From contig NC_043020.1 in assembly GCF_006345805.1 (NCBI RefSeq), positions 17,732,001 to 17,796,000 of the forward strand: a stretch of DNA of 64,000 nt, written 5' to 3'. Of the stretch, positions 1 to 64,000 are shown one piece after another; the first letter of the stretch is position 1; every line of letters begins with the position of its first letter. The position numbers and the translations under genes were made by a program. The notes under the pieces were generated by a model. That model worked only from the letters and a program-made list of their open reading frames with translations, did not search any database and was not told where the DNA came from. Source of the stretch: Octopus sinensis (lineage: Eukaryota).

Positions 1-118
1 CAAATTTCGCCAAGGTCGATTTGGCCTTTCATCCTTTCAGGGTCGATAAATTAAGTACTCGATATGATCAACTTACTCCCTCTCCCAAAATTTCAGGTCT
101 TGTGCCTACTATAGAAAG

Positions 119-167
119 GATCATCATCTCCATCATCATCCATCATCATCCATCATCATCATCATCA

Positions 168-202
<35 letters not shown>
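119..202 (+). repeat. (TCA)n(TTA)n microsatellite tail of a SINE; representative of numerous simple repeats in the window
   Basis: Seen directly. Other long tracts: (CT)n 2995-3030, (AT)n 9331-9408 and 19385-19470, (GT)n 18992-19026, (CA)-rich 27380-27497, (CT)/(GA) 40820-40862 and 41010-41045, (AT)n 44022-44070 and 59635-59680. Confidence 0.95.
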
Positions 203-204
<2 letters not shown>

Positions 205-1113
205 GGCAGTGTGCTGGCAGAACCGTTAGCACGCCGGGCAAAATGCTTAGCGGTATTTCGTCTGCCACTATACTCTGAGTTCAAATTCCACTGAGATCAA
301 CTTTGCCTTTCATCCTTTCGGGGGTCAATAAAATAAGTACCAGTTGAAAACTGGGGTCAATGTAATCAACTTATCCCCCTCCTCCAAAATTTCAAGCCTT
401 GTGCCTATAGTAGGAAGGATTATTATTACTATTCTTTCTTTAAACTGTAAGCTAGAAGAACCGTTAGTACACTGGACAAAATGCCTAACAGCATTTCATC
501 TATCTTTAACAGATTAGTATCATTATTTCTTTAACTAGTATTCTCGTTAAAAACATACTTCAGTGGATGCGGTTAGGTTTGAACCCTCAATCTATTGTTT
601 CAATAGTCCAGCAACTTAATCACTCTGCCTCTATGTCAGCAGTGGGGGGTGGGGGCAGTAATCTTTTCTGCTCCATTTCCTTTCTGGCGACAATCTGCAT
701 TCCACACATGGTTATGGTGTTGGTGGGGATACCGGTGGGTTTGGTTATGAATTTGGTGTTGATTGTGGTGATGCTGGTCGCTATATTTAGCAATGTTTTG
801 AAAAAAAAAAAAAAAAAAAAACTCTACAAGCATTCTAGAAATAAAATAAAATAAAATAAAATAAAACTAAAATATATAAGAACATACAAAAGCAAACCAA
901 TAACAACAGCAAAATAAAACAAAATAAAAGCTGAAACTCCTTCTGTCAAGAATATATTTCCTTTAAAAACACCAAACACTGGCTGTTTTGTCTGGAGAAG
1001 ACTCTGAGATACTGCTGCTGGTACTGTCACACAACATCACCACCAAGACAACAGTTACTACTACTACAACTATTACTACAATGCCATAACCATTACTATA
1101 CTTTGTGTTTGTG

Positions 1114-1337
1114 TACGAGGGGGTGCTGAAAAGTTTCTGACTTTAAGGGTAACATGAAAGGCCTAGTTGGAGGCCCCACCTTCTGAGTTCTTTTACAGGG
1201 CTTAGAAAAACTAAAGGACCACTGCAATAAGTGTGTGTAAATTTTAAAGGGGGAATATGTTCAATAAGATCATAATTAACTGGTCCTCTTGTATTTTCTT
1301 TTACCCAAAGACAGGGACTTTTCAGCATCCTTTCATA
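1114..1337 (+). mobile_element. Mariner deletion derivative (MITE)
   Basis: TA-bounded TIR TACGAGGGGGTGCTGAAAAGT / ACTTTTCAGCATCCTTTCATA; retains a transposase C-terminal remnant (GLEKLKDHCNKCV). Confidence 0.8.
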
Positions 1338-1735
1338 TAAAGGGAGAGAGTCCTATCTTTGTTTTAAAACAACCTGTGGATTATAATTACTTCAAGAGAG
1401 AAAACAAGGGTCTAATGACCTGGAACCTCTATTCCCCATATGTTTCTTCATCTCTCACCACCATTGTTGCATTCATCACCCCTACAAAAAATTTTAGAGG
1501 GTGCACTTGCATCTCCTGTACCCCCTGTTCCTGAGCCTCTGTGTGTGTGCGTGCACATGCTTGTGAGTGCATAGGCATTTAAAGCAACTAATGAAAATAT
1601 GGTACATGCCATCAGTGATCTTCCCATGTAATTAACATCCATTGTTATTTATACAAATCAAACAGGCTCCAAAGAGACTGGTGTAGGCCAGCATTTGCAG
1701 ACTAATATTATTTAGTAAAATTAATAAAAAGAATA

Positions 1736-1912
1736 CAATGAACTTGTTGTGAGGACTGGAAAATCCAACATTTCCTACAGAGTCCTTATTCAAGAAGTTG
1801 ACAGGAGGAAATTTATGAGACAGCAGAGTTTTACATCCTCTACATCAACTTTCCCTGATGAAGGACTTTGTCTGAAACATTGGATTTTCCACTTCCCAGA
1901 GCAAGTTTGCTG
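1736..1912. mobile_element. TA-flanked MITE with about 65-bp TIRs (Tc1/mariner-type)
   Basis: TA-CAATGAACTTG...CAAGTTTGCTG-TA; the arms are reverse-complementary and the internal part matches 19104-19381. Confidence 0.65.
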
Positions 1913-2994
1913 TACTCTTTTTGTCAATTTTACTAAGTAGTTTTGTATAAGGGTGAAAGGGTAAAGACCTCCTTCAGTCAGAAATCACCATGGGATTGCA
2001 CCTAAAATGTTCCCCTCCGAGGCACAAGTCTGAGCAAGGTTGTTTGTGGAAAACCAGCAGTTGCCCTTGCATACCAGTCTCCTCTCTCCATGCCGCTAAT
2101 ATTGTCCAAGGGAAAGGCAAAGGGGCTGATACAGCCTGGCACCAATGACGTCACAACAACTTCTACAGCTGAGAGAACTGGAGCAACATGAAATAAAGTG
2201 TCTTGCTCAAGAAAAAAAGACAGGACCCAGTCTGGCAATCAAACTTACAACCTCATGATTGCAATCCCAACACTCTAACCACCAAGCCATGCACCCTCAC
2301 ACTTAATTAAATACACACACACACACACACACATGTAGTTATAGGTGCAGGCGTGGTTGTATGGTTAAGAAGTTCACTTGACAATCATGTAATTTTGGGT
2401 CCTACTCTAGCCTCAGCTTGACCAGTACCTTGTGTGTGAAATTTTTGGAGATAGAAACTATATGGAAGTCCATCATCTATAATTATATTCACATACATGT
2501 ATATGTGTGAGTAGGCTTTCTTGTTTGTCTCCGCATGTTTTTGTATTGACTCAGCTTTGACAGCAATGACATGTGTTTATGTCCCACTGCCTGGTAGTTT
2601 GATATGTGAAGTCCAGTAGAGTAAAATAACTTTACTTGTAATCATGTAAAGGATGGTGTCAGGAAAAGCGCCCAGCTGCAGAATACAGTCTCGAGAAATT
2701 TCATCCAGCTTGTAACTGTATGAAAAAAAGTGGCTGTAGAAATGATGATAATGAAAAAGACTCTCCTAGTAAATGTACAGAATGTGAACTCCAGTAGAGT
2801 GAAATAACTTTTCACCAAGTAAAGGTTGATGTCAGGGAAAGCATCCAGCCATAGAGTACCACTTCCAGAAATTTTATTCAGCCTGTAACAGTATGGAAAG
2901 AGTGGAAATGATGGTGATGAAAAGACTCAACCAGTAAATGTACTGATTGACAAATGATTAAATTTGGTGCCAGTTAACTCATTGCACTTGATCG

Positions 2995-3030
<36 letters not shown>

Positions 3031-3352
3031 GTTGGATGAACTTAAGTAGATACTCTTAATGAGGTGACAATAGTCATTCAGTATTCTCAGGTTCATCCTG
3101 CAGAGACTGCCCTCTGATTTAACAATGGGCCTATTTACACAGTTTGGTTGAATGTAGGTTTATTAAGTGTATATATATTCACAATTTATTAATTCTTTCC
3201 TATACAGGCATGACTCAACTTACATCAGTAATGGTTTCCAAGACATGTGACTTAACTCAGAAAATTACATAGCTCAAAATATTTTAAAATTATATATTAG
3301 CTTTATCATCATCATCATTAAAATCCATTTTCCATGCTGGTATTGGCAAGAT

Positions 3353-3595
3353 CAGAGGTTCTCAACTAGGGTCCAAATAGCCCTTAGGGATCCATGTAAG
3401 ATTTTATTGTTAAAATTCATCTGCAATAAATTGGTTACACTTCTAGAGTAGTCAAAATATTTTAACAGTTTTTTTTAATACAGTTCCTTATAATATTTAA
3501 TTATAAAATTTTTAAACATCAGATGGTTACGACAGTCCATCAGAGCAAAGTAGTAATCAAAGGGTACACAGACAAAAAATGGTTGAGAACCACTG
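3353..3595. mobile_element. hAT MITE
   Basis: CAGAGGTTCTCAAC ... GGTTGAGAACCACTG. Confidence 0.65.
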
Positions 3596-3832
3596 GGTTA
3601 GATGTTGGTAAGTCATAGAGCTGCACCAGGCTCCAGTAGTCTGCCTTGGCTTGGTTTCTACAGTTGAATGCCCTTCCAAGTGCCAACTACCACTTTACAG
3701 AGTTTGCTCGGAACCACTGGGTTAGATGTTGGTAAGCCACAGAGCTGCACCAGGCCCCAGTAGTCTGCCTTGGCTTGGTTTCTACAGCTGAATGCCCTTC
3801 CAAGTGCCAACTACCACTTTACAGTTTGCTCG
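3587..3832 (+). repeat. 124-bp tandem duplication
   Basis: 3587-3710 is repeated at 3711-3832; the unit begins inside the right TIR of the hAT MITE. Confidence 0.9.
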
Positions 3833-4347
3833 ATGTCTGTTTTCGTAAATGTTTTCTACATATTTTCATATATATTTCAATTGATTTTCCTCTTCGATAT
3901 TGGTTTTTAGACGGGTGGGGTGTGTTTTTTCAAATTTTATCTCACTTCATGCCTGAAACTGAGGTTTATTTCTTCTATTGATTTTTTTTAAGGGATGTAA
4001 AATCAAAAAAGACATAACTTGTATTCAACGATGAATTATTTAATACAAAATGGTAAACTAGACATTAATTCCTATGCAGTGCAACATAGTATGATATTTA
4101 TCTTTTATTTTTTATCTTTTTACTTGTTTCAGTCATTAGACCACACCCATGCTGGGGTACCACTTTGAAGAAATTTTAGTCAAATTAATCGACCCCAGTA
4201 CTTATTTTTTTTAAAGCTGGTACTTATTCTATCTGTCTCTTTTGCCAAACTGCTAAGTTACAGGGATGTAAACACACCAGCACCAGTTGTTTGTCAAGTA
4301 GTGATGTGGGGGACAAACACAGGCACAAAGACACATGTACACATACA

Positions 4348-4674
4348 TCTATATATATAAAACTCAACTTGTGTGTCTGTCTGTGTGTGTGTCTGTGTGT
4401 TTAACTTCTCGGCACATCTCCTCCTAGCCAACAAATCGTAGAATCACCAAAAATGGGTCACTTAAAGTTTAGGCGAATGAAATTTGAAATGCGCTATTTC
4501 TGTTCCGAAATTCATCTCGCAAATGCAAAAATCGATAATGTGTTTGTTTAGGCCTTATCCCATGCATTGAATAGTGAACTTTACTCAGTCAGCTGTTTGA
4601 TGTGAACTGTGTTCACCACGCATGCAAGCATGCGTAAATTGCCTGAAAAGTAAAAAGCCGGGCAATACTGCTAG
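4348..4674 (+). mobile_element. Non-autonomous Helitron-like element
   Basis: Begins A|TCTATATATATAAAACT, has subterminal ATTGCC...GGCAAT and ends CTAG|T; no TSD. Confidence 0.7.
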
Positions 4675-5738
4675 TATATATATATATATATGACATAAAC
4701 GCACCAACACTGGTTGTCAAATGGTGTGGTGGTGGTGGTGGTGGACCAGCACAGACATAAAAACACATACACATAAAGAAATACACATGCACATACATAC
4801 ATATATATACCTATGTACACACATACACATATGTATATATATGTCTATTTTACACCATTTTAAACTTGTTATTACCTGTGTGTACGTTTGTAAATGTGTG
4901 TGTCACATCTTATAACTGTCTGCCTCTCTACTTTCGTAGGGTCTTCCTTCTTACTGTCGCATATTGTTAGATTTTAAAATTACGTCACAATTTCCAAATT
5001 TGGTATATTGAAATAATTTACCATGTTAAATCCGATTTTGTTATTTATTTGTTCCAGAAAAATTGCAAAAAAAAAATGTTACTAAGGTTTAAAGTTTAAT
5101 CAATTTTACCTAATCAGTAAACAGGATTTGGAAGCTGGCATTTTCTACATGATAGATGCATAATAGCTGGCATTTTCTGCATAAGAGCTGTCTATCACAA
5201 AATGAAAGCAAAATCATTAGGAGGAGGAATTTTTATTAAACAAACCAAAGGAAAGTATTACGATGACCAGAGTTGTGAGAACTTCTGAAGTTTTAATGAA
5301 TAAAGTCATGTGAAATGGTCAAGCAGGCACGTAGATAATTTAAAAAGGTAAAAATCCTCAAGTGTCTTTTTGCAAAAAATTGCACAAATCTGTCCTAATC
5401 AAGAGACCTATCTGTCAGGGAAGGCATGGTCTGACATGAGATAAACAAAAATTTATGTAAGATATTCTGTTGTAAAAATTGCCTGACAATGACCAGCTGT
5501 TCAGCTAACACACATATATATATATACATATATATATATCACTATGGGCTCCGTGTGGGCAGGCATCTAAAAAATTTTGTGCATCTTGATGCTGACATAA
5601 GTTCCTTACTTTTCCTGATGAGAAGGCGGCATAATGCACCCCTTATTCCTTCGAAATTAGGAATATGCAGCCTTCGAAACATATGTCAAAAATAAAATAA
5701 AGGAATTTTGTTACTTTGTTGTTCAACTCCATTCTTTC

Positions 5739-5771
<33 letters not shown>

Positions 5772-5892
5772 CATACCAGGTGGCAGTGAATAAATTGTTG
5801 TCTAAATTATGCAAAAATGAAAATAACACTGACATCTCATTTTAACAGATATATTTATCAAAATTATATAAAATATTGCGAAATACTAAAGA

Positions 5893-6185
5893 GTGAAGGT
5901 GCATGGCTTAGTGGTTAGGATATCGTGGGTTCAATTCCTGGTGGCAAGTTGTGTCCTTGAGCAAGACATTCATTTCATGTTGCTCCAGCTGGCAAAATTG
6001 AGTCTTGCCTGTAATTCAAAGGTCAGCTTTATCACATTCTGTGTCCTGCTGTATCTCCTTGAGAACCACATTAAGGGTATGCACATCTGTAGGGTGCTCG
6101 GTCACTTGCACATTAATTTCACAAGCAGGCTGATCCATTGATCGGATCAAGTGGAACCCTCATCGTCATAACTGACAGAATGCCA
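5893..6185 (+). mobile_element. tRNA-derived SINE family B
   Basis: Head GTGAAGGTGCATGGCTTAGTGGTTAG...GGTTCAATTCC, TGTCCTTGAGCAAGACA (V-domain-like), 3' CACTTGCACATTAATTTCACAAGCAGGCTG. Copies at 6691-7015, 8085-8410, 15179-15722 (-) and 45544-45856 (-). Confidence 0.8.
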
Positions 6186-9094
6186 GTAAAAATAGTAAAA
6201 TCTCATCCCCAAGATATGGATGTTGTTGGCTCTCAAGGAACTCCTCCACCATTGACAAGTTTTGCTTTTTTAACTTTCTGGTTACTGACACACCCTCCTC
6301 ACTGGATAAGTCCAGTAGGGAACCAGTTTAGATGCTAACCCCTCGACCATGAACTAGTAGGACTGGATTGCATGGTTTTCAGTTGCAGGTTTCCATCAGC
6401 CTGTGATAGAATTCATAATTACCTTCCTTTTCTTTTTCATATTTTCCCTGTGTTGTGTTATGCAAAATTATTTACACTATATGATTATACATTAATGATT
6501 AATTCATTTGTAACATAAAAGGCTATACAGAATGTATAGAACAACTCAATCGTGGAAATGATTTTTACATTAGTACAAGGACACTAATTTGGGGGTAGGA
6601 TAGGGGGAGAGAGAGTGTAGTCACTTTATCATCACCTACCCCCTCATCCTTTCGATTCATAGTATTTGATTGATACTTTGTTTTATCAACATGAAGGCAC
6701 ATGGCTTAGTGGTTAGGGTATTCAGCTCATATTCATACAGTCCCGAGTTCAATTCCCAGCGACGCATTGTGTACTTTGGCAAGACATTTTATATCACGTT
6801 GCTTGACTCCAATCAATTGGCAGAAAATGAATAGTACCCGTATTTCAAAGGGCCAGCCTTGTCACATTCTGTGTCATGCTGCATCTCACTGAGACCTACA
6901 TTAAGGGTACACATGTCTGTGGAGTGCTCAGCCCCTTGCATGTTCATTTCACAAGTAGGTTGTTCCATTGATCAGATCAACTGGGACCCTTCTCATTGTA
7001 ACTGACAAAGAGACGGTATTTTATCAACACTCAGAGGGTTGAAATGTAAAGTTGATAATTTCTGTGAGATTTGAATACAGAATGAAAATAGAACAAACAT
7101 TGCCAGAACTTTTATTCTCCTCATGCTGCACCAATTGTACCATCTGCTGCCTATCATAAGAATGCAATTAATGACATTTGCCTTCTCTCGCTGGAAATTA
7201 AACCATCATACCGATTTGAGCAATTATTTTCAATATATTGCTATTATTTTCACTTAATAATTCTTACTTACAAAATATATACACCCTTGAAGACAGACTG
7301 GTGAGCTGTTGCTTTAGTGTAATTGTTAACACATCTGTCTGGGTTATAGAAGATGCTTTGTTCAAGTCCTTCTTTACCCTTCTCAGGAGATTCTAACCCA
7401 ACTTATAGCTGAATATCACTTCAAGGTACCTCATTAGATACCACACTACTAGTTTGGTATCATTTCTGCTTCTCAGACAGCATAATAATAATAATGGTTT
7501 CAAATTTCTACACAAGGCCATCAATCTTAGGTAGAGGGATTAAGTTGATTGACATAGATCCCACTGCTCTACTGGTACTTATTTTATTGACCCCAAAAGG
7601 ATGAAAGACAAAGCTGACCTCAGCAGGACTTGAACTTAGAACATAAAGGTAGAGATAATGCTTTCTACAAGTGACACAAGGCCTGAAATTTTGGGGAAGG
7701 GTGCTAGTTGATTACTTGGACCCCAGTGCTCAACTGGTACTTGCTTTAGCAACTCTGAGTCATCATCATCATTATTATTTAACATCCATTGCCCATGCTG
7801 ACATGGGTAAGATAGTTTGACAGCTACTAGCAAGTCAGAAGATTGCACCAATCTCTACTGTCTGTTTTGGCATGGTTTCTATGGCTGGATGTCCTTCCTA
7901 ATGCCAGCCACTTTACAGAGTGTATTGGGTGATTTTTACATGGTACCAGCAGTGGTGGGGTCACCAAATAATTTGCAAGACAAAACCCTGCAACTAGTGG
8001 GGGGGGGGTAGTTTTAAGGGACGGAGAAGGTGTTTTGCATTAAAAGAAACATAGCTACATCAAATGGAGAGATAGAGAAAGAATGTGAAAGCACATGGTT
8101 TAGTGGTTAGGGTGTTCAGCTCATAAATGTAAGGTCCTGAGTTCAATTCCCAGCAGCATATTATGTCCTTGGACATTTTGTCCTTTTATTTTCACATTGC
8201 TCCAGTCCACTCAGCTGGCAAAAATGAGTAGTACCTGTGTTTCAATGGACCAGCCTTGTAATTGTGTATCACACTGAATCTCTCTCAGAACTATTTTAAG
8301 GGTACACATGTCTGGGGATGCCCAGCCACTTGCACATTAATTTCACGAGCAAACTGTTCCTTTGATCGGGTCAACTGGAACCCTTGTCATCATAACTGAC
8401 AGAGTGTCAATGCCAGAGAAAGAATAATAATTGCTTCAGGCATAGACACAAAGTCTGAAAATGGGGGGAAGCAGGGTTAGTCAGATTAATCAACACCAAT
8501 AAAAGCACTTGACTGGTACTTTTATTGACACGGGGTAGATAAAATGCAAAACATGACCTCAGTAAGACTTGAACTCAGAACGTAAGGGGAACAAGAGGAT
8601 GATGATAACAAATATTGGGTTGATGTAATCGACTTGCACCCTCCCCCCAAAACTTCAGGCCTTGTACCTATTATAGAAAAGATAATAAATTGTAATAACA
8701 CATAAAATTATATTGACATCATAAAGAATCTGTTATCATATAAAGGGCAACAGCCATTTAGCTAAAATATGAGCAGAACATGTCATGACCATGTGTTTTC
8801 AATCATGCTTAATCTGGGTGGAGGCGGGGCTGTTGTTTAAACGGGAGACTAAATACATATGTTTATGAATCTGTATATTTTTTTAGTCATGATCCATGCT
8901 GTATTTGTGGTACTCTTGTAATTTTGTAATCACGTTCCTGTTATGGTTGCATCAGCTGGGTTACGTAACTTCAACTGTTCTGATAGGCCTTTTACATGTT
9001 TATGTACTAATACAGAACCTAGTTAGGGTTCAAAAGGACTTGGTGGTTATGTAACAAGTTGACAGTGAGGGTGTGTAGTTGTTGACTAAAGTCT

Positions 9095-9327
9095 TTTTTT
9101 CTTTTATCTTTTACTTGTTTCAGTCATTTAATTGTGGCCATGTATTTTAATCAAAGGGTATTTTAATCAAACAAATTGATCTCGGGACTTATTTTTTTTA
9201 AAGCCCACCCGGTACTTATTTTGTTGGTCTCTTTTGCTGAACTGCTAGGTTACAAGGACGTGAACACAACAACACCAGTTGTCAAGTGGTAGTGGGGGAT
9301 AAACACAGACACAAAGACACACACATA

Positions 9328-9400
<73 letters not shown>

Positions 9401-9604
9401 TATATATAAGTTCAGCAAAATTTAGATTCAAATGAATATGGTACTTAAGTTAGATACACCAGAATTTTGTATGATGTTATCCATATATATCCATGGGGTG
9501 ATTATAATCAAAATAAGCAACAAGAATAACTTTGGTAATTTGGTACGACCGTTTCACGATGTAGCGCGAAACGATCATACCAAATTACCGAAGTTATTCT
9601 TTTG

Positions 9605-9644
<40 letters not shown>

Positions 9645-9791
9645 GCTTCTTTCAGTTTCCATCTGCCAAATCCGTTCACAAGACTTTGGTCAGTTTGAGG
9701 CTATAGTAGAAGACTCTTGCCCAAGGTGTCATGCAGTAGGACTGAACCTGGAATCATGTGGTTGTGAAGCAAGCTTCTTACCACACAGTCA
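9095..9791 (-). mobile_element. SINE family A expanded by (AT)n and internal insertions
   Basis: Tail half 9095-9330, head half about 9640-9791, separated by long (AT)n and the 9503-9610 palindrome. Confidence 0.8.
9503..9610. mobile_element. Short palindromic MITE-like element
   Basis: Arms aagaataactttggtaatttggtacgaccgtttc / gaaacgatcataccaaattaccgaagttattctt (3 mismatches in 34) plus outer tataatcaaaa/ttttgattata. Confidence 0.65.
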
Positions 9792-10149
9792 CAATTTATA
9801 ATTTTAATTTGCTATTTTATTTTTTATGTCATAAATCATAGGTGAATGCATGACTGTGGTATTAAGAATCTGGTTTCCCAACCATGTGGTCTTGGGTTCA
9901 GCCCAACTGCAACTCATCCATGAAATCTGCCTACCATCTCAGAAGATGGAAGAACTCATTGTATGATGTAGTTTGAGATATACTTATCCTTTAAAGAAAG
10001 GCTACTTAGGCACTCAATTTGCTGGATAAAGAATACAAAAAATAACAGCCAAAATCTCTCAAATCACATTCTGATCATCTTCAAAAATGGTCACATTTTC
10101 TCCACCTATTATTCCTGGGAGGACCATGGAGATAGAGTCCTCAAATATC

Positions 10150-10379
10150 TATTTCTTTATTACCCACTAGGGGCTAAACACAAAGGGGACAAACAAGGAC
10201 AGATATAGATATTAAGTCGATTACATCGACCCCAGTGTGTAACTGGTACTTAATTTATCAACCCCGAAAGGATGAAAGGCAAAGTCAACCTCGGCGGAAT
10301 TTGAACTCACAACGTAACGGCAGACGAAATACCGCTAAGCATTTCGCCCGGCGTGCTAACGTTTCTGCCAGCTTGCCAC
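10150..10379 (-). mobile_element. SINE family M
   Basis: Full body and head; flanks aaatatct / aaatacct. Other family-M copies lie at about 1-120, 204-430, 7480-7765, 8430-8690, 16755-17145, 22800-23250, 24020-24440, 29205-29400, 34825-34945, 38198-38430, 46450-46680, 47085-47255 and 51008-51215. Confidence 0.85.
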
Positions 10380-11349
10380 TTTAAATACCTCAAATACCAC
10401 CTCTATAGAGTCCTATCAGAAGCAACCGTTATTAGACTCTTTCCTGCTGGATCCCTAGACATGACCAACCAAGACTATGGATATTATTCTTGGTCAACCC
10501 GTTGGTCTCCTGCCAGTTGGTTTGGCTTGAAGAATGATAGGACTGTTGTGGATAGTATGCCTTTGATCATAGGTCTGTTTGGTCATGTCCTGGGGTTAAA
10601 CAAAGATGACAACTAATACAACTGTTGCAAATTTTTGATTCCGCCACGTAGCAATCGCCCCCCCTCTCTTTCCCACCTCACAAGGATATCAACCTTGTCC
10701 CTATTTAAAAGAAACCATAGCAGTTAGGTTATTGATATAACTATAATGACTATGGATTAATGTAGCCTAAAAATATTAGCAGTGACATAAATTAATTGGA
10801 ATTCAGTTACACTCCAAGATGCACTTTCTTGTGAGTCTGGTGGCATAATTTCTTATATGATTTATTACATCCTGTAATATGTTTACTCTCTCTCACACAC
10901 ACAAACACACATATATTGCACTCACTTCTATGTGTGTCATATATATATATATATATTGTATGTATGTTCTTATCAGTTCTTAAAAATAAATATTTTCATT
11001 GCTAAACTTATCTAATCTAACCTTATCTTCTTAGCTTAATAAAGGACTAGGCATATGGACAAATAGTTTGGTGCAAATAGAAATAAAATTTATTGACATG
11101 ATGTGTATAAATATGTAGATATAAATAGGTACACAGATGGATGAATTCAATATTTATTTTTCTCTTTTTTTTTCTATTAAACTTTATTAAAATTCCAGCT
11201 GACCAAGTTTTAGGAATGTCAACATGCTGGTAAAATTCTACTTTGACCAATAAGAGAGCAGGAAGGAAGTTGACTGCAACTTGCTTGGTACCTTCTGCAA
11301 CAGCCAGAGTTTTCTAATAAGCAAATAACACTGTGAAACAAAACTTTTT

Positions 11350-11975
11350 TAATCTTTGGTCAATGCTATTTCCTATTTACTTCTATCTAGAAATCAAAAG
11401 AAATCTCTACTATTCCCTTCAAACTTTGCTTTTGTGACCTGGGTATTACTGTTTTGAAACTGACCTATTTTCCATTACATTTCAAACAGATTCAGCACTG
11501 AGTTGCTGAAGCAGAAATATCATTATAGCAAATATTCTGTTCAGTACCAGAGATTTGCTTGTCAGTTGCTTGACCTTTACCACTTGAGCATGTTCACTAA
11601 TGGCTGGCAATATATGATTCTCTGATCATAAGCAGGAATAGTAGGGGAGCATCTTAGTCATGTGTTGAGGGGGATTCTTTGGGGTTTGAATAAATAAGTC
11701 TGGAGGAAACGTTGGCCATTTTTCATACTTTCTTGGGGTAAGCAAATAAGAAATAACAGTTGCTATCCAAGGACAAAAATCATGTTACACAGTGAGCAGG
11801 AGTAAAGGGGGAGCATCATAGCCATGTGTTGAGAGGGATTCTTTGAGGCTTGAATAAATGTAAGAAAAGCAAAGTTTGAAGGAAATATTAGCCATTTTTC
11901 ATGCTTTCTAGGGGTAAGCAAATAGGAAATAACAGTTGCTACCCAAGGACAAAAATCGTGTTACACAGTGTAATT
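11350..11975 (+). repeat. Unclassified interspersed repeat with internal duplication of its last about 170 bp
   Basis: Inverted homologue at about 16060-16530; 11640-11795 is repeated at 11800-11975; ends GTGTTACACAGTGTAAT. Confidence 0.7.
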
Positions 11976-12170
11976 ATCTGGGTATTTATCTATGGGACAT
12001 TGAACTGTGGCCAAGAACTCTGATGATGTACAATGGGGCCACAATTCTGGATAAACTTAGATCACCAATGATTGAACAAGTAATGGTAATGTAGTGTATC
12101 TATTGTCAACGTCTGACACAAGTGCAAATTGTAATCATTAGATGTTAATGATGGGGTTGATTTGCATTAA

Positions 12171-12402
12171 TTAACCTTTTAGCATTCAGATTCCTCTCTC
12201 AAATATAATGCTTAACTATTCACATTGTTTTGTAATTAATCATGTGTTATCTTGTAGCTTCAAGATTTCGATGATGTGATTTCATTGTTTATTTTTAGAA
12301 TGACATTGTAGGGTAGGTGTGAGAGGCTGGATCTGGCCAGTTTGATAATAAAAATGGGGAAATATCTGGGCCTGATATGGCCGGTTTATATGCTAAAGGT
12401 TT
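12171..12402 (+). mobile_element. piggyBac-type MITE (family P1)
   Basis: TTAA-CCTTTTAGCATT ... ATGCTAAAGGTT; colinear with 45915-46140. Confidence 0.75.
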
Positions 12403-15285
12403 GAGGTAGAAGAGTGGCAGAAATTGTAGTGTTAGATGAAATGCCTTAATGCTCTCATACCCCAGCCATTGTTTCTGCTGTCAGACTCTTGTTTCCTTTA
12501 CTGAGCCATCCTGGATTTTCTTCTGTCATTGCTCTATCACTCTGTCTGCAATTCCCACTTTTGGTCAAATTGTCTTGAGCAAGGGTGAAACGAACTGAGG
12601 AAGACCTGACTTTGCAGCACCTCGACCTCAAGCATGCTAAAGCCAGCACCATGGATCAGAAATCATGGAATAACATCATCACCACGGTCCATCACCCTGT
12701 TTAACTCTGTTATCTGGTCTTTGAGTACCCTTAGTAGAGTTCATTTTGTTGCAAGCGTTTGGGCCAGGTCACCTGTTTAGGGGTCAGCTTCCTATGCCGC
12801 CAGTCTTAGAGGCCCTTTAAAAGGTCATGGGTGTTCCCCTCATGAGTAAATAATAAAAAATAAAAAAAATAAAAGGCGATTCAAGTGAAATACATCTGCA
12901 ACTATTTCTAACAAGTAGAGTAATTGTGATTTGTAAACAGTGGTATTGGTAACAGCAGCAGTGGTAGTGACAGTAGTGGTGGTGGGAACTTTTGGTCAAA
13001 TTGTCTTGAGCAAGGGTGAAACGAACTGAGGAACACCTGAAGTTGCAGCACCTCGACCTTGAGCATGCTAAAGCCAGCACCATGGATCAGAAAGGTACCA
13101 AGCAAGTTGCAGCCAACTTCCTTCCTGCTCTCTTATTGGTCAAAGTAGAATTTCACCAGCATGTTGACATTCCTGAAACTTGACCAGTTGTGGGAACAGG
13201 GATGGCAGTGGTGATAATGATGAAGGTAGCAGCAATGATGGTAGTGGTTGTGACGGTAGTGGTGGTAGCAATGGAAATGTTAGCAATGGCAATGGTGGTG
13301 GTGGTGGTGGTGGCGGTGGCGGTAACGGGTCGGTGGAGAGGGGCATGGTAGACATGTATATCTTGACAGGAGTTGTAATGGCTTAGTTAAAGTAACAAGA
13401 ATAGATAAGTTTAGTAAAACGAACATTCCGTACGAATGTGGTTAGGAGCGATTCATGATGTTTGCATGGTAACTACTGAAGCATTGTTGAATTGTAGCAC
13501 ACAAGTCCTTATGTTGGAAGATAATGAGGTACGAAAACAAGAATTACTGGATCGGAATTGACCGAAATGAAAAAAAGGAGAAAAATAACAGCAGACCATT
13601 TATTATAGGTTGTTCTCTTGCGTTTTATGGCATTAATCATTTTCTGATTGTAAATTATCTCCTTGTGTATAACCAGCATCAATAACGGTGATAAATACTG
13701 CGCCTAGTTACTGATTAATAAGTTAATGTTTAATTAGCCTAATATTCCGACAAACAACTGATAATTTGTAACTTATATGTTGCTGTTGTTGGCTAGACCA
13801 ATGTCTGTAAGTTTTCATTGAGTAGAACTATTTAAAGGAACAGGAGCAGCTAATCAAATACTTGGCTGGATGCCACATGCTCAATGCAGCCAGTTATAAG
13901 TATATATATAGCTCGGTTTTGACCACTTATCTACATTATGATTCAGGTATTTATTTTATTGATCCAGCTGGGTTAGGCATCTAAATCACCGTCACTTTTG
14001 GCAAGATTGTTTAGCGCCAAAGAATATTCTAGACCAGCTATGCTAACACTCAGTCCACTATCTTGCTTCTGAATTAGATAGCAATGAAAACCCCTTTAAG
14101 CTATGTGAAAGATAAAATATTTGCCACAGCGGGTTTTCCAAAATAAAACTATTGCGATACTGAAAGAGCAACATAAAGTTGTTAAAGTATTCATCTTTTT
14201 TTTAATTAATAAAAAAAAAAGCCTCCAAATTCTTTGAAGTTCAGTTTTTCTTAGTAAAAGAAAAATCTAGATTCTATTCATCGTTATTTTTACCCTAAAG
14301 CCCTATGAACTTTTTAAACTGCAATTTTCACATTCATATAAATATCTCCAATTTTATTGAACTTCAGTCTTTGCTGTAATGTAAAAATTTTCAAATTCTC
14401 TGAATGGAAATCTTTATCTTAACAAAAAAAAAAAATGAAAGAAAGAAAGAAAAAACAAGTCTTCAAACTACAATCATGACCTACAGATACCCCCACCAAA
14501 TTTTCTGAAGTACAGTCTTATCTCAATATAAAAATTTACTTGAACTACAGTCTCTAAATAACTCAGGTTAGGTTTCAGCTTCATTAAACCTCTTCAGCAA
14601 AGCATAAACTTCCCAGTACTCTCAAAAGTAGTAATGAGGATTCACTAAATAGATGTACATGAGTAGTCATGAAAAATTAGCGTATAATGTGAATTTATCC
14701 ACAAAGTTAATTACTCAGAGATGCCATCCACCTAAAAAATAATAGCTAAGTTGGTTTTAGCATATTTAATGTAATGAGCAGCAAAAAGTATCTCTAATTA
14801 ACTTTTTAATATCCATGTATTAACCTTTTCATGAGCACATTTCTAATGAAATACATTGCTAATTTGTTTTGATTAATTTTGTTAAATAATGGAGATTTAA
14901 TACAATAACTAACTTGTTAATTATTTAAGTAGTATTTATGACATAACTAAAGCTTTTTTTTCATTTTTTTATATCTATTTTGTTTCCAAGTTACAATGGG
15001 TTTGGATGGAGAATTATTTCAGGCAGGATTTTACAGCTGGATGCTCTTTCTGTCAACAACCTTTATTTGCTTTTTTCTAAGCAAGGGATTTCTTTGTTCC
15101 AGAGGTATTTGAAAGTGCAGAATGATTGGTCATAATGTGAACAAGGACTGTAAACATTAACACCATTTCACTTGAGCTGACACTCCATCGGTTACAATGA
15201 TAACTGTTCCAGTTGATCCGATCAACGGAACAGCCTGCTTGTGAAATTACCATGTCTGTGAACACTTCACAGACATGTGTAAGCC

Positions 15286-15512
15286 TTAACCCTTTAGTAT
15301 TTAAACCGGCCATATCCGGCCAAAATAGCTAATCTGTTTTATATTCAAACTGACCAGATCCAGGCTCTCACACCTACCATACAATGTTATTCTATATTAA
15401 GTAATTACATCATCAAGATCTTGAAGATATGAGATAATGCATGATTAATTCAAATCAATGGGAATCAATAGGCATTATGTTTGATAGAATAACCTGAACA
15501 CTAAAGGGTTAA
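15286..15512 (-). mobile_element. piggyBac-type MITE (family P1) inserted into a SINE
   Basis: TTAA-CCCTTTAG ... CTAAAGGG-TTAA; removing it restores the SINE spanning about 15179-15722. Confidence 0.85.
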
Positions 15513-15762
15513 TGTAGTTCTCGGGGAGATTCAGCATAACACAGGATGTGACAAGGTTGGCCCTTTGAAATACAAGGGCAAGTCATTTTTGCCAGCAGAG
15601 TTGACTGGAGCATCATAAAATAAAACATCTTGTTGAAGCACTCAATGCATTGCCAGGTATCAAACCCATGACATTACAATCAAGAGCTGAATATCCCTAA
15701 CCACTAAGCCACGTGCACTCACCCATTTCACTTAACAGGGGACACAATGGAATATCAGCATT

Positions 15763-15813
<51 letters not shown>

Positions 15814-17878
15814 GTGCATGTGACAGCTTCCTGCAGATATTATCTATCAAATTCCTTCTCTTGACATTGGATGGGTCAGTCTATGTTAAAAGATAACCCA
15901 AAGTGTGTGTCAGTGAAGTGTAACCTAAAACCATGTGGTTACAAAATAGCCCTCTTAATAACACTGTCCTGCTTGCACCTTCCTTTATTTTACCCCTCAG
16001 TATTTATATTACTTTGTCACATGTATATGCTTATTTAATCACATTATTTTGAATTAATCCTGTATTACACTGTGTAACACGATTTTTGTCCTTGGGTAGC
16101 AACTGTTATTTCCTATTTGCTTATCCCTAAAAAGTATGATAAATGGCCAACATTTCCTTCAGACTTCACATTTGTTATGTTATTTATTCAAACCCCAAAG
16201 AATCCTTCTCAACACATTACAATGATGCTCCCCCACTACCTCTGCTCATGATCAGAGATGCACGTATTGTCAGCCACTGAGGGACATGCTCAACTGGTTA
16301 TGGTCAAGCAACTGACAAGCAAATCTATGGTACTGAACAGAATATATGCTACAACGATATTTCTGCTTCAGCAACTCGGTGCTGAATCTGTTTGAAATGT
16401 AATGGAAAATAGGTCAGTTTCAAAACATTGATGTCCAAGTCACCAAAGCAAAGTTTTAACGGAATAATTGTAATTTTCATTGATTTTTAGATAGAATCAA
16501 ATAGGAAACAGCACTCACAGACCAAAGACAAAACAAAATTTCAATTTTATTACATAATGTTATATCATAGCTTCAAGATTTTGGCGATACAATTGTTTAT
16601 TTTGTAGAATGACATTATAGGATAGTTATGAGGGGCTGGATGTGGCTGGTTTGAACATAGACCAGGTAGAATATTTGGGTCTGATATGACCAGTTTAAAT
16701 GTTAAAGAGTTAAATATAAGCTCATCACCTTACAACATCCAAATAAGGCAACAAGCTGGTAGAATCATTAGCACAGCAGGCAAAATGCTTAGTGGCATTT
16801 CATGTGTATATATGTTCTGAGTTCAAATTCCACCGAGGTTGACTTTTCCTTTCATCATTTTGGTGTCAATAAAATAAGTACCAGTTGAGTGCTGGGGGTC
16901 AATGTGAGACCATTATTGCTATTAATAAGGCAGTGAGCTGGCAGAGTTGTTTGCACACTCTACAGAATACAGAACAGCATTGCATCCATCTTCACATTCT
17001 GAGTTCAAATTCCACTGAGGTTGGCTTTGCCTGTCACCCTTTCAATGTCAATAATGGCAAGTACCAGTTGATGACTGGGGTCAATGTAATTGACTTACCC
17101 AGTCCCTTGAAATTACTGGCCTTGTCCCAGATGTGGAACCAGTATTAAAGGGGTTCTTCTATAATCCTAAGTCAACTCTGATTCAACAGGCCTGTCACCC
17201 AAGCCTATCAAATCTTAAGGTCCAGCCATAACCAGCCCATATTTTTCTCATCAGTCCAACCCATCCCAGCAAGGATATAGACATTAAATGATGATGATGA
17301 TGATGAGTGTAAATAGGACTCCATTGTCCTATATGTTTTTTGTTATTAATTTTTAAACGGTTGATTTAAAAAAAATTTTCATTGCTTATTCTGGCAGGTC
17401 AATGATTAATGTAGTGGATTGCTCATTGGATGTCCGATGTAAAGGCCTCTTTACATAACAATGTATGATCATATATACCGTAGGTATTGCAAATTGAGAG
17501 AAACTTAATTTAAGTGTATAAGTATTTATTAGCATCTAAAACTATTCGTTAGCAGTTCTTACAAGATAAAAATTGTCTTTGTGGCAGTTTTATCGGAAAA
17601 AATGTTAAAATATTACACTGAAAAGGATGCAACAGCTCATGTTGCTTCCTTTGCACAGATTTTTTTTGTGTCATCTGCCACTTTTTGTCATCTCATCCTA
17701 ATTCTGACAATAAAAGTCTGAAGCCAATAAAAGTCATGTAGTTTATATTAATTTTACAGAACATTAGAAGAACAATCTTATGAAAAATAATATAGTTTCG
17801 ATTTTGTTTCTATAATTTTTTAAGGGAAGCATTGCTTCCCTTGCTTCCATGGACTTCACACCTATGATATATATATAT

Positions 17879-18214
17879 GTGAAGGTGCATGGCTCAGTGC
17901 TTAGAGTGTCAAGCTTAGGATCGCAAGGTTATGAGTTCAAATCTCAGACCGGGCTGCGTGTTGTGTTCTTGAGCAAGACACTTTATTTCACATTGCTCCA
18001 GTTCACTCAGCTGTAGAAATGAGTTGTGATGTTACAGGTGCCAAACTGTATCAGCTTTTGCCTTTCCCTTGGATAACACTGGTGGCATAGAGAGGGGAGG
18101 CTGGTATGCATGGGTGACTGTTGGTCTTCCATAAACAACCTTGCTCGGACTTGTGCCTGGGAGGATAACTTTCTACGTGCAATCCCATGGTCAGTCATGA
18201 CTGAAGGGGGTCTC
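17879..18214 (+). mobile_element. tRNA-derived SINE family C (same head as B, different 3' body)
   Basis: Copies at 1965-2300 (-), 39177-39506 (-) and partial at about 55870-56010 (-). Confidence 0.8.
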
Positions 18215-18215
18215 A

Positions 18216-18252
<37 letters not shown>

Positions 18253-18309
18253 TAAAAACGGTAAGATAACAAAAGAAAGAAAGAGATCTCAATATTATGT
18301 AAATAGATG

Positions 18310-18379
18310 GCCAGATAACCGAAGGGATGGTGTTGTGGATTTCCACTTCGGCATCCGAAACTCAGAGTTTTATCTTGGC
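18310..18379 (+). ncRNA. Hammerhead-like fold (type C) with variant core and extended stem II
   Basis: GCCAGATAA-CCGAAG-GGATG(...GTGGA-TT-TCCAC...)CATCC-GAA-ACTC-A-GAGT-T-TTATCTTGGC: three stems pair in hammerhead order, but the core departs from CUGANGA. Confidence 0.45.
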
Positions 18380-18411
18380 TATTGAATAATGGTAACATAT
18401 TAATTTACAGA

Positions 18412-18449
<38 letters not shown>

Positions 18450-18451
<2 letters not shown>

Positions 18452-18639
18452 GTCGCCATGATTGACTGCTAACTCCAAAAGTTTTTAATTTTCTCTGTTT
18501 ATTTCCTTGTGCTCCTTTCTGTTGAAGAGCATAGGCTCAAAACATAAAAGATTTTCTCACCTTCCCGAGCATCACACTAATACACCTGCTTGTTGGTTAT
18601 ACACTTGTCTTTGTCTTTTGTTTTTCTGTAAATTTCAAC

Positions 18640-18643
<4 letters not shown>
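18450..18643 (+). mobile_element. Solo PLE pseudo-LTR (same family as 31888-32085)
   Basis: Alignable with 31888-32085 by eye, including tcctttctgttgaagagcataggct..aaac.taaaag and tttttctgtaaatttcaactatat. Confidence 0.75.
18515..18550 (+). ncRNA. Minimal hammerhead-like motif (type B, decayed)
   Basis: CTTT-CTGTTGA-A-GAGC(ATAG)GCTC-AAA-ACAT-A-AAAG. Confidence 0.45.
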
Positions 18644-18670
<27 letters not shown>

Positions 18671-18729
18671 ATTGCTTAAAACAGTTTGATTCGGTTCCTT
18701 TCCTATCATTTGTCCACTCACTTGTGTGC

Positions 18730-18776
<47 letters not shown>

Positions 18777-18990
18777 TACATACACATAAGAAGTAAAAAG
18801 GTTTAATTAATCCAGGCAGATATTTATAAAAGCACTCAGTATTAAATGAATTTGGTTGACTATATCAAACAATTAGATACTAATAAATGCAAGTAGAATT
18901 AACATCCAAGGTAATTCTTCATGTCTGCATGCCAAGTAAATTCAAATATCATTTAGAAGAACTTCTCCATTCTTATTCTTGCTGCCATAT

Positions 18991-19028
<38 letters not shown>

Positions 19029-19103
19029 TAAGACTCTAAAGAGTCTACTTTTAATCTACATTGGTAAGGCTTTTATTATATAGTAAAGCTGATAGAAAAA
19101 GTA

Positions 19104-19381
19104 CAGTGAACTTGCTGTGGGGAGCGGAAACTGATGTTTTGGAGAGAGTTCTTCTGGGAAAAGTTGAAAGGAGAGAAATTAATGAGAGACAGCAGAACTT
19201 TATATCCTCTAAATTGCCACCAGTTTTTTTGTTTTTGTTTTTTGTTTGTCTTGGGGTTTTTTTTTATAATCTTAGATGTAAAATTTTGCTGTCTCTCATC
19301 CATTTCTCACCAACTTTTTCATGGAGCAAGATTCTGTCTGAAAAGTTGGATTTTTTTCCACTCCTCATGGCAAATTCACTG
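19104..19381. mobile_element. TA-flanked MITE, same family as 1736-1912
   Basis: TA-CAGTGAACTTGCTGTGGGGAGCGGAAA ... TTTCCACTCCTCATGGCAAATTCACTG-TA. Confidence 0.65.
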
Positions 19382-19386
19382 TACTT

Positions 19387-19462
<76 letters not shown>

Positions 19463-19501
19463 TATATATATGTGTGTATAGGGAGTAGATAAAATCCAGG
19501 C

Positions 19502-19662
19502 TACATATGTTTCATAACTAGCAGAACCTCAGAAGAAATCCCTTGTCGACAATCTAAACTTCATTTGATTAAGGTATCTTTGGACCGACGAGTAGCTAAC
19601 GAATTACCCCTCATTTTGGCAATTACTACTTCTGAGGTTCTACTAGCTATGAAACATATGTA
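19502..19662. mobile_element. MITE with 34-bp TIRs
   Basis: 19502-19535 and 19629-19662 are reverse complements with 2 mismatches; both ends are TA. Confidence 0.75.
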
Positions 19663-19966
19663 TCTGTATATATGTAAAATTTATATATATAACATACATA
19701 AAAATATATATAAATAATATTCATAAAATACACAAAAATATATGAGTAATATATGTGTGTGTGTGTTAATAATATATATAATGTATGTGCTTGCCAGACA
19801 GTTTTTTCTTTGTTGGATTTTCCCACTCCTCATGGCAAATTCACTGTACTCAATATGTGTGTAAAATTTATATATATAAAATATATATGACTGTGTGTGT
19901 CTGTGTGTCAATAATTTATGTAATGTGCTAAGCAGAAAACAATCCCTTCTTGGCAAGTTAACTGTA

Positions 19967-20033
<67 letters not shown>

Positions 20034-20586
20034 CAAAATTTATATACATATAAAATACATAAAAATATATATAAATAACATATATGTTCATAATATATAT
20101 ACATATATAAATAATGAGTTATTTTGTTTGATTTTTACCCTCATCGTGGCAAGCTCATTGTATTCTATATATGTGTGTGTGTATGAATATGTATATGCAA
20201 AATTATATACAATATACATTAAAATATATATGAATAATATATATTGTATTAATAATATATATGTGTGTGTTTATGTATGTATATGCTAGGTTGTGTTTTG
20301 TTTCTCCTATCAACAAATCGTCTAGGCAGTTCATGCCTTTGAAGCTATGTGGAATAAGTGTTCTCTCACTTGAAAATCAAGTAAGTGTTAGCATCAGGAA
20401 GAGCATGCAGCTGTGAAACATAATATATTTATTCAACTGATGCCAGCATGGATAAAAAATGAGTGTAAAACAAATGAATGAATAAATATTTAACTGATTA
20501 AACAGAACTGTGATCAAAGGTGCTCCAGCTAGGACTGTCTTGTTTTTTCTTTTTCTTAATTTTTTTCAAGCATCATCCATCTCGGA

Positions 20587-21207
20587 CAGTGATTCTCAAC
20601 CAGTTTTTACCTAAGGATCCCCTTGATTCTTGGTTCACTTGGATGGACCTTTACAACCATTTCATATTTCAAAGATTATATTTTTATAATTAAATATTAG
20701 GAACTGTATTAAAAAAATTAAAATATTTTGTGTATTGTAGCATAAGCACTTTATTACTTACTCTTTTTACTCTTTTACTTGTTTCAATCATTTGACTGTG
20801 GCCATGCTGGAGCACCGCCTTTAGTCGAGCAAATCGACCCCAGGACTTATTCTTTGTAAGCCTAATAATTATTCTATCGGTCTCTTTTGCCGAACCGCTA
20901 AGTTACGGGGACGTAAACACACCAGCATCGGTTGTCAAGCGATGTTGGGGAGACAAACATATACACACATGTACATATATATACATATATACGACGAGCT
21001 TCTTTCAGTTTCCATCTACCAAATCCATTCACAAGGTTTTGGTCGACCCGACGCTATAGTAGAAGACACTTACCCAAGGTGTCACGCAGTGGGACTGAAC
21101 CCGGAACCATGTGAGTGGTAAGCAAGCAACTTAGCACACAGCCACTCCTACACCTATTGATCATAAATTTTAACAAGGACCACATGGATCCTTGTTGAGA
21201 ACCACTG
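20587..21207. mobile_element. hAT MITE interrupted by a SINE
   Basis: TIR CAGTGATTCTCAACC / GTTGAGAACCACTG; degenerate TSD atctcgga / atctagca; SINE nested at about 20763-21157. Confidence 0.7.
20763..21157 (-). mobile_element. SINE family A nested in a hAT MITE
   Basis: Reverse complement of the 26093-26490 architecture. Confidence 0.9.
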
Positions 21208-21637
21208 ATCTAGCACTATATCATAATGTGACCCCTACCGTTTATTGTTGCTGTTTGACTCCCTAGGCCAATTCTGGTTAACTAGGCCTTTGATCAAAGT
21301 CATTCTAGCCATAACAATCCCATCTTTTTCTTTAGGCCCAGTGTATCTAGGGGGTTACATTATCCTAATGTGTCCTGTTAGGATTTATTAATACATAGAG
21401 CTTTGGCTGTTATTTCTAGCAGGTTGGGCTATCTCATTTGTTCAGTAGATCCTAATTTTAAGTAAATCCTGTTGATGATGCATGTGAGTTTACAATAATG
21501 ATCTCTTACATGAAAATCAAGTAAGTGTTAGCATCAGAAAGATCATCCAGCTGTGAAACAATACCTCAAATAACATATTCGTTCAACCCCAGCAAGGGAA
21601 AACGCTGGGTGTAAAATGAATGAGTGAATAAATACCT

Positions 21638-21856
21638 ATTTTTTTATTATCCACGAGGGGATAAACATAGAGGGGACAAACAAGGACAGACATAGATATT
21701 AAGACAATAATATCAACCCCAGTGCGTAACTGGTACTTAATTTATCGACCCCGAAAGGATGAAAGGCAAAGTCGACCTCGGCGGAATTTGAACTCAGAAT
21801 GTAACAGCAGCCGAAATACCGCTATGCATTTAGCCCGGCACACTAACGTTTCTGCC
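21638..21856 (-). mobile_element. SINE family M with 16-bp TSD
   Basis: TSD GAGTGAATAAATACCT at 21622-21637 and 21857-21872. Confidence 0.9.
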
Positions 21857-24612
21857 GAGTGAATAAATACCTTAGACATGGTGTATCTAGGCGGTCACAT
21901 TAGCCAATATCCTACTGTATTTTTTTAAACAATCTATTAGGGTTTATTAATACATAGAGATTTGGCTGTTATTTCTAGCAGCTTGGGCTATCTCATTTGT
22001 TCAGTAGATCCTAATTTTAAGTAAATCTTGTTGATGATGCATGTGAGTTTATAATGACTAAAAACATAATTTGATGTGATGCTTAACAAAGTGGAATTTT
22101 TTTGTTTCCTTTTTTCCAGGAAATGTGTACCAAAATAAACCGGAAAACAGCCAATTTCACACTGATGATGCAACAATAACATATATTGTGAGAAATATGG
22201 TAATTATATACATTTCATGTTTGTTTTTATTTTAGATATTCACATGCTGCATTTAAAATACATCCCTTCACAAACACCATCATCACCATCATCATTGATT
22301 TAATGTTGACTTTTCCATACTCGCCTGGGTTGGACAGAATTTCTTGAGACAGGTTTTTCCATGGCAGGATGCCCTTCCTGTTTCCAACCCTTCTTTTGAT
22401 CATCAGTAGGTCTGCTTGATCTAAGATAACCTCGGCTCAACAACCACACAATTGCCATTGCCATCATTAACAAAATGTTTCTCACACCCTCCCATGACCT
22501 ACCCACTTATTACTGTTTTTTTTTCTTTTTTTTTGGCTTTTTTTTTTTATTTCATTAATCATTTTGACTATCTTTGCTAGTCACACGTGTTCAGTGTGTG
22601 TGTTTGTGTCAGTCAACACAGGGTGTACATACAAAAGTAATATTTCCCCATGACCAGACATGGTTTCACGGAAGCTTGGATACAAAGGACACTGCTTACA
22701 AGGTTATGATTGGTCTGGGGCTACAGTAGATGTCACTTGTCCAAGGTGCCAGCCACACAGTGAGACTGACCCCAAAAACAATGTGGCTGGAAAGTGAATT
22801 TCTTAACCATTTATGATAATGATAAATCTAGTAATAATGATGATAACAATAATAATCCTTTCTATTGTAAACAGAAGGCCTAAAATTTTTTAGGAGATGG
22901 ACCAAGTCAATCACATTGACCCCCAATGCTCAACTGATCCCCCTAAAAAATGAAAGGCAAAGTCGACCTTGGTGGAATTTGAACTCAGAACATAGAGAAG
23001 GAAGACAGTTTACTAAGTATTTTGTGAGATGCGGTAACGATACTGCCAGCTCACTGCCTTAATAATAATAATCCTTTCTATTAAAGGCACAAGGCCAGAA
23101 ATTTTGTGATAAGGAGATAGTCAATTACAACTGGTACTTATTTTATTGACCCTGAAAGGATTAAAGGTAAAGTCGACTTCAATGAAATTTGAACTCAGGT
23201 CATAAAGACAGATAAAATTCTGCCAGCTCACTGCCATGATGATAATGACGATGATCTTTTCTACTGTAGGCACAAATTTTTGTGGGGAGGGTGCCAGTTT
23301 ATTAGATTGATCCCCAGTATGCAACTGGTACTTAATTTATTGATCCCTGAAAGGATGAAAGGCAATGTCAACAATGGTGGAATTTGAACTCAGAATGTAG
23401 CAGCAGACAAAATACCTATTTCTTTATTACCCACAAGGTGCTAAACATAGAGGGGACAAACAACGACAGACATAGGTATTAAGTTGATTACATCGACCCC
23501 AGTGCGTAACTGGTACTTAATTTATGGAACCCGAAAGGATGAAAGGCAAAGTCGACCTCGGCGGGATTTGAACTCACAACGTAACAGCAGACAAAATACC
23601 ATTAAGCATTTCACCCAACATGCTAACAATTCTGCCAGCTCACTATCTTGATGACAATAATAATAATAATAATAATTATGATGATAGTAATAATAATAAT
23701 TATTATTATTTCGTTTTGGGATTTGGTTTGCAAGATTCTTTATATGAGTTCATGTGTTGAAGCATAGGAAAATAAAAATAAGAAATTTTACCGGTGCAAA
23801 AAGAAAATGACTTTCCCCAGACACAACAGAATAGTAATAATAATTTCTTGCACAAACTGAATGCCAGAAATGTGAGGAGAGGGACCAATTGATTTTTGTC
23901 AACCCCAGTACTTCTCTTGTATCAACCTTTGTTGGAGGCAAAGTAAAGTTGATCTCAATGGGATGGATAATAAAAAGTGAGAATATGTATCAAACTACTA
24001 GATGATAACGATGATGATTTCAAATTTTATCCCAGGGTCGACACTTTTTAGTGGTGGGAGTGAGTCAGTTACTTCACAACTGGTACTTATTTTATCAACC
24101 CTGTAAGGATGAAAGACAAAGTCAACCTTGGTAGAATTCGAACTCAGAACATAAAGACAGACAAGATGCCACTAAGTATTTTGTCTGGCATGCTAACAGT
24201 TCTGCCAGCTTGTGAATATTACTTACTACTAATAATGGTTTCAAATTTTGCCACAGGGGCAGCTATTTATTGGGGAGGAGATGAGTCAATTACATTGACC
24301 CCAGTGTTCAACTGGTACTTATTTTATTGACCTTGAAAAGATGAAAGGCAAAGTCGACCTCAGCAGAATTTGAACTCAGATTGGAGCAACAGGTGAAATA
24401 CCACTAAGCATTTCATTCAGCTTGCTGATGATTCTGCCAGCTCGCCACCTTACTTTTACTAATGTTATATAGGCCAGTTTTGGAAAAAATTTCTTCAAAA
24501 ATAATTTTTTGTTTATGAGGATATGTTATCCAAGCAGGCACCAGTTATGCATTTGTATCGATTGATAATTCTGGTTATCATTCGTGTGCTTATGTACTAA
24601 TGTTTATGGTCA

Positions 24613-24840
24613 GTAACCCTTTCGTTACTGTATTTATTTTGAGATGCTCTGTGTTTCTTTCAATCATTTTAAATATAACAAAGAATTTAGTAAAATAACT
24701 TCGTTATCATTCAGCTAGTGTTAGGAATGTAAATTGTGACTAAGGTTTGGTGGAAGATTTTAATTCAAAACTTATGAAAGCAGGACATTTTTCTACAGAG
24801 CCAGAGCCTGTTTTGGCCGGGTTAGTAACAAAAGGGTTAA
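24613..24840 (+). mobile_element. piggyBac-type MITE (family P2)
   Basis: CCCTTTCGTTAC ... GTAACAAAAGGG-TTAA; reverse copy at 34120-34348, partial copy at about 51375-51569. Confidence 0.8.
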
Positions 24841-24984
24841 CCATTCTTAGCACTTTCCACTCCTGAAACCCCAGTTGTCCCTATAGAGACTTTGTTCTTG
24901 TCAATATAGGAGAAATGATTGATAGTTTAAAGAATACAGAGAAAACATATAGAATATTCATATGACTGCACAATTTTATTTATC

Positions 24985-25628
24985 TTTATTTTATTTCATC
25001 TAGTTTCAGCTCACGAGCTGTGGCCATGCTGGGGCACCGCCATTTGGTGTTGCTACATAATTTTACTTCACGAATGCTTTTTAGCAATTGACATTTGGTG
25101 CATGAGAGAGTTCGATGCAGCTGCTCTCATCTGCACCTCCTGCTGTGAAGTTGGCTCGTCTGGGACACCTGACAAGAAGAGGTCCAGCTTTATTTTGAAG
25201 ACACCTACATCCACCCCATGTAGGTCTCTCAGATCCTTCGGGAGGATATTAAAGAGCTGTGGACTTCTGAAGCGCAGGCTATTGCAGTATCTTGTCCTAC
25301 ATCTTGATGGCAAATTTGGAGTCCTTGGCACTATGAAGTGGCGCCCAGTTCTAGTATTTGTGTAACTCTCAATGCCAAAGTTTGGGACAAGTCCTTCCAG
25401 GATCTTCCAGAAGTGTTTTATGGCATATCTTTCTCGACTACACTCTAAGGAATAGAGTCTTAATCTCTTGAGTCTTTCACAATAGCTTATATGCTGCATA
25501 CAGGCTATCTTCTTTGTGTAGCTTCGTTGGATTGCCTCAAGTTCTGAGATTAATTTGACATTGGTTGGTGACCATAGCTGAGAGCAATAGTCAAAGTGGC
25601 TTAGGACAAGTGTCCTCCAGAGGACCAA
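24985..25628 (-). mobile_element. 5'-truncated CR1-type LINE: ORF2 C-terminus plus 3' UTR and tail
   Basis: ORF 25068..25628 (LVLSHFDYCSQLWSP...LEAIQRSYTK...YCERLKRLRLYSLE...LFNILP...FKIKLDLFL) matches the CR1-clade post-RT signature; followed by GGCGGTGCCCCAGCATGGCCACAGCTCGTGAGCTGAAACTAG and an A-rich tail. Confidence 0.9.
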
Positions 25629-26092
25629 TAATTTTAAAAAAACGATTATTCTATGTATATTCTCTGTTTTCTATAGACTATTAATTATATATAAGACGGG
25701 CTTCTTTCAGTTTCCATCTACCAAATCCACTCACAAGGCTTTGGTCAACTCAAGGCTATAGTAGAAGACACTTGCCCAAGGTGCCACACAGTGGGACTGA
25801 ACCTGGAATCATGTGATTAGGAAACATGCTTCTTACCACACAGTCAAACCTGTACCATTTGACAAAAATAAGGCCAGGAATGGTCACAGGTAGAAATCCT
25901 TTCATCATAGATCAATAGCCCTAACAAACTAAAAGCCCTCTATATTGTCAGTCAACTCACGAGAAATAGCAGCCAAATTCTCTCGCTCTCCCCTTTCACT
26001 CTCTCTCTCCAAATCACATTCTATTGTCTTAACGTTTTGGCATTCAGATTATTCTTTCATATACCTTACTTATTTATTTACATTGTTTTTAA

Positions 26093-26490
26093 ATAGGCAT
26101 AGGAGTGGCTGTGTGGTAAGTAGCTTGCTTACTAACCACACAGTTCTGGATTCAATCCCACTGCGTGGCACCTTGGGCAAGTGTCTTCTACTATAACCTC
26201 GGGCCGACTAAAGCCTTGTGAGTGGATTTGGTAGACGGAAACTGAAAGAAGCCCATTGTATATATGTATATATACGTATCTACGTATGTGTATATGTTTG
26301 TGTGTCTGTTTGTCTGCCCCCAACATCGCTTGACAACTGATGCTGGTGTGTTTACATCCCCATAACTTAGCGGTTCGGCAAAAGAGACCGATAGAATAAG
26401 TACTAGGCTTACAAAGTATAAGTCCTAGGGTCAATTTGCTCGACTAAAGGCAGTGCTCCAGCATGGCCACAGTCAAATGACTGAAACAAT
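26093..26490 (+). mobile_element. tRNA-derived SINE family A (internal AT/GT microsatellite, CR1-like 3' tail), full length
   Basis: A box TGGCTGTGTGG, B box GATTCAATCCC, CORE-like CACCTTGGGCAAGTG, tail GGCAGTGCTCCAGCATGGCCACAGTCAAATGACTGAAAC. Confidence 0.9.
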
Positions 26491-28581
26491 TGAGAGAATA
26501 AACAATCATGCATTATCTCATACCTTTGGCATTTCAATGACATGATTTTTTTTCTATTTTTGAAATGACATTCTAGGGTTGGTGCAAGAGGCTGGATCTG
26601 ACCAGTTTGTACATAATTCAGGCACAATACTTGGATTTGATTGGTTTAAATGCTAAAGAGTTAAAAAAGGAAGAACACATTGGATAATGTAGTCTGGGTA
26701 GAAAAAAAAAAAGAAGCAAAATGGCATGATAATAAGTCCTTTTGATCATTAGTAGGTCTGCTTCATCAAAGATAACCTGGGCTAAGCAACAGCGCAATTA
26801 TCATCGCCTTCATTACCAAAATGTTCCTCACACCCACCCGTCTACTTACCTACCCACTTATTACACCTTTTTCTTTCTGTTTTTTGGGGGGCTTTTTTTT
26901 CGTTAATCATTTTAACTATCTTTACTATCCACATGTGTTCAGTGTGTGTGTGCGCGCGTGTGTGTGTGTATACATGTGTGTGTGTATGTGTCAGTCAACA
27001 TCGGGGTGAATGGGGGTAATAGGTGGAGGCAAGGGGAAGAGGATATGGAAGTAAAAGTAAAACCTTTCATTGATTTGTCTCCTCCCCCTTCTCTCCCCAT
27101 CTCACACACACACACACACACACTCTCCTTTTTTCTCTTCAATTCCCCTTCAGTTTTTTTTTCTTTTTTTGCTATTTTTATCCCTTCTCAATTCTCCCCC
27201 ACCTCACCCATCTGCACTCCTTGTTATCCCCCAGACATCCATTCCACATAATCCCTTACAAATAACGGTTTATCTATCTGCTGCCACTTTTTGATTCCAA
27301 CCAAAGCCTCCTTTATTCCATCTCCCGGCCACCACAATAAACGGTGGGTGGGAGATAGGGGTGGAGAGTTTAACAAGCTTTTATGTAAGTACACACACAC
27401 ACACACTCACACACACACACACACACTCTCACACACACACACTCTTACACACACACACACACACTCTCACACACACACACACTCTCACACACACACATGC
27501 ATATTTGTATGTATTTTATTTTTAATTTATTCATTGCTTCATTCTGTCATTAATGTTTTAATGGTGAAGAGGGTGAGGTAGACATGGTCCTTATATCTAA
27601 ACAATATCGCTACTGTTCCAGTTAACGTTTTCCCTTCTTCCTCTCCCTCACTCCATCTCTCCACCACCACCACTACCACCATATTATGTAGAGGTAGGGT
27701 TTCTGGTCCATCCACCCCATGGGCCAGCCAACTATCTGTATTTTTGTCTTAATTTTCGCCTATCAATGTGTATGGGTGTTCACATGTGTCTGTGTGTTCA
27801 TGTGTGTGTCTGTGTGTTCACGTGTGTGTCTGTGTGTTCACGTGTGTGTCTGTGTGTGGGTTTCTTTGTGAGGTGTATAAACGGGCGTGTTTGTATGTGT
27901 GTGTATATGTATATGCATACGTACGTGCAGTTGTGTATGCTTGTGTGTCTATGTATGTCTATAAGAGTGTAGGTAATGATGAGAGCATAGTTTGTACAGG
28001 CACGTGTATGCGTGTATCCGTGTGTGTGTGTGAGAAGGAAGATCTATCTTGTATTGACAACAACAGTAATGGATTATGGGTATGTGTGTGGTTGAGAGAT
28101 AAAAATATAATTTGGTGGGTGGGTACGAGAAGGAGAGTGAAACAAGATAGAGAATGAGGGAGGGTCTGTGTGTAGATGTGTGCGTAAAATGCTATTTCTA
28201 CAAGGCTATGTTCTGTCCTCCATCCAAAGTCGGTCTTTGTAATTTACCAAAGACATCAAACACTGGAGCAGAGGGGGAAGTATTGGAGCCGGTACTTTGG
28301 TTGGGGTGGGAGCCATATCTACCAAACAGAGATATTTCTTCCAGTTAATTAAAGAAATCTAGATTTTTTTTTCCTCTTCTTTTCCCCTCAAATTCTTTAT
28401 TTTCTTGTCTTTTTCTTTCTCCTTTACCTTCTTTCTGTCTTTCCTTCCTTTGGAATTATAATGGAACTTTGTTGTCATAGTCAACACTTAGTTTTTTTTC
28501 TTCTTTTGCCACAATAGACATGGTGGCTCTAAAGGAAAGGTCCTGAACTAGTAATCATATGGCTATAAGTTCAAATTTTAC

Positions 28582-29170
28582 TGTGTCAGGGAAGCGCCAT
28601 TTCCTTTTTGTGCCTTATAATTTAACACACTCACCAGTAAAATTTCCACTTATTTCTTATTTTTATTTTCCTAAAATTTTCATTGCATCTTGCAACCTTT
28701 TCAATAGTCTTGACTATCTATTTTTTTATTGCCCACAGGGGGCTAAACATAGAGGGTCAAACAGTTTAAGTTGATTACATCGACCCCAGTGTGTAACTGG
28801 TACTTATTTAATCAACCCCTGAAAGGATGAAAGGCAAAGCCGACCTCGACGGAATTTGAACTCAGAATGTAAAGACAGATGGAATACCGCTAAGCATTTC
28901 GTCCAGCATGCTAACGATTCTGCCAGCTCGACGCCTTATAGTCTTGACTATTAGAGAGTCAAGTCTATTAAAAAGGTTGCAAGACACAACAAAAATTTTA
29001 AGAAAATAAAAACAAGAAATAAGTGGAAATTTTACCGGTGAGTGTGTTAAATTATAAGGCACAAAAAGAAAATGACTCTCCCCAGACACAAGAGAATATG
29101 CTTCAACACACAAACTCGGATAAAGAATCTTGCAAACCAAATCCAAAAACAAAATTCAAATTTTACAGCT
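28582..29170. mobile_element. Fold-back element (about 130-bp arms) with a SINE inserted at its centre
   Basis: 28582-28715 and 28958-29090 are inverted copies; a related deleted copy lies at about 23710-23830. Confidence 0.75.
28718..28937 (-). mobile_element. SINE family M with 14-bp TSD
   Basis: TSD ATAGTCTTGACTAT at 28704-28717 and 28938-28951. Confidence 0.9.
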
Positions 29171-29472
29171 TCTAGTAAACCTCATATCAATATATTTCAC
29201 ACCATGAAGATGACGAGCTGCAGAATCATTAGCATGCCAGGTAAAATGCTTAACAGCATTTCATCCATCCCTAAGTTCAGAGTTGAAATTCCTCTGAGGT
29301 TGACTTTGTCTTTCATCCTTTCAGGGTTGATAAAATAAATACCAGTTGAGTACTGGGGTCACTGTAATCCATTTATCCCCTTTCCCTAAACTTGTCACCC
29401 CTTGAATATAATCTGCTCCCTCTTAATAAACACACACTTATCAACTACTAGTTCAAGACATAACTTCATGTA

Positions 29473-29535
<63 letters not shown>

Positions 29536-30009
29536 AATGGAAATTGTATTTGTGATATCTGTACCGGTGGCACATAAAAAGCACCATCCGAATGTAGCTG
29601 ATGCCAGCGCTGCCTTGACTGGCTTCTGTGTCGGTTGGACTTAAAAAGCACCCACTACATTCACGGAGTGGTTGATGTTAGGAAGGGCATCCAGCTGTAG
29701 AAACACTTCCAGATCAGACTGGAGCCTGGTGCAGCCTCCCGTTTTCCCAGACCCCGGTCAAACCGTCCAACCCATGCTAGCATGGAAAACAGACGTTAAA
29801 CGATGCTGCTGATGATGATATATATATAATTTTCTCTATACATGTTTTTTGTTGTTAAATACTCTGAATTTCTTGAAATTCTGCAAAAGGCTATTTGGAT
29901 TTACCTGGGATATGTATTCTACTAACATTTCCTGGTATCTGATTGTTGAACATTCATAACCAAATTCTTTTAATACTGAATACTTTATTAATATTTGCCA
30001 GAATTTTTT

Positions 30010-32085
30010 AATCCCATTTTTTTCTCCACCACTGCCTCATCTCCGAAGGTTTCTACCTCCATTTCCACCCCACTCTCCACTCTGCTTCAGCCATCCAACC
30101 CATACTCCATACTACTTCTTACCACCTTATGCACACCACCATTCGTTCCAATCTCTCCAAATTACATACCATCAACCACCTCCATCTCGCTTATTCCATC
30201 TTCTTCTCCTTCCAATGCACATTCGGTTACATAATCCATTTAAATCATCTCTTCTGTGAATTTCTCGCTCGCGCTAAACAACGTAAACTCCTCGCTCCTC
30301 CATTCTGTCACTCGCAATGCCACTACCCCAACTCCTCCCCCACCCCTCCCTCCTCGATACACTTCCCCCTCATCCTCACTCCAACCCCCAACCCCTCTCT
30401 CTCCTCCCAGCCTTCCACTACCCCCACACCTGACCCATCCCCTCCTCTCCAGTTCAGTCTGTTGTTACCATTCCTCCTGATCTTCCCCTCTCTGAGCTGG
30501 TGCGCTCTCTTCTCAGTAGAAGTCTGCACTTCATCCCCCTCACTCCATCCAGTAACAAATTTCAGACTCGTGCTGATATTCATAGCTTTCTGTGCCATGT
30601 CAGGCTATATGCACTATTCCACAACACTCCACCTGCATCTAAGGAAGAAGACTGCTTCACCGACCTGGGCCACTGACCATCCCACTGGATGCCAGCTCTT
30701 GGCCAGTACCAAGTAGTCAATCATTTTGCAGGCATCTGTCAACTTGTAGACCAGTTTAATTTTCGCAGGCATCCCCGACATCTGAATATCTTCCCAGCTA
30801 AACTGTCGGCTCTTCGATGTCTCCGACACTGCAAAGACATTATCATAAAACCGGCCAACAAGAGTGGAGCCATGATGCATGGACCTCTACAAGGCTGAAG
30901 GTCTCTTCCAGCTTCAAGATACCTCCTTCTGTCCTCTGCTCTCCAACCCCATGCCTAGCTACCACAGATGGTATCCTCCACTATCCATGACCTCATCTCT
31001 CCTCCCGTCTCCCTCCCACCACCTCCAACCTCATTGTCCATATGCCCTGCACCACCACCATTAACTTCCTTCCCAAAATCCACAAACCCAACAACCCTGG
31101 CTACCTCATCATCTCCGCCTGTAACTGTCCCTTGGAACTGATCTCTAAATACCTCAACCATGTCCTTTCCCCTGCTAGTGGCTTCCCTTCCCTCCCACAT
31201 CCACAATACTAACCACGCTCTTTGTCTCTTCATCTCTTTCTCCTTCCCTCCTGGCCCCTCTAAACGTCTCTTACTCTTGATATCAAGAGTCTATATACAA
31301 TGATCCCACACCACGAAGGACTTCTTGCCCTCAAACACTTCCTAGACCCAACCTCCAACCTGACATGTCCTCACTTCTTCGTCTGGCTGAACTTGTTCTC
31401 TCCCTCAACTACTTCTTGTTTGCGGGGGAGTTTTACCAACAGATCTCAGAAGTGGCCAGGAATTAATCTTCTCTCTTCGCTCCTTTGCACCACATGGGCT
31501 CAACTCCCTGCCACTCTTCATCTGACTCCCCTCCTCTCCTTTCTTCATCTCACACCTACTTCCTATCTTCACTACTACCAACCTCACCTCCCTTGCCCTG
31601 ACAACTGCTTCCTCTCTTCACCCCTAAACATCCCACTCCCACATAACCCACCCCTACCCTACATCCTCACACCCCACCCTCGCATCCCCACACCCCAACA
31701 CCATACACCACCACCCCACACACACTAGCACTGACCATTTCCCATCATCCACACACCCACACATTACAGGTGCACATACTTACGCACACATCCACACATC
31801 AAAGTCACCAGCCCCTATCCACATGCACACGCACCTTCATTTTCCCCATCTTCCTAACTCTCCTGTCTAACTACCTTTATCCAGCCGGCCGCTATAATTG
31901 ACCACTAGCTCCAAAAGGTTTTTTTATTCTCTCTCTCTGTTTCCTCATGTTCCTTTCTGTTGAAGAGCATAGGCTTGAAACGTAAAAGACTTTCTCACCT
32001 TCTCGAGCATTAAACTAATACACATGTTTGTTGTTTATATATTTGTCTTCGTCTTTTGTTTTTCTGTAAATTTCAACTATATGTA
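30010..32085 (+). mobile_element. Decayed, internally deleted Penelope-like retroelement (Neptune-like RT) with 3' pseudo-LTR
   Basis: Frame-shifted pieces DIIIKPANKSGAMM, FLPKIHKPNNPG, FTLDIKSLYTMIPHHEGLLALKHFLD, LAELVLSLNYFLFAGEFYQQISEVA, then ELIFSLRSFAPHGLNSLPLFI* (stop 31523-31525), resembling a PLE C-terminus. The terminal repeat at about 31888-32085 is shared with 18450-18643. Confidence 0.85.
31953..31989 (+). ncRNA. Minimal hammerhead-like motif (type B, CUGUUGA core) in the PLE pseudo-LTR
   Basis: CTTT-CTGTTGA-A-GAGC(ATAG)GCTT-GAA-ACGT-A-AAAG. Confidence 0.5.
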
Positions 32086-32482
32086 TATATATATATATAT
32101 ATATATGTCACTAAAGTGACAAAGTGCACACATCAGTACCTGTACTGCTAGAAATAAGAGTCAAAACAATTCACAGAAGTACTAGCATTACTGGTGCTGG
32201 TTAGTGCCATTTGTCACTATATATATATACACACACACAGTGGTTATTGATTTCAGGCACACCCATAAACATTCATATTGGTGTGATGTGACATATACTA
32301 AGCTACATTGGTATGTGACCATAAGGTGTTTATCGCAATAATCTATCTTAGTAACCAGTCAGTCAGCTAAGTCAGTGTGGTTCAATAGTTAGCCTCAGGC
32401 CATAGCTAGATCTCTCTCTCTCTTTCTCTCTACATATATGTGTGTGTATGTATATGTGTGCGTATTATATCTATATGAGATT

Positions 32483-32715
32483 AAGGTGGCGAGCTGGCAG
32501 AAACATTAGCGCGCTGGGTGAAATGCTTAGTGGTATTTCGTCTGTCGCTACGTTCTGAGTTCAAATTCCACTGAGGTCGACTTTGCCTTTCATCCTTTCG
32601 GGGTCGATAAATAAAGTACCAGTTTCACACTGGGGTCAATATAATCGACTTAATCCCTTTGTCTGTCCTTGTTTGTCCCCTCTATGTTTAGCCCCTTGTG
32701 GGTAGTAAAGAAATA
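32483..32715 (+). mobile_element. tRNA-derived SINE family M, full length with 17-bp TSD
   Basis: A box TGGCAGAAAC, B box GAGTTCAAATTCC, body GCCTTTCATCCTTTCGGGGTCGATAAA (recalls the Meta central domain; unverified); TSD TATATCTATATGAGATT at 32466-32482 and 32716-32732. Confidence 0.9.
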
Positions 32716-34119
32716 TATATCTATATGAGATTTTGAAGATAAAGGATATACGTGTATCTTTTATCTTTTATTTGTTTCAGTCCTTGGACTGCAGCTATGC
32801 TTGAGTACCACCTTGAAATGTTTAATCCGAGAAATCAACCCCCTGTACTTATTTTAAGTCTGTTGTTTTTGTTTTATCGATTTCTTTAGCTGAACCCACT
32901 AAACTAAGCAACATTGGTTATCAGAGGGAGGAGGGGAACAAACACCAACATATACACACGCACATAAAACAGGCACCCACATAATTTCCATTTACCAAAT
33001 CCAGTCACAAGACTTTTGTCAGCCTGGGGTTGGAAGACACTTGCCCAAGGTGCAATACTGGGACTGAACTCTAAACCATGTGATTGGGAAGCAAACTTCT
33101 TAGCCACACAGCTATGCCTTGTCCATATATACCTATGCATAGAGAGAGAGGTACAACATCACATCCCTAGCATACACAATTAAATGGTAGTTCCTTGAAC
33201 AACTGGGTCTGTACGTCAATGGGAGTAAACAATGTAAGCTTTACTTGACCAAAAGAGCAAGAATCCTGAAAAACTCACTTGGCCCTGAGACCTTTTTAAA
33301 TTCCAAAAAAGAGGTAATTAGTCAGTGCCTTCATCAGAGGAAATTTGTGTTAGACACATGGAATTCCCCATTTGCCAACTAGATAAATGCTGCCATTTTC
33401 AGACACCTTTTGCAGGCCTGTCATTGGCATAACCAGAAGTGATATGAGGGGCATAACTCTGCCTCACCCATAGTTTTGCCAGTAGAGTTTTGTTTCAGTA
33501 TGTTTTTGTTTACAAAATTAACTCACCATGACAATTTTCTCTCTTTAGTTGTAGAGAGATTATATGACTCCAGCAATTTGAATCTGAAGTTACTTGTTAG
33601 CTAAGCTTTTTGCAGGTGCAAAGCCAATGATCACTCTCTGACCAGCCATAACAAACAACCATCTAAAGATATATACAAACAACATGCCACAAGCATGGGT
33701 GTGATGTGTATGTATGTATATATACACACTTACATATGTAAGTTTCATGCATATGTGTGTTCATCTTTAGACTTATCAAAAGCCACTGAGCTAAGATTAG
33801 TGATGTTATTATACCCACCATCATTAAATCAGCTGCTTGTTTTGTACCTTCAATGATATATTCAATAAGAGATCCCTTATTTATGAAACAAGTTAACAAC
33901 AGGAAGAACACCCAGCTGTAAATCATTTCCATTGTAATGATATGCTTGTTTATCCATGCTAGCATGAAGAAAAAACACATGTTCAAATGAATGAAATGCA
34001 TTTCATATGGTGATATTTAAGTAAAATAAATTTTACTTATACTTCCCAGGAACTAAAGATCTGAGACAAAAAAAAAAATAAGGTCCAAAATAGATTTATG
34101 TAAGAACCATTTAATAACT

Positions 34120-34348
34120 TTAACCCTTTCAATACCAACCCGGCTGAAACCGGCCCTGGCTCTGTAGTATAAATGTCTTGTTTTCATAAGCTTTAAATTA
34201 AAATCTTCCACCAAAACTTAGTCACAATTTATGTTCCTAACATTAGCTGAATAATAACTAAGTTATTTTACTAAATTCTTTGCGATATCTAAATTAATTG
34301 AAAGAAACACAGAGCATCTCAAAATAAATACAGTAACGAAAGGGTTAA
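34120..34348 (-). mobile_element. piggyBac-type MITE (family P2)
   Basis: TTAA-CCCTTTCAATAC ... GTAACGAAAGGG-TTAA. Confidence 0.85.
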
Positions 34349-35251
34349 TGTATTAATAAATAAAAACTTATGGTTGTTTGATGAGGCTTGTCTATTTACT
34401 TTACTTTGGCCAGGATCCTACTCGGTCTTCAAAGACAAAGCCATTTCACCAAGCATCTTGATTCCAGTATCACCACTTTCAGTTCATAGATAGAATCCAA
34501 TCCTGTCCTCTTTCAGGTTGTTAGTAAATGTCAGACAATGTCTCTCACATTTGCCTATCATCATCATCATCATCATCATTTAATGTTCATTATCCATACT
34601 GGCATGAGATTAGACAGTTTGACCAGGGCTGGCAAGCTGAGGGGCTGCACCAGACTCCAGTCTGATTTTTTGACATGGCTTTTACAGTTCGATGCCCTTC
34701 CTGACGCCAACCACTCTGAGAGTGCAATGAGTGCTTTTATGTGCCACCAATAAGTGTGCCAGTTGTGTGACACTGAGTTCCCAATTATTTTAATAGTTTG
34801 ATTGAAACACATGAGAGATATATTGTAGTTAGAAATAAAATAATGGTTTCAAATTTTGGCACAAGGCCAACAATTTCCAGGAGAAGGGGTAAGTCGATTA
34901 CAAGAATTTTACTTAGAGCACTAACGATCCTGCCAGCTCATCACCACCCTAATTATAAATATAATAATGAGAGTTAATTAAAACTAGAAGCATTAGATAA
35001 TGTAGTTCTTGATGCACTGTGTCTGGAGTAAGAAATGGATGGACTGGTCACAACAAGAATATCTTTAGCTATAAAGCCTGTACAATCAGGACAGACCTAG
35101 GGTTAAACAACTACAGTAATAACAAGAAGATAAATGAAGATGATAGCACCAATATACTGCCATACCATTCAATAGGTATTACCTTACTACAACCTCATTG
35201 AAGAAGACAATTGTATTCATTTCCACAGTACAAGTTAAGCTTGCACTTTCT

Positions 35252-35654
35252 TATTTCTTTGTTGCCCACAAGGGGCTAAACATAGAGGGGACAAACAAAG
35301 ACAGACAAAGGGATTAAGTCAATTACATCGACTCCAGTATGCAACTGGTACTTAGTTTATCGACCCTGAAAGGATGAAAGGCAAAGTCGACCTCAGTGGA
35401 ATTTGAACTCAGAACGTAACGGCAGATGAAATACCTATTTCTTTACTACCCACAAGGGGCTAAACACAGAGAGGACAAACAAGGACAGACAAACTGATTA
35501 AGTCGATTATATCGACACTAGTGTGTAACTGGTACTTATTTAATCAACCCCGAAAGGGTGAAAGGCAAAGTCAACCTTGGTGAAATTTGAACTCAGAACG
35601 TAGCAGCAGATGAAATAACGCTAAGCATTTCACCCAGTGTGCTAACGTTTCTGC
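35252..35654 (-). mobile_element. SINE family M tandem dimer (two bodies, one head)
   Basis: Junction ...gatgAAATACC|tatttctttactaccc...; the same architecture occurs at about 23255-23645. Confidence 0.8.
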
Positions 35655-35769
35655 TTCAAATTCCTCATTGTGCTTCAAGAATGGAGTTGTAGATGTAATA
35701 TGTTGTCAATTATAAAACCAGCTTTATTTTATAAAACCAGCTTTATTTTATAAGGTAGACACCTTGTCT

Positions 35770-35972
35770 GGCACCTGTGTCGGTGGCACATAAAATCACC
35801 CACTACACTCTCGGAGTGGTTAGTGTTAGGAAGGGCATCCTGCTGTAGAAACACTGCCAGATCTGACTGGCCTGGTGCAGCCTTCGGGCTCCCCAGACCC
35901 CAGTTGAACCATCCAACCCATGCTAGCATGGAAAGCGGACGTTAAACGATGATGATGATGATGATGATGATA
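35770..35972 (+). mobile_element. Short repeat family R with RTE-like 3' tail ending (GAT)n
   Basis: GGTGGCACATAAAA...TTAGGAAGGGCATCC...CCAACCCATGCTAGCATGGAAAGCGGACGTTAAACGATGATGAT. Copies at about 7762-7960, 29565-29818, 34555-34752, 36170-36330, 37143-37500, 42110-42290, 48838-49400 and 55555-55740. Confidence 0.75.
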
Positions 35973-36934
35973 GAGTTAGGTGACCTGTTAAAGATATAGT
36001 GTATTGCAATTCTCTTCTACTGCAAGACAGTTGTTTCTGCCCCACCACCACCACCACCATTATCATACTCCAGCTTCTCATCAGCTGGCACAAAGCCAAC
36101 CCACTCAGTACTACTCCTCTCCTCAGCTGAGAGAGTCTTGTCTACCAAGCTCCTTGATGACTTAGTTGTTGCTGGCATCATGTAAAAAGCACCCTGGGTA
36201 GTTTGTAAAGTTGTTGGCATTATGAGGAGCATCCAGCCATAGAAACCATGCCAAAACAGACAATAGAGCTTGGCACAGTCTTCCAGCATGGAAAATCGAT
36301 GTTTGCTGCTGCTGCTGCTGCCGCTGCTGCTGATGATGATGATGATCAGGTTAATGCCCTCATTTTGACTATTAAGCATTATTCCTGAAAAAAAAATGGT
36401 AGTGGTCACAGGTGGAACGGTTTTAACCATAAATGTATCTATTCAGTTAGGGCCAGCCTGGGGCTAAACAGCAGCTTCCAAATACACTTACCAACAATGG
36501 AACCTCTACATGATCATTTGATCTGCTAAAAGTAGAAGCTAAATTTCCTGCATATCACACTGTCTTAAAAAAAAGAAGAAATATTCATTGAATAATATAG
36601 ACCTCAGCACCTTGTACCTTTAAAGAGCAATTGTAAAGTTACATCTGTAATGTGCCTTGGGGTTTAAACAACAATAGCTCTCAAATGCAGAACTTCAAAT
36701 TCTTTTTTATTTTCTCAGTCATGCAACTGCAGCCAGACCAGGTCACTGACTTGAAGGAGTTTTGTAGTCAAATGAATCAACCCCAGTACTGATTTTTTAA
36801 AAAGCCTAGTACTTATTCTATTGGTCTCCTTTGCTGGACCACTAAATTGCAAGTACATAAACACAGCAACACTGATTGTCAAGCAGTGGTAGGGAACAAA
36901 CACAAAGACACTCAGTCATAAATATATATTGTAT

Positions 36935-37142
36935 ATACGACTGCATGTGTATCGTTGGCGATTTTCTTTCTCCGTCTTCCCTTCCTTGGACCTTTCCTTT
37001 TTCTATGTTTCTGATGAAGAGCTCTGCTCGAAACATTAAATCCTCCTTCTTTCTTTCCTTTCCTGAGCGTCCAATAACACTATACTTGTTCCACATCCTC
37101 GCGTTGTTATATTTTCTCTTTGTTCATGTTAAGATTAACTAT
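36935..37142 (+). mobile_element. Solo PLE-type pseudo-LTR, second family (copy 1)
   Basis: About 200 bp similar to 53640-53850; carries a CTGATGA-A-GAGC/GCTC-GAAAC hammerhead-like motif. PLE assignment is inferred from this motif. Confidence 0.65.
37007..37041 (+). ncRNA. Minimal type I hammerhead-ribozyme-like motif (type A)
   Basis: GTTT-CTGATGA-A-GAGC(TCT)GCTC-GAA-ACAT-T-AAAT; the ACGT of stem III is altered to ACAT, a CpG-type change. Confidence 0.6.
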
Positions 37143-40100
37143 ATCATCATCATCATCATCATCGTTTAGTGTCCGTTTTCCATGCAAGCATGGGTTGGAC
37201 GGTTCTCCTGGGGTCTGAAGCCAGAAGGCTTCATCAGGCCCAGTCAAATCTGGCAGTGTTTCTATGGCTGGATGCCCTTCCTAACGCCAACCACTCCTTG
37301 TGTGTAGTGGGTGCTTTTTACGTGCCACCCGCACAGGTGCCAGACAGTGCTGGCAAACGGCCACGAACGGATGGTGCTTTTTATGTGCCACCGGCACGAG
37401 GGCCAGGCGAGGCTGGCAACGGACACGAACGGATGGTGCTTTTTACGTGCCACCGGCACGAGGCCATGTCGGGGCGGCGCTGGCAACGGTCGTGAAATGG
37501 AAGGTTCTAAAACTCGGCACCACTAAGCAAATCATCATAGAAAACACACATCTGGCTTCTTTATATATATACAACAGGCATCCCTCAGTTTCCATCTACA
37601 AATACAAGGCTTTGATCAACCGAAGGCTATAATAGAGGACTCTTACCCAAGGTGCCACACAGTGGGATGGAACGCAGAGCCATGTGGTTGGGAAACAAGC
37701 TTTTTACCACACAGCCATGCCTGCACCTATTGCTGGCTTTCTTTTATTTTTGTTGTTATTATTACAGATTTTTTGTTGTTGTTGTTTCATTTATTTGCAT
37801 TAATTTTCATTTAGGGCATAATTAAATTGGACTAATTTCATTAATCTGATATGGCTGCAGTAATTAAATCAATTTACTAGCAGCGATTAAAAAAACAAGT
37901 AAACCATGAAAAACGCATTTCATAATTTGTTTCATGTGAGGTGATGTTGTGATATCAGACATTATGAGGAGTTGGTTTTATGGTTAGATTTGATTCTAAA
38001 ACTTTGAATGTCATAGTTATTGATTATGGAAGAATATTGACTGAATGAAGACAGTTAAAGCTATTTATTTTCAAAGATTTTATTTATTTATTTATTTATT
38101 TTTAGCTAGCATGGCTGTGTGGTTAGGAAACTTGTTTCCCTGCAGCATAGTTTTGGGGTTCAGTCCCACTGCATGGCATTTTGGGCAAGTGTCTTCTTAT
38201 TTCTTTATTACCCACAAGGGGCTAAACATAGAGGGGACAAACAAGGACAGACAAAGGGATTAAGTCGATTACATCAACCCCGGTGCATAACTGGTACTTA
38301 ATTTATCGACTCTGAAAGGATGAAAGGCAAAGTTGACCTCAACGGAATTTGAACTCAGAACATAATGGCAGACGAAATACCGTTAAGCATTTCGCCCAGC
38401 ACGCTAACGTTTCTGCCAGCTTGCCGCCTTCTACTACAGCCCCAGACCAACCAAAGCCTAGTCATTAGATTTGGCAGATAGAGACTCAATGAAGCTTGTT
38501 ATGTGTGTGTGTGTGTGTCTCTTTGAATGTGTGTTTGCGTCTCCTTGTCTTGTCACCACTTGATAGTCGGAAATGAGTATCACTGTCATACAAGAGGTGT
38601 CATTCATTTCCAATATTCTCTGAGAACATGTCTGGCCATGGTATGGCTGTGTGGTAAGAAGTTTGCTTCCTAACCACATGGCTCTGGGTTCAATTCCACT
38701 GTGTGGCACCTTGGGCAAGTGTCTTCTACTATAGCCTCTGGCCAGCCAAAACCTTCTGAGTGGACTTGGTAAACAGAAACTGAAGAAAGCCAGTCATATA
38801 TGTATATATAAGTGTGTGTGTGTGTCCATCATTTGACATTTGGTGGTTTTGTGTTTACATCTCCATGCCTTAGCAAAAGTGATCAATAGAATAATATTAG
38901 GCTTTCAAAAAATAAGTACTGGGGTCAATTTGTTTAACTAAGATTCTTTAAAGTGGTGCCCCAGCATGGCCGCAGTCTAATGACTGAAACAAGTAAAAGA
39001 AGGATAAAAGAAGAAATACCAGCAATTTCAAGGGAGAGTGTAATTCGATTACACCACCCCCAGTATTCAACTAGTACTTTATTTTATTGACCCTGGAAGG
39101 ATGAAAGACAAAGTCAACCTCAGTGGTATAAACCTTGCAGTATAAAAATGTCAGTAGACCTCTGGTCTGTGACGTTGAGACCCCTTTCGGTCATGACACA
39201 GACCATGGGATTACACCTAGAAAGTTACCCTCCCAGGCACAAGTCCGGGCAAAGTTGTTTATGGAAGACCAGCAGTCACCCATGCATACCGGCCTCCTCT
39301 CTCCACGCCACCAGTGTTATCCAAGGGAAAGGCAAAGGTCGATACAGCTTGGCACCTGTGATTTCACAACTCATTTTGACAGCTGAGTGAACTGGAGCAA
39401 TGTGAAATAAAGTGTCTTGCTCAACACGCAGCCCGGTCCGGGATTTGAGCTCACAACATCATGATCGTAAGCTCGACGCTGTAACCACTGAGCCATGCGC
39501 CTTCACCCAGTGAAGTGACATTACAACCAAGACATTTTCTGCCATTCTCTCTATCACTATCTCTCTCTCTCTTTCCCTGTATGGCTCTGTGGTTAGGAAG
39601 CTTGCTTCCCAGCTACATTGTTTCGGGTTCAGTCCCACTGTGTGGCACCTTGGGCAAGTATTTTCTGCTATAGCCTTGGGTCAACCAAAGCTAGCTTTGT
39701 AATTGAATTTGGTTGGCAGAAGTTACTGCTCTGTGTGTACATGTGTGTGTAAGTAAGTGCTTGTGCCTCTTAACAGAGAGTACATCTAAGATTACATTAT
39801 TCAATATATACTTCCTTTTCTAAGGGATTATGTGAAGTGGATTTATTACTATTACTGATAAATTTAGAGCTGATAACTAAACTAAAATGTTTTTATTAAT
39901 CACATCATCAAAATCTCGCAGTTACAAGATAATGAAAGATTAATTCAAAACAGTATTAATAAATAAGCATTACATTTGACAGGGTGATATGGATAATACT
40001 AAAGGGTTAAAAATTTGAAGATGGCTACTAATAGAAACACCAATCAAATGCTTTATTTAATCAGTAACCTGAAATAATGCATTTGATTGGTTAAATCTCT

Positions 40101-40805
40101 TGAGCCATACTCCTGCTCAAGCAGAACTGACATGAAGTAGAGCAGAAGCTATATAGAAAATCAACAACCATCTTCATTCATATGAAAACATTCCCCTATT
40201 TTGTGAAATGCTGCTCACAGAAAAGAGAAGGCAAAAAGAACCAATTTTAATAACTGCCTTCTTTGTTGGTTTGTTTTTATGTTCAATTTTATTGGAAAAA
40301 AATGTTGCCCTTTTGAACTAGTTTTTTCTGTTTTTTCCATCAAATTCCAGTCAATACACAAATGTCTTTTGTGGTGGTTTTGGTAGTGCCATTATTCTGG
40401 CTGTAAATGCGTTCGTTGTGTAGTAGTGTTTTCATTAAAAATAATTACCAAGTTTCAATGTTTATTTTTGTAACATTGCAACACTCACTTCCTCCACTCA
40501 TCTTTCTTTCTACCTGGGAGGTTAGCGAGAGAGAGAGAGGAGAGGAAGAAAGCTGGTGAGGTAATTAATGATGGGTCTGTACAATATTTTACACCTTGAT
40601 CACCACTTCTCCCATCATTGTCCCTACAGCCCCACTTCCGCCACCTTAATAAAATTGACCATCAAAAACTGCTTGAGGATGACATTGGTATCCAGTAGCA
40701 GATGATTGGATTTATAAATATCTGGAAATTTAGAGATATACCACAGCCTTCCCACTCCCCAAGAGTGGAGGTAAGTTCTTATAGATGTTCTTCCCCCTCT
40801 CTCTT

Positions 40806-40866
<61 letters not shown>

Positions 40867-41006
40867 ATATTTCTGCTGTTAGTTTGTGGCTTCATGCCAT
40901 TCCCTGTAGTTCATTTGGAAAATATTGAGGATTATGATGAGGAAAAAATGCTAAAATTAATTTTATTAAGGAAAAAAGAGAGAAGCATAAGCAAAAGGAT
41001 AAGTAG

Positions 41007-41046
<40 letters not shown>

Positions 41047-41517
41047 ATGAATGAAAATCTTGGCCGTAGTAGAAAAAGGAAACAGGTAAGTATACAAAGA
41101 GAGAAAGAGAGAGTTTATATAATATATTTAAGTCTAGAACTGGACGAATTGGTAGAGTGCCAGGCTATCAGCCTAAGGATTTATCCCAACCCTTTTCTCA
41201 TCTCTAGATTGTATCTCTAGCAAAGAACATACACCTAATTATTAATAAGTTCCAACACAGGGGTGTAAACAGTATGCGTATAGAATATTTAATAACTGTT
41301 TCGTTTAATAATGCGGTACCACTATTTTGGCAAGTGATAGCAACAAGCACACCCCCTCAAACATCCCAGTAGCAACATGAAGGTGAGAGGGATGCACAAA
41401 TATAAAGGAAGGATGGTTGTGATGGGACAAGAGATGATCCATTGACAACTTTGTCAGGATGGCTGACATTCAGTCACTTCTTCACTTCCTGTATTTATAA
41501 CATTTCAACTTTTACAG

Positions 41518-41973
41518 CAGTGGGTCTCAACTGGACCCCTTTTACACATGGACCCCTTTTGATTCCTATTATACTCAGGGAATCCTCATAGTCATTTGAT
41601 GTTTAAAATATCCTGTTATATTTTAGTAATTAGATAAGGGTTTCAAATTTTGGCACAAGGCCAGCTATTTTGGAGAAGGAGATAAGTTGATTCCATCAAC
41701 CCCAGTGCACAATTGGTACTTATTTTATTGACCCTGAGAGGATGAAAGGCAAAGTCGACCTCGGCGGATTTGAAGTCAAAATGTGAAGACAGACAAAATG
41801 CTAACAAGCATTTCACCCAGTGTGCCAGTAAATATTCTGCCAGTAAATATTATTAGGAATTGTATAGAAAAAAAATTGCTAAAATATTTTCTGTATTGTA
41901 GAAGAATAACCATTTTATTGCACATTAATTTTAACAACAAAATCTTTTATGGACCGTGGTTGAGAACTCCTGA
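41518..41973. mobile_element. hAT MITE interrupted by a SINE
   Basis: CAGTGGGTCTCAAC ... GGTTGAGAACTCCTG, with a family-M SINE inside at about 41630-41830. Confidence 0.55.
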
Positions 41974-43381
41974 TTTACAGTAAAGGGGACAGTTTTCAGC
42001 TAGATAGACTCAACCAACTTAGTCCCATATGTACATATGTATGTACGTACATCAAGCTAAGTGAAATCATGATCATGACCCGTGCCAATGACACATAAGG
42101 GGTACCCATTCCAGTGACACGTAAAAGATACCCAGTGCACTCTTTAGAGTGGTGAGCATTAAGAAAGGCATCCCAGCTGTAGAAACTCAACCAAAAAACA
42201 GACTGGAGACTGGTGCAGCTCTCCAACTTACCAGTTGCACTCAAACCATTTAACTCATGCCAGCATGGAAAGCAGATGCTAAATGGTGGTGGTGGTGGTG
42301 GTTACTTTTTTCAAATTACATTGCAAGATAGGTGTGAGAGGCCAGATCTGGCTGGTTTGAACATAAAGCAAGTAAAATATTTTGACTGGATATGGCTGGT
42401 TTAAACACGAAAGGGTTAAAAACACCCTAACACCAGATGTTATTTTTGGTTGTGGTGGTGGTAAACCAGAGTGATAAGTTAAGCCTACCAACTATGTATT
42501 AGGCTTATGGACACACACACAAAACTATCCGCTATAGATTTTGTGGCTTTTGTAATTTGGTAAAAACACCCAAAATCCATATTTCACCTCCATAGTTTGA
42601 GAAGCTAATTTTTCCCGTCTACCGAGACAAAATAATTTTGTCTGAAATAGGTGGAAGGAGTGAAGGGAGGTATTTTTTGACTCCAAATCTGAGATTGTAG
42701 CGTCTTCATATTCTATTTTTCAATCTAATGAGTCATTTTGGGGTCATTGTGTCATAACATGGCAATGTAAAGGTCGTTTGTTACCTAGCAGTGCAAAGGT
42801 AATTGAACGAGTGTGTATGCATGTGGGGGCCAGGTGTGCAGACATTTGTGTGTGTGGATGAAAGATGAATCAAATATATCTGAAGCAATTAATAAGTTAA
42901 TAATAATAACAACAAAGATAATAATAATATGAGAACATAAACTATAAATAAAATAAATCTGCTGCCTAAGTTAGTTTATGTTAACAAAACAGAAAGTGTG
43001 ATTAATGAGGTTTATTTGATCTTTTCCTTGTTAATAAGGAATCTAATATTGCAATCTGAGACTCAGAGTTGGGAAGGAAAGCATTGGTAATAGTAAACTG
43101 AATGGGAAATCAGATGCCATGACGAGGGATTAAGTAACATTATCTGTTATTAGAATTCAAGTTGGAGATAATAAAAGGGAAAACAGAAAAAGGGTCTGTA
43201 AAGGGAGACAATTCGAGAAGGATTTTGTTTTTTTAAACTATTCCAGATTGTCTTACATTATGGATACAGACGTCTATAATGAACCAGTAAGGAAGCATGT
43301 GTAAGGTTGCTTGATCTGTCAGAAATAATAGCCAAATTTCCCTCAAATTGAACTCTACTATCTCCAAAAAAGAAAAAAAAA

Positions 43382-43786
43382 ATGAAAAATACATTTGGAT
43401 ACGATATAGTCCCAGACATATACCTTTATAAGATTGGATGGTTATGGTTGGAACATCTTTATATATATGCCTTTTTCACTGGAGGTAATATGGTACCTTT
43501 AAAGTGTCACCAGCATGTTAAGACTACATAATCCTATGTATTCTTCTCTTTTTGAAGACAACTGATTGTGATTTGGCTGCTACTTTTAGCAGATCGAGCA
43601 ACCACATAGAAGCTCCTTCATTGGCTTGCATATGATTAAATTAAGATGATGGTGTCTATGGTTGTCATTTAGTCCCATATCACCTCCAATGAAAAAGGCA
43701 TATGTACAAAGGTGTTCCAACCACAACCATCCAATCTTATAAAGGTATATGCCTGGGACTATTCTGTATCCAAATGTATCTTTCAT
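43382..43786. repeat. Inverted repeat, 112-bp arms, 181-bp spacer
   Basis: 43382-43493 versus 43675-43786. Confidence 0.85.
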
Positions 43787-44018
43787 TTTTTAATATTTTT
43801 TAAAGATATTTCGCTTTGAGACCGCAACCTGTTCACTGACAAAAGAACAGGTCACGGTCTCAAAGCGACGAAAATATTTTGGCAAATTAAATTTAAATGT
43901 TGAAGTGAATCTAACGGTTTTTGTATGTTTCTTAAATGGCTTATAAACACCTTCCATACTGCAATTGTTTTTGTTCCAGCACATGATCTCAGGTCACTTG
44001 CTATGCAAGTACATCTCC

Positions 44019-44073
<55 letters not shown>

Positions 44074-44662
44074 ATATGTCTTTGAGTGTGTTTGTGTATG
44101 TCCCCTGGCATTGTTTGACAATTGTTGTTGGTTTGTTTGCGTCCCTATTACTTATCCAGTCAGCAAAAGGAGCCAATAGAATAAATACAAGGGGTCAGTT
44201 TGTTTGACTAAAAACCCTTCAAGATGGTATCCCAGCATGACCACAGTCCAAAAAAGGTGATGGCGATGGTGGTGGTGGTGGTTGGATGGGTAACAGTGAT
44301 GACCTACAGTTAAACAGGAAGAGGTGAAAATAGGTTTGGGTGTCATTTTTACAACCAGCATTGTCATCATCAATATTACACACATTCTCACACACACATA
44401 TATACACACTCTGTCTCTCTCTCTTTCCTTGGTACTAAAATAAAGCTATTGGTCATATAGGAAAAACCTCCACTTACCTATCACAGACTATAACCATTGT
44501 CCTACCATTCACTACAACCACTGTCTTACCACTAACTACAAACACTGTTCTAGTATTGCATCCTCACCTACCACCTTGTTCTGATTCTTTATATTCTGAC
44601 TTCAAATACTGGTCAGCTCAACTTTGCCTTTCATCCTTTCAAGTCAATAAAATACAGTATTT

Positions 44663-44918
44663 TTATACTTGGAGATGGTCATCTTTTGCCAGTTAAGTTC
44701 ACTCACTATTTATTTGATCTTTACTTTGTCTTTATTATTTTTAGATTCTTCATCGAAGTTCTTTCATCACACATTCTGTGACCTCTTCAGTGGCTTCCTG
44801 TTCCATGTGTCTCCTCTTGTCCTACCTATTCCATTTTGATCTTCTGGGGTACAAGTCATTGAAGAGGTCATAGGATGTGTGATGAAAGAACTTTGACAGA
44901 CAAATAAACTAGAAAATA

Positions 44919-44955
<37 letters not shown>

Positions 44956-45022
44956 CTAAAGTGAAGATCAAATAAATAATGCATGTGTCTAATTGGCAAA
45001 AGATGACCATCCCCAAATATAA
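44663..45022. repeat. Diverged inverted repeat, about 77-bp arms
   Basis: 44663-44739 versus 44946-45022; shared core GATGGTCATCTTTTGCCA. Confidence 0.75.
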
Positions 45023-45914
45023 CAATATCTGTTTCAATACACGGTTTCATATCAAGAATCTTGCAAAACAAATGCATAAAAATAAAGTACCTTCTCTTCA
45101 AAATTGCTAGCCTTGTGTTTCAGTTGGAAACAATTATAATAATTAGTATTATCCATGCATCCATTTTTGGTACCCACCATTCCTGGAAGGGTCATGGAAT
45201 AGTCCTCTGGACACCTCCTTGACTGGGTCCTATCAGCAACATCCATCCTTACACTTTCCTACTGGATTCTCAAATGTGACCAACTGCAACTGCAGATATT
45301 TTCCAATCATCACACTCTCGTTCTGCTCCTATGTTTCCTGCCATTTGGCTTGGCTTGATTAACTTATCTTGCAATCCGATTTCTGTTGCATTCTAGCTAT
45401 GTCTGTAGTACCAGAGCTGTGACCTCTCAGTGCAGAGAAATAGCAATGTAAGTTGGAGAGGCTACCTGATTTTTGAGCCTCATACTTTGTCGAGGTCCAT
45501 TGGAGAAACTCCATTTCAGTCACTTGTATTTTCCCTTACAGGAGCACTCCGTCGGTTGCGACGACAAGGGTCCCAGCTGATACGATCAACGGAACAGCTT
45601 GCTCATGAAATTAACGTGTAAGTGGCTGAGCACTCCACAAACACGTGTACCCCTAACGTAGTTCTCGGGGAGATTCAGCATGACACAGTGTATGATAAGG
45701 CTGGCCCTTTGAAATACAGGTACTACTCATTTTTGCCGGCTGAGTGGATTGGAGCAATGTGAAATAAAGTGACTTGCTCAAGGACACAATGCACCTCCAG
45801 GAATTGAACTCACAACCTCACGATCATGAGCCGAGTGCCCCTAACCACTAAGCCACTCTTTTGGTTATTACACAACATTCATAACCAAAGGTGGAGATAG
45901 GTATGAAAGCCAAA

Positions 45915-46140
45915 TTAACCCTTTAACATTCAGATTATTCTGTCAAATGTAATGATTATTTATTCACATGCTTTTAAATTGATCTTGCATTATCTTGTAG
46001 CTTTGAGATTTGTGAAGTGATGGTTTACTTTTAGAATGACATTGCAGGATTGGTGTGAGAGGTTGGATCTTGTCAGTTTGAACATAAAACAGGTTGAATA
46101 TTTTGGCTGGATATGGCCTATTTAAATGCTAAAGGATTAA
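45915..46140 (+). mobile_element. piggyBac-type MITE (family P1)
   Basis: TTAA-CCCTTTAACATT ... AATGCTAAAGGA-TTAA. Further copies: 12171-12402, and partial at about 16550-16712, 26510-26665, 39885-40010 and 42320-42420. Confidence 0.8.
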
Positions 46141-46199
46141 AGATAGTGAGTTTGGCTTTTTTTTTTACCAACCTCTTCTCTTCTGAGGATGAGTTTGGC

Positions 46200-46440
46200 A
46201 CTTTACAGTGCCAGTACCAGCAATTCCAGCATCCAATTCAGCCTCCCTCTTCCTGTCATTCATGAATACAACCCTGAGATACATTAACTTCTCTACTTAC
46301 CTCAGCAGTGTTCCACTAACATGCCAAATGCACTGGGAAGACTTTCCTGAGAGAACCAAGGTCTCGGTCTTTGCAACACTAATTCTCATTACTGCCTTGC
46401 AACACTCAGTAGCAAACCCATTCAGTGCGTATTAGAGAAC
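46200..46440 (-). mobile_element. RTE-clade (RTEX/Rex3-like) LINE reverse-transcriptase fragment
   Basis: Minus-strand translation YALNGFATECCKAVMRISVAKTETLVLSGK...*VEKLMYLRVVF...REAELDAGIAG resembles the post-YADD region (GMKISTSKTE; VEKFKYLGVVF). Confidence 0.75.
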
Positions 46441-46683
46441 ACCTTATTCTTAAGGCTGTGAGCTGGCAAAATCATTAGCATGCCAAGCAAAATACTTTGT
46501 GGTATTTCTTATAACATTTTACACACTGAGTTCAAAATCTACCAAAGTTGATTTTACCTTCCATCCTTTCAGGGTCAATAAAATATGTACCAGCTCAGCA
46601 CTGAAGTCAATGCAATTAACTTATGACTCTTCCAAAAATTGCTGGCCTCGTACCAAGATTTAAAACCATTAATATTTTTATCA

Positions 46684-47070
46684 GTAGGAGTGGCTGTGTG
46701 GTAAGTAGCTTGCTTACGAACCACATGATTCCGGGTTCAGTCCCACTGCATGGCAAGTGTCTTCTACTATAGCCTTGGGCCAACCAAAGCCTTATGAGTG
46801 GATTTGGTAGACGGAAACTGAAAGAAGCCCGTCGTATATATGTACATATATATATATGTGTGTCGTGTATCTGTGTTTGTCCCCCGAACATCACATGACA
46901 ACTGATGCTGGTGTGTTTGGGTCGCCACAACTTAGCGGTTCAGCAAAAGAGACCAATAGAATAAGTACTATTCTTACAAAGAATAAGTCCTGGGGTCGAT
47001 TTGATTTGACTAAAGGCGGTGCTCCAGCATGGACGCAGTCAAATGACTGGAACAAGTAAAAGAGTAAAAG
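46684..47070 (+). mobile_element. SINE family A, full length
   Basis: Colinear with 26093-26490. Other copies or halves lie at about 4100-4345, 22660-22810, 25690-25850, 32755-33135, 36700-36930, 37575-37730, 38105-38460, 38635-39010, 39575-39720, 44080-44250, 47575-47925, 48215-48530, 49540-49920, 50230-50480, 53290-53540, 54015-54600, 59655-59910, 60870-61000 and 61369-61560. Confidence 0.9.
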
Positions 47071-47961
47071 AAAAAAAATAATTATTAGTAATAGAAGTGA
47101 GCAGTCAGAATCGTTAGCATGCCAGGCTAAGCAGCATTTCATCCTTCTTTACATTCTGAGTTCTGTAAGTACCAGTTGAATACTGGGGTTAATGTAATTG
47201 ACTTATCTCCTCCTTGAACTTGCTTGCCTTGTGCCAAAATTTGAAAACATTATTGGTGGTGGTGGTGGTGGTGGCGGCGGCAGTGGTGGAGGTGGAGGAA
47301 TAGATTCATTAGATTAAATTCTCCAATAACTGTCACGCCCCAGTAAACAGCCAGACATGGAAAAGGAAGTGTGAAACAGGTGCCAGTCGGTGGAGTGGGT
47401 TGGCAGTTTGTCAGATTGGTTCTGTATAGAAAAAACATTGGAAGTGTAAGGTTAATGTTTAACTTTGTTAATTAAATATATAAGGGGCTGTCAGTGTTTG
47501 CTTCTGTTTGTGTGTGTGTGTATGCACAACACTTTATGTGTTTCTGAATGTGTGATTGTCTGCATTTCTGTATCTTTTGTTTTGTTTCTGTTGTTGGTCT
47601 GGCCATACTGGAGCACTGTCTTGAAAGGTTTATTTCAACAGATCAACTCTAATACTTTCTTTTTTAAAATCTTGTACTTATTCTATCAGTCTCTTTTACC
47701 AAGGATGTAAACAAACAAACACCAATTGTCAAGCAGCGGGCGGACACACACACACATGATGAGCTACTTTCAGTTTCCATTTATCAGATTCACTCACATG
47801 ACTTTGGTTGATTCAAGGCTATAGTAGAAGATACTTGTACAAGGTGCTATGCAGTGAGACTGAACCCAGAACCATGTGGCTGGGAAGCCAACTTCTTACA
47901 ACACAGCCACACCTGTGCCTGTATATGAGAGTGAATATTTTTGTGCACATGCATCTATGCA

Positions 47962-48165
47962 TATAAGAAGGTGCTGAAAAGTTCCTGGCTCTGAGTAAAA
48001 GAAAATTATGATTTTGTTCAAAACATTCCCCTCTCAGATTCACACACTCATTGCAGCAGTCCTTCAATTTTTCTTAAGCCCTTTAAAAGAACTCAGAAGG
48101 TTGGGCCTCCAACCAAGCCTTTTGCAATACCCTTAAAGTCAGGAACTTTTCAGCACCCTGTCATA
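47962..48165 (-). mobile_element. Mariner deletion derivative, same family as 1114-1337
   Basis: Same TIR (GGTGCTGAAAAGTTCCTG); minus-strand remnant KDCCNECVNLRGECFEQ. Confidence 0.8.
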
Positions 48166-49083
48166 TGTGTACACATGAATATTTGTGTGTTTTGTATAAT
48201 TTTTTGCATTAGGTTCAATCCCACATGTGGAACCTTGGGCAAGTGTCTTTTACTATAGCCTCAGGCCAACCAAAGCCTTGTAAGTGAATTTGGTAGATAG
48301 AAACTGAAAGAAGCCCATCGAGTGTGTGTTTGTCCTTCCCCCTCACTACTGGTCCTGGTGTGTTTACATCCCCATAACTTAGCAGTTCAGCAAAAAAGAC
48401 TGATAGAATAAGTACCAAGCTTTAAAGAAGTAAGTATTGGGGTCAATACATTCAACTAAAAATTCTTTGAGGTGGTGCCCCAGCATGGCTGCAGTCTAAT
48501 GACCGAAACGAGTGAAAAATAAAAGATATATTGCAATTAATGGCTTAAGCATTCAGTAAAATTTAGCCCCAGGTTAGCTGACCTAAGATCACTGACATTT
48601 CACCCTTGCCCATCCTGTCATATTATACATCTCAAAGTACATTGTTCAATGTGATCTTCCTCATCCAAGACAAATAGTAGGGTGTGATTACAGAAAAATT
48701 TCATTACTATTTCTAGCAAACCAAGAGACTGTATAGGGACTTCCTTATTGGCTAGTAGTCACCTTAGAGGTTATTGTTTAACCCTTGGTCATCTGACTGA
48801 ACAGATCTTTTAATTGAAGGTATTCCAGCTATGTTCATCATCATCCTCATCATTTAACGTCCTCCCCTCCTTCCAAGTTCACAAGGGTTTGATGGTTTGA
48901 CAGGAGCTGGCCAGGTATAAGCTTACACCATACTTCTGTCTGTGTTGGCATGGGTTTTTTTATGGCTAGGTGTCCTTCCTAACACCAACCACCCTGCAGA
49001 GTAGGCTGAGTGCATTTTACATGGCACTAGCACAGGCAAGGTCAGTTTTGGCTTGGTTTTTACAGTTGGATGCCCTTCCATAT

Positions 49084-49314
49084 TATTTCTTTATTGCCCA
49101 CAAGGGGCTAAACATAGAAGGGGCAAACAAGTAAAGACAAAGGGATTAAGTCGATTACATCGACCCCAATGCGTAACTGGTACTTAATTTATCGACCCCG
49201 AAAGGATGAAAGGCAAAGTCGACCTCGGCGGAATTTGAACTCAGAACGTAACGACAGATGAAATACGGCTACGCATTTCACCCGGCGCGCTAATGTTTCT
49301 GCCAGCTCGCCGCT
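49084..49314 (-). mobile_element. SINE family M nested in an RTE-tailed repeat
   Basis: TSD TTCCATAT at 49076-49083 and 49315-49322. Confidence 0.85.
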
Positions 49315-50587
49315 TTCCATATGCCAACCACCACACAAAGTGGACTTGATGCTTTTTTACATGGCACCTGCACTGGCAGGGTCACCAAGTAACTCACAAG
49401 ACAAGGAATCTTTGAAAGGGGAAGGAGCATTGGAGGAAGGGTCTTGTGCCATATGGTAGCATTCTGTATTTCTCACAATTATTTGTATTTTATGTAGCTC
49501 TATATTATCCAGTGTATCTTCATTTTTGTTTAAGGTGGTATTTTTTATCTTTTACTTGTTTCAGTCATTTGACTGTGGCCATGCTGGGGCACCACCTTGA
49601 AGCGTTTTAGTTGAAGAAATTGACCTCAAAACTGTTTTTTAGGCCTTGTGCTTATTCTATCGGTATCTTTTGCCAAACCACGAATTTATGTAGACATAAA
49701 CACACCAACACCGGTTGTCAAGTGGTGGTGGGGGACAAGCAAAGACACACACACATATACAACAGGCTTCTTTCAGTTTCTTTCTGTCTACCAAATCCAC
49801 TCTCAAGGCTTTGATCAGTCCAAGGCTAAAATCAAAGGCACTTACCCAAGGTGCCAAACGGGGACTGAACCTGGAACCATGTGGTTGGGAAGCAAGATTC
49901 TTACCACACAGCCTCAGCTGTGCCTTTTCTTCTTTGGTAGGGTATAATTTGAGACAAATTTGACTGCTGCTTCTAATAGCCTGAGTGATTATGTATAGAC
50001 TCACACATTTCTTGAATTAGTAGCAGTAGCAGCAGCAGTTGTCATCCTCATTTTAACATCCACTTTTCTCATTCTTGCACAGCTCAAATGAAATTACTGA
50101 CCTGTTCCCAAACAAACTAATGTTTCCTTTAGCCCTTCAAACATGAAATGCACAGTGGTCAGAGATATTTTCCCAAAGGATTGCAAATAAATGACACCAC
50201 TTAAATGATGGTGATATTTGTTTACAACTAGTACGCGATATCAGAACAAGCACACACATACACACACACACACAACAGGCTTCCTTCAGCTTCTGTCTAC
50301 CAAACCCTTTCACAATGCTTTGGTCATTCCAGGTCTATAGTAGAAAACATTTGGCCAAGGTGTTGTACAATGGGGCCAAGCCTGAACACACGTTTACTCT
50401 GGGTTTTGTGCAGTGGGATTGAACCTGAAAGCACATGTCTGTAAAGCAAATATTTTAACCATCCAGCCATGACACCACCTTCATAGCTATACTATACAGT
50501 AGGGACATTTTAAAGTGTTTTGAAAGAATAGGTTTTAATTCTATAACACATCTATTATAATAAGGACATGTGATCTTCATTCTTTTC

Positions 50588-50759
50588 CTAATAAGTTAAG
50601 TTAAGTTAGTTAAGTTAATTTTTTGGCTCAAAAAGCAAAAAGCAAGGCCATGTAGGGGGACATGGAGTTATGTACAGGGTGGTGTTCATGCAAAGAGTTC
50701 AGGCCATTTCTGGTCAAGAGAGACTTTGAACCGAGCGGTCGTCGGCATCTTCACTAATA
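50588..50759 (-). mobile_element. CR1/L2-type LINE 3' end with (AACTT)n tail
   Basis: LVKMPTTARFKVSLDQKWPELFA* resembles the CR1/L2 C-terminus (FKxxLDxxW); short tandem tail aattaacttaactaacttaacttaac on the minus strand. Confidence 0.55.
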
Positions 50760-51000
50760 GTATCATATATATCAGATCAGATGTGAGGGTAGGAAGCATG
50801 CACTGTTGCAGTGTGTTGCTGCATTCACCATTTCTCGGTATATTTCTGGGTCCTCCCAGGTCACCCTTCAAGCAGAGTCCTAGTCAGTTCTCATCTTTGT
50901 GGTATACCTCCTCATACCATGTGGTATGTGGTCTGGTCAACCGACATGAGCCATCAACCCAGCTGGATCCTCAGTGAAGAGAACACAGTAAGCAGGATCT
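50760..51000 (-). mobile_element. RTE-type LINE 3' end fragment
   Basis: Translation RPHTTWYEEV and YREMVNAATHC resembles the RTE C-terminus; ends in ACATCTGATCTGAT. Confidence 0.5.
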
Positions 51001-51128
51001 AACTCAGAAAGGTGGCGAGCTGGCAGACATGTGAGCACGCCGAGTGAAATGCTTAGCAGTATTTCGTCTGCCGTTACGTTCTGAGTTCAAATTCCGCCGA
51101 GGTCAACTTTGCCTTTCATCCTTTCGAG

Positions 51129-51939
51129 GTCAATTAAATAAGTACCAGTTACGCACTGGGGTCGATGTAATCAACTTAATCCATTTGTCTGTCCTTGTGG
51201 GCAATAAAGAAATAAGGATCTCACTCAGAAAATCAAGCAACATGGCCAATTAGTTTGAGCTGTCACTCCCAAATCATACAAGGATGCATCCCAGATTCTG
51301 AGTAGAGTTGTTGGTTGGATTTCGTATCTAACTAATGCTAACCCATAATCTTGTGGTATATGTGTTAAGTAAGCTTTGTGTTTCTTTCAATTAATTTTAA
51401 ATATAACAAAGAATTTAGTAAAATAATTTAATTATCATTAAACTCGGGTTAAGAGCATAAATCATGACTAAAGTTTGGTGGAAGATTTTAATTCAAAACT
51501 TATGAGAACAAAGCATTTGTACTACAGAGCCAGAGGCGGTTTCAGCCGGGTTGGTATCGAAAGGGTTAAGTTTAAATGAATTTGAGAACTACAATATGTT
51601 TTCTACACTGAGCTTATCTAACTCTACCTATTGACTCTTTGTGTGTGTGTGTGTGTGTGTGTGCGCGTGTAAGTATATATGTAGGCACAGGCATAGTCAA
51701 TTAAATAAGTACCAGTTACGCACTGGGGTCGATGTAATCAACTTAATCCATTTGTCTGTCCTTGTGGGCAATAAAGAAATAAGGATCTCACTCAGAAAAT
51801 CAAGCAACACGGCCAATTAGTTTGAGCTGTCACTCCCAAATCATACGAGGATGCATCCCAGATTCTGAGTAGAATTGTTGGTTGGATTTCGTATCTAACT
51901 AACGCTAACCCATAATCTTGTGGTATATGTGTTAAGTAA
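51129..51939 (+). repeat. 244-bp direct duplication (51129-51372 and 51696-51939)
   Basis: Four substitutions counted by eye, three of them at CpG. Confidence 0.9.
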
Positions 51940-53639
51940 ACTAGAAATAGCTACCCCTAACTGGGTATTATTCTAACTGGTTCTAACTTCATTGCTGCTA
52001 TCTCATTCATCTATTTACCTTCTATTCAGGGAGCCCCCCAACTCCTAGTTGCTGAGAAAATAAATTCTGTAACCAACCTTTTCCCTTGTTTTCTTTTAAG
52101 GCAGCACAACATATTGTCTTCAAGATAAATGTCAGGAGATATTGCAAAGCCTTACCACTTTTTAACAAAACGACTTCTTGAAATTTACGTGTGTGTGCGA
52201 GAGAGAGAGAGAGAGTGTGAGAGAGAGAGAGAGAGAGAGAGAGTGTGTGTGAGTGAGTGTGTGCGAGAGAGAGAGTGTGTGTGTGTTCTGTGTTGTGTTC
52301 TGTATTGTGTGTAATAAAATTATAAAGAAATGGTTAAAAAATAACAAACTATGCTTCAAATAATGAAGTCAGTGAATATAAACAGACTATTAAAATTCTA
52401 TTTTGAAAATGTTAAATAATAAATTTCTTTTATACTCTAATATTCTTTTTCGTTGCTCTTATATACATTTTTTATAGATACATTTTTTTAATCTACATTT
52501 ACATGTGCACATTTGGGTGTGTATACCTCACACTTTCTCTGTGCCTTTGTATGTATGCATCTATCTATCTATGTCATTCTGCCATAATATTTATGAGTTT
52601 CCTTTGTGTGTTTGTGTGCATGTGTGTGTGTATGTGTGCATACATGTGTGTCTATATATATACACACACAAACACACGTGTGTGCACACACTTATATTCT
52701 TTCTTATTGACTCTTTTGTGAAAAGCATTTTTAAAAAAATATATATATAAGAAATTCTGTTTAAAAACAATAAAACACTAATTTACGATGTAACTTTTAT
52801 TTTTCTCTAAAATAATTTATGGTTGCTTCAGAGATATATTTCTCGATTTCCTCTATCTTATGTTTTCGAGTGAGAGACAGACACACAGACAGATAGAGAA
52901 AGAAAGAGAGAGAGAGAGAGAGAGTGTGTGTGTGACTGTAGATAGAGATGTGTGTACATACATATTCTATATATGTATGAATATAAAACTTAAGAGAAAA
53001 GAAAAGCTCTGTGTGTAAAGGCCTTTATATGCATGTAATGTATGTATATCTATATATGGATGTGTCTATACATGCATGTAAATATGTGTGTATGTATTTG
53101 TATATGTGTGCAATGCATGTATTTCTATATTTATATATGTGCATCTATATATGCATGCAAATATGTATGTACCTGTCTGTGTCTCTAAGCATGTACATAT
53201 ATATGCATTCTATGTACGAATATATACATGTGTGTGCATGCCCGCGCATGCGTGTCCAATGATGGCTTAACTGGTTGAAACTTTGAAGTCATTTTTGGTG
53301 AATTGACCACATGGTCCTGGGTTCAGTCCTACTGCATGGCACCTTAGGCAAGTGTCTTCTACAATAGTCTCAGGCTGACCAAATCCTTGTGAGTGGATTT
53401 GGTAGATGGAAACTGATAGAAGTCCATCGTATATATATATGTGTGTGTGTGTGTTTGTCTTCATCTTTGTGTTTATTTCTTGCCATTGCTTGAGAACCAG
53501 TGTTGGTGTATTTATGTCCCTGTAAATAGTATTCTACCAAAAGTATTGAGTAATTGTCCAGTTTAATGTAAAATTATTTTTATTATAACATAAAAACAAA
53601 CATCATATATATGTATAAACATATATATATATATATATG

Positions 53640-53850
53640 TGACCGCGTGTGTACCGTTGGCGATTTTTTTTTCCTCCGTCTTCCCTTCTCTGGATCTTTC
53701 CTTTTCCTATGTTTCTGACAAAGAGCTCCACTCGAAACGTTAAACCCTCCTTCTTCTCTTCCTTCCTGAGCGTCCAATAATACTATATTTGTTCCACGTC
53801 CTCGCATTGTTGTGTTTTCTCTTTGTGTTTTCATGTTTGGATTAACTATA
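53640..53850 (+). mobile_element. Solo PLE-type pseudo-LTR, second family (copy 2)
   Basis: Similar to 36935-37142 along its length; flanked by (AT)n. Confidence 0.65.
53711..53745 (+). ncRNA. Minimal type I hammerhead-ribozyme-like motif (type A, decayed)
   Basis: GTTT-CTGACAA-A-GAGC(TCC)ACTC-GAA-ACGT-T-AAAC; two G>A changes at CpG relative to the consensus with 37007. Confidence 0.55.
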
Positions 53851-53863
53851 TATATATATATAT

Positions 53864-53897
<34 letters not shown>

Positions 53898-54210
53898 AAA
53901 GTGAGTTTGGAGGGATATATTATCCAAGTGGATACTGTATTAGCTCTCGGTTAAGTTCTCGTTAACAGCTAATCACAACAATCAGTATCTAATGTCTGTG
54001 TCTACGTTTATATATCTTATCTTTTACTTGTTTCAACCATTAGACTGTGGCCATGCTAGGGCACCCCCTTGAAGAATTTTTAGTTAAAAGAATTGACCAC
54101 AATACTTTTTTTAAGCCTGGTACTTATTCTATCAGTTTATTTTGTCATGCCGCTAAGTTATAGGGATGTAAATATACAAACATCAGTTGTTGAGTAATGA
54201 CAAGGGACAA

Positions 54211-54251
<41 letters not shown>

Positions 54252-54275
54252 CAAGAATACAACAGGCTTCTTTCA

Positions 54276-54446
54276 TTATAAAATTACTATTTTTAAATCT
54301 CACAATGAGAGATATTCAGCAACAGTACTTTGGAATAAAGATTGTTTGCCAACAAAACATGGCAGTCCTGGTTTAGGACGAATGTTGCTGTAATTTAGCC
54401 CCAGGAGAAATCATATCCAGCTGGCTATACGACACGATCTGTGTCC
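54276..54446 (-). mobile_element. 171-bp insertion with 8-bp TSD inside a family-A SINE
   Basis: TSD TTCTTTCA at 54268-54275 and 54447-54454; family unassigned. Confidence 0.6.
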
Positions 54447-56854
54447 TTCTTTCAGTTTATGTCTTCCAAATCCACTCACAAATCTTTAGTCAGCCAGAGG
54501 CTATAGTAAAAGACACTTGCCCAAGATCCTAAGCTGTGGGACTGAACCCTGAACCATGTAGTTGGGAAGCAAGTTTCTTACCACATAGCCATGCTTGTGC
54601 TTAGCTGTTTATATTAATTTTTTAAATACACATTAGCATCCCACTAAATCATCCATAAATTTTTATGGTAAATACATATATGCAGACAGACAGAATTAGC
54701 TGAACATGTGCTGTTCAAGCAGTCCCCACTAATGAGATCTACAGAATAGATGAAACTAGACATCTAGTCTGAGGATTTTCGAGTCAGCATGGGGCAATTG
54801 GCTCCCCTGTCAACATATATGTGCTCTTCCTACAGCATTAAGAGTATTTTAACTTTTATTTCTAGCAATGTAGGTGCGTCAGCACCCTTAGTCACATTTA
54901 GTGATGATTGAATTTTTCCTTTCTGGTATCACATTGCCCGTAGCTGCTTATATTAATCTTATATATATATAAAACCATACCAAAACAAATGTTAATGCCT
55001 AGTACAGTCTTTTGGCTTGCTAGCTCTTGTCAAACCATCCAACCCATGCCTGTATGGAAAACAGATGTTAAGTTATGATGATGATGTAATATCTACATGG
55101 ATGCAAATAGTTAAGGAGTTGATTTCACAACCCTTATGTCCCAGGTTTTATCCCAATGCAGGACATCTTGAACAAATATCTTTTACTCTAACTTCCAGTT
55201 TAACCCAAGCTTTGTGAGTGAAATCTAGTTGTTGGAAACTGTTTTGAAGCCTAATTTGTAATTCATATATTCAGCCTTGTCACACTGTGTCAAGTGGATT
55301 CCTCCTGAGATTAAGTTACAGGTACAGTTATACTAGAAACATTCAGCCACTTCTGGTTTAATTCATTAAGAAGGCTGTCTACCCTGTTGCGTCAACATTC
55401 ATCAAAACTAAAAGAGGGCCATTTATTAATTTTTATTCTATGCATGTGGATTAGCAGAAGTGTTAATGCCGCTCCCCCTGCTGAAGGGGACTAGCCTGCA
55501 CAAACCCTGTACTAGTGAGCCTATGAAAAGCATCTATGCCAGCACCACATAATAGCATCAGTGCAGGTGCCACATAAAAAGCACCCAGAACACTCTCTAA
55601 AGTGGTTGGCATTAGGAAGGGATCCAGTCACCGAAGCCAAATCAGGCTGGAACATTTTGCAGCTCTCCTACTTGCCAACTCTGGTCGAACCATCCAACCC
55701 ATGCCAGCAAGGAAAATGGACATTGAATGATGATGATGATTTGGATGTAAGAGGGGTTCAGAGGTGGTTGTGGTGGACACAGCTTGGATGAATGCTTTGC
55801 CATCACAAAGCCTTAGGTTCAGTCCCACTGTGTGGCACCTTGAGAGGTGAACCTGTACCTTGTGGGTGAAATTGGGCGAGTGCTGTAGCTAAAGTGTATG
55901 CAGCGAATGTTATCCAAGGGAAAGGTAAAGGGGCCAATACAGCTTGGCACCAATGATGTTGCAACTCATTTCTGCAGCTGAGTGAACTGGAGCAATGTGA
56001 AATAAAGTGTCCCACTCTAATCCTTCCTCAGGGTCAATACTGCCTGTACAAGCTTATACAGCAAACCCAAAAGTGCTAACGCCTTAAAAGCGTTGCCTTA
56101 GGCAAACCAACCCTACCTCCACTATCACCACCACCACCACCACTGTGGAAATTGGGTTGGTGGAAACTGTACAGAATCACCAACTGGATGATAGATTGTA
56201 GTTGTGATTTAAAGGACCAGTCTTGTTGATTTGAGCTGAGAGTTACATTAAAAATGCATGCATCTCTGGAATACTCACCCAGCCTAGCTCAGGTGATAGA
56301 ACAACCGTATATGCCTTGTAGAAACTGACAAAGATCCATATACTTGTGTGTGTGTGTGTGCACGCGCGCGTGATATGTACATATTTGCGTGTGTGTGTGT
56401 GTTCATCTACTTATGGACCCACATATGAATAATTCACACATAAACTCAGGCATCGTACGTCCTGAGACAATGGAATTGATTAAAGCAAATCCACTCCTAA
56501 ATTACCAGCATTTACAGCACCATTACTGCAACAAACATTATAACACCAACAACAAGATTAACATTGTCGTCATCATCATCATCACAACACACACAATTAC
56601 TCCTTTTGTATACTATATATTTCTGCTATAATTTTATTGATAATGATGTGCTGACAAAAAGACATTAAAGTTAAAAATCCACTAAAATTTTTCAAACTGA
56701 CTTTAGTTTATGTTTGTATGTGTATCTGTGTGTGTGTGTATGTTATGTATAAAAATGTATGTATGTGTATATATGTATGTATCGTAGGTATGTATCAATC
56801 ATTTGTTGAATGATAATTAGGTTGTATCATAGGTTGTGATGGCCATATGGTGTT

Positions 56855-57308
56855 CTTTTATCCTTTTACTTGTTTCAGTCATTTGACTGTGGCCATGCTG
56901 GAGCATTGCCTTAAAGGGTTTTAGTCGAATATATTGACTCCAGAACTTATTCTTTCTAAGCCTAGTACTTATTCTATCGGTCTCTTCTGCCAAACTGCTA
57001 AGTTACAGGAACATAAACACACCAGTATCAATTGTCAAGCAGTGATGGTGAGGGAAACACAAAGACATACATAAATATATACATAGCGGTGCTCCAGCAT
57101 GGCCGCAGCCGCAGGGCTGAATCATATAAAAAGAATATATATAACAGGCTTCTTTCAGTTTCAATCTATCAAATCTGCTCACAAGGATTTGGTCAGCCCA
57201 AGGCTATAGTAGAAGACACTTGTCCAAGGTTCTAAGCAGTGGGACTGAACCCAGAGCTACGTGGTTGGGAAGCAAGCTTCTTTACCACTCAACTACACCT
57301 GCACCTAT
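56855..57308 (-). mobile_element. SINE family A carrying an opposite-strand LINE-tail insertion
   Basis: Standard halves with an extra about 50-nt segment at 57086-57135. Confidence 0.8.
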
Positions 57309-59037
57309 GGAGAATTTTTATTGATTAAATTTGGGGAAGTGCTAATTGCTAGAATTTATTCCTGCATGTAGTGTGTATTTTTAAGTGCATCATCTTCGGG
57401 TCATAGGTGTTCACAATAGAATGTAGTTAGATTCTTAGACAGAAGATCCCTCACTTTGTATGATTGTTGTTGGTTTTATTTACATATTAATGGGATATTT
57501 ACCTTTTGTTTTTAGAATGTAAAAGTTAAATTTTAGAATTCAGTCCAGTGTTTTGACCTTTGTATTTAGGTGTTACTTGATATGTCGGCTTTTAGGGGTC
57601 CACAAAAGAATGTAAGAATGTGGTAAGGATTAGTTAGTTGGCAGGTTGGTATTATTTACAGGTTTTTCACCTGTTTATGGGAGGTTTATTGGGAGGGTGT
57701 TGGTTATCCCTTAAATATGTTTTGAAATGCTTTTAACTGAGGAAGGTTTATGTAATGGATGCATTTCCTATTATATATTAGATAATATGCAAACTTGAAA
57801 CACACATATTAAATGATCTCAAAATATCCCTATTTGGTTTGAAAGGGTAGAAGGGCTCCTTAGCCGTAGTGAAGGCAATCTATCTAGGGAGATAACCTTA
57901 CAATAAATCACTGGGTCCGTAGCTTAGAAATACTGGGTTGACGTCCAGCAGGAACAGCTTTGTTTCATGGAGGAGGAAAGATCTTTAGTACTTGGTTGTA
58001 CAATGCTTTCCAATGTGTGTAGTAGTGGCGCGCGCACACATTATTAGCCATTTGAAAAGACTATGAATGTCTCGACCACGGTTGAACAATGATGATGATG
58101 ATGATGATTGATTTCATTATTACAACTTATACAACTCGATACCAGTACAAACTAACCGATCTAGACTCCATTTATGCAGATTCTCCAACAACAATTTGGA
58201 GTAGTTTGTTATATTTGACTCGAATAAACAAAATTCTGTTTGTGTGCACCATTTCTTAGCATAACATGAAATATACATGTGTGTGTGTATCTATATACGT
58301 ATGTGTATGTATGTATATATATGTGTATGTATATATATATGTATGTATGTATATATATATAGGACAAGGAAAAAAAAGTAAACATAAAGTTCAGTTTTGT
58401 ACACATATTCACACATACATTTCTTTATGTTTGCAACAAGTGCAATACACAACATGTCTTTTAATGTTTTTGAAGGGTAATGTTTTTTATATAATCTCCC
58501 CCCCCCCCTCACATATGAAAGAGTTTGTGTGTTAGAAATTATTTCTTAATTGATTTCTCAGCATATGTATGCACGATGGTTTATGGGTGAAAAACATTTC
58601 CTCTCAGTAAAATTAGATAAGGCTGTCTACTCCATCCTGACCAAATGGACAAACAACCTTCTCATTGAAAGAAGAAAGAAAGGATAAAGACAGAGAGAAA
58701 CAAACACCACTCCTACCACCACCACCAAACATAAAATCTAAAAGTGAAACATTTCAAGCTATAGATTAGTACAAAATGTTACATAGTGATAACAATATTA
58801 AACAGTGTTTTGGTGTGTAGTTACTATAATGTTGGTGGTTGTTAATGGAGGGCCTGTATTCTATTGGTTAGGATTTAGTCTGGGGCTGGGTCTGGTGTTC
58901 TATATTACATTGGGGATTGTCCTGTAATCCATTGGGCAATGTTGTGGTTGTAGCAATTTTTGCCCTATGTTCTATTGGCTTGTGGGGTCACCATTCAAAA
59001 TGTATTTGTGTACATGTGTGTCTGTGTGTGTCTAGAG

Positions 59038-59238
59038 CAGTGCTTTTCAAACTTTTTGCTGGAGCGGAACCCCAAGGAAGCATTCCACTGGCTCGAGGAA
59101 CCCCTGTGCAATAATTTAATAGTCTTATGCACACATATCTGCACAGGAGACTTTAAAATTACTGATGATTTTAGCAGTTTTGTAACTTCTTGCGGAACCC
59201 CTGCACTGTACTGGTGGAACCCTGGTTGAAAACCACTG
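59038..59238. mobile_element. hAT (Charlie-like) MITE with perfect 8-bp TSD
   Basis: TIR CAGTGCTTTTCAAAC / GTTGAAAACCACTG; TSD GTCTAGAG at 59030-59037 and 59239-59246. Confidence 0.85.
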
Positions 59239-59627
59239 GTCTAGAGAGAGAGTAAGCTTGATAGAACCCTTCAAACTCTAAGCTACATCCATGATAATGT
59301 ATAAATTTACTTATTTTATCAACCTTGGAAGGATTAAAGGATAAACTGCTCTCAAAATATAAAGCTGGAATTAAAAAGTACTAGGCAGGTTATTTGACAT
59401 TGGCAGTATCATTAGAGCATCAGGCAAAATGACTTGCAGTATTTATTTCAAATTCTAGCATTTCATGTTCAAATCTCACCTTGAACGACTTTGCTTGTTT
59501 CCTTCCAGATTCAACACAAAGTGTTCGGGATAAATTTGACAGTTTGCATAAAATGAAAAAAAAGACATCATATGCCATCCCAAAATAAAAGTATTTTTAA
59601 AAATTATAATACATATATACTGTCGTA

Positions 59628-59698
<71 letters not shown>

Positions 59699-59948
59699 AT
59701 GTGTTTGTGTGTCTGTGTTTGTCCCCCTAGCATTGTTTGACAACCGATGCTGGTGTGTTTGCGTCCCCGTCACTTAGCGGTTCAGCAAAAGAGACCAATA
59801 GAATAAGTACTGGGCTTACAAAGAATGAGTCCTGAGGTCGATTTGCTCGACTAAAGGCGGTGCTCCAGCATGGCCGCAGTCAAATGACTGAAACAAGTAA
59901 AAGAGAGAAAGAGAGATATCAACTAGATTATGGCTGGGAGATAACGGT

Positions 59949-60575
59949 TTACTCAAAGTAACCACCCTCAGCTTCCGCGATGGTTTTAAGTTGGTCCCAG
60001 AACCTGGCACATGCGTCCTTCCCTGTGTCCCTGGGAAGATCTTTAAACACTTTTTTGATCTTGGCCTCCAACTCAGCCTTGGTGTTGCAGGCAGAATAAT
60101 TACTAGTAATCCCATAGGATTACAATTAGAGGAATTAGAAGGCCAGAAATAGGGGCTGGTGAAGTATGGGATGGAGCAGTATGGGATGGAGCCAAATCCT
60201 GCTGCCACACATATGGCCTTTCAGTTCAAATGCACTGCAGCCAGGGTTTGACCACAGTCCCCACCGGCTTCACATAGCCGTCTGAATTGAGCCTTAGGCC
60301 CTCTTCAAAGATGTAGGGTGGCATGACGTCACCTTCACTGGAGAGACACCCGAAAACCATCACAATTTGGGGGCACTTAGTTTTTATGATAATTGAAATA
60401 CCACATGGATTGTTGTTCTGGGCAATGTGCATCTTGTCTAGGTAGGAGTTCTTTTCATCTGAAAAGAAACAGATTATCCTCAGCTCAACAGGATGCCTCA
60501 GTTTCTTTGTGTTTGTCAAGCGGTTTTCCTTGGCCTTGGTTGTCATTCAGGACCAGCTTCATCATGGTGTCTCAT
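59949..60575 (-). mobile_element. Decayed Tc1/mariner-superfamily transposase (maT/DD37D-like)
   Basis: Fragments FFSDEKN, VMVFGCLSSEGDVMPP, RPYVWQQDLAPSHT, FWPSNSSNCNPM (decayed WPPNSPDLNP) and C-terminal KAELEAKIKKVF...AEAEGGYFE* (stop 59949-59951), broken by frameshifts and deletions. Confidence 0.85.
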
Positions 60576-61773
60576 ATATATATATATCAATAATAACAAA
60601 GGGTAAAATTAATTAATTAAGAAGTAATCAGTAATTTCACCAAGTAGAATTCGGCATGAAAAAGACCATTTCATGGTAAGCTTAAGTAATACTTTATAAT
60701 TAGGGTTCAGCAAAGATTTGCTTCACCACATACCGAAGTTTAGAAATAGCAGTCAAAAAATCTTAGCTATTCCTTCTACTTTAAAAGGGGCTCCCAGAAA
60801 AACCAAAGTACTTGAAAACAATCCATGCAGGCAAAAGGGAACAATAACGAAAATCAATCGATATTAGGTGATAGGCTGCTTTCAGTTTCCATCTACCAAA
60901 TCCACTCACAAGGCCTTGATCAGCCTCAGGCTATAGTAGAAGACACTTGCCCAAGGCACCACACAGTGGGACTGAACCAGGAGCCATGTGTTTGGGAAGC
61001 AAGTTTTTTGGTGGGGGCTTTGTTCAAAAATAAACATTTTTCTAGCAAGTTTTGTATCATAGAACCAGTGTCAAGCTGGTTAGTATTAAAGTGTTGAAAA
61101 TATCTGGCCCACAATGAGCCACAGATTGGACAGATAGCTTCTTTCTTATTGTAAACCAAATTTCTTGTAAAGCGATATATTCATTTCATTTCATCCTTGC
61201 GTCATTCTCCCCTCCATCACTCAACCCTCCCATCACCCACCCCTCCATCAGTCGTCTCTCTATCACTCATCTCTCCATCTCTCATCTCTTGGAATGTTTG
61301 CACAGACTTACTGACTTTAGGAAGTAGTCTTACTCAGTCATGAGTTGATTTCCACCATATAATTATATACATAGGTGCAGGAGTGGCTGTGTGGTAAGTA
61401 GCTTGCTTATGCACCACATGGTTCCAGGTTCAGTCCTACTGCATGGCAACTTCGGCAAGTGTCTTCTACTATAGCCTTGGGCTGACCAAAGCCTTGTGAG
61501 TGGATTTGGTAAATGGAAACTGAAAGAAGCCCGTCGTATATATGTATATATATGTATATATATGTAACTGTGTGTGTATATGTTTGGAGTTATAGTAAAA
61601 AACACACTTCCCTGTGGGAATGAACCCAAGTAAATTTCTTAACCAACACAGCACCTGTACCCAGATTTTGAAAATAATCTTGATCTAGGTTATGTTTAAT
61701 AAGGGTTTTTCTCCAATAAAGATCAAAATTTTACTTTGTTTAATTTGCTTGAATTCTTGAATTATGTTTTATT

Positions 61774-61814
61774 TGCTCATTAATTTTCCTTTTTTCTTTC
61801 TCTTTCTTCTTCAG
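61774..61814 (+). promoter_or_regulatory. Splice acceptor (branch point, polypyrimidine tract, CAG) upstream of the large ORF; putative exon start 61815
   Basis: tgCTCAT branch-like motif, then ttttccttttttctttctctttcttcttCAG ending at 61814. Weaker alternative AGs lie at about 61967, 61986 and 62142. Confidence 0.65.
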
Positions 61815-62151
61815 AAATCTATTACTATCTGAAGTGGTTCAACATCCATAACTACCAATTTCTTATAAGCGCTACTACCTTCAAGACTATTACAGTTGTC
61901 AACAAGGAATATTCCATCTTTCTATGTATCAGAAATTTTCCCGAGGATGCTGATTTCTTTGCCACAGTTGTTTCCTAATCTTTCAGTATTCTTTTAATTA
62001 TACTGCCCAATTCTCACTCACTGAAGAATATGCTCAGTATATTGATATATGAGGCAGAATACCGGCATTATGCATTAAAAAGGTTGTTTTCTAATTTGAA
62101 AGACATTCACCGATAACATTGGCACATGTTGTACGCTACAGAAGCGACAAC

Positions 62152-64000
62152 ATGGAAACTATTTTGCAGATATCTCTTTCCTGGTTAATTCTTGCTTGCA
62201 TATTACAATCTTTACTATTGTACATACCCACAGTTGCTGGTTATTCCAACGATACAATATTATTAAAATATGTCCCAGCCTCTAAGACATTCATTCAGTC
62301 TCATGGCTTAATGCATATTCCAATCAAGAGAACTCGGACCAATTTAGAGATATCACCTTTAGGCTCCAACAGAAAAATTGGACGGCTTAAAAAACAAGAG
62401 TTTAAAATCTCACACATGTCTGCTGCAGAGTTAAAATGTAGATATAGAAACATCCTTTACAAATTATTCTCTACCAAAAATCTACCAATCAGAAGCATAA
62501 AATATAACTGCCACGATACAGTTTCCAACACACAACAACCAATTGATGGTTATTCTCCGCAGTTGCATTTGGGACGTTTTAAGCGGTCTGCAGACAGTTT
62601 ACGAACTCAAGCCAAGAAGAAGGCAAAAAGGAAATCTGCTGAAGAACAAAATGTTTCCTCCAACAATACTCTATCCACTAACAACAATCTCCCCAACCCA
62701 ACTCCGAAAATTACTAAACCAACAAAAACTGCTGCTTCCTCCAGCCATAATCCACGGCGTAAGACTAAAAAACAAACAGAAACTGCTGCTTCCTCAAGCC
62801 GTAATCGGCGGCGTAAGACTACAAGACCAACAATAGCTGCTGCCTCTTATGTTCGTAAGCCCCGTTCTAAGATTATACAGCCAACAGCCGCTGCTTCATT
62901 AATCTATAATCCACGATCCAAGGTTATAAATCCAACAGCGGCAACCTCATCTCGATCTAAGAATATAAAGCCAACTGCAGCTGCATCCTTCGTCCATAAT
63001 CCTCCTGATAAGATAACACCAACACCAACCACCAGTTTTATTAAAACTACAATGATTACAGATGTTGACACTAAAAGTATTCCTTACAAAACACAGCAGC
63101 CAACAGCTTTCTCTTCATTGCCAAAGATTGTTTCTTCATCAATTCCATTACCCCAGAGTTCCATCACAGCTTCAAAATCAGAAGCTATTCTTTTGTCTTC
63201 CAGTCACAAAACAGCTTCAACTTCTTTGTTTGTTCAATCAACATCATCAGCTCCTCAAAGTAAACCTTCAATGGCAATGGTGACTCCCATTTATAATTCC
63301 TTACCATTAAATACAGTCACCACTTCCACAAATATTCACCCTGTAACTAGTTCCAAGTTTGAACCTAGTGGATTAACTTCACATCTTTTGCATTCTGGTA
63401 GCGAAGGGCCTCTAATGACCAAAATGCCAACACCATTTATAACCTTACAACTGAAGAACGACTCAACTGATACCAACACTCAACCCAAAACTGAAAACTC
63501 TCTTCACTTGACCCCAACTTATGCCCCGACAAATAGACGGTCAAAGAAGAATGTATCACTTCTAAGTAATCAGCTGCGCACTGCATCACTGTCAACTTCA
63601 AACATTGTTCTACTGTTGAACAATTCTTTATTGGCTACCTTAGACACCAAACAGAGTTCCTTGCCAGTTCAGACAACCACAGTCCACAATCCAAATTTAT
63701 CCTCAAAGACCCTCAAACTTGATTCAACAACAAAAACACTTTCCAGCAATAATAATTCAAGACTACTGACAAAACCTGTCAATGAAGAAACTACAGTTAT
63801 TTCTAAATCTTCTCTTCCTCCCACTAACAGTCTATTCAAATCTTTTACTCTTCACCCAAATACAGTTTCCAGCAGTCAATTATTTACACTGCTGCAACCA
63901 ACACCAAATACTGGTTTTAATTCTACTAGTTTTAGTCAGACATTTCCAAGTTCTAAATACAAATTTTTTGTCAGCACAAACGGGGCCTCTGTTGAAAGTA
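62152..64000 (+). CDS. Large first coding exon (3' partial) of a secreted or cell-surface mucin-like protein: signal peptide, RFKR site, basic repeats, S/T/P-rich region
   Basis: Manual translation from ATG 62152 (context gacaacATGg; in-frame stop TAA at 62092-62094) is open for 616 codons to the window end. N-terminus METILQISLSWLILACILQSLLLYIPTVAG-YSNDT is a hydrophobic signal peptide; RFKR at 62575-62586; the remainder is S/T/P-rich with several N-X-S/T sequons. Not in the ORF track because there is no stop inside the window. Confidence 0.9.
   Translation, partial: METILQISLSWLILACILQSLLLYIPTVAGYSNDTILLKYVPASKTFIQSHGLMHIPIKRTRTNLEISPLGSNRKIGRLKKQEFKISHMSAAELKCRYRNILYKLFSTKNLPIRSIKYNCHDTVSNTQQPIDGYSPQLHLGRFKRSADSLRTQAKKKAKRKSAEEQNVSSNNTLSTNNNLPNPTPKITKPTKTAASSSHNPRRKTKKQTETAASSSRNRRRKTTRPTIAAASYVRKPRSKIIQPTAAASLIYNPRSKVINPTAATSSRSKNIKPTAAASFVHNPPDKITPTPTTSFIKTTMITDVDTKSIPYKTQQPTAFSSLPKIVSSSIPLPQSSITASKSEAILLSSSHKTASTSLFVQSTSSAPQSKPSMAMVTPIYNSLPLNTVTTSTNIHPVTSSKFEPSGLTSHLLHSGSEGPLMTKMPTPFITLQLKNDSTDTNTQPKTENSLHLTPTYAPTNRRSKKNVSLLSNQLRTASLSTSNIVLLLNNSLLATLDTKQSSLPVQTTTVHNPNLSSKTLKLDSTTKTLSSNNNSRLLTKPVNEETTVISKSSLPPTNSLFKSFTLHPNTVSSSQLFTLLQPTPNTGFNSTSFSQTFPSSKYKFFVSTNGASVES
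62719..63018 (+). repeat. Coding tandem repeat, six units of 39-54 nt (PTxAAS...R/K-rich)
   Basis: Units PTKTAASSSHNPRRKTKK / QTETAASSSRNRRRKTTR / PTIAAASYVRKPRSKIIQ / PTAAASLIYNPRSKVIN / PTAATSSRSKNIK / PTAAASFVHNPPDKIT; all unit lengths are multiples of 3. Confidence 0.85.

What the first reader, a model, noticed from the sequence alone, without database searches (positions are those of the whole stretch)
62152..64000. Hidden ORF of at least 616 codons encoding a secreted pro-protein-like mucin, absent from the ORF track
Seen: an ATG in good context, an upstream in-frame stop and 616 open codons in a window where no other stretch comes close. The protein has a 30-aa signal peptide, a ~110-aa basic segment with two Cys (C96, C120), RFKR/S, basic repeats and then >300 aa of S/T/P-rich sequence. 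Known: very long S/T-rich first coding exons occur in mucins and in the ectodomains of adhesion GPCRs and other surface receptors. Inference: I recognise no domain in the visible part, so it may be a lineage-restricted cephalopod secreted or adhesive protein; the downstream exons will decide this.
Basis: partly seen in the sequence, partly recalled or inferred. Interest (0 to 1): 0.7.

Follow-up and report, generated by a model that had tools for sequence, protein, structure and literature searches.

The report
Octopus PRRT3/4-type seven-helix receptor gene
The long open reading frame is real, but it is the outside-facing first half of an already catalogued octopus membrane protein of the poorly understood PRRT3/4 receptor-like family, not a secreted mucin.

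Summary
From ATG 62152 the + strand stays open for 616 codons to the window's end. The next-longest open stretch in the window is 234 codons, and shuffles of the region never exceed 235.

The ORF is cut by the window edge. An exhaustive HMMER scan found the full product, 1250 aa, 100% identical over residues 1-616. It lies on an Octopus chromosome (GCA_006345805.1, CM016882.1) as one uninterrupted 3753-bp CDS. The window's last 11,849 bases are identical to that record.

Residues ~690-955 form seven transmembrane helices, followed by a ~300-aa acidic, Ser-rich tail. Family membership in PRRT3/4 rests on four results:
- a precomputed Pfam hit, PF25987 (PRRT3);
- profile hits to PF25987 proteins, including fish PRRT4;
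- every family-invariant residue in a 14-sequence alignment;
- an AlphaFold model (pLDDT 82) whose 50 best PDB matches are all GPCRs.

The window part is therefore the signal peptide plus a basic, Ser/Thr-rich, fast-evolving extracellular N-terminus (dN/dS 0.54, against 0.15 and 0.10 downstream). Nothing outside Octopus resembles it.

Orthologues in O. bimaculoides and O. vulgaris are already in NCBI and UniRef under this family name. The gene is ordinary and annotated, so interest is low.

The parts
61786..61814 (+). Polypyrimidine tract ending in CAG. It is the probable splice acceptor of the single coding exon (inferred).
   Evidence: The sequence ttttccttttttctttctctttcttcttcag is read directly. 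It is conserved in the three Octopus species. No transcript data were available.
61815..62151 (+). Probable 5' untranslated part of the coding exon. It holds an out-of-frame upstream ATG at 62126, a 20-codon uORF that overlaps the main start.
   Evidence: The 446 bp upstream of the ATG are 96% identical between O. sinensis and O. bimaculoides, against 89-91% downstream of the stop. The uORF was read.
62152..62241 (+). Start codon and signal-peptide-like hydrophobic segment (aa 1-30, METILQ...PTVAG|YS).
   Evidence: This is the highest hydropathy peak of the N-terminal half (2.15). It is invariant in three Octopus species. Relatives P0006, P0007 and the insect proteins also begin with hydrophobic leaders. 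Cleavage was not tested.
62242..62586 (+). N-terminal basic segment (aa 31-145) with Cys96 (62437-62439) and Cys120 (62509-62511). It ends in the furin-type motif RFKR (62575-62586).
   Evidence: Net charge is +15. The two Cys and RFKR-S are invariant in three species. No Pfam or PDB match.
62587..63018 (+). Highly basic region (aa 146-289), including about six degenerate 18-aa repeats, PT.AAAS...NPR(R/S)K.., at 62716-63018.
   Evidence: Tandem Repeats Finder gives a 54-bp period x 2.4 at 62716-62843. The six units are aligned. Net charge is +26 over aa 146-295. A 4-codon indel in unit 5 separates O. bimaculoides from the other two species.
63019..64000 (+). Ser/Thr/Pro-rich, non-repetitive, probably glycosylated extracellular stalk (aa 290-616). 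It continues beyond the window to about aa 675, then into the 7TM domain.
   Evidence: 43.6% S+T+P and six of the nine N-glycosylation sequons of the window part lie in aa 291-616. The continuation is seen in P0001 and L001. dN/dS is 0.57 for aa 296-685.

Best explanation
Bases 62152-64000 are the first 616 of 1250 codons of a single-exon Octopus gene. The gene encodes a PRRT3/4-family, GPCR-like seven-transmembrane protein.

Shown:
- The reading frame continues without a break for 1905 bases beyond the window.
- The full protein has a hydrophobic leader, a ~660-aa basic Ser/Thr-rich region, seven hydrophobic helices (aa ~691-953) and a ~300-aa acidic Ser-rich tail.
- The helix bundle and tail are homologous to PRRT3/4 proteins of other animals.
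- The predicted bundle resembles solved GPCRs.

Inferred:
- The leader takes the N-terminus into the secretory pathway, so the whole window-encoded part faces the outside of the cell or the lumen.
- There it is probably N- and O-glycosylated. It acts as an extended, positively charged, mucin-like stalk or ligand-capturing region.
- Furin-type convertases may cut it at RFKR145|S.
- By analogy with human PRRT3/4 (PMC13581589), the 7TM core with its tail would signal or traffic through GRK phosphorylation and arrestin binding, rather than through constitutive G-protein coupling.
- The ectodomain evolves about three times faster than the core. That is why it looks like an orphan when seen alone.
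For: - ORF statistics.
- Full-length product P0001, 100% identical over residues 1-616, found by an exhaustive scan of 1.84 billion representatives.
- P0001 is encoded as one 3753-bp CDS on GCA_006345805.1 CM016882.1, with a precomputed Pfam hit PF25987:PRRT3. The window's last 11,849 bases are identical to that locus.
- Orthologues in O. bimaculoides and O. vulgaris are also single uninterrupted CDSs with PF25987. UniRef names them PRRT3/4 domain-containing.
- A profile search with the TM region gave 14 hits, 13 of them carrying PF25987. E-values run from 1e-66 to 2e-9 and include Hucho hucho 'Proline rich transmembrane protein 4' at 4e-14.
- The octopus protein keeps all 18 invariant columns of the 14-sequence alignment, within the blocks AW.xH, R, DxY, FP.LTS.F, H, W.WW and R..E.
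- Topology: seven hydrophobic segments; 20 K+R in the predicted inside loops against 1 outside; 10 sequons in the ectodomain.
- AlphaFold2 with the alignment gave pLDDT 81.6 and pTM 0.83, with seven long helices.
- The Foldseek top 50 PDB matches are all GPCRs, with query-normalised TM-scores mostly 0.43-0.59.
- Coding constraint: the frame is kept in three species with only in-frame indels. dN/dS is 0.54 for the window part (Fisher p = 0.013), 0.15 for the 7TM region and 0.10 for the tail.
- Literature: PRRT3/4 are 'superdark' GPCR-like 7TM proteins that recruit arrestin, show no constitutive G-protein coupling, and carry arrestin codes in the tail (PMC13581589).
Against: - The local Pfam scan returned nothing for the full protein or for the TM region alone. 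The PF25987 hit therefore rests on a precomputed table plus my own profile search.
- Foldseek E-values are weak (0.014-0.07) and TM-scores are only about 0.5, so 'GPCR-like' means a shared seven-helix topology, not close structural homology.
- Signal-peptide cleavage, glycosylation, furin cleavage, surface location and arrestin binding are all untested for the octopus protein.
- The leader has no positive charge before the hydrophobic core (Glu2) and could be an uncleaved anchor.
- No transcript evidence could be examined.
- The family name says 'proline-rich', but this N-terminus has only 7.8% Pro.
Confidence: 0.93

Rival explanations
1. It is a secreted mucin-like pro-protein. The ORF would encode a soluble, furin-processed, heavily O-glycosylated protein with no membrane anchor.
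For: - A signal-peptide-like leader, the RFKR|S motif, 36-44% S+T+P and 9 sequons in the visible part.
- No domain hit in residues 1-616.
- If furin does cut at residue 145, a 115-aa fragment could be released.
Against: - The same frame runs on into seven transmembrane helices with no stop or intron, in three species.
- There is no PTS tandem-repeat array in the Ser/Thr-rich part.
- No vWD, C8, TIL, CK or SEA domains.
- Leu (10%) and Asn (7%) are high for a mucin domain.
Confidence: 0.03
2. It is the ectodomain of an adhesion-class or other canonical GPCR.
For: - A long Ser/Thr-rich N-terminus in front of a 7TM bundle.
- The best fold matches are GPCRs of classes A, F and C.
Against: - No GAIN/GPS, 7tm_1, 7tm_2, 7tm_3 or Frizzled Pfam match, even at E <= 10.
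- No sequence match to any PDB GPCR.
- The sequence relatives are all PF25987 proteins.
- Human PRRT3/4 showed no constitutive G-protein recruitment (PMC13581589).
Confidence: 0.03
3. It is a chance or decaying open frame: a pseudogene, transposon remnant or low-complexity artefact that is not translated.
For: - The window is dense in SINEs, microsatellites and transposon debris.
- The region is A/C-rich, which lowers stop frequency.
- The ectodomain's dN/dS of about 0.55 is fairly relaxed.
Against: - P is about 7e-14 after correcting for local composition.
- The ORF region is not part of any repeat family in the window.
- It is a single orthologous locus in three species, with the frame kept over 1250 codons and only in-frame indels.
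- dN/dS is significantly below 1.
- The downstream domains are under strong constraint.
Confidence: 0.01

Closest known systems
PRRT3 / PRRT4 (proline-rich transmembrane proteins 3 and 4; Pfam PF25987), described in 2026 as 'superdark' GPCR-like 7TM proteins (PMC13581589)
   Same: - Homologous 7TM core (E 4e-14 to fish PRRT4; 1e-66 to the nearest PF25987 protein) with every family-invariant residue of the 14-sequence alignment.
- The same plan: leader, long low-complexity N-terminus, seven helices, then a long disordered Ser/Thr-rich tail with arrestin-code-like patterns (12 observed against 6.6 +/- 2.9 in shuffles).
- A predicted GPCR-like fold.
   Different: - The N-terminus is much longer than in any relative retrieved: about 675 aa before the conserved PDW..W..AW motif, against 24-330 aa.
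- It is basic and Ser/Thr-rich rather than Pro-rich or acidic PE-rich.
- It carries 18-aa basic repeats and a furin-type motif.
- The whole CDS is one exon.
- None of the biochemical properties of the human proteins has been tested for it.
Mucin-like stalks of membrane receptors and membrane-tethered mucins (for example the mucin-like region of dystroglycan; comparison from general knowledge)
   Same: A signal peptide, an N-terminal segment ending at a furin-type site, then an extended Ser/Thr/Pro-rich region with many glycosylation sequons, all encoded in one large exon.
   Different: - No SEA, dystroglycan or cadherin-like domains.
- No tandem PTS repeats.
- The anchor is a seven-helix bundle, not a single span.
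- There is no sequence similarity.
Adhesion GPCRs
   Same: A very long extracellular N-terminus on a 7TM bundle, with possible proteolytic processing of the ectodomain.
   Different: No GAIN/GPS domain, no 7tm_2 signature and no adhesion modules.

Membership tests
PRRT3/4 family (Pfam PF25987) | Significant match of the protein to the family profile PF25987 | tested here: met
   A precomputed Pfam hit, PF25987:PRRT3 (unmarked, so E <= 1e-5), is recorded for the window's own product and for both orthologues. Caveat: the local hmmscan did not list it. The model seems to be missing from that copy.
PRRT3/4 family (Pfam PF25987) | Sequence homology of the 7TM core to named PRRT3/PRRT4 proteins | tested here: met
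   A profile of the octopus TM region hit 13 PF25987-bearing proteins. They include Hucho hucho PRRT4 (E 4e-14, 30% identity over 68% of the query), a Salmo trutta PRRT3/4 domain protein (6e-14) and insect proteins (3e-26 to 7e-20).
PRRT3/4 family (Pfam PF25987) | Conserved family residues (AW.xH before TM1, R and DxY after TM2, FP.LTS.F in TM3, H in TM4, W.WW before TM7, R..E in TM7) | tested here: met
   The octopus sequence carries all 18 invariant columns of the 14-sequence alignment.
PRRT3/4 family (Pfam PF25987) | Seven transmembrane helices, N-terminus outside, C-terminus inside | tested here: met
   Prediction only. Hydropathy gives seven segments. The charge count is 20 K+R inside against 1 outside. 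The AlphaFold model has seven long helices, pLDDT 81.6.
PRRT3/4 family (Pfam PF25987) | GPCR-like fold of the helix bundle | tested here: met
   All 50 best Foldseek PDB matches are GPCRs, with probability ~1.0 and query-normalised TM-scores mostly 0.43-0.59. E-values are only 0.014-0.07, so this is similarity of topology, not close homology.
PRRT3/4 family (Pfam PF25987) | Arrestin recruitment and GRK-dependent phosphorylation, without constitutive G-protein coupling (PMC13581589) | not testable with these tools
   Only a motif count was possible: 12 arrestin-code-like Ser/Thr patterns in the tail, against 6.6 +/- 2.9 in shuffles.
PRRT3/4 family (Pfam PF25987) | Proline-rich N-terminal region (a naming feature, not part of the Pfam model) | tested here: not met
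   Pro is 7.8% of residues 1-616. The region is Ser/Thr-rich (28.6%) and basic instead. N-termini of relatives differ widely in composition, so this does not count against membership.
Secreted or gel-forming mucins | Soluble secreted protein, with tandem PTS repeats flanked by vWD/C8/TIL/CK or SEA domains | tested here: not met
   Seven TM helices follow in the same ORF. No such Pfam domains were found. There is no tandem array in the Ser/Thr-rich part.
Adhesion GPCRs | GAIN domain with a GPS site next to a family-B (7tm_2) bundle | tested here: not met
   No Pfam family at E <= 10 on the full protein or the TM region, apart from a chance Claudin_3 match at E 2.1.
Furin-processed pro-proteins | An R-x-K/R-R motif in a lumenal segment that is actually cleaved | tested here: inconclusive
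   The motif RFKR|S at 142-146, and RNRRRK at 217-222, are present and invariant in three closely related species. Cleavage itself cannot be tested here.

The most novel reading that the evidence does not exclude
In the octopus lineage a PRRT3/4-type GPCR-like receptor has gained a ~660-aa basic, mucin-like ectodomain with 18-aa repeats and a conserved furin site. It would then be a proteolytically processed receptor. Either its 115-aa two-cysteine N-terminal fragment is shed as a secreted factor, or cleavage unmasks a tethered ligand. That would be a mode of activation not described for this 'superdark' family.
Probability: 0.1. Interest if true: 0.45.

Novelty: already known. Interest (0 to 1): 0.15.

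Why it matters
As a gene it adds little. The exact protein and its orthologues are already in NCBI and UniRef under the PRRT3/4 family name.

The modest points of interest are these:
- PRRT3/4 were recognised as GPCR-like, arrestin-recruiting 7TM proteins only in 2026, and their ligands and functions are unknown.
- The octopus member shows how freely the extracellular N-terminus of this family changes in length, charge and composition while the helix bundle and tail stay under strong constraint.
- For the scan itself, the case shows that an ORF cut by the window edge can look like an orphan secreted protein when only its fast-evolving ectodomain is visible.

Tried and rejected
- Pfam and PDB sequence searches with residues 1-616 found nothing.
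- The word-indexed protein search found nothing with residues 1-616 or with the TM region as a single sequence, not even the protein itself. The candidate list was saturated or the words too few. The same search with a three-sequence profile at E <= 10 did work.
- The local Pfam scan of the full protein and of the TM region alone did not return PF25987, only a chance Claudin_3 match at E 2.1.
- Single-sequence AlphaFold of the TM region was poor (pLDDT 54) and was replaced by the alignment-based model.
- Rfam found nothing in the window.
- The bacterial promoter/terminator scan is not informative for a eukaryote.
- Pfam on seven other long ORFs of the window found nothing.
- The second hit of the exhaustive scan (P0002, E 7e-6, six short stretches) is a low-complexity repeat protein, and I dismissed it as compositional.
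- A transposon origin was rejected because the ORF region belongs to no repeat family of the window.
Full report
**1. The observation**

The + strand carries an ATG at 62152 in a good context (gacaacATGg), with an in-frame TAA at 62092. There is no stop up to the last full codon of the window, which gives 616 codons.

- The next-longest stop-free stretch in any frame of the 64-kb window is 234 codons.
- The other five frames of 62152-64000 hold 22-54 stops.
- The region is A/C-rich, which lowers the frequency of stop codons, so I shuffled it while keeping dinucleotides. In 2000 shuffles the longest open stretch was 235 codons. The in-frame stop count averaged 29.5 and was never below 14. That puts P at about 7e-14.
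- The three codon positions have clearly different base compositions.
- The ORF was missing from the 'ORF track' for a mechanical reason. ORF listing omits frames that run off the end of the source (tool description; one search lists nothing beyond 60546).

**2. What the window is**

The window is eukaryotic and repeat-dense. It holds several SINE families with 7-14 copies each and many (TA)n and (CA)n tracts. It has no Rfam hit. The ORF region belongs to none of the window's repeat families; the nearest SINE is at 61368-61586.

**3. The full-length product**

Residues 1-616 gave no hit in Pfam, in PDB sequences or in the word-indexed protein search. An exhaustive HMMER scan of 1.84 billion representative proteins found two hits:

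- P0001, 1250 aa, 100% identical over residues 1-616. This is the full product.
- P0002, a low-complexity repeat protein at E 7e-6, which I regard as compositional.

P0001 is encoded on NCBI assembly GCA_006345805.1, record CM016882.1, as one uninterrupted 3753-bp CDS. The last 11,849 bases of the window are identical to that locus, so the window comes from that chromosome. The ORF runs on for 1905 bases past the window's edge, and an AATAAA lies 41 bases after the stop.

The 90% cluster of P0001 holds two more proteins:

- XP_014773740.1, 'uncharacterized protein LOC106871669 [Octopus bimaculoides]';
- CAI9740092.1 [Octopus vulgaris].

UniRef names both 'Proline-rich transmembrane protein 3/4 domain-containing protein'. 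Both orthologues are also single uninterrupted CDSs.

**4. Anatomy of the whole protein**

| Residues | Feature |
|---|---|
| 1-30 | hydrophobic leader |
| 31-145 | basic segment (net charge +15) with two Cys, ending in RFKR |
| 146-289 | very basic region (+26 over aa 146-295) with about six degenerate 18-aa units, PT.AAAS...NPR(R/S)K.. |
| 290 to ~675 | non-repetitive Ser/Thr/Pro-rich stretch |
| ~676-690 | conserved juxtamembrane motif VPDWKAAKQEWKAAWHVH |
| 691-953 | seven hydrophobic helices |
| 954-1250 | acidic (-14), Ser-rich tail |

The loops predicted to face the cytoplasm hold 20 Lys+Arg, and those predicted to face outside hold 1. Ten N-glycosylation sequons lie in the ectodomain, nine of them in the window part. 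This fits an N-out, C-in topology like that of GPCRs. The entire window-encoded part would then be extracellular or lumenal. That holds whether the leader is cleaved or stays as an anchor.

**5. Family membership**

- The precomputed Pfam table lists PF25987 (PRRT3) for the product and for both orthologues.
- The local Pfam copy did not return it, so I tested membership independently.
- A profile of the TM region from the three Octopus sequences found 14 proteins, 13 of which carry PF25987. P0005-P0010 score E 1e-66 to 4e-39 at 34-39% identity. The hemipteran proteins score 3e-26 to 7e-20. Hucho hucho 'Proline rich transmembrane protein 4' scores 4e-14, and a Salmo trutta PRRT3/4 domain protein 6e-14.
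- In the 14-sequence alignment of the core, the octopus protein keeps all 18 invariant columns. These lie in the blocks AW.xH, R, DxY, FP.LTS.F, H, W.WW and R..E.
- AlphaFold2 with that alignment gave a confident model (pLDDT 81.6, pTM 0.83) with seven long helices. The single-sequence model had been poor.
- All 50 best Foldseek matches in the PDB are GPCRs: Smoothened, CCK-A, LPA1, S1P1, 5-HT1A, CB1, GPRC5D and others. Query-normalised TM-scores are mostly 0.43-0.59, and E-values are 0.014-0.07. This is a shared topology rather than close homology.

The fold result agrees with a 2026 paper. By mining structures, it identified PRRT3 and PRRT4 as 'superdark' GPCR-like 7TM proteins. They carry arrestin codes in their tails and recruit arrestin, but show no constitutive G-protein coupling (PMC13581589). 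Otherwise the function of PRRT3 is 'largely unknown'; there is a preliminary report of colocalisation with synaptophysin (PMC7417871).

**6. The window part within the family**

- Between O. sinensis and O. bimaculoides the ectodomain is 90.9% identical, the 7TM region 96.4% and the tail 96.9%.
- dN/dS is 0.54 for the window part, significantly below 1 (Fisher p = 0.013). It is 0.15 for the 7TM region and 0.10 for the tail.
- The frame is kept in all three species, with only in-frame indels.
- A Logan contig (L003, run SRR27666087) encodes a 51%-identical orthologue. Its similarity begins exactly at VPDWKAAKQEW (aa 676). The 32 residues visible upstream of that point (…PEPELEPTPKS…) are unrelated to the octopus ectodomain.
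- In the other relatives the stretch before this motif is 24-330 aa long and either acidic PE-rich or Pro-rich.

The visible 616 residues are therefore the fast-evolving, lineage-specific N-terminus of a conserved receptor-like protein.

**7. Mechanism**

Shown: this is one exon and one ORF, encoding a leader, a low-complexity ectodomain, a PRRT3/4 7TM core and a tail.

Inferred:
- The ectodomain enters the secretory pathway and is glycosylated.
- It forms an extended, positively charged stalk.
- The furin-type site RFKR|S lies in a compartment where convertases act, and it is invariant in the three species. They are too close for this to weigh much.
- The core and tail would work as in the human proteins, through GRK phosphorylation and arrestin.

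The tail has 12 arrestin-code-like Ser/Thr patterns, against 6.6 +/- 2.9 in shuffles. It shares the motif NGFVRFRT with the insect proteins.

**8. Rivals**

- Secreted mucin or pro-protein: excluded as a description of the protein by the contiguous 7TM region and by the lack of mucin domains or PTS arrays.
- Adhesion or canonical GPCR: excluded by the absence of GAIN or 7tm signatures, and by the family hits.
- Chance ORF, pseudogene or transposon remnant: excluded by the statistics, by single-copy orthology and by the constraint on the sequence.

**9. Gene structure around the start**

The 446 bases upstream of the ATG are 96% identical between O. sinensis and O. bimaculoides, against 89-91% downstream of the stop. 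A long polypyrimidine tract ending in CAG at 61786-61814 is conserved. It is a likely splice acceptor, which would make 61815-62151 the 5' untranslated part of the coding exon. No transcript data could be checked, so this is an inference.

**10. Verdict**

The thing itself is an ordinary protein-coding gene, already in the databases, of a known but poorly understood family. Interest is low. The only mildly unusual features are the exceptional length and basic, Ser/Thr-rich nature of the ectodomain, and its conserved furin-type motif.

Noticed in passing
window 62126-62188: An out-of-frame ATG lies 26 bases upstream of the main start. It opens a 20-codon uORF that overlaps the main ATG. The stretch is conserved in all three Octopus species, with one synonymous-type change in O. 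vulgaris.
   Followed up: partly
window 61705-62151: The 446 bases upstream of the start codon are 96% identical between O. sinensis and O. bimaculoides. That is more conserved than the 3' flank (89-91%) and about as conserved as the CDS itself. It suggests a 5' UTR or regulatory block.
   Followed up: partly
window 30001-32000: A block with GC 0.495 and GC skew -0.57, strongly C-rich on the + strand, stands out from the ~37% GC background. It contains a 21-bp repeat at 31628-31697 and two Pro/Ser/Thr-rich ORFs (30129-30716, 31300-31728) with no Pfam match. Its nature is unexplained.
   Followed up: partly
window, e.g. 61368-61586, 26090-26308, 38628-38846, 53261-53479; 10078-10393, 23345-23660, 35180-35679, 49012-49327: There are several interspersed SINE-like repeat families, 4-14 copies each in both orientations at 65-92% identity. 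Many end in (TA)n or (TATG)n tracts. One copy lies about 570 bases upstream of the gene's start.
   Followed up: no
window 62932-62949 region (aa 261-273) versus L004: The fifth 18-aa basic repeat is four codons shorter in O. sinensis and O. vulgaris than in O. bimaculoides, which keeps LIHN. This is an in-frame repeat-unit indel.
   Followed up: partly
window 25068-25628 (-) and 60226-60546 (-): Two ORFs look by eye like remnants of a retrotransposon reverse-transcriptase tail and of a mariner-type transposase. Neither gave a Pfam hit at E <= 0.01.
   Followed up: partly
L001 13000-13753 (C-terminal tail, outside the window); L003: The cytoplasmic tail carries a motif, (E/Q)NGFVRFRT(D/N)EELEELR, shared with the 51%-identical Logan orthologue. 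Its core NGFVRFRT is shared with the hemipteran relatives. The octopus proteins end in T-N-V or T-N-I, which fits a class I PDZ-ligand pattern.
   Followed up: no
tools (versus 27): The local Pfam library did not return PF25987 for a protein whose precomputed annotation lists it. Likewise the word-indexed protein search did not return the query's own cluster for single-sequence queries. Negative results from these two tools should be read with care.
   Followed up: partly
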